A stretch of 64,000 bases of DNA. It comes from Phycisphaerae bacterium. Lineage in GTDB: Bacteria > Planctomycetota > Phycisphaerae > UBA1845. The position numbers were made by a program, and so were the translations under genes. Location of the stretch: NCBI GenBank assembly GCA_963666835.2, contig CAXXGO010000001.1, forward strand, positions 1,344,001 through 1,408,000. Reading direction: 5' to 3'. The notes under the pieces are model-generated. The model had not been told where the DNA came from. It was given only the letters and a program-made list of their open reading frames with translations, and made no database searches. Below, one piece after another: positions 1 to 64,000 of the stretch. Each line of letters begins with the position of its first letter. Position 1 is the stretch's first letter.

Positions 1-309
1 GTCTACGGCGATGGACGGTTCGTTAGCGGCATCGCCGATGATGTTGTTCCCGTCGGCATCGACGTTGACCTGGACACTGACGAATTGATCGCGCTGCCAC
101 GCCTGCGCGGGTGCGGTGGGGGGCTGCCGGTCGGGTGGCACGTACGGCAGATACGGATCGTCGGGCAGTTCGGCCGGGCGCTGCGGTATCGATGCCGCTA
201 CGTTTCGGATGTCTTCGCGAGCATCCGCCACGGCGTTGGCCGGCGCGGCGAGCAATGTAAGTACTACGAAACCCGCAGCGCGCTTTACGTGATAAGCACC
301 CCAGTTCAT
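1..309 (-). CDS. N-terminal part of a secreted protein, sialidase/BNR-like family (continues beyond left edge)
   Basis: Own translation: MNWGAYHVKRAAGFVVLTLLAAPANA...FVSVQVNVDADGNNIIGDAANEPSIAVD. Signal peptide and AAAGGAG SD upstream. Not in the ORF track because it is truncated. Confidence 0.7.
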   Translation of the reverse strand, partial: MNWGAYHVKRAAGFVVLTLLAAPANAVADAREDIRNVAASIPQRPAELPDDPYLPYVPPDRQPPTAPAQAWQRDQFVSVQVNVDADGNNIIGDAANEPSIAVD

Positions 310-673
310 GAGTTGATCTCCTTTCCCCCCGGGCGAACACCGATCAGTCCTGGAAACCGAAGCGGGCAGGCTCAGCTCGACCGATGTGTCGCAGAAGCGG
401 AATAGTGTGCACAGCAATCCCCCTTACCTGCGAGACGCTCCGCCACGAGCTGGAACGGCATTATTATACAGATTTTCCGCCCAAACACAACTTGAGGCTA
501 TTTTACACCCGGGTTCTCGCGTTTGCCACTCCGCCTGGGCATCGTAGAGGTGGGGCACGGTGTGGATTGAACCCGAAGTTCCACCAGCGGCGATGCACGA
601 ACGCAGCTAACGCGAAAACGATCGCAGATTCGCGTTGATGTGAGGGTTCTCCCGGTGCCCCGCGGGCTACGGT

Positions 674-700
674 GAAACTCGGCCACGGCCCTGTCGATAG
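674..700 (+). promoter_or_regulatory. Putative sigma28 (FliA) promoter upstream of MCP
   Basis: GAAA-N15-GTCGATAG vs consensus TAAA-N15-GCCGATAA; precedes a chemoreceptor gene. Confidence 0.5.
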
Positions 701-952
701 CAAGAAGCAGGAAACAGGTCTAAGGCGGACGTTCGTCGGCTAGGCCGCGGGGATTTGCCCAGGATCTGCAGGTCTTGCAGACGGGCGGATGGTCCTGTGA
801 GTGAATACCGGTTTGAAGAGAATTAGTTCGCTTATGCAACGGTCGCCCACGGCGAGCCAGAAAGTCCTGGGGAGGCGGTCTGCGAGATGACGACGGCCGC
901 TGATTTAAGAAGAGCAGCGTGTACCTAGTAACCAAGACCCAAAGGAGATGAC

Positions 953-2869
953 ATGGGACTCCAGATGAAGATCGTCGCCTGGGCGGGAGCCTGTCTACTT
1001 GCCACGGCTGCGACTGTGGTGGCATTCTCGGCGATTGCGATGAAGAGCGAAGCGGACACCGCCCGGGCCGACGCAGTTCGCGTTGCCGAGGAGCACGCCG
1101 GGGCCGTTGCCAGCGAGCGGGCTGCGGTCATTCGGGAAGAGCTCGATGCGGCGCTCGACGCGGCGCGGACCTTGGCTGAGGTTCTCTCCGGCGTCCCGGA
1201 CGAGACCAACAACGTGAAACTCGACCGCGACGGGGCCAACAACATCCTCAAGAACATTCTGATGCGTAATCCGAGGTTCTTGGGCGTCTACACTTGTTGG
1301 GAGCCCAACGCTTTCGATGGGAGGGACGCGGAGTACGCTGATTCCGAGGGGCATGATAGCACCGGAAGGCTGATTCCCTATTGGAATCGGAACGCCCAAG
1401 GGGAGATCGTCCGGGAGCCATTGGTAAGCTACGAAGTGGCCGGTGACGGTGACTACTACCTGTTGCCCAAGAATACCGAGACCGAGTGTTTGATCAACCC
1501 TTATGTCTATCCGGTGCAGGGCAAGCCGACCCTGCTGACCTCTCTGGTCGTACCGATCATGGTTGACGGGACATTCTACGGTATTGCCGGCGTGGACATA
1601 GGCCTGGGGTTCCTTCAGGAAATGGCCGACGATGTTGAAGACCTGTATGAGGGGGACGCACGCATCGTGCTGCTTAGCAACGACGGCACGATTGCCGGAT
1701 TCACCGGGCAGCCGGAATTAGTCGGAAAGCACCTGAAGGAAGTCCGCGCGGATTCTGCCGAGACGATGAATAACATCCAGACGGGAGAGGCGAAGGTGGC
1801 TATGGCCGAAGGTGAGTTGGAGGCCTTTGTCCCCCTGAATGTCGGCAAGACCACCACGCCTTGGGCCGTTAACATACTTGTTCCTGAGGAGAGGATCGTC
1901 GCCCAAGCCGTTGCGCAATCGGACCGGGCTACGGCGGTCATGTGGCAGATGTTGGTTATCGGCGTTGGTGTCACGATTGCGGCGCTTGTTGTCTTGTCGT
2001 TTGTAGCTCGGTCGATTGCTAAACCGCTCAAGAGTACATTTAAAGGGCTCAAAAGCTGCAGCACGGGCGAGCTGCGGCGGATGGGAGAGACTCTCAAGGG
2101 TATAATTGCCGGTCTGGATAGCGGGGCGACACAGGTCCGCGACGCCTCCGCTCAGGTATCAAGCTCGTCGCAGGCGCTGGCCGGCGGAGCAAGTGAACAG
2201 TCCTCGGCCCTGGAAAAGACCGCCCAAACGCTGCAGCAGATGTCCGCGATGACGTCGGAGAATGCCAGCAAAACCAAGGAAGCTAATAACCTCGCGAGCC
2301 AAGCGCAGATGTCCGCCAGCGACGGCCAGACGACGATGACGGCGATAAACGAGTCCTCCGAGCAGATCAACAAGATCATCAAGGTCATTGAAGAGATTGC
2401 GTTCCAGACCAATCTACTCGCGCTCAACGCGGCCGTCGAAGCCGCTCGAGCTGGCGAGCACGGGAAGGGGTTTGCGGTTGTTGCGGAAGAAGTTCGCAAC
2501 TTGGCCCAGCGCTCGGCTCAAGCTGCTAAGGAGATCACGGCCCTAATCAGCACGTCAGTTGAAACATCCAAGAAGGGCGTCGCGGCGATCAATGCCATCG
2601 TTGAGGGGGTTAGCGGTGTTGCGGAGCTACTCGAGGGTATTGCGCAGGCGTCCGAGGAGCATTCTCAGGGCGTCAGCGAGATCAATCTCGCGGTATCCGA
2701 AATGGACAGCGTGACCCAGCAGAACGCGGCCAGTGCCGAGGAATCGGCCTCCGCGTCCGAGGAGCTCAGCGCCCAGGCAGAGTCGGTAACAGGGATTGTA
2801 CGTGAATTGTCAGCCATGGTTGGCGGGGGCGGTGGACAGTCGGACCTTCACGCACCGACGACTTTCTAG
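953..2869 (+). CDS. Methyl-accepting chemotaxis protein with periplasmic Cache domain
   Basis: Two TM segments, Cache-like YYLLPK...PYVYPV, hairpin signature [43 protein letters not shown]. Confidence 0.95.
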
Positions 2870-3415
2870 AAAGGGCTTGCAGCCGAATCGTGCTGTGGGC
2901 GACCAGGCGGACCGTCTCCGGCAAGAGGTACGGATTCGCTGAGATCGGAAGTGCTCGTATGGGAAAAAGACCTCACCGGTTACGAAGTGCCAGCAAGCCC
3001 TGACGAGACAGTATTCACCGAGGATTGCGTTTCCGATTTCAAGTGCCCGGCACGGACTGTACTCCATCTTCCTGATGATTCAGGAGGCGAGAGTGTTGGG
3101 GAGGGTCTATGAGGATTCGTTCCCCAGGGGGCCTCCGAACATCCTCGTGATCTGAGCTTCGAAGTCTGCTGCAAGTTCGTTTCATTCCGGGGGCAAGACT
3201 TGTGACACCGGTTTGTGCATTGCCATTTAAGGTCCTGCCCGCATAGCCTAAGATCACTCCAACCCACGAACGTCAGAACAAAGACTCCCGACCCCTTTTT
3301 TCTTTTTTCTTTCAGTTTCTCTATTGATCCCATCGGCGATGTTTGGTATATGTTAGGTAACGGCGGTCACGGCGGGTGCTGGGCCGGATGGCGGTTAAAC
3401 AGGGATTTGATAACG

Positions 3416-4345
3416 ATGTCGATTTTCAACATCGACAACAGCGCTGGGGCTGTGCGCAAAGGTTGGGGTGCCTGCGGCCTGCGTGAAACGACCGATGGTC
3501 GGGTGGCCAGGTTGGGGCGTTGCCAGGCGGATACTGCCGAGACGGTGCGTCGGCTCCGGGGCAAGCTCGAGCGGTATCGGAAGCGGCGGGCTCGGCAGGC
3601 GGGTTGGACGCGCCGGTTTATTCCCACCGGTTTGGTTGCTCTGGATGACGCCTTGCCGCACGGTGGTTTGCCTTGTGGGGCGGTTACCGAAATTCTTTCC
3701 GATGGTTCGGGTGTCGGGGCTATGACACTAGCTATGCGAATCGCTACGAGGATCGAGACCGGTACTGACGAAGGCGTGCCCGAATGTTGCGAGGCGTTTG
3801 ACGATCACCGATATGTGGTTTTGATCGATACGTTTCAGGATTTTTATCCTCCGGCCGCGGCGCAGCGGGGGGTTGCTCTTGATCGGCTCATTGTGATTCG
3901 TCCCAGTGGCCATAAGGAGGCGTTTTGGGCGTTGGATCAATCGTTGCGTTGCCGCGCGGTTGCGGTGGTAATTGCTCCGCTGGTTCAACTTGACGAGGTT
4001 CGGTCTCGCCGTCTTCAGCTTGCCGCGGAGAGCAGCGGAGCGTTAGGGTTGGTATTGGGCGCGGCTCATTGGCGCACCAAGAGTTTCGCCGCCGTGCAGA
4101 TGCTTGTCGAAGGGGCGGGTCGGCGGGAGCTGGTTGATTCGACGTCTGGGATGTTGCCGTCAACGGGGCGGCCGGCGGCGCCGGCGCCGTTTGGCGCTGT
4201 GGAGCCTTATCTCTGTCGTATTACGTTGCGGACGGTTCGGGAAGGGATGCCTGCGGGGCCGTTTATGGTGGATTTGCATCATGAGGCGGGTGTTGGGTCT
4301 GTACCTTCCGTTCCTGTCGACCGACCGGCGGCAAAAACCGGATGA
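3416..4345 (+). CDS. imuA: ImuA-like RecA-family translesion accessory protein
   Basis: IPTGLVALDDALPHGGLPCGAVTEI and RRLQLAAE motifs; directly upstream of imuB/dnaE2. Start uncertain. Confidence 0.85.
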   Translation: MSIFNIDNSAGAVRKGWGACGLRETTDGRVARLGRCQADTAETVRRLRGKLERYRKRRARQAGWTRRFIPTGLVALDDALPHGGLPCGAVTEILSDGSGVGAMTLAMRIATRIETGTDEGVPECCEAFDDHRYVVLIDTFQDFYPPAAAQRGVALDRLIVIRPSGHKEAFWALDQSLRCRAVAVVIAPLVQLDEVRSRRLQLAAESSGALGLVLGAAHWRTKSFAAVQMLVEGAGRRELVDSTSGMLPSTGRPAAPAPFGAVEPYLCRITLRTVREGMPAGPFMVDLHHEAGVGSVPSVPVDRPAAKTG

Positions 4346-5858
4346 CGCTCTGGTCGCTACGATTGCCCTGCAAGGTCAGGTGTTACGCGTGGCCCACGTC
4401 AATCGGCGCGCTGGGGAAGCGGGGGTCCGTCCCGGGCAGACCCTGGCCGAGGCGAAGTCCGTGGCTTTGGATTTGGTTACCTGTGACGACGATCCTGCCG
4501 CCGATCTTCGCCAACTGGAAACACTGGCGGTCTGGGCCGGGCGTTTTTCTCCAACGGTTCATATAGAGGGTGAGAACTCCTTGATGGTGGACGTCACCGG
4601 TAGCGAGCGTTTGTTTGCCGGGGAACGGAATCTGCTCCGTCAGGCGCTAGAGGGGTTGAACGCGGAAGGTTTTTTTGCTCGGGGGGCGATTGCCGATACC
4701 GTCGGAGCGGCATGGGCTGTAACCCACGCTCATCCCGACATCTTCGTGATCGTTCCGCCGGGGCAAACGGCGGCGGAGCTGACCGCTCTGCCGGTATGGT
4801 CTCTACGAATCGATTCTGGAGCGGTGAAAGCTCTGGCTCTGGTCGGGGTGAAGACCATAGCGGTGCTGTTGCATCTGCCGCGTTCTTCTCTGGCGCCTAG
4901 GTTTGGCGAGGGCGTGTTGCGTCGTCTTGACCAGGCTCTGGGCGATATTCCGGAAGTGCTCACGCCTTATCGACCCTGCCCCGCCTTAACCAGTCGGTTT
5001 CACCTTGGAGCCGCTACCACCCGGCTCGACGTGTTGATCGAGGCCGTTCGCCGGGCGTTGGAGTGGTTTTGCGAACAACTGGCGCAGCGGGTGGCGGGCG
5101 TTCGCCGGATGTATCTCACGTTTTACTGTTTCGAGGAAGCGGCCGACCGCGGTTCGCGCAGGTACCCGATTACGCTTGAGCTCAATATGTCCGAACCATC
5201 CCGGTCGGTGGATCATCTCTTTCCGTTGCTGACCGTACTGCTGGACAAAACCGACCTTCCGGCTCCGGCAAATGCGCTAATGTTGTGGGCCCGCGAGGTG
5301 GAGTCGCTGGACGGCCGGCAAGAGGAGTTGTTTGACACCAGCGTGAATGATGCGCGGGAGTTGAGCGGCCTGCTGGATCGGCTGGCCGTGCGGCTCGGTC
5401 GCGAGGCGGTCGTTCGTCCTCGCTTGCTTGGGGAACATCAGCCGGAACGGGCGTTTCGTTATGAATCGTTGGTTGGAGGGCAAGAAACATCACGCGGATT
5501 GTCCGGTTGGGAATCCAGCGGGTCTATACGGACCAAGGCGGCGGCGCAGCCCGGGGGCGGTTTGCCGGAAGAGGAGTTTTTGCCGCCCGGTCCACGTCCG
5601 TTGCGCCTGGTTGCTCAGCCTCTGGAGATTAGTGCTACCGCAGTGACACCGGATGGTCCGCCGGCTGCGTTTCAATGGCGGGGACAGGCGCATGTGCTGG
5701 TGAACAGTGTCGGTCCCGAGCGAATCGAGACCGGCTGGTGGCGTGGTCGGTACGTTCAACGGGACTACTACCGCGTAACGACAGAGTCGGGCCGGCGCTG
5801 CTGGATCTTCCGCCGACGCGATACCAAGCAGTGGTTTCTGCACGGGTGGTTTGATTAG
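4281..5858 (+). CDS. imuB: ImuB, Y-family DNA polymerase-like protein
   Basis: GVRPGQTLAEA, LMVDVTGSERLF and C-terminal GPERIETGWW...RDYYRV...WFLHGWFD. Confidence 0.92.
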   Translation: MRRVLGLYLPFLSTDRRQKPDDALVATIALQGQVLRVAHVNRRAGEAGVRPGQTLAEAKSVALDLVTCDDDPAADLRQLETLAVWAGRFSPTVHIEGENSLMVDVTGSERLFAGERNLLRQALEGLNAEGFFARGAIADTVGAAWAVTHAHPDIFVIVPPGQTAAELTALPVWSLRIDSGAVKALALVGVKTIAVLLHLPRSSLAPRFGEGVLRRLDQALGDIPEVLTPYRPCPALTSRFHLGAATTRLDVLIEAVRRALEWFCEQLAQRVAGVRRMYLTFYCFEEAADRGSRRYPITLELNMSEPSRSVDHLFPLLTVLLDKTDLPAPANALMLWAREVESLDGRQEELFDTSVNDARELSGLLDRLAVRLGREAVVRPRLLGEHQPERAFRYESLVGGQETSRGLSGWESSGSIRTKAAAQPGGGLPEEEFLPPGPRPLRLVAQPLEISATAVTPDGPPAAFQWRGQAHVLVNSVGPERIETGWWRGRYVQRDYYRVTTESGRRCWIFRRRDTKQWFLHGWFD

Positions 5859-8800
5859 ATGCCCGATCGAACCGACGACAGCCGGCACGTTCACCCGGTC
5901 GGTCATTGGCAGCGTGAGGAGTTCGCGGCCGCTCGTCGATCTTACCCGCATCGACATCGATACGCGGAACTGTGCTGCAAGAGCAATTTCTCTTTCCTGC
6001 GCGGGGCGTCTCATCCGGAGGAGTTAGTTCAACGGGCGGCGGAGTTGGGTTATACCGCCTTAGCCATAACGGATCGCAACACGCTTGCCGGGGTCGTTCG
6101 GGCGCATTGTGCGGCCAAGGCCTGCAATCTCAAGCTGATTGTCGGCGCCGAACTAACTCCGATCGATGCCCTACCTGTTACGCTCTACGCCTGCGACCGG
6201 ACAAGCTATGGTCGACTGGCGCGGATCATCACCCAGGGGCGGCGGCGTGCCGTCAAGGGCTCATGCTCGCTTACGTTTGACGATATTGCCCAGTGGTCCG
6301 GGGGACTCATCGCTGCGGTACATGCCGGTGCGGGTGCCATGCCCGAAACCTCGGTCGAAAGGCACGACCCCGGAATCGTCTTTGCGGAGACCTCTACTTC
6401 TCTGAAAGCGGAAGATCCGGCGGTCTACTGTGAGCAAGCTGTCCGCGTTTATCGCGACGTTTTCGGCGATCGTCTCTACCTGCCGGTCAGGGTACACGGG
6501 GGCGCGGATGACGGGCGGTATCTGGCGGAAATAAACAACCTTGCCCGGGCGACCGGGATACCCATGGTAGCGACCAACGACGTTCACTATCACGAACCAC
6601 GGCGGCGGTTTCTGCAGGATGTCCTTACCTGCATCCGCGAGCATTGCACGCTTGATACGGCCGGGCGGAGGCTTTTCGCCAACGCCGAGCGGAATCTCAA
6701 AACGGTCGATGAAATGGGCCGGTTGTTCGCCGATTATCCGCAGGCGCTTGTGCGGACCGGAGAGGTTGCCGACCGCTGCACGTTTACGCTCGACGAGCTG
6801 CGTTACGAATATCCCGAGGCGATCTGCCCGAAAGGCAGGTCGCCGAGCGAGTATCTGGCTGAACTTACCTGGGCAGGAGCGCAGGATCGCTATCCCGACG
6901 GGATCCCGCCGAAAGTCCGCGCCCTGATCCGGCATGAGCTGGAGTTGATTCAGCAACTCGGCTACGAGCCTTATTTTCTCACCGTTCACGATATTGTCGA
7001 GTTTGCCCGTTCTCGCAAGATTCTGTGCCAGGGTAGAGGCAGTGCGGCCAACTCCGCCGTTTGTTATTGCCTGGGGGTCACCGCGGTGGATCCCGGACGG
7101 ATCGATGTCCTGTTCGAGCGTTTCGTCAGCGCCGAACGTGATGAACCGCCCGACATCGACGTCGATTTCGAGCACGAGCGCCGGGAGGAGGTATTTCAAT
7201 ACATCTACGGCAAGTACGGCAGGGACCATGCGGGGATCGTGGCTGAGGTAATTACCTATCGACCCCGCTCGGCCATCCGAGACGTTGGCAAGGTGTTGGG
7301 GCTGTCTCTCGATCGCGTGGGCGCTCTGGCCAAGAAGCACGAATGGTGGAGCAAGGAGGCGTTCGAGGAGGAAACTCTCCGCGAAGCGGGCCTCGATCCG
7401 GCCGATCGCACGGTGCGTATGCTTGGAAAGCTGGTCAACCAGTTGATCGGTTTCCCGCGGCATCTGTCGCAGCATGTGGGGGGCTTTGTCATCACCCGCG
7501 GACCGCTTTGCGAGATGGTGCCGATCGAGAACGCGGCCATGCCTGATCGCACCTTCATCGAATGGGACAAAGACGACATCGACGCCCTCGGCATTCTGAA
7601 GATAGACTGCCTTTCGCTTGGCATGTTGACCGCGATTCGAAAGTGTCTGGGGATGATAAACGAGCGCAGTGCCGCGATTGCGGCTCCTCTCGCCCTCCAT
7701 TCCATCCCATCGGAGGATCCGGCGGTCTACGATATGGTCTGTCGCGCCGATACCGTTGGCGTATTTCAGATCGAAAGCCGCGCTCAGATGAGCATGCTGC
7801 CCCGGCTCAAACCGCGCTGTTATTATGATCTGGTTATCGAAGTCGCCATCGTCCGGCCCGGGCCGATCCAGGGCGGTATGGTGCATCCGTATTTGCGTCG
7901 CCGGGCCGGGGAGGAGCCGGTCAGTTACCCCTGCGAACCTGTTCGGGAAGTGCTCGAAAGGACCCTCGGCGTACCGCTCTTTCAAGAGCAGGCGATGCGC
8001 CTGGCCGTGGTGGCTGCCGGGTTTACGCCTGGGGAAGCGGACCGCTTGCGCCGGGCGATGGGGGCGTGGCGGCGTCACGGGGAGATCGAGCAGTTTCGTG
8101 TCAAGCTCATTGAGGGAATGCGGGCCAACGGCTTAGCGGAGGAGTTCGCCCAACGCTGTTTCGAGCAAATCGCCGGGTTTGGTGAATATGGCTTTCCGGA
8201 GAGTCACGCGGCTTCTTTTGCGTTGTTGGTGTACGTATCGGCTTGGCTGAAACGATATCACCCGGCCGCGTTCTGTGCGGCGCTGCTCAACTCGCAGCCG
8301 ATGGGTTTCTATCATCCCGCCCAACTCGTTCGCGATGCCCGAGCCCACGGGGTAACCGTCCTGCCCGTGGATGTGAATTCCAGCGGATACGATTGCCGGT
8401 TGGAACCTAGTGCGTTTTCCAGAAAAGTCGCTCAAGAACCTCCCCCCTTACCAAGGGGGGATCGAGGGGGGTCTGTTCCGACGGAGAAGAACCTCTCCCG
8501 ACCCCTCCTTGGTAAGGAGGTGGGGAAGAGATTCCGTCACGTTTCTGAGAACGGTTCTAGTATCCAGTGTCGAACCTATGACGCTTCCGGAGAGAGAGAA
8601 CGTGGCAGATCGCGGGTGAAGGACGAGCCGGATCGGTGGGGGAGGGGCGGACCGGCCGTGCGGTTGGGGATGCGGCTGGTCAAGGGGATCTCGCGCACGC
8701 AAGTTGCGGAAATCGAACGGGCGCAACGGGAACGACCTTACACGTCGGTGGCGGATCTGGCGCAGCGATCTCGGGCTCCGCGGGCGACGCTGGCCCGTCT

Positions 8801-9356
8801 GGCTGCCGCCGACGCGCTGGGTTCGCTGGGGTTGGATCGCCGAGAGGCCCTCTGGCAGGTGCTGGCTTTGCACGCTGAACCGCCCATGTTGGATAGCGCG
8901 GAGCCGGCCGAAGCCGATCCGAATCTGCCGGATGCGTCCCTGGCGGAAACCGTGTTTGCGGATTATGAATCCATGGGCCTATCGCTTAATGCCCATCCCA
9001 TGGCACTATTGCGGGACGAGTTGAAACGCGGGCGAGTTTCGCAGGCCCGCGTGCTCCACCACGCCAGAAAAGGGCAACGTCTGAGCGTAGCCGGGCTGGT
9101 GCTGGTCAGGCAGCGTCCCGGTACGGCCGGGGGGATCGTCTTCGGCACGTTGGAGGACGAGACCGGCGTTGCCAATCTGATAATCCGCCCGCGGGTATAC
9201 GAAAAATACCGCCGCGTCGCTCGCGGGGCGGTAGCACTTGTGGCCGAGGGGACGGTCGAACGTACGGGCGAGGTCGTTCACCTTCAGGTTACGCGCCTGC
9301 AGGATCTATCCGAGACCCTCGCCAGCCTTCGAAGCACCTCCCGCGACTTCCATTAG
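5859..9356 (+). CDS. dnaE2: Error-prone DNA polymerase DnaE2 (ImuC)
   Basis: PHP domain SNFSFLRGASHPEEL, GRGSAANS, PPDIDVDFEH, YGFPESHA, OB fold RQRPGTAGG, C-terminal SRDFH. Confidence 0.97.
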   Translation: MPDRTDDSRHVHPVGHWQREEFAAARRSYPHRHRYAELCCKSNFSFLRGASHPEELVQRAAELGYTALAITDRNTLAGVVRAHCAAKACNLKLIVGAELTPIDALPVTLYACDRTSYGRLARIITQGRRRAVKGSCSLTFDDIAQWSGGLIAAVHAGAGAMPETSVERHDPGIVFAETSTSLKAEDPAVYCEQAVRVYRDVFGDRLYLPVRVHGGADDGRYLAEINNLARATGIPMVATNDVHYHEPRRRFLQDVLTCIREHCTLDTAGRRLFANAERNLKTVDEMGRLFADYPQALVRTGEVADRCTFTLDELRYEYPEAICPKGRSPSEYLAELTWAGAQDRYPDGIPPKVRALIRHELELIQQLGYEPYFLTVHDIVEFARSRKILCQGRGSAANSAVCYCLGVTAVDPGRIDVLFERFVSAERDEPPDIDVDFEHERREEVFQYIYGKYGRDHAGIVAEVITYRPRSAIRDVGKVLGLSLDRVGALAKKHEWWSKEAFEEETLREAGLDPADRTVRMLGKLVNQLIGFPRHLSQHVGGFVITRGPLCEMVPIENAAMPDRTFIEWDKDDIDALGILKIDCLSLGMLTAIRKCLGMINERSAAIAAPLALHSIPSEDPAVYDMVCRADTVGVFQIESRAQMSMLPRLKPRCYYDLVIEVAIVRPGPIQGGMVHPYLRRRAGEEPVSYPCEPVREVLERTLGVPLFQEQAMRLAVVAAGFTPGEADRLRRAMGAWRRHGEIEQFRVKLIEGMRANGLAEEFAQRCFEQIAGFGEYGFPESHAASFALLVYVSAWLKRYHPAAFCAALLNSQPMGFYHPAQLVRDARAHGVTVLPVDVNSSGYDCRLEPSAFSRKVAQEPPPLPRGDRGGSVPTEKNLSRPLLGKEVGKRFRHVSENGSSIQCRTYDASGERERGRSRVKDEPDRWGRGGPAVRLGMRLVKGISRTQVAEIERAQRERPYTSVADLAQRSRAPRATLARLAAADALGSLGLDRREALWQVLALHAEPPMLDSAEPAEADPNLPDASLAETVFADYESMGLSLNAHPMALLRDELKRGRVSQARVLHHARKGQRLSVAGLVLVRQRPGTAGGIVFGTLEDETGVANLIIRPRVYEKYRRVARGAVALVAEGTVERTGEVVHLQVTRLQDLSETLASLRSTSRDFH
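8407..8560. mobile_element. Palindromic MITE-like element inserted in frame in dnaE2
   Basis: CTAG at 8407-8410 and 8557-8560 (150 bp apart); imperfect terminal IRs; internal IR CCCCCTTACCAAGGGGGG / CCCCTCCTTGGTAAGGAGG. Confidence 0.75.
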
Positions 9357-10444
9357 GACGCAACTCGCTCCAGAAATGCCGCGATGGCTTCAGCCGTTTC
9401 GTTCGGACGATCGGCGAGCATCATGTGCCCCGCCTCTTTGACAACCAGGATCTCGCCATTGGCAAACAGGTCGGCGTATTGTCGACTGACGGACTCCGGT
9501 TGCAGGTCCTTCTCCCCGTGGAGGACCAACACCGGGGCGTCCACCGCCCGCAGCGCAGCGCTGTAATCATGCCGCCGGCCGAGACCCAGAAACGTGGCCG
9601 TGACCATCCATCCGCCATTGCCTGCGGCTTCGAGTTCGCTCACTACGGCCTGCCCGTCCATGCCAGTAGCTACGGCGAAGTAGTCAGCGAACTGAAGATT
9701 CACCGCCGCGAGTTCCTGCTCGCTCTTGGTGAACACGTCGGCGAAGTTCAGATATTCGGCTTTGAACTCATCGAACTCAGCGCGGCGCGCCTCCGGGATT
9801 CGCTCTCGGATGATCTCAAACAGATCACCTTCCTTTTGCGGGAATACGATCAGATTGGCCGGGGCCGCGAGGATCATCGCTTCTACGTGCTCGGGAAACT
9901 CCGCGGCATAGAGCGAGGCGACAAACCCGCCGAACGAGTGCCCGACTAGTATGATCCGGTTCTGTTTGAGGATCTGCCGGATTCGCTCGATGTCGGCGAT
10001 TTGAGCGGCAAGGCCCAGCGTGCGGTCAAGCTCGAGCATGTTTCTGTAGAAGTTCGTTGAGGGAAACCGGTCGAACGGCTTGGTCGACTTGCCGCATCCG
10101 CGTTGGTGATAGGAATGGACCTCATGAGCCGCGGCCAGGTTGGCCAACCCCGGTGGAACAGTGGAAACGGGGAAACCCGGACCCCCGTGAACAAAGAGAA
10201 TCGGCGGGCCCGACCCTTGAGAGAAGTGGTATAGCTCGATGTCGGGTTCTACCCGCCAGGCGTTTGGATCATCAGGCTGGGGAGGCGGGAGAAGTGGCGA
10301 ACGCAAGGCACTCTCTGCGCGCACCATGCCTGGCTGATAGAGGGGACGGCTCATCAGAGACCAGATCCAGGCTCCACCGGCAATCAGCAGCCCCAGCAAC
10401 GTGGCCGGGACGATAGTCAATATCCGTTTAACAGTCTTGGTCAT
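9353..10444 (-). CDS. Alpha/beta hydrolase (proline iminopeptidase-like) with N-terminal membrane anchor
   Basis: HGGPG, GHSFGG nucleophile elbow, GEKD and AGH catalytic motifs. Confidence 0.9.
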   Translation of the reverse strand: MTKTVKRILTIVPATLLGLLIAGGAWIWSLMSRPLYQPGMVRAESALRSPLLPPPQPDDPNAWRVEPDIELYHFSQGSGPPILFVHGGPGFPVSTVPPGLANLAAAHEVHSYHQRGCGKSTKPFDRFPSTNFYRNMLELDRTLGLAAQIADIERIRQILKQNRIILVGHSFGGFVASLYAAEFPEHVEAMILAAPANLIVFPQKEGDLFEIIRERIPEARRAEFDEFKAEYLNFADVFTKSEQELAAVNLQFADYFAVATGMDGQAVVSELEAAGNGGWMVTATFLGLGRRHDYSAALRAVDAPVLVLHGEKDLQPESVSRQYADLFANGEILVVKEAGHMMLADRPNETAEAIAAFLERVAS

Positions 10445-10448
10445 GGTA

Positions 10449-11372
10449 TCAGCCTCTGTTGTAGGTTACTCCGGCATCCTTCAGAGGAACATAGATGTCC
10501 GTCAACAGATCTTCGGGTCTGGTGCGTTGGGGTGAGTTGCGGTACACCTCGAAACAGCCGACCTCGCGCGGTTCCCGATCATGAGCGGGCAACCATACCC
10601 CCATCAACATTGCGTAAACCGCTCCTAACTGGTCGTACGGTCCGCGATGGGTTGCGATGGCGTGTTCACCTCCGCCGGTGGTCTGCGCACCAATCTCCCC
10701 CTGGGCGACGAAGTCATCGCCTACGCTAATACAAGCGTCGTAGCGGATCTTGTCGCTCGGAGTGACGTCCGGATCGTCGTGGCCGATGCCGAGTACTTTC
10801 GTATCCGGGCCGAACAGCCCGCGCGGCCCGGCCCAGGCCATCAGCTTCTGCCAGGCGGCCCCGGCGTTATCGTAAGGCCCGACGTGCCGGACGAAGGCCA
10901 CGCGAATCGGGTCCACCACTTCGATACGCACCGCGATCGAGTCCTCATCCGCACGGATCGGGCAAAAGCCGGTCAAGGCTCCGTCTGCCGAATAATGTAC
11001 GTTGCTCGGAGATTCAAGTAGCGGCACGCGGCGATGGGCTTCCCGAAAACCGGACGGAGATTCGTCGAACATCGCCCGAAACGATCGCGTGAACGACTCG
11101 TGGGTTTCATAGCCGGCATCGAAGGCGATTCGCGTGATCGGCTGATCGGTCACCTTCAGCCGATGGGCCGCCCGCTCGAGCCGCAAGCGGCGGACGTGCT
11201 CCTTGACCGGCTCCCCGACCATCCCGCGGAACACGCGATGGAAGTGGTACGGCGAGAAGTGGGCCAAGCCCGCCAGCTCTGCGAGGTCCAGCGCGTCGCC
11301 CAGGTGAGCCTGAACGTGAACAAGCACTCGCAGGATCCGCTGTTCATAGTCTTGTTGAGTAGCTGTCTTCAT
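10449..11372 (-). CDS. AraC-family transcriptional regulator with GyrI-like effector domain
   Basis: AHFSPYHFHRVF...RLRLERAA...IAFDAGY HTH plus C-terminal HRGPYDQL...FEVYRNSP...TDIYVPL; start taken at MKTATQQ. Confidence 0.92.
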   Translation of the reverse strand: MKTATQQDYEQRILRVLVHVQAHLGDALDLAELAGLAHFSPYHFHRVFRGMVGEPVKEHVRRLRLERAAHRLKVTDQPITRIAFDAGYETHESFTRSFRAMFDESPSGFREAHRRVPLLESPSNVHYSADGALTGFCPIRADEDSIAVRIEVVDPIRVAFVRHVGPYDNAGAAWQKLMAWAGPRGLFGPDTKVLGIGHDDPDVTPSDKIRYDACISVGDDFVAQGEIGAQTTGGGEHAIATHRGPYDQLGAVYAMLMGVWLPAHDREPREVGCFEVYRNSPQRTRPEDLLTDIYVPLKDAGVTYNRG

Positions 11373-11497
11373 GATCGTCTCAGGATAGCAACCTCGCGGC
11401 CGCCCGGCTTGACGGTTCTTGCGAATTCCGAACCGGCGGCGGTGCGTGTCGAGGAATCGGCCTTCGGGGCCCGCCAGCCAACCACCGGAGTACGTGA

Positions 11498-11662
11498 GGG
11501 CGGGTCTTATGACGAGGTAGCGTTCCACCGAGCCCACGGTGTTTGGGCTGCAATTGCCCGAGCGTGGCGGATCTTATGGCTCAAGGATATGAATGATACA
11601 CTTTGTCCGCCGCAATCGTCCGAGCCGGGCGGATCTTATGGCAAGATAGCGTTCCACCGGGG
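11498..11662. repeat. Three degenerate direct repeats GGCGG(A/G)TCTTATG(A/G)C between araC and tRNA-Val
   Basis: Copies at ~11498, ~11566 and ~11627; first and third extend with TAGCGTTCCACCG. Confidence 0.7.
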
Positions 11663-11719
11663 CTTGGTCCGGGTCGGGGGCCGTCAGCAAGACGGCGTCT
11701 TGCCAGCGGTAGGTGGGCA

Positions 11720-11748
11720 TTGACAGCCCGGCAGGCTTGAATTCTAAT
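11720..11748 (+). promoter_or_regulatory. sigma70 promoter of tRNA-Val
   Basis: TTGACA-N17-TCTAAT, 13 nt upstream of the tRNA. Confidence 0.75.
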
Positions 11749-11761
11749 GTCCCGCCGCTGA

Positions 11762-11835
11762 GGGCGATTAGCTCAGTTGGCCAGAGCGCCTGCTCGACAC
11801 GCAGGAGGTCACAGGTTCAAGTCCTGTATCGCCCA
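11762..11835 (+). tRNA. tRNA-Val(GAC)
   Basis: GGGCGAT/ATCGCCC acceptor stem, anticodon arm CCTGC-TC-GAC-AC-GCAGG, T-loop GGTTCAAGTCC; CCA not encoded. Confidence 0.97.
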
Positions 11836-14626
11836 GTTGTAAACCGCTTGTGAGGCAAGCACTTATGGCGGTTTTCTCATGCGCACTTGCTTTCCGGGAC
11901 TAGGCGCTTGAGGTTTCCATACCAGGCGTTCGGACCGCGTTTTCTGGTCCGTAGCGCGCGTGTTCTGCGGACCATTCGTGCGCTCGCCGCCTGCTGGTAT
12001 TAGCAGGCGTTTCTAGGCAATCGACTTCGCATCACCCGCTGGCCGTTCGCGACCGCCACGAGCGGCCAAACCGCCACTGCAACGGTCAACGCTGGGATCG
12101 GACGATTGGCGACGTTGCGTGCTTCCCTGCCTACCCATCGTCTGCCGGCAGTGGGGAGCCTGATTCTGCGTCACCAGACGACGTGTAGGCCTGGCCCGGC
12201 TGGTTCGGCATGTCCGGGTATCGCAGGCGCAGCAAGCCTTCTCGGACCATCGGCTTCAGAAACCGATCCTGGAGCCCGGCTGCTGCGCGCTCCATCAGCT
12301 CGGCAATGAGTGCCGCCGTGAGGTATCGGCCTCGGCACAAGGCTTCGACGATTTCCCGAGTCGTGTCCGGCGCCAGGCGACGCCCCTGGCGTGCGGGGGC
12401 CGCGATCCGACGCAGATCTTCCAGGACCTCAGGGGCTAGGTCGTGAAGCGCTCGCGGCGAGTTTCCCTGACAATCGCGCTGGGAGCCGGTCGCCTCATGC
12501 GGAGAGTCTCCGGGTTTATGTGGGGAGTCTCCGTCCTTATGTGGGGAGCCTTCGTTCTTATGTGGGGAGTCTCCCGTCTTGTGGGGGGACCCGTCCGGTC
12601 CGCTCCCCTGGACATCCCCAAGGCGATACATTGCGCCTCGTTTTCGCCCCTTCTGCACCAGAAAGCCGCGTTTCGCGAGGTGCTGCAGCATCTGCGTCAG
12701 AGCGGCAGGATGTTGGTCCGTGATTTCCCGCATGCGCGCGTTGGTCACCTGCTTCTCCGCGTGGGCCGTGACCAACGCTTGAACCTCCTGTTCACCCAGG
12801 CACTCGAACTCGCCGCCAAAGCGTCGCTTAAGGTCATCCAAGACTTCGTCGGGCATCAAGCTGACCATGGGCATCTCAAGTAGGACCCTCGACGGTCGAT
12901 CGCGTTCCTCAATGCGCGGGTCACGCCAGTGTTGCGATCGCCAGCCCTGTCGAATCTTGTCAATGCCGGAGCCGGCCTTCTCGGCCGCTCCGATCATCAG
13001 GAACATCGTCTGCAACGCTTTGTTGCGACACTCGCTGACTCCGCCCGCGAGCAGCTGGTCGTGCGAGACGAGCAACGTTCCTGGATTCGACACCTCGAAC
13101 CGATCACGGAACTTGTCGATGACGATACCGCCCTCGCCGCGGTAATCCGCATGGATCATGGCGTTAACCAGGGCCTCACGAATGGCTTCGTGGACGATGG
13201 TCTCGCCGCGACGGAACAGATCCGATTCAAGTTGAAACGGGAGTTTCAGGTCTGCCGCCAATCGCTGAACAACGCGGAGGTAGAACTGAAGAACATTGGC
13301 CTCCCAAGTGCCGTCCGCGTGCAACCGATCCGTCCATCGCACATCAGGATCGTCGGATAGGTGCTCGCGGTAGTCGACATGATACCCGGGAACCGCCTCC
13401 GGCAAGCGGACCACGTCCACTCTGCCGAACATTAGTAGGCCCGCTACCGTGAGCCCTTCTTGGTCGCTGTTTCGGTCCCTTCGCCAGCCGCCCAGTTTCG
13501 TCAAGAAGCCGGTCAGATCCTCACCCAGCCATGGATGCGTCGGTGTTCTCGCCGAGAAACGCTGCCGATACTGCTGGACGCTTGCTTCGTCCAGATCATC
13601 GAGCCCGAAACCCTCCAGAATCAGGGAATCAGCGGGCTCATCTGATCGGTCGGCCAGCATCCGGCTGACTTCCTGCTCTGAACAGTGATAATCCCCCTCG
13701 TAGTCTCGCCGATACGTCCCGATCAGCGGGTTCTGCCCGACATACACTGGCCGCTGCTGCCGCGTTGCTCTGGGAACCCGGATCACCAGCACAGACTTAC
13801 CGTTCCCGGGCTGTTCCGCGACATCACCATCGGTCAGCAGGTTGATGCTGATCTTGCCTCGGTTGTTGACCGTGTTCCAGAAGTCTTGTCGCATTCGACC
13901 CGGATCGGCGAGGCCGGTCACTTGGCCGTCCGATGCGACGCCCAGCACGATCACGCCGCCGTCCGTGTTCGCCATAGCGCTGTACGTTTCCCAAAGGCTC
14001 TTAGGCAATCCACCTTTGGCCGACTTGAACTCCAGATCGCAGTCTTCTTGCAGGTCAAGCGGTACGGAAGAAGGAGCTGGGTCCGTGGAACGTGCCATGA
14101 TCCGTGCGACTCCCTGCAAACATCGATGCTCTCGATCAGGCCATCACCGGTCGACCGCCACGCTTTCATCTCGATCGGGCGATCGGGTGTTCCGCGCAAT
14201 CCCCCGCCGATTGGGTTCGCATCATTGTGCGGTCCGGGAATGCCAATGTCCAGGCTGGCTCAGTGATAGTGTACACGCCCGGCGGCGCCGTGTTCCCGCT
14301 GCTACAAGCGGTGGGCGGTCGCGAAACGCCTGGGAGGCGCACACCCGGACAAGCCTGCGAAGGACTCGGGGCTTTGACGAGTTGACCGCAGCACCGTGTG
14401 TGGCAAGGTGCCCGTGTGCGAGATGGTAACGGGCGCATCCAAACGACCGGAACTTCGACTAGGCGCTTGGCTTGCACGGATTGCCGCAAATCAGCCGGTT
14501 TTTCCACATTAAGCGTCTAGTCAGAGTATTGCCTAACACATTGCACAACAGTAACTTACAGGACATATAGGGGTTGCTCGACACGCAGGAGGTCACAGGT
14601 TCAAGTCCTGTATCGCCCAGTTGTAA
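11791..14626. mobile_element. tRNA-Val-integrated islet bounded by attL/attR-like repeats, no integrase
   Basis: Perfect 52-bp direct repeat of the tRNA 3' half at 11791-11842 and 14575-14626. Confidence 0.85.
12131..14119 (-). CDS. Schlafen/AlbA_2 domain + HATPase_c_4 (RecG C-terminal-like) + winged-helix protein
   Basis: EDCDLEFKSA...YSAMANTDGGVIVLGV, IREALVNAMIHADY, SECRNKALQTMF, EKAGSGIDKI; contains a 7-aa GDSPHK-type tandem repeat. Confidence 0.88.
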   Translation of the reverse strand: MQGVARIMARSTDPAPSSVPLDLQEDCDLEFKSAKGGLPKSLWETYSAMANTDGGVIVLGVASDGQVTGLADPGRMRQDFWNTVNNRGKISINLLTDGDVAEQPGNGKSVLVIRVPRATRQQRPVYVGQNPLIGTYRRDYEGDYHCSEQEVSRMLADRSDEPADSLILEGFGLDDLDEASVQQYRQRFSARTPTHPWLGEDLTGFLTKLGGWRRDRNSDQEGLTVAGLLMFGRVDVVRLPEAVPGYHVDYREHLSDDPDVRWTDRLHADGTWEANVLQFYLRVVQRLAADLKLPFQLESDLFRRGETIVHEAIREALVNAMIHADYRGEGGIVIDKFRDRFEVSNPGTLLVSHDQLLAGGVSECRNKALQTMFLMIGAAEKAGSGIDKIRQGWRSQHWRDPRIEERDRPSRVLLEMPMVSLMPDEVLDDLKRRFGGEFECLGEQEVQALVTAHAEKQVTNARMREITDQHPAALTQMLQHLAKRGFLVQKGRKRGAMYRLGDVQGSGPDGSPHKTGDSPHKNEGSPHKDGDSPHKPGDSPHEATGSQRDCQGNSPRALHDLAPEVLEDLRRIAAPARQGRRLAPDTTREIVEALCRGRYLTAALIAELMERAAAGLQDRFLKPMVREGLLRLRYPDMPNQPGQAYTSSGDAESGSPLPADDG

Positions 14627-14650
14627 CCCCTTTCGAATAAAGCACTTATC

Positions 14651-14830
14651 GTGGGTTGGGCTCTGCTTAAGGTAGGTTGGGCTCCGCCCGACGCTGGGCT
14701 TCGCCCGTTCTTGAGGTGATCGCGCATCCGGGCTGATTAACTGCGAAAGCCAAGTAGGTCGAGTTCTGCCCCACGCTGGAGTTTGGCACTTAACTAGTCA
14801 ACGCAGCCAAGTAGGTCGGGCTCTTCCCAA
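14651..14830. repeat. Cluster of GTAG-type REP elements
   Basis: GTAGGTTGGGCTCCGCCCGAC (14672), GTAGGTCGAGTTCTGCCCCAC (14754), GTAGGTCGGGCTCTTCCCAA (14811); same family as the REPs flanking the RAYT. Confidence 0.85.
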
Positions 14831-15003
14831 TGGTACCAACCTCGTCAGGCAGTCGTGCGGTAATCCGTCCCGAAGGGGACGAAGGCATGTAGCCACGGGT
14901 GGAGCGAAGCGGAACCCGTGGGGCCGGTTCGCCTCCACGTGCCCACGTCCCGAAGGGCCGGAGGACGGTTTCAGGGATCGCCCGAAGGCCCGAATGGCCA
15001 CAG
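14810..15003 (+). repeat. ~195-bp REP-linked palindromic element, copy 1
   Basis: Aligns in inverted orientation with 61575-61770; core CGTCCCGAAGGG...AGCCACGGGTGGAGCGAAGCGGAACCCGTGG. Confidence 0.85.
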
Positions 15004-15465
15004 ACAGCGGACGATAGTCGGCTTCGGACGTGTTGCCACCGTGCCGCAACACGATGTTGCGCGCGTTGTTCGACCCACTTCGGGGTTGGTCTGAGAAGGG
15101 GCTTCGTGACCCCAGGCGGCACTCCGCGGCTGCGCCGCTCCGTTTGCCCCTGGGCTTTGATGGGTAGCGCGTTCGTCCCACTCCTGCATGGCGGCGGTTG
15201 CCGCCACGCACAGGGGGCAAAACCACATATCCACAACACCGCGTTTCCGCTGTTATCCGGCGTGCGACGGTCTTTCCCGCTTGACGAATCTTGGCGAATA
15301 CGCCGAGAACTCGGTATCATGCCGGGAATATCTGCTCGTCGCCGCGGCTACCTCGTTGTCCCGCTGGCAGCGTAGACGCTGGGGGGAATCGGCATGGATG
15401 TTCCCGGGCTCTGTTCGTTTTCTGTCTTCGAGTTTCTTGCCGAAACTGCTTTGAGGTAGATCGCG

Positions 15466-16059
15466 GTGCCCACGGTCCACATTCCAACCCGGTACTCGGA
15501 GAAAGTGACGGGCTCCACACGCATCTACCTCATGCTGCTGCCATTGGTTATGGGCACGCTTACCCTGGGCCTGGCTCAACTGGCAGTGCGGTGTGTCGCA
15601 GGAAAGGCAGCGTTCGCTCCGGCTGCGGCGGAGGTCCTGCGCTGGCCACTGAGCATGCGTGGTACATTGGGTGTGTCGTTCGCTTGGACTCTCGTTCCCT
15701 TCGTCGGCCTGACCCTCTGGATTCTCGTGCTGAGTAGGAAGCGGTTGCGAAGACAGTGCTTTCTGTTTCTGTGATGTGGATTGCTGGGGATCTTCTGCCT
15801 GTTGGTGCCGGTTTACGCCGCTTATTGGAGTACCATCTACGTTGGCGCACGGGTGGGACCGAACGACGGCATGATCTTCCTCTTCGTGCCGATCTGCGCG
15901 ATATTGCCCATGCACATCGGATTGCTCATCGCCGCCGTCATCGCGAAGTTCCGTTGGTTTCGACTCCCTCCGCCAGGCTACTGCAGCGCCTGCCGATACA
16001 ACCTCACCGGGAACGAGTCCGGCACCTGTCCCGAATGCGGGAGGGCGGTCTCCTCATGA
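15466..16059 (+). pseudogene. Multi-TM protein with C-terminal zinc ribbon (array member 1), interrupted by in-frame TGA
   Basis: ORFs 15466-15774 and 15781-16059 are in the same frame across TGA 15772-15774; GAGGT SD; ends CSACRYNLTGNESGTCPECG. Confidence 0.7.
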
Positions 16060-16619
16060 TCCGCAACATCATCCTGATCGGCTGTGTGCTGGGGGCTGTT
16101 GTCTATGCTGTTGCGTGGGTGGTTCTGGCCTTTCCGGTATCGACGGCGTCCTACTGGATATCTGAAGGCCGAAGAGTGGCCTTCCATCCGGCGCCCGACG
16201 GCAGCTCGATCTCATTGTACTTCGGAGCTAATCGATGGGTCCGCGGCGAGATGGAATGGTATTGGCGCCGGGACTACTGGATGAGTATCCGTTTTCGGCC
16301 GTATCGGTTCGGTGTTTCACTCTACGACTTCACGGAGGGTTCGAGCAACCTTACCTTCAGGTCGATGAGCTTCGGAGGCTTCAGTTGGGGGCAGAGTAAG
16401 GGGCGCGGGCGTATCGGTGAGAAGGAGTCCCGGAGGCTCGCGGTGCCAACATGGTTCCCGTTCGTTGTCCTGTCTGCGTACCCAACACTCGTATTTATCC
16501 GTGGTCCTGCGCGTCGTTGGCGCCGGAGAAGACGCGGCCTGTGCCTGACGTGCGGGTACAACCTGGAGGGGAACGTATCGGGCGTCTGTCCGGAATGTGG
16601 GTCGGAGATCGCGTCGTGA
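16056..16619 (+). CDS. 2-TM protein with C-terminal zinc ribbon (array member 2)
   Basis: ATGA overlap with member 1; TM-loop-TM-poly-Arg-CLTCGYNLEGNVSGVCPECG. Confidence 0.85.
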   Translation: MIRNIILIGCVLGAVVYAVAWVVLAFPVSTASYWISEGRRVAFHPAPDGSSISLYFGANRWVRGEMEWYWRRDYWMSIRFRPYRFGVSLYDFTEGSSNLTFRSMSFGGFSWGQSKGRGRIGEKESRRLAVPTWFPFVVLSAYPTLVFIRGPARRWRRRRRGLCLTCGYNLEGNVSGVCPECGSEIAS

Positions 16620-17233
16620 TCCGCAAGTTCCTGAGAGTGTTCCGCGTCGCTGTCATCGTCGGGTTGACGTTGGGGGCGGTTGCGTTTGTCGTCGTATGGG
16701 TGGTTCAGGCCTATCCCGAAGCAGCGTTCCATTGGGGCTCTGAGAACGGGAGGTTGCATGTTCTTCAGGCACCGCCTGTCAGTATGATCAGCCTGCATTT
16801 CGGAGACAAGCGGCAGGTCGGCCGGGGATGTCAGGCGTGCGTCCTGTCGGATCACGAGCTGGCTCTTGCGATCTGCCCAGATCGAGTCATTGTGGATTAC
16901 CTGAACCGTGTAGAGGATCTGAGAGGCGTGACATCCAGACGGGGTGGCTTCCGGAACTTCGGATGGGACAAGACGATCGATGGTCGCGGATGCGGCGGCG
17001 GGCCATGTGTGGAGCGGGGCGTCTACCTGCCGAACTACCTTGTGCTCGTCGCCTTGGTGGCCTATCCAGCACTCGTCTTCATGCGCAGCCCAGCGCGCCG
17101 CCGCCGCCACCACCGTCGCCACAAACGTGGCCTCTGCGTTGGCTGTGGTTATGAACTAACCGGCAACGTCACCGGTGTCTGCTCCGAGTGCGGCGCCGCT
17201 ATCGATCCCAAGCAGGCTGAGGCCACCGGATAA
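16616..17233 (+). CDS. 2-TM protein with C-terminal zinc ribbon (array member 3)
   Basis: GTGA overlap with member 2; ends CVGCGYELTGNVTGVCSECG. Confidence 0.85.
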   Translation: MIRKFLRVFRVAVIVGLTLGAVAFVVVWVVQAYPEAAFHWGSENGRLHVLQAPPVSMISLHFGDKRQVGRGCQACVLSDHELALAICPDRVIVDYLNRVEDLRGVTSRRGGFRNFGWDKTIDGRGCGGGPCVERGVYLPNYLVLVALVAYPALVFMRSPARRRRHHRRHKRGLCVGCGYELTGNVTGVCSECGAAIDPKQAEATG

Positions 17234-17238
17234 CCACC

Positions 17239-17727
17239 ATGCGGACCATCTTTCGGAAACGGCGATTCCTGAAGTGGGCGGGGTTGGTGGCGTGCGCGGT
17301 GATGATAGTTGCGTTCTTCGCATCCCCGTATTGGAACGTGTCCGGGCACATCGGGCCTTACCTTGCTGCAGTCAGTAATGGAGCTGTCTATGTCATCCGG
17401 TTTGAAGACTGGATCACACCTTTTTGGGGGGTTCGACGGAATCCCGGAGGCGAGCCGTATGTGTGGTGGCTTGACTACTGGCCGCCTGCCAGGTTCTCGC
17501 ATTGGTGCGCCGTGATACCGCTCTGGATCCCCCTGACGATAGTAGCCGTCCCAACGTTCTTGGCATGGCGGCGCGATCGCCGGATTCCGCCCGGTCACTG
17601 TGCGAGCTGCGGATACGATCTGACGGGGAACGTGTCGGGTCGGTGTTCGGAGTGCGGTACGCTCGTGCCCCAGCAAACAGCCTGCGGCGAGTCGATAGCC
17701 CGGTCTCAGGAGGATGAGAACAAGTGA
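17239..17727 (+). CDS. 2-TM protein with C-terminal zinc ribbon (array member 4)
   Basis: Starts 5 nt after member 3; IPLWIP TM then RRIPPGHCASCGYDLTGNVSGRCSECG. Confidence 0.85.
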   Translation: MRTIFRKRRFLKWAGLVACAVMIVAFFASPYWNVSGHIGPYLAAVSNGAVYVIRFEDWITPFWGVRRNPGGEPYVWWLDYWPPARFSHWCAVIPLWIPLTIVAVPTFLAWRRDRRIPPGHCASCGYDLTGNVSGRCSECGTLVPQQTACGESIARSQEDENK

Positions 17728-17871
17728 CCGCTGGAAGGGGTCGGTACACCGGGCGAGCGGGAGGAGAATCGGGTGTCATGGAAGGGTGGGATTCACGTGG
17801 CCTGGAGGGGTCTGGTGTCCCGCGAGTCACGCAATCGCTCGGAGGGATCGGCGATGATGCTCCCAAGCAAA

Positions 17872-17928
17872 GTAGGTCGGGTTTTGCCCGGCGCTAAAGA
17901 CAAGTAGCTCGGCCGGAGCCCGATCTAC
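17872..17928. repeat. REP doublet
   Basis: GTAGGTCGGGTTTTGCCCGGC followed by inverted TCGGCCGGAGCCCGATCTAC. Confidence 0.75.
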
Positions 17929-18142
17929 GGTGCTGGCAGCGGGCCCATCATTCTTGAGTGTGTCCTCGAGTCCGTCAGAAACCCCGCGATTGTCGAGTGG
18001 GGTGTCTGGTTAAGTGACACTTCGTGTTGCTTGAAGCCAACTCCAACGTCCGGTAAAATAACGTGCTCATTCTCCGCGCGATCTCGGAGGGGCGGGGTTG
18101 TCTTACCGGGTGCGTGGGTTTCATGTTTGGGGAGGGTCTGCG

Positions 18143-19258
18143 ATGTCGCGATTCGGTTGTGCTGCGGTGGTGTTCCTGATCGTGCTCTGTGCATCAAGCG
18201 TGCGGGCTGAGGTCGTCATCGAAACGGTGACCGTGGTGAATCCCACGAACGCGCCTGATTCGGAGATCATGGATGACTATACGACCGGTTATGGTGGTGT
18301 CAGTTACGCCTACGATATCGGCAAGTTCGAGGTAACGGCCGGGCAGTATGCGGAGTTCCTCAATGCCGTGGCAGAAGAGGATCCGTACGGGCTGTACAGC
18401 TTGTTCATGTTTTCGTCGAAGTTCGGATGCAAGATCCGGCGGACCGGGAGTTCGGGCAGCTATTCCTATCTGGTGGATGCCGACGAGGATGACGTCGAGG
18501 ACGCCGACTGGCTGAACCGGCCGGTTAACTACGTGTCGTGGGGCGATGCCGCTCGTTTCGCAAACTGGCTGCACAATGGCCGGCCAACCGGTGCTCAGGA
18601 TCCGAGCACAACGGAAGACGGGGCGTATCACCTCAACGGGGCCACGAGCGATGCCGAGCTGATGGCCGTTGCGCGCAGTGTGAACGCCACGTGGGTGATT
18701 CCGTCAGAGGACGAGTGGTACAAGGCTGCATACCACAAGAACGACGGCGTGACGGGAAACTACTGGTACTTTCCCACGGGCAGCAACAACATGCCGAGTA
18801 ATGAGCTGGTCGACCCGATCGACCCGGGCAATAACGCGACGTTCTACTACCCGGACATCTTCACCATCGACCGCCCTTACTATCGCACCGAGGTCGGTGC
18901 TCATGAGAACTCGGGCAGCCCATACGGCACGTTCGACCAGGGCGGGAACGTCCTCGAGTGGCACGAGACGGCAATCGCGTCGTATCGCGGTCTCCGCGGC
19001 GGGGCGTTCCGCTTCTACTTCAAGGATGCCGCTAATCTGGACGCGTCATACCGCGTCGGCAACAACCCGACGTACGAGAACGGCATCATCGGGTTCCGCG
19101 TTGCCCAAGTGCCCGGCGAAACCTGCGACGGACTGGACGGCGATGGCGATGGCGACGTTGATCTTGCTGACTTTGCGGTCTTCCAGGTCGGTTTCAGTGC
19201 TGGCGACCTTGCCGGCTACGCGGCTTTTCCCTATTGCTCCCGTGGGATTGGCGGATAG
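18143..19258 (+). CDS. Secreted FGE-sulfatase/SUMF1 (C-type lectin fold) protein with dockerin-like tail
   Basis: Signal peptide; IGKFEVTAGQY, RPVNYVSWGDAARFANWL, PSEDEWYKAA, FDQGGNVLEW, RGG...GFRV; DGDGDVDLADF tail. Confidence 0.92.
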   Translation: MSRFGCAAVVFLIVLCASSVRAEVVIETVTVVNPTNAPDSEIMDDYTTGYGGVSYAYDIGKFEVTAGQYAEFLNAVAEEDPYGLYSLFMFSSKFGCKIRRTGSSGSYSYLVDADEDDVEDADWLNRPVNYVSWGDAARFANWLHNGRPTGAQDPSTTEDGAYHLNGATSDAELMAVARSVNATWVIPSEDEWYKAAYHKNDGVTGNYWYFPTGSNNMPSNELVDPIDPGNNATFYYPDIFTIDRPYYRTEVGAHENSGSPYGTFDQGGNVLEWHETAIASYRGLRGGAFRFYFKDAANLDASYRVGNNPTYENGIIGFRVAQVPGETCDGLDGDGDGDVDLADFAVFQVGFSAGDLAGYAAFPYCSRGIGG

Positions 19259-19439
19259 CGCGGGTGGGGGACGGGTGAGACTCCGACGGGAACTGCACTC
19301 GGCAATCAGTTTCCCACTCTTCGCCTGGGGCTTAGTGTGTATGCCGTGACAGCGTCCATATACGGGGGTATTTTTGTCTACCGTGAGATAACACAGGGCG
19401 AAGGATGGAGCACCCTGGCTGGTAATCAGAGAGACAGGC

Positions 19440-20339
19440 ATGGCTGACCATTGCGTCCTCGGCATCGGCGAGCTTCTGTGGGATTGCTTCGGCAATACCC
19501 GTCGGCCCGGCGGGGCACTGGCCAACGTTGCCTTTCATGCAACGCAACTCGGCGTGCGGGGGCGGGTGTGTTCGCGAGTCGGGTATGATGACCTTGGTGA
19601 TGCCCTGCTTGGCGAGCTGAGCGGGCATGGCGTGGATACTACGTTGATTCAACGGGGCGCCTCGCATCCGACCGGTACGGTGACCGTAGATACTACGCAC
19701 CCGTCGGCCCCGACATATACGATTCACGAAAACGCAGCCTGGGACTACGTCGAATTCGACACGATGCTGGAGGAAGCTGCGGCCCGGGCCTCCGCCGTTT
19801 GCTTCGGGACGCTTGCCCAGCGGTCGCGGCAATCAAAGGAGACGATACACCGTGTCCTCGATGTCGTCCCGGAGGCAATGGTGGTCTATGATCTGAATCT
19901 GCGACCGCCGTGGTACGACCGGAACACGATCGAGTCATCTCTCAATCGCTGCACCGTGGCGAAGCTGAATGAGGACGAGGCTGAGCGGTTGGCGGACCTG
20001 CTCGGCTTTGGCGCATTGGATGCAGCCGATTGCGCGGCACATCTACTTTCGCGGTTTAGTATTACACTTGTTTGCGTCACTCGCGGCCCGAGGGGCTGCC
20101 TCCTCATTACCGATGCGGAACACGTGGATCAACCGGGGCTTACCGTGGAGGTTGCCGACGCCGTAGGTGCCGGAGACGCTTTCACGGCGGCGCTTGTCTG
20201 TGGCCTTCTCTGGAAATGGCCGCTTTCGGCCGTGGCCAGGTTCGCGAACGGCGTGGGAGGGCTCGTGGCAAGTCGGAACGGCGCGATGCCTGACTTGGCT
20301 GAAGAGTACCGGATTTTGCGCGAGAGTGTTTGCACGTAA
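19440..20339 (+). CDS. PfkB-family carbohydrate kinase (fructokinase-like)
   Basis: GIGELLWD, PGGALANVA, FGTLAQR, DAVGAGDAF. Confidence 0.93.
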   Translation: MADHCVLGIGELLWDCFGNTRRPGGALANVAFHATQLGVRGRVCSRVGYDDLGDALLGELSGHGVDTTLIQRGASHPTGTVTVDTTHPSAPTYTIHENAAWDYVEFDTMLEEAAARASAVCFGTLAQRSRQSKETIHRVLDVVPEAMVVYDLNLRPPWYDRNTIESSLNRCTVAKLNEDEAERLADLLGFGALDAADCAAHLLSRFSITLVCVTRGPRGCLLITDAEHVDQPGLTVEVADAVGAGDAFTAALVCGLLWKWPLSAVARFANGVGGLVASRNGAMPDLAEEYRILRESVCT

Positions 20340-20391
20340 CGCGGCATTGAGATCCAAGAGGGCGGTCGGCCTTGGCTGCGCGGCGCGGAGC

Positions 20392-21729
20392 TTAGGTCTG
20401 CCGGGCGCAACCTGTGCCGTCGCCAAGGTCCAGATCCACCGTGTGATCCACTACGGTTGCAGGCAGGCCGCACTCCTTGCGTTGTCTGGACTCTTCCGGT
20501 CCGTCCTTTGATGTTTCGATTCTCATATCCCCCTGGAGGCCCAGATACGCCGCAACGTAGGAGGCAGCGCTCCACGCCTGATAAGCCTTACCCATGGGTC
20601 TTCCGGTGGTGCCGTGAGCCCACTCGGTGAATTCCCACTCTTTTTCCATGCCTTGTCTGCACAGTTCGGCCAGCCGAGTGAGAGCCTTCTCCGCCGATTT
20701 GTGCTCGCCGAGTCTTTCGAGGAACCGGACCCAAAGCCCGCCGACGAACGGCCAGATTCCCCCGTTGTGGTAGTGGTCCGGCAGATTCTGGAGATTGACC
20801 AAGAAGTAATCTCGCCAGTCGGGGGCGCCGGGCTGAATCGGCGGATATAGCACGCGGACCGGGTATGGTTCATCAACGGCAACATCGCGAAGAAACTGCC
20901 CCACTTTCTTAGAACGCGCGGTATCCAGAATACCGTATAGAACTGCGATGATGTTGGCGAAGACGTCGCACCGCCAACTGAAGCCAAACGGGGTGATCTG
21001 GGAGATTAGATACCGTGCCCGGCCCAGGTTGAACTGGGTGCTTGCAAAAGACTCGACGCAATCTCGGATCGTATCCGGTGTGGGCCAGAACTGCTCGTTG
21101 ATAATCTGCCTGATCCGCGCCGCCCGATTGATGTACCGTGCCGACGGCTGGTCGCAGATCTTGCGAAGTTCCACGAAATCCACGTTCGCCCTGTACCAGA
21201 GCACTTCGTCGTAGAGCACGTTATATGATCGTGGGAACAGGTCGGTCCAGTCGGAAGCCTCGGGGACCTCCAACAAGCCGCAGTTGTTCGAATCGTGAGC
21301 CCGCAGCCATTTCATCGTGCGGTGGAGGCGCCCGAAGTACTGCTTCGCAAAATCTACATCACCGGTGACTCTGACGTAGTTCCAGGCCGCGATGACAATC
21401 CAAAGCGCCCCATCGATCCCGGCGATGTTGCCGATGCCTCCGAACTCGGGACGACCGGTAGCGACTTCCACATAATTGGGGAGATGCCCATCGCGGGTCT
21501 GCGCCCCTAGGATGGTCTCCAGCGATCGGCGCGCGCATTCTGTGAGCTCGGGTTCCTCGAGGGGCAAAGCCCACATGAGCGTCATGGCGGCGTCCCTCGC
21601 CCAGACACTTCGATAGTTGCTTCCCGGGTCCTCGTCGTGCTGCATACTGCAGGCGCTGAATCCCCGCTCGGTGACATTCATGTGGAGAACCTGCCGCGCC
21701 TTGTCGAAGGCCTCGTCGATCAGATTCAT
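20392..21729 (-). CDS. Glycoside hydrolase, (alpha/alpha)6 fold, GH100 alkaline/neutral invertase-like
   Basis: YRSVWARD, IDGALWIVI, YHNGGIWPF, FTEWAHG, YQAWSAASY. Confidence 0.75.
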   Translation of the reverse strand: MNLIDEAFDKARQVLHMNVTERGFSACSMQHDEDPGSNYRSVWARDAAMTLMWALPLEEPELTECARRSLETILGAQTRDGHLPNYVEVATGRPEFGGIGNIAGIDGALWIVIAAWNYVRVTGDVDFAKQYFGRLHRTMKWLRAHDSNNCGLLEVPEASDWTDLFPRSYNVLYDEVLWYRANVDFVELRKICDQPSARYINRAARIRQIINEQFWPTPDTIRDCVESFASTQFNLGRARYLISQITPFGFSWRCDVFANIIAVLYGILDTARSKKVGQFLRDVAVDEPYPVRVLYPPIQPGAPDWRDYFLVNLQNLPDHYHNGGIWPFVGGLWVRFLERLGEHKSAEKALTRLAELCRQGMEKEWEFTEWAHGTTGRPMGKAYQAWSAASYVAAYLGLQGDMRIETSKDGPEESRQRKECGLPATVVDHTVDLDLGDGTGCARQT

Positions 21730-24700
21730 GGTGCTTCCTCCGTGCTGTCGTTCTTGACGGGCCGATTGCCGTCTTCACGAGTTTCCATTGTCCCGACTGT
21801 GGTGCCGCTAATCGGCAGTACATCCCGGATGCTCCGCACATGAATGTCGCATTGCGGGAAGGCAATCTCGACACCGGCCTCGCGAAACGCGGCATCGATC
21901 GCCTTATTGAGGTTGTGTCTGACTTTCAAGTATTGATCGATGCTTGGAACGAAGACTCGCAGCTCGAAAGTGAGGGAACTGTCGCCGAAGTCCAGGAACA
22001 AAACTCTGGGTTCCGGTTCGGCAAGGACGTCTTCCGTGGCACGCGCGACTTCGTATAGAATTGATTCGGCCAGATCCGTGTCTGAACCGTAAGCGATACC
22101 GACCGGGATCTTGACTCTGAGCACCGAGTCGGTCAGTGACCAGTTGACCACCTGTCCGGTGACGAACTCCTTATTGGGGATTACGAGTTCCTTTCTGTCC
22201 CAGTCAGTAATGGTAGTAGCCCGGATTCGAATGCGTGCAACTTCGCCGCTTATATCGCCGACAGTGACTGTATCGCCGATGCGGATTGGGCGCTCGAACA
22301 ACAGGATCAGGCCGGACACGAAGTTGGCAAAGATCTCCTGCAGGCCGAATCCCAGACCGACGGTCATGGCCGCAACAAGCCACTGCACCTTCGACCAACC
22401 GACGCCGATTGAACCAAAAGCCACGATCACGCCTACCACGATTATGATGTACCGGGCAATCGTAGTAATAGCGAACCGCCCGCCCCGATCGACGGGCAAC
22501 TTGCTGAGAAGGGCGATTTCCAGCAGCCCGGGTATGTTTTTCGCCAGGATCATTGTGACGACCGTGACAAGTAACGCGAGGACCATGTGCGCCAAGGTCA
22601 CGTATGCAACTTGCGGAGCCGGGGGTGCGGCGCTCGCCTCACCGGCCGTGTTGACGGTAGTAGACGTGTAGGACCAGAGCCTTACGTCTTTCATGAAGCC
22701 CAGCGAAGGCAGCAAATCAACCCAGAGAAACCAAAGACCAATCACCAGACCAAGCACGATGAACGAGCGCAAGAGTTTTCGAGTCTGCGCGCCGACGGCG
22801 ACTAAGTCCAAATCCGGTCCATCGAGTGACGATGGATCAGAAACAGGAGACGTTCCCGCGGTCTGCAAATCTGCTACCCGCTTTGCCTGTTTAGCCTTGG
22901 CCTGCTGGAGTGCCAGGCGGCGCTGGGCCACGAGTAACCAGCGGACCATCATTGCGTGCAGAAGCACTAGCAGCAAGATAAGCCACGCCGTGTGGGCCAG
23001 CCGCTGGGCAAACTCAACCGCGGTGTAGTGGTAGCCGGCGAAAGACATCGCCGCTAGGACAAGTGGCGCCAGTAATGCGGCCAGGTACCAGACATACCTC
23101 AGGCCATACAGCCAGCCACTCTTGGTCCGAAGGTAGCGGCGTGCCAACACTCCCGTGCGCGGGCGGAGAATCCGGTGGCCGAAAAGGCCTAACGCAATCA
23201 TGCCAGCGATAAAGGCGAGCCGACCGAATAGCTCACGCCAGTCAACATCTGTGTATTGTTCGGTGAAGGAGACAACGCCGATAGCGGGAATACCGACAAT
23301 CGCAAGCCAACGGATGTCGCGACGCAGGAGTACGGTGCTCGCAGAGTCCCAGCGGAAGTGCTTTTCGGCCAGCCCCTGCGAGCGGCAGATCCGGCGGACA
23401 AGCCCTAAGGTGAGCATCAATAGCGAGATCGCACAAAGGGCTGCCCCGACGGCTTCCGCCAGTCCGTACGCGGCGGCTTCCGTGCCGCCCACCGACGACG
23501 GAGTGCGCCATGCGAGAAAGAGCAAAAGAACCGGCCAAGGAAGTGCGAGGATCAGCGTATAAGCAAACGCCTGAATCGTGAGCCAATAGGAGTCAGTCGC
23601 GGCCCGTGCGACCTTCTGGCTGATTTCGCGCAAAGACGAGCGGATTCTGAACCGCGCTGCAAACATGGCGGCGACGGCGAGAACGATTAGGGCGTACATG
23701 ACCTGATGGGTGGCCGCATCTTGTAGTACTGATTGGGAAAGTATGGGCCACGCCGGGCTAAGGGCCGGCCAATCGTCCGGAAGCCTCACTCGATAAAGCG
23801 GCTCCGCACTCGGAATCCACAGGACGTGGCGTTCAATGAACTCGCCAAACTCGCTTACCTTCGCCAGCAGACTATTCGTGGCCGTGCTGAGCTGGATCAG
23901 GTCGTTCGTATAGGTCTCGTAATCCTTCTTCAAACCGTCGAGCAAGTCTCGGCGGGATTCAAGCGACTCCCGGATCCGAGGCTCGACGCGCGCGAGGTTG
24001 TACGACATGTCGGATTCGGCCAGAGCATCAAGAACCTCCTGCACGCGGGCGTCAAGATCCGCCAGGTTCACACGGTCGTTCTCAATCTCCGTGTGTCTGA
24101 GGCGTGCCTGGGCGAGCTGTTGCCGGACTGATCGCAGTTGAAGCTCGTGGCTGCGAAGACCTTCGAGCTCTGTTCGGTGCTGCCGCATCACCGGACCGAT
24201 GAACTCCGACATTCCCTCCGTGCCGGCGTTATCCTGAACGAACTTGAAACCCTTCGCGAGCTTGTCGCCGGCTTCTGCCACCTGCTTGGCATTTGTCTTC
24301 AGCTCACCGAGCCTCTGGTTAAGCGCGGCTCGTTCCTCGGCCAACTGCGCGTTACTCTCAGCGAGCTCTCGGACTGCGGAAGGAGCCCGGGCCAGCTCCT
24401 CCTCGGTCTGCTGTCTTTGCCTCTCCACATCCGCTTGGCGGCGTTGGGTTACCAAGGCCTGCAGGGCGGCTGTCCGGGCTTGAGCTTCCGAGACCGCCAG
24501 TCTTGCTTCGTCGCGGCGCACCGCCAACACGTCGCTTCGAGCGCTGTAGAATCGAAGCTCCTCATCGTACGCCGTTATTTCCCGCTCGATCGCGCGTTTC
24601 TGGGCCGAGAGCAACATTTTCTTGGCTTGGGCGATTTGGGGACTTAATCCAGGGGCCGGAGTGGCGGCCAGCTCCGGGGTAAGTTTCTCGATTCTCCGGT

Positions 24701-25277
24701 TGGCCTCCGCCAGAAGCTCCGGGATGACAATCCGCCGATCCGACCTTTGCTTAGCCTCATCCTCGAGCTTCTTGGCCTCATCTTGCTTGGCCTTGAGATC
24801 AGCCTCCGCCTGGGTCAGGTCTTGGGACAGCTTTTCCAGGGGCGCGCCTGACTCGACCTCCGTGACTGGCACCGTGCCCGGCTGTTTCGCGGTGTTGGCC
24901 AACCGGGTTTTGACCTTCTCGAGATCGGCAGGAGCCTCCTCGCGCCCTTTCCGATAGGAATCGATCTTGGCGGCCCAGTTGCCCGCGATGTTGACCTGTT
25001 CCAAGGCTTGGTTATAGAAGCCAAGGAGCTCTGTTTTCGTCGTCTCGGGCAGGTCGTTCGTGGCTTTTATTTGTTTAATGCGATCCTGAATGCTGTCCGC
25101 CGACAGATCGGAAACCGGCTCGCTCGGCTGGTCCTGTTGTACGGCCTGTTGAGCGTCAGGCTGTGCCGGCGGCAGGCTGGAAGGTTCCTGGGCGGTTAGC
25201 GGCGAGCACCATGCGCAAACGACCACACCGATCCGAAGAACCCGGAGCAGTGGGTAGCGGCTGCTTCTGCAGTACAT
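21726..25277 (-). CDS. MscK/KefA-like mechanosensitive channel
   Basis: Long periplasmic coiled coil, multiple TMs, MscS core VGLGFGLQEIFANFVSGLILLFERPIRIGD; start approximate. Confidence 0.93.
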   Translation of the reverse strand: MYCRSSRYPLLRVLRIGVVVCAWCSPLTAQEPSSLPPAQPDAQQAVQQDQPSEPVSDLSADSIQDRIKQIKATNDLPETTKTELLGFYNQALEQVNIAGNWAAKIDSYRKGREEAPADLEKVKTRLANTAKQPGTVPVTEVESGAPLEKLSQDLTQAEADLKAKQDEAKKLEDEAKQRSDRRIVIPELLAEANRRIEKLTPELAATPAPGLSPQIAQAKKMLLSAQKRAIEREITAYDEELRFYSARSDVLAVRRDEARLAVSEAQARTAALQALVTQRRQADVERQRQQTEEELARAPSAVRELAESNAQLAEERAALNQRLGELKTNAKQVAEAGDKLAKGFKFVQDNAGTEGMSEFIGPVMRQHRTELEGLRSHELQLRSVRQQLAQARLRHTEIENDRVNLADLDARVQEVLDALAESDMSYNLARVEPRIRESLESRRDLLDGLKKDYETYTNDLIQLSTATNSLLAKVSEFGEFIERHVLWIPSAEPLYRVRLPDDWPALSPAWPILSQSVLQDAATHQVMYALIVLAVAAMFAARFRIRSSLREISQKVARAATDSYWLTIQAFAYTLILALPWPVLLLFLAWRTPSSVGGTEAAAYGLAEAVGAALCAISLLMLTLGLVRRICRSQGLAEKHFRWDSASTVLLRRDIRWLAIVGIPAIGVVSFTEQYTDVDWRELFGRLAFIAGMIALGLFGHRILRPRTGVLARRYLRTKSGWLYGLRYVWYLAALLAPLVLAAMSFAGYHYTAVEFAQRLAHTAWLILLLVLLHAMMVRWLLVAQRRLALQQAKAKQAKRVADLQTAGTSPVSDPSSLDGPDLDLVAVGAQTRKLLRSFIVLGLVIGLWFLWVDLLPSLGFMKDVRLWSYTSTTVNTAGEASAAPPAPQVAYVTLAHMVLALLVTVVTMILAKNIPGLLEIALLSKLPVDRGGRFAITTIARYIIIVVGVIVAFGSIGVGWSKVQWLVAAMTVGLGFGLQEIFANFVSGLILLFERPIRIGDTVTVGDISGEVARIRIRATTITDWDRKELVIPNKEFVTGQVVNWSLTDSVLRVKIPVGIAYGSDTDLAESILYEVARATEDVLAEPEPRVLFLDFGDSSLTFELRVFVPSIDQYLKVRHNLNKAIDAAFREAGVEIAFPQCDIHVRSIRDVLPISGTTVGTMETREDGNRPVKNDSTEEAP

Positions 25278-25834
25278 GAGCACATCTCCGTAAGCGGCGG
25301 ACTCTCCGAGGAGCCGGCTCGGCCTGGAACGGTTCAGGCCCCGCAGCCCCCCGAGGCGAAAGCATACCTCGAAATCCGGTTCCCTGGTACGATGGGTACA
25401 AGCATCCGATGCCGAGGCGCTGGACACGACCAGACAGGAAACGAGATCGTTGCAGGATCACGGTTCATCTTGCCCCATTTGCCTTTTTGTCCGGCTTTTC
25501 CGCAGATTCTATCGGTGGTGGCGCTTGGGCGCTGTTAGGGGGGAGCCCTCGAGTTCTTCGGGGTTTTTCGAGGCATTGCTCCAGCGTCTGAAGGGAATAG
25601 GGAGCCGACCCCGCCGTCGTCTAGGACGGCGGGGCTGGCCGGCGCCTTCGGTGCGCCGTCGGCTTGGCTATCCCTTGCCGGGTCGTTCTCCAGCAGGGTC
25701 CGCCTCCGTTTTACCAAGCCGGGCTAGGGTACCAACCGGCCGCGGTTTGCTTGAGCGGCATCCGGTCGACGTTGGTTTCAAGATGGGGGCGGACGCGGTC
25801 GCCCGCCCCAGTCGAAATGCCTCAGGCAATCACA

Positions 25835-26623
25835 TCAGTAGGCGGTACATGGCCAGCCTGAGCTACCCGGGTCGTACGGGTACTTGCTGCCCGTGAATGC
25901 GTTTATCTCTATCAGGACGTCTGACATAGTGACGATTTCGTTGGGACCTTCGTCATGCAGGTCCACCCAGTGGCGGGGGGGGGCTTGAACCGCGCTCTGG
26001 AATCTCTGGATTATAGCCATAAGGTCGTTCATATTCACCAAGCCGTCCGGTCCCGTCCAGGATCCATCCTCGGGCGGGCCCACGACATCGCCCCAGTATT
26101 TCTGGCTTGGTTTGGGAGTTGATGAAACCACGAGCGGATCCGACCAAGTACTCGCACCGTCACCAGCTCGGACCTCAAACGTCGCGGCCGGGTGGATCAT
26201 ACAGTCGAAGATGTGCAGCGGCTCCTCCGGCCAGGTCTGCACCAATGGCATGGAGATCAGCGGGTAGTAGCCCTGCGCCGTGACCGAACCGACATACTTG
26301 GTCTCGCCGACCGAATCCGGGAAGTACAAGCTGGATGTCACTTTCACCTGCAGCGCGACCGGATCACCCACGTTCTCCGCCATGATCGAGATGTAGCGGC
26401 TCTTTGTGTTGTCTTCGGGAGGCGGCGGCAGCACGGGGGACTCATACGGATCGCGGGCATCGCCATACTCTACCTCTCCCTCATTCCAATCGTCGCTCGT
26501 AGGCTGAGGAGTAGTGTCGGTCGAATCGGCTAAGATGCCATGGACGCTCCAGCCAAACACAATCAGCCCTGCAACCGCCAACCCCGCGATTGCACGTTTC
26601 CGGTAAACTTGTGTGTTTTTCAT
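25835..26623 (-). CDS. Secreted hypothetical protein with C-terminal dockerin/EF-hand-like repeats
   Basis: Signal peptide, GGAGG SD, WGDVVG...PDGLVNMNDLMAII and PNEIVTMSDVLIEI repeats. Confidence 0.75.
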   Translation of the reverse strand: MKNTQVYRKRAIAGLAVAGLIVFGWSVHGILADSTDTTPQPTSDDWNEGEVEYGDARDPYESPVLPPPPEDNTKSRYISIMAENVGDPVALQVKVTSSLYFPDSVGETKYVGSVTAQGYYPLISMPLVQTWPEEPLHIFDCMIHPAATFEVRAGDGASTWSDPLVVSSTPKPSQKYWGDVVGPPEDGSWTGPDGLVNMNDLMAIIQRFQSAVQAPPRHWVDLHDEGPNEIVTMSDVLIEINAFTGSKYPYDPGSSGWPCTAY

Positions 26624-26859
26624 GACCATTGACCTCCGTTGTTTAGATACGAACACCTCAACCTATGAGATAGGTTCTCCTCCGGACTAGTTGTTAGTCG
26701 TTTCACGGGCGGTGGCCCGTCCCCAAAGGCCGAAGCAACTTCGGCGTCGGCTTGCGACTCCGAAGTTGCCCCGCCCCGTCTATTCGAGTTGTCTATGGAA
26801 AGTCGAATACTGCTCGACCAGCGGGACCCGTGATCGGATTCCCATCGGAAAACGTCGGC

Positions 26860-29800
26860 TTATTCGACGCACCCAAGCACACTGTCGCAGGTCATGCCGG
26901 CCGGGCAGGCCGTGTGGTCGGGAGTGTTCAAGCACGTATCTCCCTCCTCCCAGCAGGCGTCTATCGTGCAATCAACGCCGTCGTCACAGTCGACCAGCGT
27001 GCCGCTTTGGCAGGTCTGATTCGCATCGCACGTTTCCAGGCCGTTACAGAATGCCCCGTCGTCGCAATGAGTGTCGCTTTCGCACTCGACGCACCCATAC
27101 GTCGTGCTGCAGATCCAATCCCCCAGGCACATCCAGTCGCGAGGGACGTTGTAGCACACGTCCGCCGTTGTATAGCAGGCGTCTTCCGTGCATGCGATGC
27201 CGTCGTCGCAGGTCTCGGGCGGCCCGGACTGGCAGTCAAGAGCCAGATCGCAGTACTCCACACCGTCGCAGAGCACGTCGTTGTCACATGACTCGTGATC
27301 GAGGGTGTGCTCACAGGTGTTCGTGGCCAGGTTACACGTGTCCACCGTGCAGCCTACCTCATCATCACAGTGGGCGTCGTTATAGCACTCGACACAGCCG
27401 AGCGTCGTGCTGCAAACGGAATCCCCGGCGCACAGCCAGTCGCAGGGTACATTGTAGCACACGTCCATTGTTGAATAGCAGGCGTCTTGCGTGCACTCGA
27501 TGCCGTCGTCGCAGGTTTCGGGAGGGCCGGACTGACAGTCAAGCGCCGGATCGCAGTACTCCACACCGTCGCACAGCACGTCGTTGTCACATGACGCGTG
27601 ATCGAGAACATGCTCGCAGGTGTTCGTGGCCAGATTACACGTGTCGACCGTGCAGCCGACGCCGTCATCGCAGTGACCGTCGCCGTAGCATTCAACGCAG
27701 CCGAGCGTGATACTGCAAACCCAATCCCCGGCGCACATCCAGTCGCGAGGCAGATTGTAGCACACGTCCTGCGTGGCATAGCAGGCGTCTTCCGTACACT
27801 CGATACCGTCGTCGCAGGTCTCGGGCGGGCCGGACTGACAGTCAAGAGCCGGATCGCAGAATTCCACGCCATCGCAGAGCACGTCATTGTCACACGATGC
27901 ATGATCGAGGGCATGTTCGCAGGTGTTCGTGGCCAGGTTACAGGTATCGACCGTGCAGCCGACCTCATCATCACAGTGAGCGTCGTTATAACACTCGACA
28001 CAGCCGAGCGTCGTGCTGCAAACGAAATCCCCGGCGCACAGCCAGTCGCAGGGCACATTGTAGCACACGTCCATTGTTGAATAGCAGGCGTCTTGTGTGC
28101 AGTCGATGCCGTCGTCGCAAGTCTCGGGTGGACCGGACTGGCAGTCTAGAGTCGGATCGCAGAATTCCACGCCGTCGCAGAGTACGTCGTTGTCACATGA
28201 CGCGTGATCGAGGGCATGCTCGCACGTGTTCGTCGCCAGATTACACGTGTCGACCGTGCAGCCGACCTCATCATCACAGTGGACGTCGCTGTCGCATTCG
28301 ACACATCCGTACGTCATACTGCAGATGAAATCCCCCTCGCACATCCAATCTCGCGGCAGGTTGTAGCACGTTCCCTGCGGTCCGTAGCAGGCGTCTTCGG
28401 TGCACTCGATGCCGTCGTCGCAATCGATGGGGGTGCCGCTTTGGCACATGCCCATGGCGTCGCACGTTTCTTCACCGTTGCAGGTATCGCCGTCGTCGCA
28501 ATCCTCGTCGTCGTCGCACTCGATGCACCCGAGTGTCGTACTGCAGATCCAGTTCTCGGGGCACATCCAATCGCGAGGCACGTTGTAGCACACATCCGCC
28601 GTTGTATAGCAGGCGTCCTCCGTACACTCGATGCCGTCGTCGCAGGTTTCGGGCGGGCCGGACTGGCAATCGAGAGTCGGATCGCAGTATTCCACGCCGT
28701 CGCAGAGCACGTCGTTATCGCACGACGCATGATCGACGGCGTGCTCACAGGTGTTCGTAGCCGGATCACACGTGTCGACCGTACAGCCAACGGCGTCATC
28801 ACAATGGGCGTCGCTGTAGCACTCAACACAGCCGAGTGTCACACTGCAGACCCAATCCCCGGCGCACATCCAGTCGCGAGGCACGTTGTAGCACACGTCC
28901 TGCGTGGCATAGCAGGCGTCTTCCGTACATGCGATACCGTCATCGCAGGTCTCGGGCGGACCGGACTGACAATCAAGAGCCGGATCGCAGTACTCCACGC
29001 CGTCGCAGAATACCCCGTTGTCACACGATGCATGATCGAGGGCATGTTCGCAGGTGTTCGTGGCCAGGTTACACGTGTCGATCGTGCAGCCGACCCCATC
29101 ATTACAGTGAGTGTCGTTATAGCACTCGACACAGCCGAGCGTCGTGCTGCAAACGAAATCCCCGGCGCACAACCAGTCGCAGGGTATATTGTAGCACACA
29201 TCCGCCGTTGTATAGCAGGCGTCTTGAGTACAGTCGATGCCGTCGTCGCAGGTCTCGGGCGGGCCGGACTGGCAGTCGAGAGTCGGATCACAGAATTCCA
29301 CACCGTCACAGAGCACGTCGTTGTCGCATGACGCATGATCGAGCGCGTGCTCGCAGGTGTTCGTGGTCATATTACAGGTGTCGATCGTACAGCCGACCCC
29401 ATCATCACAGTGGGCGTCGCTGTCGCACTCGACGCATCCGTAAGTCACGCTGCAGATGAAATCGCCCTCACACATCCAATCTCGCGGCAGGTTGTAACAC
29501 GTTGCCTGCGGTCCGTAGCAGGCATCTTCCGTACACTCAATGTCATCGTCGCAATCGACGGCCGTGCCGGCTTGGCACATCCCACTCGCATCGCACGTTT
29601 CTTGGCCGTTACAGGCATAGTCGTCGTCGCAATCCTCGTCGTCGTCGCATTCGATGCACCCGAGCGTTGTGCTGCAGAACATACCTGTCGGGCACATCCA
29701 ATCGCGAGGCACGTTATAGCACACATCCGCCGTCGTATAGCAGGCGTCTTCGGTACACTCGATGCCGTCGTCGCACGTCTCGGGCACGCCGGCCTGGCAG

Positions 29801-30222
29801 GTGCCCTTAACGCACTGCTCAACACCGTTGCAGAACACCCCGTCGTCACATTCAAGGTCTACGTTGCAGTCGACGCAGCCGAATTCCGTACTGCACACCT
29901 GCTTGCTGGGGCATAGTGCGTCAACGGGTACATACACACAGAAGCCTTCAATCAGGTCGCAGATGTCTGTTGTGCAGGCAATGGAATCGTCGCAGTCTTT
30001 GTCCACTGCGCACTTCTCTGATGACTTACAATCGGAGGACACGACCGGGGCACCAGAGTCATCGGCGCCCGACAAGGTGGGCTCGGGGGAAGTTCTTCCG
30101 AGATCGGCTGCGACGACGATCGAAGTCACCGCAGTGAATATCGTCAGATACAGCATTATCGCGCATGCCCTGCGCCACCCATTTACATGATGTCGATCGC
30201 GTTCAATCGCTACGTTTTTCAT
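26860..30222 (-). CDS. Large secreted cysteine-rich repeat protein
   Basis: Hydrophobic N-terminus then almost entirely CDDGIxCTxDxC / CDGVExC repeats; strong SD before MKNVAI. Confidence 0.88.
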   Translation of the reverse strand: MKNVAIERDRHHVNGWRRACAIMLYLTIFTAVTSIVVAADLGRTSPEPTLSGADDSGAPVVSSDCKSSEKCAVDKDCDDSIACTTDICDLIEGFCVYVPVDALCPSKQVCSTEFGCVDCNVDLECDDGVFCNGVEQCVKGTCQAGVPETCDDGIECTEDACYTTADVCYNVPRDWMCPTGMFCSTTLGCIECDDDEDCDDDYACNGQETCDASGMCQAGTAVDCDDDIECTEDACYGPQATCYNLPRDWMCEGDFICSVTYGCVECDSDAHCDDGVGCTIDTCNMTTNTCEHALDHASCDNDVLCDGVEFCDPTLDCQSGPPETCDDGIDCTQDACYTTADVCYNIPCDWLCAGDFVCSTTLGCVECYNDTHCNDGVGCTIDTCNLATNTCEHALDHASCDNGVFCDGVEYCDPALDCQSGPPETCDDGIACTEDACYATQDVCYNVPRDWMCAGDWVCSVTLGCVECYSDAHCDDAVGCTVDTCDPATNTCEHAVDHASCDNDVLCDGVEYCDPTLDCQSGPPETCDDGIECTEDACYTTADVCYNVPRDWMCPENWICSTTLGCIECDDDEDCDDGDTCNGEETCDAMGMCQSGTPIDCDDGIECTEDACYGPQGTCYNLPRDWMCEGDFICSMTYGCVECDSDVHCDDEVGCTVDTCNLATNTCEHALDHASCDNDVLCDGVEFCDPTLDCQSGPPETCDDGIDCTQDACYSTMDVCYNVPCDWLCAGDFVCSTTLGCVECYNDAHCDDEVGCTVDTCNLATNTCEHALDHASCDNDVLCDGVEFCDPALDCQSGPPETCDDGIECTEDACYATQDVCYNLPRDWMCAGDWVCSITLGCVECYGDGHCDDGVGCTVDTCNLATNTCEHVLDHASCDNDVLCDGVEYCDPALDCQSGPPETCDDGIECTQDACYSTMDVCYNVPCDWLCAGDSVCSTTLGCVECYNDAHCDDEVGCTVDTCNLATNTCEHTLDHESCDNDVLCDGVEYCDLALDCQSGPPETCDDGIACTEDACYTTADVCYNVPRDWMCLGDWICSTTYGCVECESDTHCDDGAFCNGLETCDANQTCQSGTLVDCDDGVDCTIDACWEEGDTCLNTPDHTACPAGMTCDSVLGCVE

Positions 30223-30887
30223 CGCAGACTCCTCTCCGAAAACAGTTGTGAGTATGGACACCTAACCGGGGTTTTCCGCACACATAGACTTCCGTTGCGG
30301 CGCCGGCGTATGGGGCCGACCGATCGAAACAGGTGTCGCAGCTTTCGCCGCGAACGTGCCGGTTCGACAGTCAGAGCCCGGCATACGCCGGTGCCGGCGC
30401 CGGAGGGACGAACACCGACCGCTTCCTCGACATACGCGCCGCTAGCGTTCCTCTACTAGCTAAGACAGAGAACGGACCTGAGCACTCACGGTAGATTCGC
30501 GTTTTCTGTCGGTAGCGTTGCAGGTTCCTCTCAAACCTAACGCACGGGCAAGGCATGCGGACCGTTACGACTCAAGCGTTACTGAGTGAGAGCATGCGAT
30601 CCGACTCCAAGGCTCCGGCGTTATGTTCTGTAAGCGTTGCGGAGCTCGCCGAGTTCTGCCGGGGACGCCTTTTCAGGCCCGCGCGCAATGTGGACCAGTA
30701 CAGTTCGGATCGTGGTTCCTAGATTGCCAACCAGGAAGAGGGTGGGCGGTGGAGGTGCCCCGATTTAGTTGCAAAAGCGGCTTTGATGAGGTATTATCGA
30801 TGACGTTCAGGGCGTTGCTGGTCGGACTAATCGGTTGGGGCGTGCCGGCCGGACCATCAAACCCGTGGGTAACTCGGGTTGTTGCGT

Positions 30888-31505
30888 ATGCCACATGAGG
30901 AACTAGTCGCCCGAGCTGTGGGGGGCAGCCAAGAGGCGGTTTGCGCATTGCTCCGCCGGTATGGTCCCCACGCCCGGGCCTCGCTCGGCGACCAGATCCC
31001 GCAAGAATGGCGGTCCGTGCTCAGCGAAGACGACGTCATGCAGGTAACCTACCTCAACGCGTTCCTCCACATAGGGGAGTTCGAGGCACGCGACTGCAAA
31101 GCATTTGTAGCTTGGCTGAAACGGATCGCCGAGAACAACCTTCGTAATGCCATCACGCAACTTGCGGCCGCCAAGCGACCTGATCCGCGGCGCCGGATTC
31201 GATGGACGCAGGACGAAGATCGGTCCACGGCGTTGCTTGAGTCTCTGGTAGGTCCGGACTCCACTCCGAGTCGCAAGGCCCAGCGCCATGAGATGCAGCA
31301 CCTTATGGCGGACGCGATCTGCGGGCTGCCGGAAGCCTATCAGAGAGTTGTGCGACTGTACGACCTGGGCGGGCGGAACGCCAAGGAGGTAGCGGCGTCG
31401 ATGAACCGGTCGGAAGGCGCGGTGTACATGCTCCGGGCCAGGGCTCATGAACGGCTGCGTGAGATCATTGGATCCGGCTCGGGGTTTCTGTCTGATGTCA
31501 AGTGA
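30888..31505 (+). CDS. ECF RNA polymerase sigma factor
   Basis: EDDVMQVTYLNAF, AWLKRIAEN (region 2), STPS, region 4 LPEAYQRVVRLYDL...RARAHERLR. Confidence 0.9.
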   Translation: MPHEELVARAVGGSQEAVCALLRRYGPHARASLGDQIPQEWRSVLSEDDVMQVTYLNAFLHIGEFEARDCKAFVAWLKRIAENNLRNAITQLAAAKRPDPRRRIRWTQDEDRSTALLESLVGPDSTPSRKAQRHEMQHLMADAICGLPEAYQRVVRLYDLGGRNAKEVAASMNRSEGAVYMLRARAHERLREIIGSGSGFLSDVK

Positions 31506-31538
31506 ATCAGGATCAAGTCGTTCATTGGAGGCGCGGCC

Positions 31539-34500
31539 TTGAGTGGCAACGAGCCAACGCCGGACGAGTTGCCCTGCGACCCTGAATCCCCGCTTATCGA
31601 GGCGGCCCGCAAGGATGCCGTGGTGCCCCCAAGAGATGGAGACGACGCGGCGATACCGTTACCCAAGCACGTAGGCTCCTACACCGTCACGCGCCTCTTG
31701 GGGGCCGGCGGTATGGGGGTCGTGTACGAGGCCCAGCAAGAGAACCCCAACCGAGCCGTGGCCGTAAAGGTGGTGCGCGGCGGGCAATACGTCGACAGTC
31801 GTGACCTCAGGCTGTTTCAACGCGAGGCCTTGGCCTTAGCCCGGTTGAAGCACCCCTACATCGGAGCTATTTACGAGGCGGGGCGGACGGAGGACGGCCG
31901 GCATTTCTTCGCCATGGAGTTGGTTCAGGGGCAGCGGCTGATGACGTTTGCCCGCCGGCAGAACCTGTCACTCGACCAACGGCTGGGACTGTTCAAGAAG
32001 ATTTGTGAGGCGATTGACTACGCTCACCAGCGCGGCGTCATGCACCGCGACCTGAAACCCTCGAATATCCTGGTCGACCGAGAGGGCAACCCTAAGATCC
32101 TGGACTTCGGCCTCGCCAAGATTACGGATGCGGACATCGCGGTGACGACGGTGGCCACCGGGATTGACCGGATTCTGGGGACCTTGCCGTACATGAGCCC
32201 GGAGCAGGCCCGGGGCGACGTCAGCGAGATCGATCTGCGCAGTGATGTGTATTCGCTAGGGGTGATTCTCTACGAACTCCTGACCGAGCAACTGCCGTAC
32301 GATGTGAGTGGGGCGATGTTGCACGATGCCGTTCGCGTCATTTGCGAAGAGCCGCTGCGGCGTCCCAGCTCCGTCCGGCGAGCGCTGCGGGGCGATCTGG
32401 AGACGATCACCATCAAGGCCCTGGCGAAGGAGCCTCAGCGTCGTTATCAGAACGCCGCGGCGCTTGGCGAGGACCTTGAGCGCTACCTGACCAGCCAGCC
32501 GATCCTGGCCAGGCCACCAAGTGTAACGTACGAACTTCGCAAGCTTGTCGGTCGGCACAGAGTACCGGCTGCGTTTGCAGTTGCGCTGTTTGCGGTGGTG
32601 GTTGGGTTCGGGGTCTGGATGAGTCTGCTTTATGCCCGGGCGGAGGCGTTAAGGGTCGAAGCCGTTGCGGCCAGGGCGGAAACCCAGAAGCGTGCCGAGG
32701 AACTGAAGACCGTCACGAGTTTCCAGGCTTCGGTTCTCAGCGGGATCGACGTAGAGCAGATGGGCCAACGCGTCCTTGACGATCAGCGTGCGCGGATTCG
32801 TGAAAGCGCTGTGCGCGAAGGGGCGACGGATGAGCGAATCGACATTACCTTGTCGTCGTTTGACCTGATTGTACGAAGAATCAACCCGACGGATATGGCG
32901 CGCAGGATTGTGGAGGAGAACGTGCTCGTGAGGGCCGTATCAGCGATCGAAGAGGAGTTTGCCGAGCAGCCGGTGATTCGAGCCGGCCTACTGCAGACGC
33001 TTGCGGATACGTATCGCGAACTCGCCATGTCTGAGCCCGCCATGCCGCTGCAGTCGGCGGCACTCGATACGCTTCGCCAGGAGAAGGGCGACGATCACGC
33101 GGATACGATGACTGCGATCGGGCAGATGGGTGTCGTGCTCGAGTCGCTGGGCGAGCATGCCGAAGCCGAGAAGTACTACCGCGAGTTGCTTGAACGACGC
33201 TGCCGGGTGCTGGGCGACGAACACCCCGGGACGCTGATTGCAGTCAGTAATCTGGGCCATCTGCTGCTATCGGCAGGCAGGCTTGCGGAGGCCGAGCCGT
33301 ATTGCCGTAAGGCATTGGCGGGACGCCGCCAAGTCCTGGGCGATGCCCATCCGGACACCCTGTCGTCCATCAACAACATGGGGCTCCTTCTGCACGTGAT
33401 GGGCAGATACGCTGAGGCCGAGCAGTACTACCGGGAGTCGCTGGAGGGCAGAACCCGGGTTTTGGGAGCAGATCACGCGCAGACGTTGGCAGCGACGGTC
33501 AGCCTGGCGGTCCTCATGCAGACCACAGGAAGGTTCGCCGAAGCCGAGTCGTGTCTCCGCAAGGCCGTGGAGGGTCTTCGCCGCGCATGGGGAAACGACA
33601 ACTCACAAACGCTCACCGCGATCAACAACCTGGGCGTGTTGCTTAAGAAAATGGGGAGGTACGCCGAGGCCGAGTCGTATCTGAGAGAAGCACTTGAAGG
33701 CCGGAGACGCCTATACGGAGACGATAATCCGGACACGCTGGCCGTGATCGGCAATATGGGTACGTTGCTTGATGCCATGGGCAAACTCGGCGAGGCCGAG
33801 CAGTACTCCCGCGAAGTGCTCGAAGGCTGCCGGCGCGTGTTGGGCGACGAACATTCCCACACGCTCACCGCAATCAGTAATAGAGGGAGGCTGCTGCAAT
33901 CGATGGGCCGATACGCCGAATCTGAGGAATACTTCCGCGAGGCGTTGGAGGGCAGGCAACGTGTGCTTGGGGACGATCACCGAGACACGCTGGCGTCGTT
34001 TCTCAATCTTGCCTCCGCGTTCAAAGAGCTGGGTGAATTCGGTGAAGCTGAGGCTTACTACCGCAAAGCGCTCGAAGGTACACGGCGTGTCTTGGGTGAC
34101 GACCACATTCAGACGTTGGTCACCTGCAACAGCTTGGCTCTGCTGCTTGACCTGATGGATAGGCCGGGCGAGGCCGAACCATTCGTGCGCGAGAGCCTCA
34201 ATGGCTGCCGCCGCACAATGGGGGAGGATCACGTTCGGACTCTGATCTCGCTCAACACACTGGGTCGAGTGTTGCGGAGCCTGGGCCGTCTGGACGACGC
34301 GGAAGCAGCCGGTGCCGAAGCGGTGGAGCGCGCCCGCCGGGCTCTTCCCCAGGGGCACTGGTATCTCGGTATCTTCCTACAAGATTATGGTAAGACGCTG
34401 GCGAAGCTCGGGCGGTACGATGAAGCCGAGACTGCACTGCTGGAAGCGCATGCTACTTTTGATCGCGCGTTTGGCTCAGACCACGCCAGAACCACGAAGG

Positions 34501-34634
34501 CGGTGGATGCGTTGATTGACCTGTACGACGCATGGCATCAGGCCGAGCCGAACGCCGGCCACGATGCCAACGCCGCCCAATGGCGGTCGAGGGGCGACCA
34601 CGCACCGCCATCCCATCGCGGATGCACGCATTAG
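31539..34634 (+). CDS. Hanks-type Ser/Thr protein kinase with TM segment and TPR repeats
   Basis: LGAGGMGVVY, VAVK, HRDLKPSN, DFGLAK, YMSPEQ; ~42-aa LGDEHPxTL TPR repeats. Confidence 0.96.
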   Translation: MSGNEPTPDELPCDPESPLIEAARKDAVVPPRDGDDAAIPLPKHVGSYTVTRLLGAGGMGVVYEAQQENPNRAVAVKVVRGGQYVDSRDLRLFQREALALARLKHPYIGAIYEAGRTEDGRHFFAMELVQGQRLMTFARRQNLSLDQRLGLFKKICEAIDYAHQRGVMHRDLKPSNILVDREGNPKILDFGLAKITDADIAVTTVATGIDRILGTLPYMSPEQARGDVSEIDLRSDVYSLGVILYELLTEQLPYDVSGAMLHDAVRVICEEPLRRPSSVRRALRGDLETITIKALAKEPQRRYQNAAALGEDLERYLTSQPILARPPSVTYELRKLVGRHRVPAAFAVALFAVVVGFGVWMSLLYARAEALRVEAVAARAETQKRAEELKTVTSFQASVLSGIDVEQMGQRVLDDQRARIRESAVREGATDERIDITLSSFDLIVRRINPTDMARRIVEENVLVRAVSAIEEEFAEQPVIRAGLLQTLADTYRELAMSEPAMPLQSAALDTLRQEKGDDHADTMTAIGQMGVVLESLGEHAEAEKYYRELLERRCRVLGDEHPGTLIAVSNLGHLLLSAGRLAEAEPYCRKALAGRRQVLGDAHPDTLSSINNMGLLLHVMGRYAEAEQYYRESLEGRTRVLGADHAQTLAATVSLAVLMQTTGRFAEAESCLRKAVEGLRRAWGNDNSQTLTAINNLGVLLKKMGRYAEAESYLREALEGRRRLYGDDNPDTLAVIGNMGTLLDAMGKLGEAEQYSREVLEGCRRVLGDEHSHTLTAISNRGRLLQSMGRYAESEEYFREALEGRQRVLGDDHRDTLASFLNLASAFKELGEFGEAEAYYRKALEGTRRVLGDDHIQTLVTCNSLALLLDLMDRPGEAEPFVRESLNGCRRTMGEDHVRTLISLNTLGRVLRSLGRLDDAEAAGAEAVERARRALPQGHWYLGIFLQDYGKTLAKLGRYDEAETALLEAHATFDRAFGSDHARTTKAVDALIDLYDAWHQAEPNAGHDANAAQWRSRGDHAPPSHRGCTH

Positions 34635-34731
34635 CGCCCTTGCCGGCGATTACGACCCGGCACTTGACCCGCGTTGCCGAGCCTGGGACACTCATCGGGC
34701 CTTTTCCGGGAAGAGAGGAGTGTCGCAAGAG

Positions 34732-36252
34732 ATGAGTATTCAACCTCATTCGCTGCCGGCGTCGGCGTTGACGGCGCTTACGGAAGCGGCGGCGGCGATC
34801 AACTCCACTCTCGAACTCGACGCCCTCTTGTCGACCATCGCCCGGCTGGCGTGCACGGTAACGCGCGGCGAGGCCAGCAGCGTTCTCACTCTGGACCCTT
34901 TGCGAAACCAACTGGTTGTCGTGGCCGTCACGGGGCGATGGCGGGATGCTCTGGTCGGCCAAGAGCTGGACGCGAGCATGGGGATTCCCGGGCATGTCGT
35001 GCGAACGGCCAGCCCGATCCTGGCAGTAGATGCCCAGAAGCACCCCAAGTTTCGGCGCGAGATCGATGATCTGGGCAGCATCCGGACTCGCTCGCTGGTT
35101 GCGGCACCGATGATCCACCGTTCCGAAGTTGTCGGCGTGGTGGAAGTGGTCAACCGCCGTGACGAGCAGGACTTCGACAGCACCGACCTGAAGATCCTCC
35201 AGATCTTCGCCACGTTGGCCGTCACGGCGACCCAGAACGCCCGCGCCCATCAGAACCTCAAACAACGCTTCGCCGGCTTGCGCGATTCCGTGATGAAGCG
35301 AACGTCGATAATTGGTGAGTCTCCGCTGTGGAAGGAAACGCTCAGCCTATGCGACCGGGTTGCCCGCAGCAGCGCCACGGTGATTCTGCTCGGCGAGACC
35401 GGGACAGGCAAGGAGCTGACCGCCCGGTTCATTCATAACATCTCGCGCCGTAAGGAAGAGACCTTCGTGGCGGTCAACTGTGCCGCGCTGCCCGAGACCT
35501 TGCTGGAGAGTGAACTCTTCGGGCACGAGAAGGGCTCGTTCACCGGAGCGCACGCGCAACGACGCGGCTGGTTCGAGGTAGCCCACGGAGGGACGTTGTT
35601 TCTGGACGAGATCGGCGAAGTCAGCCGTGCCATGCAAGCCAAGTTGCTCCGGGTGCTCCAAGAGAAGTGCATTATTCGCGTCGGGGGGACTAGGCCGATA
35701 CCCTGCGACACGCGGATCATCGCGGCCACCAACCGCAATCTCAAGAACATGATGATCGATGGCCTGTTCCGGGAGGATCTGTTCTACCGGCTCAGCGTTT
35801 TTCCGATTCACCTGCCGCCCCTGCGAGAACGGCGTGACGACATCCCTCTCTTCGTCGACCACTTCGTTGCTCCGGCCATCCGCGACTGCAATATCCGCGA
35901 CTTGCGAGTTGCTCCTGAGACCCTGGCGCTTCTTCAGCATTACGACTGGCCGGGAAACATCCGTGAACTTCAGAATGTGATAGAACGATCGGTGCTGATG
36001 TCGGATGGCGAAGTGCTTCTGCCGTGTCATCTGCCCTCCGATATTGCGGTGGCGGCGCAGAGTGGTGATCCGGACAGCGATGGCTCGATGCTGTCCCGCC
36101 AAGAGCGAACTCTGATCATTAAGGCTCTGGAAGAGAATGACTGGAATCAGTCCCAGGCGGCCCGTGCCTTGGGCATCAGCCGCTACCACATGCGCCATCG
36201 GATAAAGAAGTACGGAATCCACCGCCCCTCCGACGAACCTGCCGGTGAATAG
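34732..36252 (+). CDS. GAF-domain sigma54-dependent Fis-family transcriptional activator
   Basis: GETGTGKE, ESELFGHEKGSFTGA, LFLDEIGE, WPGNIRELQN, C-terminal HTH. Confidence 0.95.
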   Translation: MSIQPHSLPASALTALTEAAAAINSTLELDALLSTIARLACTVTRGEASSVLTLDPLRNQLVVVAVTGRWRDALVGQELDASMGIPGHVVRTASPILAVDAQKHPKFRREIDDLGSIRTRSLVAAPMIHRSEVVGVVEVVNRRDEQDFDSTDLKILQIFATLAVTATQNARAHQNLKQRFAGLRDSVMKRTSIIGESPLWKETLSLCDRVARSSATVILLGETGTGKELTARFIHNISRRKEETFVAVNCAALPETLLESELFGHEKGSFTGAHAQRRGWFEVAHGGTLFLDEIGEVSRAMQAKLLRVLQEKCIIRVGGTRPIPCDTRIIAATNRNLKNMMIDGLFREDLFYRLSVFPIHLPPLRERRDDIPLFVDHFVAPAIRDCNIRDLRVAPETLALLQHYDWPGNIRELQNVIERSVLMSDGEVLLPCHLPSDIAVAAQSGDPDSDGSMLSRQERTLIIKALEENDWNQSQAARALGISRYHMRHRIKKYGIHRPSDEPAGE

Positions 36253-36309
36253 GCACCTCCCCAGCATCGCCGGTCCGGCGCAAGTCGGTTAACATGGCGG
36301 ACGCCTGGG

Positions 36310-37584
36310 GTGCGGTTCTGCGCCTTGGGGACGTTGCCTGTAGAGGTCTCCGCTGTGTGGAAGAAGTACATCGAACTGCCGCGACCGATCCACATTCTGT
36401 GCCTGGGGACGTTCGTCAACCGGGCCGGATCGATGCTCGTGCCGCTCATGGCAATGTACCTTCAGCAAGAGTTGGAGCTCGGGGCGATGTTCGCCACGAC
36501 GGCCATGGGAGCCTTCGGGCTCGGTGCACTTATAGCGGCCGCAATCGGCGGATTCCTGGCGGACCACCTCGGTCGCCGACGGGTGATGCTGGTGAGCTTG
36601 TTCGGCAGCGCGGCGGTCATTCTGGTGTTCGGCACGTTGAAGTCACCTCCGGCGATCCTGGTCGCTTCGGCCGTTTTCGCTCTGGTCACGGAGATGTACC
36701 GCCCGGCTGCCTCGGCGATGATCGCCGATCTTGCCGAGCCAATCGTCCGCAATCATGCTTTCGGCCTGATGTACTTCTCAATCAACCTGGGCTTTTGCGT
36801 GGGTCCGATGATTGGCGGCGCACTTGCCGTCTATTCATACCGCTGGATCTTCTGGGGTGACGCTCTAACGACCCTGATCTACGCCGTCATCATTCTGATC
36901 TTCATCAAAGAAACGCTGCCGATGCGGTCGGGACCAATCAACTCCTCTACGCCGGACGACGGGAGCTTGGATCGGGGAGGGGAGACCCACTCTCCGGCGG
37001 ATATTGGGGTCCTACCCGCGATCCGGCGAATCGCTACGGACGCGCCCTTTGTGGGGTTCTGCTTGGCCACTTTTATCCTCGCGGCGGTTATCACCCAGGG
37101 TCTGTCGACCTTCCCGCTCCATCTGTTGGATCGCGGCATGGGGCCGGATGTGTACGGGCGGATCATTGCCGTGAACGGTGCGCTGATCGTGTGTCTGCAA
37201 CTGCCGGCGACGGCGATGCTCGCGCGGCTGCAACGGAGCACGGCCATGATCGGCGGGGCGGTCCTCTTCGCTGTCGGATTCGGTCTGACCGGCTTGGCCG
37301 ACACGGCGCCGGAGTATGCCTTGACGGTTGTGGTCTGGACCTGCGGGGAGATTATGATTGCCCCGTTGTCTCCGGCGATCGTGACGGATCTTGCTCCGGT
37401 CGAGATGCGGGGGAGATATATGGGTGTTTTCACGATGTCCTTCTCGGGAGCCATGATGGTCGGCGCACCGGTTGGGGGATTCGTGCTGGCCCGATTCGGC
37501 AGTCCCTGGGTGTGGGGGGGCTGTTTCGCGGTGTCGATGGTCGCCGCTGGTTTGCTCTGGTGCCTGCGGCGAAAGCTGCGCTAG
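36310..37584 (+). CDS. MFS transporter
   Basis: GGFLADHLGRRRVM motif A and about 12 hydrophobic segments; start uncertain. Confidence 0.92.
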   Translation: MRFCALGTLPVEVSAVWKKYIELPRPIHILCLGTFVNRAGSMLVPLMAMYLQQELELGAMFATTAMGAFGLGALIAAAIGGFLADHLGRRRVMLVSLFGSAAVILVFGTLKSPPAILVASAVFALVTEMYRPAASAMIADLAEPIVRNHAFGLMYFSINLGFCVGPMIGGALAVYSYRWIFWGDALTTLIYAVIILIFIKETLPMRSGPINSSTPDDGSLDRGGETHSPADIGVLPAIRRIATDAPFVGFCLATFILAAVITQGLSTFPLHLLDRGMGPDVYGRIIAVNGALIVCLQLPATAMLARLQRSTAMIGGAVLFAVGFGLTGLADTAPEYALTVVVWTCGEIMIAPLSPAIVTDLAPVEMRGRYMGVFTMSFSGAMMVGAPVGGFVLARFGSPWVWGGCFAVSMVAAGLLWCLRRKLR

Positions 37585-37755
37585 CCTGCATTGTCCATAC
37601 AAGCGGACTATGCGCTGTGAGGCAATGTGGCGCCAGGGCATACTCTGGGCGTCGAAGCGCGCAGTGTTACCGTGATGCCGCCGACAGGCGGTGGCGCTGC
37701 AGAAAGTCACGCGTGTTTATACGAACGGCATGAATAATCCAGGCTGGGCGGGTTC

Positions 37756-37784
37756 TTGACCTTGGAAGCGTTCCCGGGTAGCGT
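37756..37784 (+). promoter_or_regulatory. sigma70-like promoter of tRNA-Ser
   Basis: TTGACC-N17-TAGCGT. Confidence 0.55.
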
Positions 37785-37837
37785 CCGGGGCTTACACGGT
37801 TGCGCGGCGGATTAGCCCGGACCGTGACTGAGCCCAT

Positions 37838-37928
<91 letters not shown>

Positions 37929-37933
37929 TTGCA

Positions 37934-37976
37934 TGAACCCCGACGAATCGTAAGTCTATGATTCGTCGGGGTTTAT
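37934..37976 (+). terminator. Hairpin after tRNA-Ser (duplicated at 41183-41225)
   Basis: AACCCCGACGAATC...GATTCGTCGGGGTT followed by TATGTTT. Confidence 0.7.
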
Positions 37977-38284
37977 GTTTCTTGAGGACCCCGTTTGTGC
38001 TTAAGAGGTTTTCCGGCATGTCTAGATAGGACGGGGAATAGTGCCGTTGAATCGGGCGGGTCAGCATCAAATGTTGCGGGCAGCAATACTGGATTCGCTA
38101 CCGGCAGGGCTGGCAACCTTGCTGACCCGGCGGGACCTACCGAAGCGAGGCTCGGAGCCCGGCAACCGAAGTCATCCAATCGTCCGGCCGCGTCTTTGAT
38201 CTTGGTACGGACAGCCAGCATGATCCTCCTCGGAGCGACGTCACCAGCGTCCAATGCGCGATTGCCCGTGGGGAATGGGCGACT

Positions 38285-40792
38285 TCATCGCCGAACGATA
38301 CGTATCTGGACCGGCAACCGATCTTCTGTCGCAAGGTCCTCGATGATGCTGAACTTCCACTCGCCTACGTAGAGCACGTACTCGCTCGTTTTCGACCTTG
38401 TACTCGTCGTGACTCCACCCGATTCGATGTAGGACTCCCAGCCGTTCGGTACCCGGCCCCCGCCTTCACGCTCCTTCCAGCGGACCTCCTGCTGAACGAA
38501 GGGCCGTTCGCCCCATCGCGTTTTAAGGCCGCTGGCCGTCCTCTGTTCGGCCATTCCTCTGTCTCGTACACACCAAACAGCGACAGCCTTCTGATTAGGA
38601 AGCTGGAACGTGTAACCATCACCTGCAACCATGTCGAAGTTCACCGCGTAGGGGGTTTGGTCTTGAGCGACGGTGACATCGCGTACGCCGTGAGCCGGCC
38701 GGATGCCACGTATGACAAGACAGTTCCGGTCTACATCCCAATCAAGCCGCTCCTTGTTCCTCTCGTACCATCGCTTCATCTCCTCGATCTGCCGGTCTCG
38801 GCTTGCTTGATCCATGCTGGGGTTGAAGATGCTGCCATCGATCCGGAAAGGACGTTCCCTGAATTGGAGGTCCTTTTCACTGCGTAGTTCGAAGAACGCC
38901 TTGGCGGCCAAATCCCTGATGCGCTGCGTCTGACCGTTGAACACGTGGTTGGTCTCACTCATGCGGTCCATGGCAGCCACGAGAACCTCCGCCACCTCCA
39001 CGCTGCCTACCAACGCTCGTTGATCGTCTCCGTAGGAGTATCCCACGATACCGTCACGAATGAACTCCAACGTTTCCGCCGCTCGTTCCGGTTCGGCACG
39101 CAAGACCACGCGACGAAGGGCCGCGATTGCCTCGTCCGTTTTGCTGTGCATCAGGAACCAGACCGGTGCGTCCCAGTTACCGTAGGCTGGAATCTCTGCC
39201 TCGACGAAGGAGACGGCGACCGGTACACCCGATTTGTCACCCAGCTCCCAGAGCGCAATCGCTGCTCGTATGCGATCCGATGGCTCCTCGGCAGTGTTCA
39301 TGACCTTCTTGATCGCTGGGATCGCCGACATGTCCTTGAACTTGGCGATGACCTCGCACAATTCACCCTGCTGGAATGGCCCCACAGTCTCCAGACGTGG
39401 CAGAAGCACCGTGACCGGGCGAGTGTCGTTCTTCCTGGCGAAGTACTCGGCTGCTGTCACCCAGTCTTCGAAGCGGCTGCTTGAGAAGAAGTTCATCATC
39501 CGATCGTCAGGGGATAAGTCCTTCGTTTCGTTGTACCACTGCCTTATCTCATCCTTCGCAGCCTGCTTCTCCCCTGGCTCCATCATGCTGAAGGTGAACC
39601 CGGCAGCCGGCTCGTAGCCGAACTCCCGACCCGACGTGTCGCGGAGGATGTGCCAGGCGAAGTCGGAGACGCGCCACACGAGTCGGCTGTGATGGAAGTC
39701 GCGCCAGTGATAGACCGTCCGCGTAGGCCGATCGTCGTCGAGCGCCGCCAGCAGCGCAGGAACGGCTGCATAACCGAGCTGCATCAGATGAGTCGACGGC
39801 GTGTCCTCGGACGGTCGGTCTCCGTCGATGACGACATACGGATGGATCGGCCCCGGCTGCGAGAGTTGTGGGCATTTCAGATCGATAAGCTGCTCAATGG
39901 ACGCCGCTACCATTGTCGCGTTTCCTTGCTCGGGTTTGCCAACGGTGTCTGCTGTTTGTGCTCTCGAGGCAATGATCTGTTCCAATTGTCGCAACAGCTC
40001 AGACGCAGCCTCTGCATGTTTGGACTCGGGAGCCAGCTTGGCAGCAAGACGAAGGTGAGGGATCACGTGCTCTCGATCAGCGTACATTAAGAGGTTAACG
40101 CCGCGCAGATAATGTAGCCAAGCAAGATCTTCAAACGCAGCTTCGCCGAACGCTGCGATGTCGCCGTTGTACGCGGGATGAACGCTGATAATCGGTACAA
40201 CCTGATCCGCCAACCCCCGTTTCCAGGCTGCGTGAGCGACGAGCAGGTGAGAGGAAGGGCCGGGTTCATAAAGGCGGATGCGCACATGATCCTCGTCCGA
40301 GTTTCGCTCGATAAGGGCTCTGCACGACTCGGCGAAGCTCACCTCGCAAGTTGACTTCAAGCGGACGGTGTCCGGGTGCCAGCTGGACGGCCGGATCGTC
40401 GGTTTGTTCTTCAGATAGACCCACGGCAACAAGTCGTCCATCAAAGTGGTTACGGAGGTATCGTCCTCCGCAATCAGCCAGCCGGTCTGTGCTCCTCGAT
40501 CAAACGTGAGCTCGACGAACTTGGCCGTCTTAACCTTGTCGCGGCCTAGCGTGTCGAGACGTCGGAAGAGCTGCTCAATCGCAGTTGGGATGGAAGTTGG
40601 AGGTTGCTCGGACACGGGTATTAAGGCGTTCGTGTCTTTTTTGGGAGGGTTGCCCGTTCCGCCACTATGGACCTCCCCGCCCAAGGTACACGGAGCCCAC
40701 AGCGGAGAGATGAGTACGACGCTGAGCGCGAGCCGAGTACTCGATAGTGGGGCCGACTGAGAAAAACCTGCAACGAGTCGATCATTTGCCAT
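38285..40792 (-). CDS. Hypothetical secreted protein with HEAT-like helical repeats (islet cargo)
   Basis: 835-aa ORF with GGAGG SD; AAVPALLAALDD and RIRAAIALWELGD HEAT-like units. Confidence 0.75.
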   Translation of the reverse strand: MANDRLVAGFSQSAPLSSTRLALSVVLISPLWAPCTLGGEVHSGGTGNPPKKDTNALIPVSEQPPTSIPTAIEQLFRRLDTLGRDKVKTAKFVELTFDRGAQTGWLIAEDDTSVTTLMDDLLPWVYLKNKPTIRPSSWHPDTVRLKSTCEVSFAESCRALIERNSDEDHVRIRLYEPGPSSHLLVAHAAWKRGLADQVVPIISVHPAYNGDIAAFGEAAFEDLAWLHYLRGVNLLMYADREHVIPHLRLAAKLAPESKHAEAASELLRQLEQIIASRAQTADTVGKPEQGNATMVAASIEQLIDLKCPQLSQPGPIHPYVVIDGDRPSEDTPSTHLMQLGYAAVPALLAALDDDRPTRTVYHWRDFHHSRLVWRVSDFAWHILRDTSGREFGYEPAAGFTFSMMEPGEKQAAKDEIRQWYNETKDLSPDDRMMNFFSSSRFEDWVTAAEYFARKNDTRPVTVLLPRLETVGPFQQGELCEVIAKFKDMSAIPAIKKVMNTAEEPSDRIRAAIALWELGDKSGVPVAVSFVEAEIPAYGNWDAPVWFLMHSKTDEAIAALRRVVLRAEPERAAETLEFIRDGIVGYSYGDDQRALVGSVEVAEVLVAAMDRMSETNHVFNGQTQRIRDLAAKAFFELRSEKDLQFRERPFRIDGSIFNPSMDQASRDRQIEEMKRWYERNKERLDWDVDRNCLVIRGIRPAHGVRDVTVAQDQTPYAVNFDMVAGDGYTFQLPNQKAVAVWCVRDRGMAEQRTASGLKTRWGERPFVQQEVRWKEREGGGRVPNGWESYIESGGVTTSTRSKTSEYVLYVGEWKFSIIEDLATEDRLPVQIRIVRR

Positions 40793-41324
40793 CGGTGAGC
40801 CTCCTTGGTGGCATATACGAGATTATACGCATTCCAGCCGCCGTAGGTCGCGCGACTCGTACGGATATATCTGAATCCATCGGCCCGGCCGTTGCGCGCG
40901 GTCGGGGTCACGTGGGGGCGTCTGATGAACTTCGTTGAGGATCGGTGGATCACTGGGGAGGGCTTGCAGTGCGGTCGATCACGGCGGCGCGCCGGTCTCT
41001 TGGACGCACTTCGTCCACACGGGGAGCTGCACATCCGCAATTCGAGATCCCGTGCGATACCGAAAACAGGCGCGGTGACAGTCACCTAAACCATTGTGAG
41101 GAAGGGCTTTGTGTGCAAGCGCCGGGACCCCTCAGAGGCTCATAGATCGGCGGCCCCTGGGATGCCCGCCCTCTCCGTTGCATGAACCCCGACGAATCGT
41201 AAGTCTATGATTCGTCGGGGTTTATGTCTGTAGGCGGCGGCGTCCTTGCCTCATCGCGAGTTCGCCGGTTACGCCGTTTTGCCCGCTCCCGCTGGATCTC
41301 AACAATGCTCGCAGTCGGCACGGG

Positions 41325-42389
41325 TCAAGCAACGCTTACGCGCCGCTGCCGAGTAAAGGCAATGGTCCCGGCCGTCAGGGCCACAAGAGTCATCGCCAGC
41401 ATTCCCCACTCCGAGACCGCGGGGACCGGGTCCGGCATCGCGGCCACGCGGAAGCCGGCGGCCTCCCATTCGTCGAGCGGATCCCGCGAGAACCGCGCGT
41501 TTGCGATCATGTAGTTGTCAAAGTCCACAAACGACGCCCCGCGCCGGCAGCGATTGGACCCCGTAACGATGTTCTCCTGCCACTCCTGGACGTTGCCGTT
41601 CTGGTCGTACAGGCCGTAAGGGCTGGTCGAGGGCTTGGCGGAGTATGCTCCCACGGCGGTCGTACCGTACGGCGGGCCCACAATACTGCCGCTGAGATCG
41701 TCGTACAACGCCGACCCGTTGACCATGTCGGTTCCGGGCGGTGCCTCACGTGTCGGTATCGTGTCACTCTGCGTAGCGTAATCCCAATACCCCGCGTCCG
41801 TTCCACCTCCTTTGTAGTACGCCGCTTTGTACCACTCGTCTTCCGTGGGCAGAAAGACGCGGGCGCCGGGCTTACGCACAACGCTCGCGCCAAGCGACAT
41901 GTCATACGCGCCGTCTTCGGTGGTGGACGCATCCTGTGCTCCGACGGGCTGCCCGTTGTGCATCCAGTTGGCGAAGCGTAACGTATCGTAGTAGCTCACC
42001 AGGTTGACCGGTCGGACCAGCCAGTTGGTATCTCCGTTCTTCGGCCCGTACACGTAAGGATCGCCCACCGTGCCCGAGCCGGTTCGGGCGATCCCGCCAA
42101 TCGGAATAGTGCCCATGTTCGTATTGTACAGGCCGTTCGGATCTCCCACCGCGGCAACCGCGTTAAGAAACGCGACGTACTGCCCGTTGGTTACCTCGTA
42201 CTTGCCGATCAAGTACTCGTAATCGACGGCGCCGCAGATGGCCTCGACGTAACCGACTCCGCTCAACTCGCCGGTGTTTCCCACATCGCCAACAGTGGCC
42301 CATTCCATGGTGATGTCGGCGTTTGCCGCCGGACCGACACCGATAGCCGAGAACACTCCTACGATCATCATGAACTTGCGGAACTGCAT
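41325..42389 (-). CDS. FGE-sulfatase/SUMF1 protein with IPTL-CTERM-like sorting tail
   Basis: IGKYEVTNGQY, LPTEDEWYKAA, YDQNGNVQEW, GFRV; VPAVSEWG + TM + RQRR tail. Confidence 0.9.
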   Translation of the reverse strand: MQFRKFMMIVGVFSAIGVGPAANADITMEWATVGDVGNTGELSGVGYVEAICGAVDYEYLIGKYEVTNGQYVAFLNAVAAVGDPNGLYNTNMGTIPIGGIARTGSGTVGDPYVYGPKNGDTNWLVRPVNLVSYYDTLRFANWMHNGQPVGAQDASTTEDGAYDMSLGASVVRKPGARVFLPTEDEWYKAAYYKGGGTDAGYWDYATQSDTIPTREAPPGTDMVNGSALYDDLSGSIVGPPYGTTAVGAYSAKPSTSPYGLYDQNGNVQEWQENIVTGSNRCRRGASFVDFDNYMIANARFSRDPLDEWEAAGFRVAAMPDPVPAVSEWGMLAMTLVALTAGTIAFTRQRRVSVA

Positions 42390-42782
42390 TTCCATTCTCC
42401 TTACCGGATGTGACACGCGCATCAGCGCGCGTTTCGTACCGCTGCGATGGTCCCATTTTGGCCGCACCGCACTCTTGGCGCAAGACGAACAATATGCGTC
42501 GAAGCGCGAAGCCCTCTTTGACGGAACCACCGCTCCCGAGCAATCCCCCTGCAGATTTGGTTTGAGACCATTCTAGCTAAACCACGGGCGGTTTGCAAGA
42601 ATATCTTGCAGTCGGCCAGCGAGTGCATGCACCTGATCGCCGGCCGCTACTGGGGTACGGTTCGACCATCGCGGCCGAAGGCGTTACGTTCTTGGCCAGG
42701 TGGAATCGCCGGTCCTGCCACGACGTGGCGAGGTTTCGTTGTTATCCTCGCGCGGCTGGCATAGCTTCCAAGGAGTGGTTGA

Positions 42783-43577
42783 ATGACGTCGAGATCGGAC
42801 AGGGATGAAGAACGGGCAAGAACCTGGCTGGGCGTGGTGATCGCGTCGACCTCAGTCGGCCTGTTGATCGCGGGCGGGTGCGTGGAGATTCTCGTACCGG
42901 ACCCGGCGGTTCGGTACGTTGCGTTCGGCGATTCGAGCACGACCGGGGACGCGGCCCGTGACTATCCGGAGATACTCGCGGAGCTGCTCGCGGTGGACTC
43001 CGCGGAGTTCGTCAACGCCGGCAAGAGCGGCGAGAACACCGAGGACGGGCTCGAACGTCTGCAGATGCTGTTTTCCAACGAGATATACCCGAACGCGGAG
43101 GTGCTGCTTTATTGGGAAGGCGGCAACGACGTGACCGACTTCATCAAGGACCACGATCGCCTCCTGCTCACCTCGCCCGACGACCCGGACTATCCGTTCG
43201 CTGACGCGTTGGAAGAGAAGCTGGACGAGACTCAGAGCAACATCGAATCCGCCGTCGCCGCGGCCCGGCAGCGAGGATTGGAAGTTCTGGTTGCCACGTA
43301 CTTCTTCATAAGAGAGGACCTGGGTCAATGCGAGGCTCTCCCTTTTGACGTCGTCCTGCCCTTCCAGGCCGAAGCCGCCAACGCCTATCTGAACCTACTT
43401 AACGAACGTGTAGCCGCCGCGGCCGCCGGCAGCGGAGCCCAGTTGGTGGACGTTGCTGCGTCCGACGAAGCCCTCCGCGCCGACGTCGAGAACTACCACG
43501 ACTGCAACCACCTTAGCGCGGCCGGCAACGCGATCGTCGCCCAGTTATTCGCCGACGCTCTGGCGGCCGACCGTTGA
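42783..43577 (+). CDS. SGNH/GDSL hydrolase, probable lipoprotein
   Basis: FGDSST block I, GGND block III, DCNH block V; IAGGC lipobox-like. Confidence 0.88.
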   Translation: MTSRSDRDEERARTWLGVVIASTSVGLLIAGGCVEILVPDPAVRYVAFGDSSTTGDAARDYPEILAELLAVDSAEFVNAGKSGENTEDGLERLQMLFSNEIYPNAEVLLYWEGGNDVTDFIKDHDRLLLTSPDDPDYPFADALEEKLDETQSNIESAVAAARQRGLEVLVATYFFIREDLGQCEALPFDVVLPFQAEAANAYLNLLNERVAAAAAGSGAQLVDVAASDEALRADVENYHDCNHLSAAGNAIVAQLFADALAADR

Positions 43578-43619
43578 GGGAACTGCGACCGACCCCGGCT
43601 TATCGGAGCCGCAGAACCT

Positions 43620-43650
43620 GGGTGGCATGGGCTAACTTGTTAGCCCGTGT
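43620..43650. repeat. GGTG-type REP-like hairpin
   Basis: GGGTGGCATGGGCTAACTTGTTAGCCCGTG. Confidence 0.5.
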
Positions 43651-44449
43651 TGTGACACGGTCGAGGCATTCCGGTGTGGCATGCGTCCCTGTTTGCCGTA
43701 GAGTACTCCCTTTCGCCGTGACGCCTGTCCAACAGGTTGTATTGGGTCCTCGCTGCGCCTCCCCTGACAGTGTCAGCGCGAATAGTACCGCTACGCACGG
43801 CGATTGCCTCGGCGAGTCGTAAAAACCGGGCAGCGCTGTCAGATCGACGTGCCCTGTGTCTATTTGAGGGTGAAGAGAAACTTGTTCCGGAGAGAGGGAA
43901 CGATAACGCCCGCTATGGTCCGAAGCGGTTCCGGCGGTGGATGTGATGGATTTCCGGCCACTCCAGCCCCGTTGGCCCCAGCGTAGCTGGAACCGCCAAG
44001 CACCGTAGCGGGCGTTTCTCTTTGGATGGGGGGGTGTTCTGCGATCGCGACACGTCGTGCTGTGGGAGTAATATTCCTGCTCCCGGGCTCCGATGTCGCC
44101 GCGCCAATCGGCGAGTAGCGGTATCGGGATCCTCCAGATTCGCCAAGCAGACCGAGACCCAACGCGCTGCAACTGTCTCATCAGGCGATTATCGACACTC
44201 CACGGTTCGCGGGGCTATTCTCACAATGTTTGCCCGGCATCATGTCTCGTTACGGCAACCGGCAAGCGGCGTCGGATGATACGGGGGGGTTGGTTGAGAT
44301 GGCGTGATCAGGTAAACTATGATGTGATAAACTCGTGAGCAGGGGTAGGCCGATCGGGGGACAGCACATCGATGGGCCGGGAACATCCCCAATGCGCGAG
44401 TGTTACCGGGTATCTCGACACCATCAACGCGTCACGGAGGGAATGATCG

Positions 44450-46765
44450 ATGCGCATCGTCACAATCATCGCCGTCGTCGGAGTTCTGGCTCTTGCCGTA
44501 CCAGCATCGCGGGCAGAGTTGGCCACGCCTGAGGAGATGAAGCTGGTTTGCCAGGAGTGGCTGACGTATATGGTCCACCAGCAGGGTACCTGGGCAGGTT
44601 CCGCGGAGCCGAAGATCGTGAATGTGCAGGAGCTTACCGTGGGCGACACGGTAGCGGCTCACTGCTTCACTATTGCCCCGGACGGATACGTGGTGGTCCC
44701 GATACTCAAAGAGCTGCCGCCGATAAAAGCCTACTCTGAAGAGGGCACGCTCGACCCGAACGACTCTGAAGGACTGCCCCAGCTTCTGCGGGAAGTGTTC
44801 GAACATCGCTTAGGCCTGTTCGTCGCAAGGTATGGCAGCCTGGAGGCCGAGCAGCCGCGCGCCGGCGATGTGTTGTTCGACCGCGTCAACCGCAACGAGT
44901 GGGACAGGTTCCTGGTCGAGCCCGCCCAGTTCAAGGCCGAATTGGAACAGGGCCGGATCGCTCGGCTGGCTGAGGTGGGCCCCTTACTGACCAGCGCATG
45001 GCACCAGGGCACCCCATACAACCTCCACTGTCCGATCGGATTCTACGGGTACAACACGGTTGTGGGTTGTGTGGCGACGGCTATCGCCCAACTGATGAAA
45101 TACCACGAGTGGCCGCCGAGCGGAGTGGGCAGTCACAGCTACTACTGGTTCGGGGATGACTCGTGTGGAGACCCGACGTACGGCTCGGAGCTCTCGGCGA
45201 GCTTCTCGGACTCCTACGACTGGGCGAACATGCCGGACCTGATCGTACGCAATGCTGCTGACGACGGGTGGATGGATGAGAACGAAGATCCGGTGGGCAG
45301 CACCGAGATGCAGGCCGTGGCCGAGTTGTGCTACGAGGTCGGCGTGGCCCACGAAATGGACTATGGCGTGTGTTCGTCCGGTGCCTACACGGAGTACGCC
45401 CTGTCGGTCTTGCCGCGGTACTTTCGGTACGCCCCCACGATGGAGCTGATGCTGCGGGACGATTTCACCGCTGCGGAGTGGTTCAGCCTGATCCAGGCGG
45501 AAATCGACATGGGGCGGCCGATGATCTACACGATCACCGGTCATGCGATTGTGTGCGACGGCTGGCGCGATACGGGCGGCGAGAACCAGTTCCACATCAA
45601 CTACGGGTGGGGCGGAGAGGGAACCGCGTGGTATGCCGTGGACAACGTGTACTGTCCCTGGGGTGACTGCGATTCGATGGACGAGGATCTGATCCGCAAC
45701 ATCGAACCGTTGCCTCCGGCGGATTGTAACGGCAATAACGTGTTGGATTACCTGGACATTGATGCCGGCACCAGCGCCGACTGTAATGGGAATGCCGTCC
45801 CCGATGAATGCGACATCGACGCCGGGACCAGCGACGATTGCCAGCCGGACGGGGTGCCGGATGAGTGCCAGTTGCGCGGGGTGGTTCCCGGTTCGGACGA
45901 CGGATCCTGCACACCCACGGCCACCGCGGGAGCCCCGTGGTGTGATGATTTTGAAAGCTACTCGTCCGGTTCCATCCAAGGGTTGAACGGCTGGCAGGGC
46001 TGGGGAGCCGGGGCGGGCGATCCGGCGGCGGCCGGTGATGTGACGACGGAGGAAAACCATACTCTTGGTGGGGCGAAATCCCTCAAGATTGCGGATCACG
46101 ATACGGTTCACGTCTTCGATGGTTATGGCTCCTCTGTATCGCATCATTGGATCTTCCGCGTGCAGACTATGATCCCCGCGAACATGACCGGCTCGGCTCA
46201 CGTGATTGCCATGCCCGACTACGACGGCGGGGGAGCGGGGTCCAGTTGGTCCAGTCAGATCGAATTGAACACTGAGGCCGGCCGAGTCTCCTGCCGGGAC
46301 GTCTTTTCATCCTTGCCGCTCGTAACGGACGAATGGGCGGAGATTCGCCTGGAGATAGATCTCGAGCACGATGAAGTTACCATCTTCTATGATGACGAGT
46401 TGCTTGGGGCCCACCAGTGGAACATCCGCGGCGGATCCGCGAGTATCGGGGCGATCGATCTATGGGGTCCGGGGTCGAACGGGGCGTTCTTTGACGATGT
46501 TTCGCTGCTCCCGGCCTCAGGCGTCGACTGCAACACTAACGGACTACCCGACGATTGTGACTTGGGCGACTATGACGGCGACGGGGACCTGACCCTTTCC
46601 GACTTCGCCGGCTTGGCCGATTGCCTTACTGATCCGTGTCCCGACCCGGTGTGCGATCCGCCGCGGTACGCGGATTCGTGCTGCGTAATCGCGGACATCG
46701 ACCACGACGGCGATCATGATCTGGCGGACTTGGCGGTGTTCTTCGCGGACGTGTCCGTCGATTAA
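44450..46765 (+). CDS. C10-family (streptopain-like) cysteine peptidase with propeptide and dockerin-like tail
   Basis: WHQGTPYN, VGCVATAIAQLMKYHEWP, GHAIVCDG, FHINYGWGG; DCNGN repeats; DGDHDLADL. Confidence 0.93.
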   Translation: MRIVTIIAVVGVLALAVPASRAELATPEEMKLVCQEWLTYMVHQQGTWAGSAEPKIVNVQELTVGDTVAAHCFTIAPDGYVVVPILKELPPIKAYSEEGTLDPNDSEGLPQLLREVFEHRLGLFVARYGSLEAEQPRAGDVLFDRVNRNEWDRFLVEPAQFKAELEQGRIARLAEVGPLLTSAWHQGTPYNLHCPIGFYGYNTVVGCVATAIAQLMKYHEWPPSGVGSHSYYWFGDDSCGDPTYGSELSASFSDSYDWANMPDLIVRNAADDGWMDENEDPVGSTEMQAVAELCYEVGVAHEMDYGVCSSGAYTEYALSVLPRYFRYAPTMELMLRDDFTAAEWFSLIQAEIDMGRPMIYTITGHAIVCDGWRDTGGENQFHINYGWGGEGTAWYAVDNVYCPWGDCDSMDEDLIRNIEPLPPADCNGNNVLDYLDIDAGTSADCNGNAVPDECDIDAGTSDDCQPDGVPDECQLRGVVPGSDDGSCTPTATAGAPWCDDFESYSSGSIQGLNGWQGWGAGAGDPAAAGDVTTEENHTLGGAKSLKIADHDTVHVFDGYGSSVSHHWIFRVQTMIPANMTGSAHVIAMPDYDGGGAGSSWSSQIELNTEAGRVSCRDVFSSLPLVTDEWAEIRLEIDLEHDEVTIFYDDELLGAHQWNIRGGSASIGAIDLWGPGSNGAFFDDVSLLPASGVDCNTNGLPDDCDLGDYDGDGDLTLSDFAGLADCLTDPCPDPVCDPPRYADSCCVIADIDHDGDHDLADLAVFFADVSVD

Positions 46766-46800
46766 CACCGCGGCGTTCCGCGGGTGCTTCGCTTGTTTCT

Positions 46801-47025
46801 GCCGGGTGGCCCGGGTCCTTTTGGGCTTCGCGCGTGCTCCGGTCCATTGAGGATTCTCGGAGCAAAGCGCAACCGACCCGGGGGAGGCGATGATCGGCGT
46901 GCGTTCTCAAGAGCGTCGTGGCGGTGGCATCTCCCGAGTTAGGTACGGCCGAGAAACGAGACGTGCACAAAGGGCGCAAGTTACGGGAAGACGACGGCAG
47001 GTCTCGTGCCTCGACCGTGCCGTAC
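46801..47025. repeat. Diverged copy of the 184-bp intergenic unit
   Basis: Shares GCCGGGTGGCCC..GTCCTTTTG, GGGGGAG.CGATGATC and GGCAGGTCTCGT.CCTCGACCGTGCC.TAC with 52732-53099. Confidence 0.75.
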
Positions 47026-47150
47026 CTTTTGATCGCCGGCGTCTCTTACGACGTAATCCGCTATAAGGGCGCAGGTTGAGCGAAAACGGCTCTTGAGTAA
47101 GATCTGGCGATGATCGGGCTCGATCCGACCGGGTTTTGCGCAGACTGCCA

Positions 47151-48314
47151 ATGGACATAGATAGTCGAAGCACGATTCGCGTTACGTGCGCTCCCGGTCT
47201 TACCGAGATTCTGAAGACTGAAATCGAGGAGTTGGGCTACCGCGTCAAGACGAGCGACCGCACCGGCGTCGAGATCTGGGGCAGTCGGCGTGATGCCATG
47301 CGGCTCAACCTGCACTTGCGCACCGCCTTCCATGTCCTTTACCTGTTCAAGGAGTTCAAGAGCAAAACCCCGGACAAGCTGTATCGTCGAGTTGTCGCAC
47401 ATCCGTGGGAGGAGATGATTAGCCCCGACGGATACGTGAGCGTCATGTCTCGCGTCGACACTCCGGCGATCGACAACTCCACGTTCGCCAGTCTGAAGGT
47501 CAAGGATGCGATTGTTGATCGCATTCAGGAGAAGTGTGGTCGCCGTCCGGACGCCGGGCCGAGGCGCGATCGCTTCGTGGTCAATCTCCACTGGGTCAAG
47601 GATCTGTGCAGGCTCTACCTCAACACCTCCGGAGTGAAGCTAGCCAATCGCGGTTATCGCCGTCTGCCGCACGCCGCCCCGATGCAGGAGACGCTGGCCG
47701 CGGGAGTTGTGCTGACCACCGGTTACGACGGTACTCGGTCTTTTGTGAATCCGATGTGTGGTAGCGGGACTCTGGCAATCGAAGCGGCGCTGATAGCCTC
47801 GCGGCGTCCTCCCGGTTTGCTGCGGGGCAACTTCGGGTTCATGCACGAACTCGGATTCGATGACGACGCCTGGCAAGCTCTGCGGGGTGAGGCTCGGGCG
47901 TTGCGGGCTAAGGCCGCGCCGGCTCCCATCGTTGCGTCGGATGTTGATGAAAGGGCGATAGAGGCGGCTCGCAAGAACGCGGAGACGGCCGGCGTACACC
48001 ATCTGATTGACTTTCGCGCGTGCGATTTCGCAGACACGCCGATCCCGGAGGAGAAGGGTGTCGTCGTATTCAACCCGGCTTACGGTGAACGAATGGGCGA
48101 GGTCCGTGAGCTCGAGGAGACCTACGGGCGAATCGGCGACTTCCTCAAACAGAAGTGTGCCGGTTGCACCGGTTATGTATTCACCGGCAACCCGGAGTTG
48201 GCCAAGAAAGTAGGCCTTCGCGCCGAACGGCGTACTCCGTTCTTCAACGCTCGCATTGAGTGTCGACTTCTCAGGTACGATCTATACGAGGGGACTCGTA
48301 AGAACCGTTCCTGA
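47151..48314 (+). CDS. THUMP-domain SAM-dependent RNA methyltransferase (RlmL-like)
   Basis: TCAPGL, LKVKDAIVD, RGYR..APMQETLAA, NPMCGSGTLAIEAA, NPAYGER. Confidence 0.92.
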   Translation: MDIDSRSTIRVTCAPGLTEILKTEIEELGYRVKTSDRTGVEIWGSRRDAMRLNLHLRTAFHVLYLFKEFKSKTPDKLYRRVVAHPWEEMISPDGYVSVMSRVDTPAIDNSTFASLKVKDAIVDRIQEKCGRRPDAGPRRDRFVVNLHWVKDLCRLYLNTSGVKLANRGYRRLPHAAPMQETLAAGVVLTTGYDGTRSFVNPMCGSGTLAIEAALIASRRPPGLLRGNFGFMHELGFDDDAWQALRGEARALRAKAAPAPIVASDVDERAIEAARKNAETAGVHHLIDFRACDFADTPIPEEKGVVVFNPAYGERMGEVRELEETYGRIGDFLKQKCAGCTGYVFTGNPELAKKVGLRAERRTPFFNARIECRLLRYDLYEGTRKNRS

Positions 48315-48429
48315 GGGGGACGACGGTTGCCGGAGGGAGTGCCGGACCAGGCCGTAACTGCGGGTGGGAGAACCCTAGAAGAGGCCACGCTCACTCCGCT
48401 GATCTCGCGGTTTCCTTTACGCAACACGC

Positions 48430-48457
48430 TAACCCGGAAGCTGGTGCCCGCCGATAG
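48430..48457 (+). promoter_or_regulatory. Putative sigma28 promoter of cheV
   Basis: TAAC-N16-GCCGATAG upstream of a chemotaxis gene. Confidence 0.5.
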
Positions 48458-48510
48458 AGTGTTGGTATTCATCTGCGCAATTGCTATCGATCCGCGACAG
48501 GAGAACGATT

Positions 48511-49479
48511 GTGAGTCAACCTGAGCAGAACCAAGGTGTCCTGCTGGATGCCGGTACGAATGAACTGGAGATACTCGTCTTCGCCTCGGGGGCAACACGT
48601 TATGGGGTGAACGTCGCCAAGGTCCGCGAGGTTATCGGGCAGGTCAAGCTTGTGAGTGTTCCGATGACCCACGTTGCGGTCGTGGGCGTGTTCCGGCTAC
48701 GTGAGTCGGTCATCCCGCTCGTCGATCTGCAGCTCTACTTCGATCCGGCGAACCCCTCTGAGGCCGGCCAGCGCAATGTCATCCTGATGGAGTTCAACGA
48801 CCGCCTGATCGGGTTCCTGGTGGATAAGGTCGACCGAATCTACCGCATGGGTTGGGGTGACGTACGCCCGATGCCCACAACCGAGGAACAGGTCAATCCG
48901 GTGGTAACCTCCGTCTGTCAGATAGACGGCAGCCTGGTTCTGATGGTTGACTTCGAGAAGATCGCCTTCGATATCAGCGGCGACAGCGACGTGTTCCGCG
49001 AGGTCCAGACGACTACGATAGCTGCCGGAACCGAGCGGGAGAACCGAAACGTCCTGTTGGCGGAGGACTCTGCGACAATCCGCAAAGCGATTGAGTCCAA
49101 TCTCCGGCAGTCCGGGTACAATCAGATCACGGCCGTGGGCGACGGAGCTGAAGCGTGGTCGGTTCTGGAGGCGTCGGTAGCGGGCGAGACTCCCACGCCG
49201 TTCACGGTGTTGGTTACGGACATCGAAATGCCTCGGATGGACGGGCTGCACCTGTGCAAACGAGTGAAAGAACATCGGAACCTGAAGCATCTTCCGGTCG
49301 TGGTGTTCAGCTCTCTCGTCAGCGATACGAACCTCAAGAAATGTGAGGCGGTGGGCGCAAACGCTGCCCTTACGAAACCGCAGATGGTCAAGCTGGTCGA
49401 TCTGCTGGATGAACTGCTTTCTGCGGATCGCTCAACCGCGCCCGGCGGCAAGGCAGAGCCGGTTCTCGCTTTGTCTTAG
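48511..49479 (+). CDS. cheV: Chemotaxis protein CheV (CheW + receiver)
   Basis: GTNELEIL..YGVNVAKVREVI CheW domain; LAEDS...TDIEMPRMDG receiver; GTG start after AGGAG. Confidence 0.93.
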   Translation: MSQPEQNQGVLLDAGTNELEILVFASGATRYGVNVAKVREVIGQVKLVSVPMTHVAVVGVFRLRESVIPLVDLQLYFDPANPSEAGQRNVILMEFNDRLIGFLVDKVDRIYRMGWGDVRPMPTTEEQVNPVVTSVCQIDGSLVLMVDFEKIAFDISGDSDVFREVQTTTIAAGTERENRNVLLAEDSATIRKAIESNLRQSGYNQITAVGDGAEAWSVLEASVAGETPTPFTVLVTDIEMPRMDGLHLCKRVKEHRNLKHLPVVVFSSLVSDTNLKKCEAVGANAALTKPQMVKLVDLLDELLSADRSTAPGGKAEPVLALS

Positions 49480-49681
49480 CCCTTAAACAGGGTGCGGATG
49501 ACTCGTCGAAGTCATCCTCTGAGCTTGCAGGTGGGGATCGGCGTGGAGCCGATCCCCTTTTTCAGTGAACCGCAATAGTGCTTTGCTGCGCGTGAAGCTC
49601 CGGGTCCAATCCACACCGTCTCGTGTTCCTGCGCTGCTCAAAAGCAGTGGCACAGTCGAAGAACCTACGGGCGACCCATCG

Positions 49682-50191
49682 CTAGATTGTGAACTCCCAA
49701 GCGCAGATACATCCGGTATTCTCGGTGTCATCTGGTGGGCACTGTAGGCATCGCGTCTTGATTCGCTCGTCAATCGTCTCGGCGAATTTCGAGTACTCTA
49801 CGATTCCTACCGGCTTGCAGGGGAAGTCGGCCAGCCCCTTGCGTTTCCTGGCGCTTTGGACCCGGCACTCGGTCATCTTGTATATCAGGCGGTCTTCGCT
49901 GGGGCGCTCGATAGACTGAGGATTGACCGTTGCGTACAGACGATATTTGAACGCTTGCGCCAAGGAGTCGAGCCCGCCCCCTTGGGGGATGTTGAAGGCC
50001 TTCATGATTCGTTTCGCCTCCGCCGGCGAAAACCGCTCCCACGATTTCGTGTCAAGCTCCATGGCCACGTCGAGCCCGTACTTCTCCTCAGCGGCTAAGA
50101 ACCAACAGCCGTCGTGAGCCAGCCAGCTCTTGGCGTGCGCGTCGACCAGCGTCAGCAGCTCCTCGCGGGACATTTCGGACAGATGCTCCAT
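49682..50191 (-). CDS. DUF6125-like protein
   Basis: WLAHDGCWFLAAEEKYG, CRVQSARKRKG..FPC, CPPD...CAWEF. Confidence 0.75.
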   Translation of the reverse strand: MEHLSEMSREELLTLVDAHAKSWLAHDGCWFLAAEEKYGLDVAMELDTKSWERFSPAEAKRIMKAFNIPQGGGLDSLAQAFKYRLYATVNPQSIERPSEDRLIYKMTECRVQSARKRKGLADFPCKPVGIVEYSKFAETIDERIKTRCLQCPPDDTENTGCICAWEFTI

Positions 50192-50647
50192 TGCCTTCCT
50201 TTCTTCGTCAGTGTTTCAGATGCGGTGGTTCCGACTCTGCGGGTGGCTTGCCCGGAAGGTGCGATGCCGCTATCGGCTTGACACTTCGAGGGTACTCCGC
50301 GTTCACCGTCTAAGCCGGGTTATCATAATCGCGAACAGGGCGGGTTGGCTACCCGTTCCGTGCCGCGCGGTTGATCCTCACTTGCCGGACACGGCTGACG
50401 CCCTCTGCGGTCAAGCGAGGGCGTCTTACGCTCCGCACGGGTCCCTTCACAGATAGCGAGTTGCGGCGAGGAGCATCCAAAGCTAAAGTCATGGCGTTCA
50501 GGTGAGGGCGGGGCCGGCCGGTCTCACCAGCCACAGCCAAGCGGGCTTGCGCGTTCGTCGGGTTGCGATTCGATTCGCCCGCGAGAGGCGACGGACGGCA
50601 CTTGGGCCCTCGCCGGTTTTCTCATGACCGAAGGGAGCTGACGCATC

Positions 50648-52720
50648 ATGACGGCGGTTACGTTTCTCGGGTTTGGTCTTCTGTTGATTCTGCTCGTGCA
50701 TCGGTGTGCCGACACGAAGCGACGGCGCACAAGCCGATCGCACCCCTTCTCCGTGCATGATCTCTGGGCCATGGAACGGGTCAGCGATCCACAGGTTTCG
50801 CCGGACGGCAGGTTGATTGTGTTCGAGAAGAAGACCTTCGATATCGAAGAGAACAAGGGGCGTTCCGACCTGTGGCTGGTACGCCCGGATGGCGGTGGGT
50901 TACGTCGCCTCACCTCGCACCCGTCCGGCAGCGCGAGTCCACGCTGGGCGGCCGATGGCGAGACGATCTGGTTTCTCTCAGCGCGCACGGAGAAGATGCA
51001 GGTATGGCGAATATGTGTCGATGGGGGAGAGGCCGAGCAGGTGACGGATCTTCCCCTGGATGTGGCGAATCTTGTTTGCGCTCCCGATGGGCGCTATATC
51101 GCCTTCACGATGGACGTCTACTCCGGGTGTAGTCCGGAGGAAACAAAACAACGTTCGGATGAAGCGGAAGAGTCGAAGGCGACCGGAAAGGTCTTCGAAC
51201 GGTTGTTCATTCGTCATTGGGATACGTGGAAGGATGGGCGTCGGTCGCACGTTTTTGTCTATGCCGTGGATGGTGGTGACGTGATCGATGTGATGAAGAA
51301 CATGGACGCCGATGCGCCCGCGAAGCCCTTTGGCGGGTCTGAGGAGATCACGTTTACTCCAGACGGGCAGTTTGTAGTTTTCTCGGCCCGCAACGTCGGC
51401 AGGCAGGAATCGTGGTCCACGCAGTTCGATCTGTTCCGCGCGCCGGTGGACGGGCTGGGCGCTCCGCATTTAATCACGGAGGGTAACGAGGCCTGGATCT
51501 CGCATCCGGTGTTCTCGCCGGACGGGCAGACGCTGGCTTTTCTCGCTATGGATCGGCCCGGCTACGAATCCGACCGCTGGCGGATAGTGTTGATGCCGTG
51601 GCAAGGCGGTGCCACTCGGGTTCTAACGGAGAAGTGGGATCACTCGCCCGCAACGATCGTGTGGTCCGCAGACGGCGAGACCATCTACACGATTGCGGAG
51701 AACCTCGGCCAACGCCCGCTTTTTGCGGTCGATGTAGCCAGCGGCCATATAAGCACGGTTGTCCATCACGGCCGGCTGCACTCTCCGGTAGTCGCCGGTG
51801 GGCGAACAGTGTACGGAAGTTGTGACCACCGCAGCCCGGTCGAGTTGTTCAGCGTCAATCCGGACGGAACGGATGTTCGCCGGATTACTAACGTGAATGC
51901 CGCACGCTTGTCTCAAGTGCGTATGGGCGAGTCCGAACAATTCTCCTTTGCCGGTTGGAATGACGAACGCGTATATGCGTATGTCGTCAAGCCGGTCGAT
52001 TTTGACTCGGCGGAGAAGTACCCGGTGGCCTTCTTGATCCACGGCGGGCCGCAGGGCTCTTTCGGCAACGACTTCCATTACCGGTGGAACCCCCAGGTGT
52101 ACGCCGGGGCCGGTTACGCCGTAATCATGGTTGACTTCCACGGTTCCACCGGATACGGCCAGGCGTTTACGGACTCGATTGGCGACGATTGGGGCGGCAA
52201 GCCGTTCGAGGATCTTCAGAAAGGTCTTGACGCGGCGCTTAATCGCTATGCCTGGATGGACGGTGAACGGGTGGCCGCTCTCGGGGCGTCGTTCGGGGGT
52301 TACATGGTCAACTGGATTGCGGGCAACTGGCCGGATCGGTTCCGCTGCCTGGTCAACCACGACGGAAACCTCTGCGAGCGGATAGCCTATTACGACACCG
52401 AAGAGCTATGGTTCCCCGAATGGGAGCGCCGTGGAACTCCGTGGGATAAGCCCCAGGCTTACGAAAAACACAACCCGATCAACCACGTCGGGAACTGGAA
52501 GACGCCCATGCTCGTCATTCATGGTGGGCGCGATTACCGCGTAGTCGACACCCAAGGGATCTCGACCTTTACGGCTCTTCAACGCCGGGGGATCCCCAGT
52601 AAGTTGCTTTATTTCCCTGACGAGAACCACTGGGTTCTCAAGCCGGCAAACAGCATTCAGTGGCACGACACTGTCATTGCCTGGCTCGATCAGTGGACGA
52701 AGGGTTCGGCCAAGACGTAA
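50648..52720 (+). CDS. S9-family (acylaminoacyl/dipeptidyl) peptidase
   Basis: PD40-type propeller, IHGGPQG, GASFGG, DYRV, DENH. Confidence 0.95.
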   Translation: MTAVTFLGFGLLLILLVHRCADTKRRRTSRSHPFSVHDLWAMERVSDPQVSPDGRLIVFEKKTFDIEENKGRSDLWLVRPDGGGLRRLTSHPSGSASPRWAADGETIWFLSARTEKMQVWRICVDGGEAEQVTDLPLDVANLVCAPDGRYIAFTMDVYSGCSPEETKQRSDEAEESKATGKVFERLFIRHWDTWKDGRRSHVFVYAVDGGDVIDVMKNMDADAPAKPFGGSEEITFTPDGQFVVFSARNVGRQESWSTQFDLFRAPVDGLGAPHLITEGNEAWISHPVFSPDGQTLAFLAMDRPGYESDRWRIVLMPWQGGATRVLTEKWDHSPATIVWSADGETIYTIAENLGQRPLFAVDVASGHISTVVHHGRLHSPVVAGGRTVYGSCDHRSPVELFSVNPDGTDVRRITNVNAARLSQVRMGESEQFSFAGWNDERVYAYVVKPVDFDSAEKYPVAFLIHGGPQGSFGNDFHYRWNPQVYAGAGYAVIMVDFHGSTGYGQAFTDSIGDDWGGKPFEDLQKGLDAALNRYAWMDGERVAALGASFGGYMVNWIAGNWPDRFRCLVNHDGNLCERIAYYDTEELWFPEWERRGTPWDKPQAYEKHNPINHVGNWKTPMLVIHGGRDYRVVDTQGISTFTALQRRGIPSKLLYFPDENHWVLKPANSIQWHDTVIAWLDQWTKGSAKT

Positions 52721-52731
52721 TAAGACCGCCG

Positions 52732-53099
52732 GCCGGGTGGCCCACGTCCTTTTGTCTTTGCCGTGCGATCCGAACTTTCGCGGGATGTTCAATGGCACTC
52801 CCGTTGGACGTGGGGGAGCCGATGATCAACGGTCGACGATTGCGGCAGGTCTCGTACCTCGACCGTGCCCTACGAACTTATTGCACGGGGGCGTAACGCC
52901 CTCGTAAGGCGGCTCGCCGGGTGGCCCACGTCCTTTTGTCTTTGCCGTGCGATCCGAACTTTCGCGGGATGTTCAATGGCACTCCCGTTGGACGTGGGGG
53001 AGCCGATGATCAACGGTCGACGATTGCGGCAGGTCTCGTACCTCGACCGTGCCCTACGAACTTATCGTACGGGGGCGTAACGCTCTCGCGAGGCGGCTC
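52732..53099. repeat. Tandem duplication of a 184-bp unit
   Basis: 52732-52915 and 52916-53099, near identical (about 5 substitutions by eye). Confidence 0.95.
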
Positions 53100-54807
53100 G
53101 GCTTCGATGCTCGGCTTTCCAGTGATGCGGAGGGTGCGTCCCCTCGACGAATCCGGCCGCAAATGCGGCGAAATCCGATAGGTCCACGTCGTCGTCGGAC
53201 GTAGCGTCGAATACGTCCCGGCAGGTCTGCTCCCGGAAGGGCGGCGCCGGTTCGGGGGCGGAGCCGGGGCCGTTTTGACAAGCGACAAACGCCGCGAGAT
53301 CCGAAAGCCCCGCCCGCCCGTTGCGATCATAGTCGCCAGGCTGCGCGGGAATCGCTCGAAAGTCAGCACAGACGATCAGGTGGTCCGATGCCAGCGAATC
53401 CGCCGCCAGGAGCCCGTGGGCGGTCAGGTGTTCGGGGGACATCTGGGGGGTGTAGAGCACGAAGCCGTGGGTCGCCTCGATGGCGGTGTCTGTAAACGAA
53501 AAATAATCGAGATGGCCGGGCCAGTAGGTGCTGGAGTCGGACCGCCAGGTGTAGCCCATCTCCAGCTCCGTCTGTCTGAGCAGTAGATTGGCCAGCGAGG
53601 AGCCGTCCCAGTCCGGGGCGAAGTCCGGTCCGAAGGTCGATTCGTCGTCAATGTCGCCGCCGGTCAGCGTGACAAGCTGCCGGGCCGGGCCGACCAGGTT
53701 CAGGTCTCCGGTGATGACGATCGGCGTGCCGGGTTCCAGCTCGATTGCTCCGCCGGGGAGGCGGGCTTCCCGGATGAACGCTGCGATCCGGTCCAGCTCC
53801 GCCTGCCGAGCAGCGTGGGAGCTGCAGCAAGGCAGATGGGCGTTGATGACCAGGAGCCGGCGGCTCAGGGCGGGAATCGTGTCCATCAACAGGGCCAAGT
53901 TGCCGTCCAGCGACCACTGTTCGACGATCGGATATCGGCTGGCGGTCTTGCAGTCGTGGTTCCCGGCCGTGAACCACTCGTCCGGCGAGCTAAGCGGGAA
54001 CAAGTACTCAACAAGCAGTTCCACCTCTTCCGTTGAATGATCGTATACCTCCTGGAAGTTGATGATGTCCGGGTCGACCGCCCGCAAGGCGCGCGCGAAC
54101 GAGTCGGTGAGTGACGGATCCCACGGCGCGTCGCGGTGTACGTTGTATGTGATGATCCGCAGGTCGTCGGGGCTTATCCGGGTTAGCGGGATTGCTTCTG
54201 GCGATGGGGGAGCGACCGTATCCAGGACGTGGGTGACGCTCGTTCCGGCGTCCGGCAGCCGGTCCCCGCTTTCCCCATCGGCAAGGGCGACGCGCACGAC
54301 CGGTCCCGGGATTAGCGGGTCGAGACCATCAGGGAGGACGTCGCGCCCAACGGCAACTTCATAGGCCGCGGCCGCGTACGACGGAGCCGCCCGAAAGCGG
54401 ATATCGGCGTGTTGGACGGTCGTGGCTCCTCCTTCGACATGGAGCTTGCCGAAGCGGCTGCCGAAGCGCCATTCGAGTTCTGCTCCCAGGTCATTCACGG
54501 GCATCCCCGTTTCGGAGCAAGCGTCCGTGTCAACGTAGAGGCGAAGGTCGTTGCCGTCGCTGAGGTCCACTTCCGCGCCCAGTTCGAATCGAAGAAACAG
54601 GAAACGCTCGTTATCGGCGAGCCACAGTCTGCCGAAATCGACTGCTGCGGAACTGCTATCGCCGACAGGGTCTTCCCAGGCGGCAGCAACCCCAGCCCAA
54701 TCGGCGAAACTCCCGTCAATGCAGATGGGCGATGCGGTTGCACGGCCCGCTGACGCGGTCAGCAAGACCAGCGCGACGGCGCCGCTGTTGATCGAGCGAA
54801 CTGACAT
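53062..54807 (-). CDS. Secreted endonuclease/exonuclease/phosphatase-family protein with dockerin-like tail
   Basis: IITYNV, PDIINFQEV, TGDLN, LDY, SDH; DDDVDLSDF. Confidence 0.9.
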   Translation of the reverse strand: MSVRSINSGAVALVLLTASAGRATASPICIDGSFADWAGVAAAWEDPVGDSSSAAVDFGRLWLADNERFLFLRFELGAEVDLSDGNDLRLYVDTDACSETGMPVNDLGAELEWRFGSRFGKLHVEGGATTVQHADIRFRAAPSYAAAAYEVAVGRDVLPDGLDPLIPGPVVRVALADGESGDRLPDAGTSVTHVLDTVAPPSPEAIPLTRISPDDLRIITYNVHRDAPWDPSLTDSFARALRAVDPDIINFQEVYDHSTEEVELLVEYLFPLSSPDEWFTAGNHDCKTASRYPIVEQWSLDGNLALLMDTIPALSRRLLVINAHLPCCSSHAARQAELDRIAAFIREARLPGGAIELEPGTPIVITGDLNLVGPARQLVTLTGGDIDDESTFGPDFAPDWDGSSLANLLLRQTELEMGYTWRSDSSTYWPGHLDYFSFTDTAIEATHGFVLYTPQMSPEHLTAHGLLAADSLASDHLIVCADFRAIPAQPGDYDRNGRAGLSDLAAFVACQNGPGSAPEPAPPFREQTCRDVFDATSDDDVDLSDFAAFAAGFVEGTHPPHHWKAEHRSRAASRERYAPVR

Positions 54808-54920
54808 GATCGAATCTCGTGCTTCGACGTCCGATCGTGTGAATCAGCGAGGTTCCCCTCCCGGAGGAGCTATTCCAACTCGCGAAGGCTGCTTGTATCG
54901 CATGACACGTTGCAGCGCGA

Positions 54921-56039
54921 TCAGATATTCTCGCCGGAGAAGAAAGCGGCACCCATGCGGTCGGCCATCGGCTGATTCGAGAAGATCAACGGCAGCAGGA
55001 ACTGGCTGTCGGTGTTCGGAGCCCTCAGGTAGTCGGCCATTTCCATCCGCCACTGGGAATCGAACGCCATAAGCTCATCCTGCGAGTGCTTGCTGTCCAG
55101 CGCCGTGTCGATAACGTCCGCCGCAATCCGAGCTGACCACATCGCCGGATAGACTCCTTCGTTGCTAACCGCGGCCACGAACCCGCCGGCGTCTCCGATG
55201 ACCAGCGAGTGCTTGCCAACATGCGTATCCATATCCAGAGCGATCGATGCCGGGCTGAGGGTGACCGGAGCTTCCCGGGCTTCTCGGGTCAGATCAACCG
55301 GGATGACGGAATGGTCCCGAGCCCCCGCGCACATCTTGACGAAGGCCGCGGTGGCGTCTGACGCTTCTCCGATCCAATTCACGGTTGCGCACAGCCGATC
55401 GTCGGCAACTGCAAACAGCCCGAAACTACCGCCTTTGTCCAACCCGAACACCAGGTCCATCTGCGGCGAAGCGGTATTCCCTCCCGGCCCGATCGGTACG
55501 TCAATCTGGGCAGTCCACATCGCCGAAGCCCCGCCTTCGCGGGTGAATCCCGCGCGGTCGAAGAGGCCTGCGTCGCGACCGGAGGCGAGTATCAACAGCC
55601 GGCTCTCGACCGGCTCGGCGCCGTTGAACTGGAGAACGACTCGGTCTTCCCGGAGGCCGACATCGTCCACCTTTGCTCCATCGATGAACGTCACCTCGTG
55701 AGCGACGGCGGACTGTTGCAGGGCATTGCCCAGGGCCGTTCGATTGACGAGGTAACCTGCGGCCTCGTCGAACTTGGGGGTGGCGGACTTGGTGAAATCG
55801 GCGTTGTGTAGCGTAAGATCACGAAACGGGTGGGCGAGCAAGTCCGCCGTCGGCACACCGAGATCGGCCAGCATCGGACCGATTCGGCGGTTTACCCAAC
55901 CCAAGGAAGGCGCCCGACGCGGGAATGTCGCGCCGTCGATGAGCACCACCTTCCGTTGTTTCCGGGCCAGAATATTGGCTGCGGTTGCCCCGGCCGGACC
56001 GGCTCCAACGACAGCTACATCAAACACTTCGCCAGCCAT
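54921..56039 (-). CDS. FAD-dependent oxidoreductase (geranylgeranyl reductase-like)
   Basis: DVAVVGAGPAG, IGDAGG...EGVYPAM. Confidence 0.88.
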   Translation of the reverse strand: MAGEVFDVAVVGAGPAGATAANILARKQRKVVLIDGATFPRRAPSLGWVNRRIGPMLADLGVPTADLLAHPFRDLTLHNADFTKSATPKFDEAAGYLVNRTALGNALQQSAVAHEVTFIDGAKVDDVGLREDRVVLQFNGAEPVESRLLILASGRDAGLFDRAGFTREGGASAMWTAQIDVPIGPGGNTASPQMDLVFGLDKGGSFGLFAVADDRLCATVNWIGEASDATAAFVKMCAGARDHSVIPVDLTREAREAPVTLSPASIALDMDTHVGKHSLVIGDAGGFVAAVSNEGVYPAMWSARIAADVIDTALDSKHSQDELMAFDSQWRMEMADYLRAPNTDSQFLLPLIFSNQPMADRMGAAFFSGENI

Positions 56040-56285
56040 ATACCTGCACCCCTTGCCGCGACGTATGTTCACAGCCCGCGACACGCTCGCGAGCGGCTGA
56101 ACATTACACGGGAACCGCGACTCTCCGCAAGTCCGGGACTTGCGGGAATCTCATTGTGTTCGGCCGGTTTGAAGTGAGGACCGCGTTCGGATAGAACCTC
56201 AGAATCCGTTGGTAAGCAGAACTGCGCGGGGAGTATTGCCGCGACGTACCGGGGAACATTGGGAATCAAGGGAGCAACCCAAACC

Positions 56286-57401
56286 GTGGCGGCCGTGGAG
56301 ATTGACAACGTAAGTAAGAGATACGTTGGAAACAAGAAAGAGGTGCGCGCGGTTGAGGGTGTTGATCTCGCTATCGCCGAGCAGGAGCTGGTTACCCTGG
56401 TCGGGCCGTCCGGTTGTGGCAAGACGACGCTGCTCAGGTTAATAGCCGGCCTGGAAGAGCCCGACAGAGGGCATATTCGGATCGGAGGGCACGATGTTAC
56501 GAGATTGCCGCCCAAGAACCGCGATATCGCCATGGTCTTCCAGAATCATGCGCTTTACCCCCACATGACGGTCTTTCAGAACATGGCTTTCGGCCTGAAA
56601 GCGCGGCGAATCCCGCGAGCGGAGATCAAGCGAGGTGTCGCCGCCGCCGCTACTACGCTTGGCATAGAAGGCCTGTTGGACCGTAAACCTGCGGAACTAT
56701 CCGGCGGTGAACGCCAACGCGTGGCCGTCGGTCGGGCAATAGTCCGCTTGCCCCGGGCGTTTTTGCTTGACGAGCCGCTCTGCAATCTCGATGCGAAGCT
56801 TCGCGAGCGGATGAGAGCGGAGATCAAGAGCCTTCAGCGCGAACTGGCTACTGCGATGCTCTACGTTACGCACGACCAGGAGGAGGCCATGGCGCTTGGT
56901 GACCGGGTCGTGGTCATGCGGAAGGGCGAGATCCAGCAGTGCGGAGCACCTTTGGACGTGTACCGCCGGCCCGCCAACCGCTTCGTGGCCGGCTTTGTTG
57001 GCGCGCCGTCGATGAACTTTCTGGAGGGTCGGCTGGCGGGTGGACGAGGCGTCGCGCGCTTCAGATGTGGTTTGGGCGACTGGGAGCTTCCACCGGAGGT
57101 AGGCGCATCTCTTGGCGACTGGCAGGATGAGCCTGCGGTTCTGGGGATTCGACCGGAGCACGTTCACCTGAGCGAGAGCCGGGAGAGTGGCAGTTCGCCG
57201 ACCGCCCGTATGGAGGTCCGCGTGGTGGAGCACGTGGGGGACTCCACGTTGGTTCACCTGCGCACCTCTTCGGAGATAGCGATAATCGCCCGAGTCCCGG
57301 GAGTTTCCGATATCAGAGTCGGAGAGTGCGCGGAAATCTCTCCGAGGCTCGCAGACGCCCACTTCTTTGAGGTGGGAACGGCCGGATGTCGGCTATACTG
57401 A
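56286..57401 (+). CDS. Sugar ABC transporter ATP-binding protein (MalK/UgpC-like)
   Basis: GPSGCGKTT, LSGGERQR, LLDEP, VTHDQEEA, TOBE tail; start uncertain. Confidence 0.95.
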   Translation: MAAVEIDNVSKRYVGNKKEVRAVEGVDLAIAEQELVTLVGPSGCGKTTLLRLIAGLEEPDRGHIRIGGHDVTRLPPKNRDIAMVFQNHALYPHMTVFQNMAFGLKARRIPRAEIKRGVAAAATTLGIEGLLDRKPAELSGGERQRVAVGRAIVRLPRAFLLDEPLCNLDAKLRERMRAEIKSLQRELATAMLYVTHDQEEAMALGDRVVVMRKGEIQQCGAPLDVYRRPANRFVAGFVGAPSMNFLEGRLAGGRGVARFRCGLGDWELPPEVGASLGDWQDEPAVLGIRPEHVHLSESRESGSSPTARMEVRVVEHVGDSTLVHLRTSSEIAIIARVPGVSDIRVGECAEISPRLADAHFFEVGTAGCRLY

Positions 57402-57591
57402 CTTATCAGCTCCACGGTCCTATATTACGTGCCGGTCTGTGGGGTCCGAAGAATGCTTGGCTGGTCCGCCGGGTGTTCTGCGATATCTCTTGCTTTATCC
57501 ATGGAGAGGTGTCATACTATCAATTGTAGTGAAACTGCAATCGGGCACTGTTGGTTCGGTTGCACGACATTTCAATTCGGAGACATCGAAT

Positions 57592-59292
57592 ATGCAGCGG
57601 AACAGCTTCTACTTCAGGCGGTGGCTGATCTTGGGCGTCGGCGTGTCTTGTCTCGTTGGTTTATCAACCGGTTGTCCGTTCGCGTCGCCCGATCCTTCGA
57701 CGCAGGATGACGAGGATCCGGCACAGCAGCCGGTGCCGACGGAGGAGTTTGAGTTGACGGTCCGCGCGCTGGGTAACGGCGATGTGGAGCGGACGGCGGA
57801 AGGGCAGTTGGTGACCCTCACCGCGGTTCCGGAAACGGGGTGGGTGTTCGACAAGTGGCTGGGAGCGACCGAATCGACCGTTAATCCGCTGGTTTTGTTG
57901 TTGGACGAGTCTATGTCGGTGGATGCGCGCTTCGTGCTGGCCGAGATCGTCGATTCTGATGGTGACGGAGTACCTGATGCCGAGGACGTCTGCCCGGGGG
58001 AAGACGACGGGATCGATACCGATCAAGACGGGGTGCCCAATGGCTGCGACACCTGCCCGCGCGATCCTGACAACGACAAGGACGGCGATCGGATATGCGG
58101 GGATGTGGACAATTGTCCGAACGTCGCAGACGACGTGCAGGCGGACAGCGACGATGACGGAATCGGCGATGTCTGTGACGCTTGCGTGCATGATCCGCTG
58201 AACGACATCGACGAGGACGGTGTCTGCGGTAACGTTGACAACTGCCCCGAAGTTGCCAATGCCAGACAGCGAGATTCGGATGGCGACGGCGTAGGTAACG
58301 CCTGCGATGTGTGCCCGGCCGATGCCGAGGATGACGCTGACGACGACGGGGTCTGCGCCAATGTCGATAACTGCCCCGAGATAGCCAATGCTGATCAGGC
58401 TGACAAAGACCGTGACGGAGTGGGTGACGTTTGTGACGTGTGTCCCGAAGATCCGGCTAACGATGCGGATGGCGACGGGTTCTGCGCCGACGTGGACCAG
58501 TGCCAAGGGACCGCCGCAGGTGACGTAGTCGATGCCAACGGGTGCAGTCCCGCGCAGCTCGATACGGATGAGGACGGTTACAGCGATCACATTGACAAAT
58601 GTCCGGGTACGCCGCGATCGGAGGTCGTAGATGCTCAAGGCTGCAGTGCGAGCCAGCGCGATACCGACGGCGACGGGGTGATGGACGATGCGGATGTCTG
58701 TCATGGGTTTGACGATGCCGCGGATGCCGACTCGGATACGGTTCCCGACGGCTGCGATAACTGCCCGCAGACGCCCAACGATGCTCAGTACGACGGCGAT
58801 ACCGATACCGTCGGCGACGCGTGTGATCTGTGCCCCGACACTGCCGCAGGAGAGACGGTGGACGACGACGGCTGTTCCGCGTCTCAGCGCGATTCGGATG
58901 ATGATGGTGTTACCGATGATCTGGACCAGTGTGCCGATACTCCCTCAGGAGAAGCGGTGGACGCCGACGGCTGTTCCGCGTCACAACGAGATTCTGATAA
59001 TGACGGGGTGACCGACGATCTGGATCAGTGCCCCGATACCCCGGCAGGAGAATCAGTCGACGTCAACGGTTGCTCGGCGTCCCAGCGCGATTCGGATGAT
59101 GACGGTGTTACCGATGATCTGGATCTGTGTGCCGACACTCCCGTAGGAGAGACGGTGGACGCCGACGGTTGTTCCGCCTCTCAGCGCGATTCTGATAACG
59201 ACGGTGTGACGGACGATCTGGATCTCTGTGCCGACACCCCCGCGGGGGAGGCGGTGGACGCCGACGGCTGCTCGGCCGGCCAGCTTGACTAG
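57592..59292 (+). CDS. Lipoprotein with thrombospondin type-3 (Ca-binding) repeats
   Basis: LSTGC lipobox, InlB-B-like repeat, many DxDxDGVxDxxDxCP repeats. Confidence 0.9.
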   Translation: MQRNSFYFRRWLILGVGVSCLVGLSTGCPFASPDPSTQDDEDPAQQPVPTEEFELTVRALGNGDVERTAEGQLVTLTAVPETGWVFDKWLGATESTVNPLVLLLDESMSVDARFVLAEIVDSDGDGVPDAEDVCPGEDDGIDTDQDGVPNGCDTCPRDPDNDKDGDRICGDVDNCPNVADDVQADSDDDGIGDVCDACVHDPLNDIDEDGVCGNVDNCPEVANARQRDSDGDGVGNACDVCPADAEDDADDDGVCANVDNCPEIANADQADKDRDGVGDVCDVCPEDPANDADGDGFCADVDQCQGTAAGDVVDANGCSPAQLDTDEDGYSDHIDKCPGTPRSEVVDAQGCSASQRDTDGDGVMDDADVCHGFDDAADADSDTVPDGCDNCPQTPNDAQYDGDTDTVGDACDLCPDTAAGETVDDDGCSASQRDSDDDGVTDDLDQCADTPSGEAVDADGCSASQRDSDNDGVTDDLDQCPDTPAGESVDVNGCSASQRDSDDDGVTDDLDLCADTPVGETVDADGCSASQRDSDNDGVTDDLDLCADTPAGEAVDADGCSAGQLD

Positions 59293-59299
59293 GTTCGGC

Positions 59300-59396
59300 G
59301 TCGGGCCGAGCCCAACCTACCGTGCTAGTAGGTCGGGCTTTGCCCGACGCTGGAGTTTGGCGTTTCTAGCGAAGTAGGTCGGGCTCGGCCCGACGC
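59300..59396. repeat. REP cluster upstream of RAYT
   Basis: GTCGGGCCGAGCCCAACCTAC (rev), GTAGGTCGGGCTTTGCCCGAC, GTAGGTCGGGCTCGGCCCGAC. Confidence 0.9.
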
Positions 59397-59439
59397 CTCC
59401 CGGAGTTGCTTGCCTCTACCGGCGGGGGGCGCTTCTTAT

Positions 59440-59988
59440 ATGCCGAATTACGTTCGATGGCGTGAGGACGGTGCGTCCTACTTCTTCACGGTTGTGACCT
59501 ACCGGCGCCGAAGGCTATTCGACCATGCGGACGCACGCGGGCTTCTGCGGCGGGCACTTGTCACCGTCTGCCGTCAATGGCCCTTCGACATGTTCGCGTG
59601 TGTTCTTCTGCCCGACCACTTGCACTGCATCTGGACCTTGCCTGAGGGCGACGACGGTTTTCCCATCCGATGGGCCAATATCAAACGGTTATTCACGAAG
59701 ACCTACCTTGCGAGCGGCGGTCGTTCGTTGCCGGTATCATCGAGCCGGGCGGCGCACCGCGAATCGGGGATCTGGCAGGCTCGCTATTGGGAGCACCGCA
59801 TTCGCGATGAGACCGACTGGCTTCGTCACCGCGATTACATCCACCTTAACCCGGTCAAGCACCGACTCGTGGGGGAACCGGGTGATTGGCCATGGTCGAG
59901 CTTCCATAGGCACGTTCAACTCGGCTGGCTCGACCCGAATTGGCCGGGCGCCTCCCCGGTAGACGTTCCACAAGTTGCTGGCGAGTGA
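59440..59988 (+). mobile_element. REP-associated tyrosine transposase (RAYT / TnpA-REP, HUH Y1)
   Basis: YFFTVVT, LPDHLHCIW (HUH), WQARYWEHRIRDE, YIHLNPVKH, WPWSSF; flanked by inverted GTAG REPs. Confidence 0.95.
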
Positions 59989-59996
59989 CGAATCCG

Positions 59997-60050
59997 GTCG
60001 GGAAGAGCCCGACCTACCGGGCTTCTTCACGGTGGTGACCTACCGGCTGA
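59997..60050. repeat. REP followed by a ~27-bp copy of RAYT coding sequence
   Basis: GTCGGGAAGAGCCCGACCTAC then CTTCTTCACGGTGGTGACCTACCGGC (compare 59481-59506). Confidence 0.85.
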
Positions 60051-60260
60051 TTATGAGTCCCAGATGCGCTGGCGGGCTGAGGTCGACGCGATGGACTGGC
60101 TCGACAAGGTCGATGCACGCGTCGGATTCAGTAGTACTTGGCGGGGGGGGTGCGTTTCTGGCATGCGTTCGGTATCATGACACCCTACTCGCCGTATGGT
60201 CTCGGTGGGGTGATGTCGTCTTACCGGTCGCGGGAACCTGGGGTTTCAGGGGACAACTCA

Positions 60261-61343
60261 ATGTCACGAATCGGATTCGTTCTAGCGTCGGTCTTGGCGG
60301 TGGTCTGCGTGTCGACGGGGCAGGCTGAAGTGGTCATCGACGTGGTGACGGTGGAGAATCCAGGTAACGTGGCGGACACGCGTTACGAAGACTGTGGCTG
60401 GGGCGGCGTGAACTACGTGTACAACATCGGCAAGTTCGAGATAACCGCTGGGCAGTACTGCGAGTTCCTCAACGCCGTGGCCGCTGATGACCCCTTCGGA
60501 CTGTACAGTGAGTCAATGGCTGATCCGTCGACAAGATACGTTTGGGGCTGCAATATCCAACGCAGCGGGTCGCCGGGCGGCTATAGCTACACTATCGCTC
60601 CCGACTGGGCCGACCGCCCGGTGAACCACGTCGACTGGGGCGATGCAGCGCGGTTCTGCAACTGGCTGCACAACGGCCAGCCGACTGGCGCTCAGGATCT
60701 GAGCACGACGGAGGATGGGTCGTACTTCCTGAATGGGGCGATGACTGATGGCGAACTCACTGCGGTAGTGCGAGGGGACGATGCCACGTGGGTGATTCCA
60801 ACGAAAGACGAATGGTACAAGGCGGCGTTTCACAAGAACGATGGCGTGACGGGGAACTATTGGCAGCAGCCAACAAGGTCGGACATGATTCCGACGTCGG
60901 AGGCTCCGCCCGGAACGGACATGACAAACGGATCAGCGAACCACGTTGGCGAGAGTTATGCGATAGGCAGCCCGTACTACCGGACCGAGGTTGGTGCGTA
61001 CGACGCCAAGCCCTCGGATAGCCCCTACGGCACTTTCGACCAGGGCGGCAACGTGTCTGAGTGGAATGAGTCCGCATGGCCTAAGTACTCCGAACGTGGC
61101 TGCCGAGGCGGGAGTTTCGGCGCCAGCATTATGTGGTACACCCACGCGATGGCTGACTTCTATCAGGATGCGTCGCGTGAGCACGGTGGCATCGGGTTCC
61201 GCGTCGCCGAAGTTCCCGAACGCAAAAGCGACCACGACTGGGACGATGACGTGGACCTGGATGACTTCGCTCTGTTCGTGGCCGGGTTCAGCGACTTGCG
61301 TGATTACGCCATCTTCCAGACGGCCTACACTGGGGCGGAGTGA
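60261..61343 (+). CDS. Secreted FGE-sulfatase/SUMF1 protein with dockerin-like tail (close paralog of 18143-19258)
   Basis: Same motifs, e.g. DEWYKAAFHKNDGVTGNYW; DDDVDLDDF tail. Confidence 0.92.
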   Translation: MSRIGFVLASVLAVVCVSTGQAEVVIDVVTVENPGNVADTRYEDCGWGGVNYVYNIGKFEITAGQYCEFLNAVAADDPFGLYSESMADPSTRYVWGCNIQRSGSPGGYSYTIAPDWADRPVNHVDWGDAARFCNWLHNGQPTGAQDLSTTEDGSYFLNGAMTDGELTAVVRGDDATWVIPTKDEWYKAAFHKNDGVTGNYWQQPTRSDMIPTSEAPPGTDMTNGSANHVGESYAIGSPYYRTEVGAYDAKPSDSPYGTFDQGGNVSEWNESAWPKYSERGCRGGSFGASIMWYTHAMADFYQDASREHGGIGFRVAEVPERKSDHDWDDDVDLDDFALFVAGFSDLRDYAIFQTAYTGAE

Positions 61344-61383
61344 CGGCCGGGGCGACTCGTGTTTCACCCGCGCTCAACGAAGG

Positions 61384-61498
61384 GTCGGGCTTCGCCCGAC
61401 GCCTCCCGCAGTTGCCTGCCTCTACCGGTGGAGTACGCTTTCTGTATGCCGAATTATGTTTGACAGCGTGAGGACAGCGCGTCCTACTTCTTCACGGT
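61384..61498 (+). pseudogene. Decayed duplicate of REP + RAYT leader and first ~17 codons
   Basis: Aligns with ~59378-59492; ATGCCGAATTATGTTTGA has a premature stop. Confidence 0.85.
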
Positions 61499-61505
61499 AG
61501 TCTGA

Positions 61506-61770
61506 CGTGGGGCCGAGCCCGATCTACCGGGCTGCGCATCCGAGGTTTCCGTCGGGCTGAGCCCGACCTACCGCGCTGGGGCCGTTCAGACCATCGTGCG
61601 ATCCGTAAGATCGTCCCCCGGCCCTTCGGGACGGGACCACGTGGGGAGCGAATCTCACCCACGGGTTCCGCTTCGTTCCACCCGTGGCTACTTGCCCAAA
61701 GTCCCTTCGGGACGGGTTACCGCACGACTGCCTAACAAGGTTAGTACCATTGGGCGGAGCCCGTCCTACT
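61506..61770 (-). repeat. REP cluster and ~195-bp palindromic element, copy 2
   Basis: Reverse REPs at 61506, 61551 and 61750; 61575-61770 is an inverted homolog of 14810-15003. Confidence 0.85.
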
Positions 61771-61873
61771 GTGCTGGGGTCGCGATGACATACGCGATCC
61801 CGTTTGATTCCAGGCTCGACGCGGCTGGAGTATCCGGGGTTTGATGAGTGGCTACGATGACGCGGGTGCCTCA

Positions 61874-64000
61874 TCAGTAGACGGGTGTGACCTCCCATAC
61901 GCTTCCCTCAAAGCGACTCATAGGGCCATCGCACAGCTCCTCGTCGGTCACCGTTGCTGCGTTATCCACGTCGCAGCAACTCCCGCCACGGGTGAGAATG
62001 ACGCGCCAGGTTCCTCCCGTGTCCTCACACTTGGCTTGCTCGGGGAAGGGCGGGCCGATGGCATCGTATGTCTCTCCATAGTAGTGCAGGGTGTCGTTGA
62101 TACCTTCGCCAACGAGATGGTATTGCACGGACTCGTCGCCGGTGAGTTTGGCAAACTCCACGTAGACGGCATAGCCCGTGTATCCAATCTCCAGATCGCG
62201 GCTGGTGATGCAGATTACGGTTGCAGAGTAGGTGTCGGGATTGCCCTCATTGAATTCGACCGTGGCCGTGCCGGACACGGAATCCTCGCTTACCGCCGCG
62301 ATAACCGTGGTGGTACCCTCCGCCGAGCTGGTCACGGTGATGACGGCCGATCCTGCGGACGTCGTGGTCGCAGGATTCGTTCCAGCCAGCGTACCCAGGG
62401 TCGTGTCGAACTCGATCTCCTTGCCTGACACGGGGTCGCCGGTTGGTTCATCCGTGTCGCCGTCTTCCCAGTAGCGTAAGGTGGCCGTCACCTCGGCGCT
62501 GCCTTCATCGGTAGGCTCGAACCACACGGCTGTGGGATCGGCTTCCACGATCATGCCGTACGGCTCCCCGAAGCGTACATACGCGACGTCCGATTCCACT
62601 AGGTCCTCGGTTACGAATGCTCGCACAGCCGCTCGGCCTTCCACGGCGCTGGACAGCTCGATGGTGGCCACGCCCTCATCGTCGGTGACAGCGGGATTGT
62701 CTCCGGTGAACGTACCCACGGACGTGTCAAGGGAGATGGCCTTGCCCGCTACAGGATCGCCCGTGGGCACGAGCAGGTCGCCCTCGCTGATGCGCTTGGC
62801 CGTCGCGGTGATCGTCGCGGTGGAGGTGCCGTCGGCGGGCAGGTGCTCGGCATCCGTTTCGAGGATGATTCCGTAGTCGTAGAAATCGATGACCACGTCG
62901 TTCTCACCGCAGACGATGGTGTGCACGACAATCTTGTCGCCCAATATCTGGCCGGCGGAGTTCTTGGCCGTAGCGGTGAAGGTGGCCTCGGCGCCGACGC
63001 GGAAGCCGATGATCGAGGCGGAGGAACCCGGCCTGTACTCCACTGCTTCCGGTGCCGACAGATCCGCGTCCGCAAATGACGTTTCCACAGTAACGCTATC
63101 GGTGTACGCCGGCAGTTCGTCGGAACGGACCGTCACCCACCCGAAACAGACCTCCACGTCATTGGTGTCGCAGTCCAGGCTGAACGTCTGCTCCGAAATG
63201 CCCACAACTTGCCCGTCGGCATCCGTGGCTTGCGAGACCGTGCCTATCCGTCCCGGGAGGACGTTCTCCAGTGTGTAGGTGTCTCCGGGGGCAAAGGAGA
63301 AGGACTCCGTCCAATCAACAGTGGGATCGAGGTGTTCCGCGTCGGAAGCGATCTCTGCCGTCGTCGGCGGGTATTGCGCCGTAACCTCAGCGACGGCGGA
63401 GCAAAATTCGAGATCCACCTCGTTGAGGCCGGCGTGCAGATCCACCGTTTCTTGCCCACTGGCCAGCGTAGCCCCGCCGGCATCCTGGGCGATAACTCTG
63501 AGCTCCGCCTCCGACGGCAGGATGTCGTCGAAGGTCACAGTCCCGCCGGTGACGATGGCACTCGTTACGTCGCCCGCCATGGTGGCGGCGGTGTAGGACA
63601 ACTCCACCACAATCTGATCCGTTTCCATCGGCGCCCCCGAGTCGTCCACCATTACGTCAGCCCAAGCGGGGAAGTGGAACTCGTTGGCTCCCGTGTACAA
63701 CATCAGAGTGGAATCACAGCCCTCGAAAGCACTGACGCCCATCCCCCCTGAGAGCAACCAATTGTGCGCCGCCTCGTCCGTCGGCGAGCGGTTCTGCACC
63801 ATTTTCCATAGCAGGGCGACCACCGAGCCGCAGCCGTCGACCCACGCCTCTTTATCGGACCAGCCGAGGAAATCCCCGCAGCCCTTGGCGATGAACGCGT
63901 GCTTGGCGGACCACGATCGACAGGATACGATATGCACGTGGCTGCCGGGTAGCTTGTTCATCTGCTCTTCCAGCAGGTCGCTCCGCACGAGGATGTGTTC
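61874..64000 (-). CDS. C-terminal part of a large extracellular protein with bacterial Ig-like (Big_1-type) domains
   Basis: LPADGTSTATITAT, GDPVxGKxIxxDTxxG, AVTDDEGVATIELSS repeats; starts beyond right edge. Confidence 0.8.
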   Translation of the reverse strand, partial: EHILVRSDLLEEQMNKLPGSHVHIVSCRSWSAKHAFIAKGCGDFLGWSDKEAWVDGCGSVVALLWKMVQNRSPTDEAAHNWLLSGGMGVSAFEGCDSTLMLYTGANEFHFPAWADVMVDDSGAPMETDQIVVELSYTAATMAGDVTSAIVTGGTVTFDDILPSEAELRVIAQDAGGATLASGQETVDLHAGLNEVDLEFCSAVAEVTAQYPPTTAEIASDAEHLDPTVDWTESFSFAPGDTYTLENVLPGRIGTVSQATDADGQVVGISEQTFSLDCDTNDVEVCFGWVTVRSDELPAYTDSVTVETSFADADLSAPEAVEYRPGSSASIIGFRVGAEATFTATAKNSAGQILGDKIVVHTIVCGENDVVIDFYDYGIILETDAEHLPADGTSTATITATAKRISEGDLLVPTGDPVAGKAISLDTSVGTFTGDNPAVTDDEGVATIELSSAVEGRAAVRAFVTEDLVESDVAYVRFGEPYGMIVEADPTAVWFEPTDEGSAEVTATLRYWEDGDTDEPTGDPVSGKEIEFDTTLGTLAGTNPATTTSAGSAVITVTSSAEGTTTVIAAVSEDSVSGTATVEFNEGNPDTYSATVICITSRDLEIGYTGYAVYVEFAKLTGDESVQYHLVGEGINDTLHYYGETYDAIGPPFPEQAKCEDTGGTWRVILTRGGSCCDVDNAATVTDEELCDGPMSRFEGSVWEVTPVY

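Follow-up and report, generated by a model that had tools for sequence, protein, structure and literature searches.

The four consecutive genes at positions 15466 to 17727 of the window, by which we mean the whole 64,000-nt stretch of Phycisphaerae DNA that was analysed, raise the question of whether a tandem array of membrane proteins with unlike loops and a common cysteine-rich tail is renewed by recombination within that tail, and what the products of such an array might do.

Organisation of the array

All four same-strand frames of the array (Table 1) contained a basic stretch followed by C-x2-C-x-Y-x-L-x-G-N-x-[ST]-G-x-C-[PS]-E-C-G, hereafter the Cys4 knuckle, in agreement with the original prediction made from the DNA alone. 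The junctions that it described were also recovered: genes 1 and 2 overlap by ATGA (16056-16059), genes 2 and 3 by GTGA (16616-16619), and a 5-nt gap precedes gene 4. Likewise, SD-like runs were found at or just past the CPECG codons, with GGAGG 11 nt before the gene 2 start and GGAG 8 nt before the gene 3 start. A six-frame search of the genome revealed 85 loose and 38 strict matches to the Cys4 motif, compared with 0 and 0 in a reversed control, and the motif is therefore not a chance pattern. A transmembrane (TM) segment was predicted in 82 of the 85 motif-bearing frames versus 1019 of 3376 other genes, and the knuckle was also present on an RDD protein, which passes the RDD cut-off, and on weakly Yip1- and PrsW-like membrane proteins, which stay below theirs. 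Given these TM-bearing frames and the RDD carrier, the knuckle is a portable membrane-protein tag.

Table 1. Positions of the array genes and neighbouring features in the window.
Feature	Position	Strand	Basis or remark
tRNA-Val(GAC), its 3' duplicate and the 2.8-kb islet between them, which holds one Schlafen AlbA_2/HATPase_c_4 gene	11762..14629	+	neighbour, outside the array
Left-hand repeats: three REP-like copies of the GTAG type beside a larger hairpin repeat of high copy number	14665..15175		repeat comparison
Sigma-70-like promoter site, TTGGCG-18-TATCAT	15291..15320	+	9/12 consensus match; common to three other arrays
Gene 1, first of the array: four TM helices by prediction and a C-terminal Cys4 knuckle	15466..16059	+	frame, hydrophobicity prediction, paralog
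Junction block 1: knuckle codons, SD-like GGAGG and ATGA overlap; crossover at ~16010-16015	15982..16066	+	paralog switch; run X3 contig departure at 16010
Gene 2, 187 aa: TM1, predicted 7-strand beta-sheet, TM2 into Arg-rich helix, Cys4 knuckle	16056..16619	+	AlphaFold pLDDT 91.5
Gene 3, 205 aa: chimera of B-type head and A-type loop	16616..17233	+	identity comparisons
Gene 4, 162 aa, terminal-type member: TM1, predicted 5-strand beta-sheet, TM2, knuckle	17239..17727	+	AlphaFold pLDDT 89.6
Right REP-like copy	17865..17920		D3, 84% to reference

The expected variable loop between TM helices was found in genes 2 to 4 and not in gene 1, whose four hydrophobic helices leave no beta-rich loop. An in-frame TGA at 15772-15774 breaks gene 1, whereas the paralog on contig C3 has TGG at this position; the truncated 102-aa piece was recorded on two contigs. 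The intact 197-aa paralog (G000:C3:438493-437900) is 92.6% identical in nucleotides over 757 bp; one full-length relative was found at 36% identity. The head of gene 3 is 33-58% identical to A-type heads, and its loop is 41-42% identical to two A-type loops. This loop is unique within the genome, and as sole query it matched only its own allele; no near-identical second copy of the gene 2-4 loops was seen in the genome. Gene 4 is homologous to the gene 2 type (profile probability 99.9), and its type forms the last knuckle gene in 4/6 arrays.

The genome contained six such arrays, each with 3-6 knuckle genes. Junction blocks were mostly 70-89% identical in nucleotides, and the loops were mostly without a match. 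A scan for sigma-70-like sites at the leader found two, with 0.7 expected, and the pattern YTGGCG-N18-TATCRT occurred 8 times genome-wide, 4 of them directly upstream of 4/6 arrays; the promoter-like site in Table 1 is thus shared by four arrays. Broken heads made up 6 of the 22 recognisable gene heads across the six arrays. Some of these could be assembly errors.

Exchange of gene units at the knuckle codons

Two crossovers were mapped to the knuckle codons. Upon comparison of the window with the paralogous array on C3, we found the two to be nearly identical through gene 1 (pS 0.05-0.12, 91-100% amino-acid identity) and to part at the YNLTG codons at ~16010 (knuckle pS 0.48), beyond which tails and heads are different. 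The second crossover was found in a 1503-nt contig (depth 4) of sequencing run X3 from a second study, in which 15178-16010 (8 differences) is joined to 16581-17243 (14 differences, 3 gap letters). This contig starts upstream of the region homologous to the C3 paralog, which begins at 15311, and runs through the gene 3 loop. Overall it lacks 560 nt, which is the distance between the two knuckles, so that gene 1 is joined to gene 3 in register and exactly gene 2 is missing. Ten letters between the two matched segments match neither window copy, which speaks against a simple fresh deletion, and the event may have been a gain or a loss. The second allele is represented by one contig of one run, aligned at 85% likeness; array content is not invariant, as the two alleles of the locus differ in gene 2. 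A joint at 16015-16590 in X6 was considered as a further allele and rejected, as it carries letters of the C3 paralog junction.

The histories of the gene parts, compared by identity, were uncoupled across the knuckle: over 29 junctions, identity to its left and right was uncorrelated (rho 0.07, P 0.14). In contrast to this, a tail and the next head travel together, an x-x-I-D-P tail being followed by a terminal-type head in 5/5 cases, an SE tail by a B head in 4/4 and an RA tail by an A head in 5/7. These crossovers and uncoupled identities support the proposal of a modular family in which loops vary, the Cys4 tail stays constant and recombination within the conserved 3' module does the shuffling, and we conclude that whole gene units are very probably gained, lost and swapped at the knuckle codons. 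Because the crossovers are in register and neither a fixed site nor a recombinase was found, homologous recombination is the likely route. Against this, the knuckle DNA is diverged: the junctions of genes 1 and 2 share no exact stretch beyond 10 nt, which is short for RecA-type exchange.

Predicted structure and constraint

AlphaFold models predict a membrane hairpin carrying an open antiparallel beta-sheet, and the predicted topology, with both termini inside, would place the sheet outside and the knuckle inside. No clear relative of this fold was identified. The VIA-align search gave best Z-scores of 7.3 (rmsd 6.3, 60 aligned residues) and 6.7 (rmsd 5.1, 78 aligned residues), and its matches were mostly helical hairpins; Foldseek returned no match at E 0.001. 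For a TM-sheet-TM fold like that of claudins and TARPs, no Foldseek row was better than E 0.19 and no TM-score exceeded 0.25. A sequence search of the PDB returned nothing beyond the CPECG word in designed zinc fingers.

As anticipated, the loops change faster than the tail. The dN/dS ratio was 0.53-0.73 for loops, 0.18-0.39 for TM2 with the basic helix and 0.03-0.08 for the knuckle where computable. Positive selection on the loops was not borne out, since loop dN/dS stayed below 1 in all three groups. The gene 3 allele P0246 differs by nine residues and one deletion, and 7/9 replacements fall in the loop (P 0.10). With these values, relaxed constraint explains the loop data equally well. We therefore weighed a history of birth and death under weak selection, in which the knuckle and TM hairpin would serve some general purpose in the membrane, as a scaffold, in quality control or as a localisation tag, while the loops would drift and recombination would be a by-product of the repeats. 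The broken heads, the stop in the lead gene of the present array, the lack of conserved neighbours and the presence of the knuckle on many unrelated membrane proteins agree with it, as do the dN/dS values. However, the loops retain a confidently predicted beta-sheet and a dN/dS of 0.5-0.7 even though most paralog loops are only 22-46% identical to one another, and 13,419 clusters at 50% identity, together with arrays in many genera, are much for drift to maintain; on balance we regard this explanation as somewhat unlikely.

Genomic surroundings

The array lies just outside a tRNA duplicate, as the original prediction stated: tRNA-Val occupies 11762-11835, its 55-bp, 98% identical duplicate lies at 14575-14629, and the array starts about 840 bp beyond. 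In run X3, the islet between them had little or no cover over 12005-14412; as no contig joined across it, this carries no weight. Among the six arrays, three lie less than 4 kb from a tRNA (P about 0.01, with the threshold chosen afterwards), two adjoin the same serine-recombinase element and one adjoins a XerD-like gene. We read the proximity to tRNAs and to the serine-recombinase element, like the broken heads, as marks of turnover. REP-like repeats do occur on both sides of the present array, at 14665-14834 on the left and 17865-17895 (family D3) on the right, and a larger hairpin repeat with some 60 genomic matches spans about 14830-15175. Bracketing is not general, however: high-copy repeats flanked 2/6 arrays on both sides, compared with 11.5% of 1686 random gene blocks, and the present array fails the counting rule and is not one of the two. 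A role for REPs in the array is thus unsupported.

No toxin, sigma factor, recombinase or other partner recurred among 336 neighbouring ORFs of 159 foreign loci, of which 44 were shorter than 1 kb, and no cognate toxin or secretion cluster was present among the called neighbours of the six arrays. ORFs that we take to be Rhs-like lie about 3 kb past one array. These surroundings bear on environmental sensing or uptake, in which each sheet would bind its own nutrient, polymer or envelope cue and the knuckle would pass the signal on to a regulator, for instance a protease or an ECF sigma factor. One-to-one sensor systems usually keep their regulator adjacent; of the 336 ORFs, just 2 grouped into an ECF-like cluster. 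Rapid gain and loss and the location near mobile sites also suit conflict better. Although the predicted topology is sensor-like, the knuckle occurs on RDD and weakly Yip1- and PrsW-like proteins (only RDD over its cut-off) and zinc ribbons are found in envelope-stress contexts of other bacteria (PMC11237479, where planctomycetes are not mentioned), we consider a sensing role unlikely.

Family size and database matches

The array belongs to a large unnamed Phycisphaerae family of predicted inner-membrane proteins; a search from one member gave 13,419 clusters at 50% identity, and arrays were found in many genera. No Pfam or NCBIfam model reached its cut-off, consistent with a family without a characterised function. 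The sub-cut-off matches of single-unit members covered the last 25 residues only and comprised DZR (PF12773), DUF7129 (PF23455), RUBY_RBDX (PF21349), Zn_ribbon_LapB (PF18073) and NCBIfam NF033497. These generic Cys4 ribbons share two CxxC knuckles ending in CPxCG, but none describes the TM-sheet-TM body. Relatives in the ESM Atlas fell into unnamed Planctomycetota clusters. None of the four array proteins matched PHROGs at E 0.01, and their sole PADLOC row was a weak BrxB match (E 0.026). A metagenome scan with the gene 1 paralog found one locus, matching in the motif part only, and viral contigs gave one pattern match. A strict DNA pattern matched 0/200 other genomes drawn evenly from the phylum, a narrow pattern that bounds only the subfamily. 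No published description of the family was found in a search of the openly available literature.

The metal of the knuckle may be zinc or iron. If it were a rubredoxin-type Fe(Cys)4 centre, the proteins could serve electron transfer or oxidation sensing at the inner membrane, and C-x2-C-G-Y...C-P-x-C-G does resemble the rubrerythrin C-terminal domain (NF033497, E 0.001-0.005, 16.6-18.7 bits against a cut-off of 32; RUBY_RBDX, 4/93 members, 12.1 bits against 26.5). We judge this very unlikely, as every profile match, including those to rubredoxin-like domains, is below cut-off, zinc-ribbon models score equally and the hypervariable outer sheets would be left unexplained.

Comparison with known systems

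Least probable by our estimate is an integron-like system, in which a site-specific recombinase would insert cassettes at a DNA site within the knuckle codons behind a common promoter: the promoter-like leader of 4/6 arrays, the position of both mapped crossovers close to the G-N codons, a few bases away at most, the Asn codon AAC in 29/29 genome copies and the XerD-like gene beside one array would fit, but AAC is found in 166/199 copies in other genomes against a background of 73/92, every other codon varies freely, the X3 junction lacks AAC, no recombinase recurs at the 159 foreign loci, and the best integron-integrase score (TIGR02249) in this 92% complete genome is 89.4 bits against a cut-off of 265, from a XerD-like gene. 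The dedicated cassette system that had been suggested is thus not upheld, with no integrase over cut-off and no DNA-level site. A hidden att site in the knuckle codons, considered in view of AAC, was rejected, as no fixed DNA site was present across 199 foreign copies. Integron cassette arrays have attC-type sites between genes, whereas neighbouring genes here share 4 nt or are separated by 5 nt. Diversity-generating retroelements place a reverse transcriptase beside their variable genes; RVT_1 had 14 matches in the genome, none of them on contig C3, on contig C5 or close to any of the three arrays on C1.

Tandem lpl paralogs of Staphylococcus aureus reshuffle at a conserved in-gene block (Tsuru & Kobayashi 2008, PMC2568036). 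There, as here, what is conserved as a unit begins in the 3' end of a gene, crosses the junction and reaches into the 5' part of its neighbour. In contrast, the lpl products are lipoproteins unrelated to the present proteins, and the block in the present array lies at the 3' end, encodes the Cys4 knuckle, is conserved as protein and not as DNA, and carries the coupling overlap. The esaG and tipC immunity arrays of type VII secretion systems (Garrett et al. 2022, PMC9484751) and the Vibrio T6SS orphan-immunity arrays (Kirchberger et al. 2017, PMC5361080) are reported as similar rows of paralogs, none identical to another, which grow and shrink by recombination at homology blocks and vary among strains. 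They differ in having a known cognate toxin in the locus, where none was found for the present arrays, and are not known to match them in sequence; here, six arrays are scattered in one genome. The lpl (PMC2568036) and esaG/tipC (PMC9484751) clusters provide the precedent for the proposed recombination mechanism, and with its tandem paralogs bearing homology blocks, its mixed histories and its unit gain or loss (one contig, one study), the array is of their kind.

GltJ of Myxococcus and ZitP of Caulobacter are likewise membrane proteins whose cytoplasmic part includes a Cys4 zinc ribbon; it binds the partners MglB and PopZ, a precedent for the recruitment of a partner (PMC11135422); for the present proteins, the cytoplasmic position follows from predicted topology. 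According to that source, the GltJ ribbon is N-terminal, with cysteines 5, 8, 28 and 31 and 19 residues between the pairs, while the present one is C-terminal with 11 residues. GltJ and ZitP are not described in PMC11135422 as multi-copy arrays, whereas the present family is arrayed.

Proposed explanation and its meaning

We tentatively favour, at somewhat less than an even chance, a strain-variable operon whose units are exchanged at the knuckle codons, likely by homologous recombination, and whose products likely make up a variable set of binding sheets that face the periplasm and share one docking tag in the cytoplasm; phages or toxins, through conflict, probably provide the selection. Exchange within the knuckle would preserve the frame and carry along the ribosome site and start of the next gene. 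The exchanged unit would then consist of the 3' end of one gene and most of the next, and a newly acquired gene could be expressed at once from the shared leader promoter. A second exchange zone may lie in the first TM helix, gene 3 being a candidate for such a chimera. The predicted beta-sheet would bind a ligand outside, possibly of phage or toxin origin, and the knuckle would dock on one shared cytoplasmic partner, which would give the array products a defensive role. An extension of this proposal, which we hold to be doubtful, is a clade-wide library resembling immune receptors, in which thousands of interchangeable periplasmic sheet binders would serve one cytoplasmic effector through the Cys4 knuckle and be renewed at a crossover block encoding both the output domain and the translation start of the next gene.

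The family appears to be very large and has neither a curated model nor a located paper. The locus provides direct evidence of array change, in which genes that are already coupled are swapped whole by exchange in register at the knuckle codons. Should the loops do no more than drift, the locus would be a second example of a mechanism whose unit spans two genes, and the family a missing Pfam entry. If the sheets are receptors, it would represent a polymorphic recognition system that is new, in a class of bacteria that has received little study, and a partner of the 20-residue knuckle could then point to the function of some 80 membrane proteins in each genome.

Organization and fold of the array proteins

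The window corresponds to positions 1344001-1408000 of contig C1. The window array comprised four consecutive frames on one strand, each ending in the Cys4 motif C-x2-C-x-Y-x-L-x-G-N-x-[ST]-G-x-C-[PS]-E-C-G (the knuckle). The family motif and the junctions of the original prediction (ATGA, GTGA and a 5-nt gap) were borne out, and the motif was found 85 times (loose) or 38 times (strict) in the genome, compared with none in a reversed control. An in-frame TGA, overlooked in the first reading, interrupts gene 1; its close paralog in a second array on contig C3 has TGG at this position and is intact (197 aa). The truncated gene 1 piece is recorded on two contigs, which may not be independent.

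Four TM helices were predicted for gene 1 and two each for genes 3 and 4, which are basic at both ends; the second helix of gene 2 fell below the hydropathy threshold, yet is a helix in the AlphaFold model. The models of genes 4 and 2 (mean pLDDT 89.6 and 91.5) predict TM1, a five- or seven-stranded β-sheet, TM2 and the knuckle, and the two types are homologous. From the positive-inside rule, the sheet would be periplasmic and the knuckle cytoplasmic. A TM segment was predicted in 82 of the 85 motif frames (read stop to stop, which may slightly inflate the share), compared with 1019/3376 other genes and 19/56 other CxxC..CxxC genes.

As anticipated for a family without a characterised Pfam function, none of the four proteins scored above the cut-off or threshold of any Pfam, NCBIfam or PHROG model, and the PADLOC search gave a single weak row. 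The gene 4 search returned 13,419 representatives at 50% identity (E up to 0.001), many of which will be tail-only matches. Among 121 class genomes, the gene-4 alignment matched 44, and every one of the 16 that belong to the same order was among these; gene 2 had matches in 29/30 relatives drawn from the same family or order. A pattern scan found at least 129 stretches and, among the matches listed, 75 of 80 loci were titled Planctomycetota lineages, many Phycisphaerae; these titles partly underlie the class assigned to this genome. One of 20 scanned non-array carriers, an RDD protein, exceeded the cut-off. Multi-unit proteins, like the fusion in the table, are common among database matches.

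Coordinates of the array and associated features (window positions unless a contig or locus, L, is named)
Feature	Position	Remark
Gene 1	15466..16059	+
In-frame TGA	15772-15774	in gene 1
Gene 2	16056..16619	+
Gene 3	16616..17233	+
Gene 4	17239..17727	+
ImuB-like and DnaE2-like genes	4290-9356	tandem; presumed assignment
tRNA-Val and 55-bp duplicate	11762-14629	duplicate 2.8 kb downstream
21-bp tandem repeat	12493-12597	in tRNA-Val islet
Secreted FGE-sulfatase-like gene	18143-19258	after window array
Secreted FGE-sulfatase-like genes	L019:847-5286, 8504-9469	after and inside paralog array
Small element, two copies	L019:12157-15139; L020:2767-5774	back to back with two arrays
Array between 593-bp direct repeats	C1:260569-264500	94.8%
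Single gene between 443-bp direct repeats	C6:566486-568412	97.3%
RDD-family membrane protein	L180:1-819	same knuckle at C-terminus
Two-unit in-frame fusion	L016:6772-7902	one 369-aa protein
IMG/VR contig with knuckle pattern	L166:4656-4714	possibly host DNA

Exchange at the knuckle

The window and C3 paralog arrays agreed closely from 15311 to approximately 16010-16015, beyond which the tails and the next genes differed; synonymous divergence, 0.05-0.12 over the gene body, jumped to 0.48 at the knuckle. Sequencing runs were compared over 10500-19500 (four of seven listed). The listed pieces of run X1, perhaps the source of the window, were identical to it, one spanning genes 1-3 (15907-17243). 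In run X3, from another study, one contig read 15178-16010, ten other letters and then 16581-17243. Its net loss of 560 nt equals exactly the spacing of the two knuckles, which places gene 1 in register with the gene 2 tail, followed by gene 3. This one contig (depth 4) is unlikely to be a mis-join with the paralog, because it starts upstream of paralog homology, spans the unique loop of gene 3 and carries junction letters that differ from those of the paralog. The paralog's arrangement weakly favors insertion of gene 2 over its deletion. Across 29 junctions, identities left and right of the knuckle were uncorrelated (rho 0.07, P 0.14). With the paralog switch and the one-unit allele, these identities uphold the proposed shuffling in the conserved 3' module, and the array genes are very probably shuffled at the knuckle. 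Gene 3 is a chimera of head (N-terminal part) and loop (between TM1 and TM2), which suggests that exchange also occurs in a second zone, within TM1.

The exchange probably proceeds by homologous recombination, with a filter that retains in-register products, but the longest exact identity between neighboring knuckle blocks, only 10 nt, counts against it. Site-specific cassettes are the least probable reading of all: the knuckle AAC codon is present in 29/29 copies in this genome, but as a fixed DNA site it was rejected (166/199 in other genomes versus a background of 73/92), and the knuckle is conserved at the protein rather than the DNA level. No integron integrase passed the cut-off in the genome, no reverse transcriptase lay near any array, and no neighbor recurred among 336 ORFs within 2.5 kb of 159 foreign loci (some overlapping, 44 below 1 kb). 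An ATGA or GTGA stop also ends 84/199 foreign knuckle copies. Twelve reverse-transcriptase matches of near-equal score on contigs C6, C1 and C7, most in 508-aa frames, probably belong to a single family of presumed group II introns that has spread recently.

Grammar and surroundings of the six arrays

Knuckle genes occur in the genome as six arrays, each with 3-6 of them, and as singletons. The same promoter-like site precedes four arrays (eight matches genome-wide), and the gene-4 type is the last member in four. Tail and next-head types were linked at 5/5, 4/4 and 5/7 junctions; three further TE-tail junctions split 2 to 1, and one junction had an ME tail. Six of 22 recognizable heads were broken. 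A tRNA lies within 4 kb of three arrays (expected 0.09 each, P ~0.01 with a post hoc threshold), two arrays adjoin the same small element carrying a serine recombinase, and one is flanked by direct repeats.

The small element also encodes a DnaX-like ATPase and an ORF that we take to be ArdC-like; the two copies remain homologous up to the -10 box of their arrays, and from that box onward the homology is to the array in the window. Both direct repeats presumably resemble RAYT-transposase fragments; the genome has nine Y1_Tnp matches. Approximately ten related FGE-sulfatase-like copies were present. Within the tRNA-Val islet lies a single gene, whose product combines Schlafen AlbA_2 and HATPase_c_4 domains; no integrase was called.

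Selection on the loops and proposed function

Pooled Nei-Gojobori estimates from three paralog groups gave dN/dS values of 0.53-0.73 for loops (roughly aligned, most pairs at 22-46% identity), 0.33-0.57 for heads, 0.18-0.39 for TM2 with the basic helix and 0.03-0.08 for the knuckle (one group saturated). In the gene 3 allele, the loop holds seven of nine replacements (P 0.10). By these measures the loops evolve fast, and faster than the tail, at ratios that do not demonstrate positive selection.

The proteins may be variable periplasmic binders carried on a common cytoplasmic docking tag, their variety probably selected by conflict. We favor this reading tentatively; the basis for conflict is circumstantial, namely turnover, strain variation, nearness to mobile sites and the same shuffling mode in immunity arrays (PMC9484751, PMC5361080). 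The mode also matches esaG/tipC and, in the lpl cluster, a "unit spanning two adjacent genes" (PMC2568036). Segmentally variable genes in general are described in PMC387263. Cytoplasmic Zn ribbons of GltJ and ZitP bind a partner (PMC11135422). Drift on a generic scaffold would be an unlikely source of the variety. Nutrient or stress sensing is somewhat less likely still; Zn ribbons occur in envelope-stress contexts, with planctomycetes absent from the accessible sections (PMC11237479). An iron redox centre is improbable.

Literature searches found no publication on the knuckle family. The knuckle array is real and uncharacterised. New findings are the crossover positions, an allele differing by one unit, a leader common to four arrays and the outcome of testing for a fixed DNA site.
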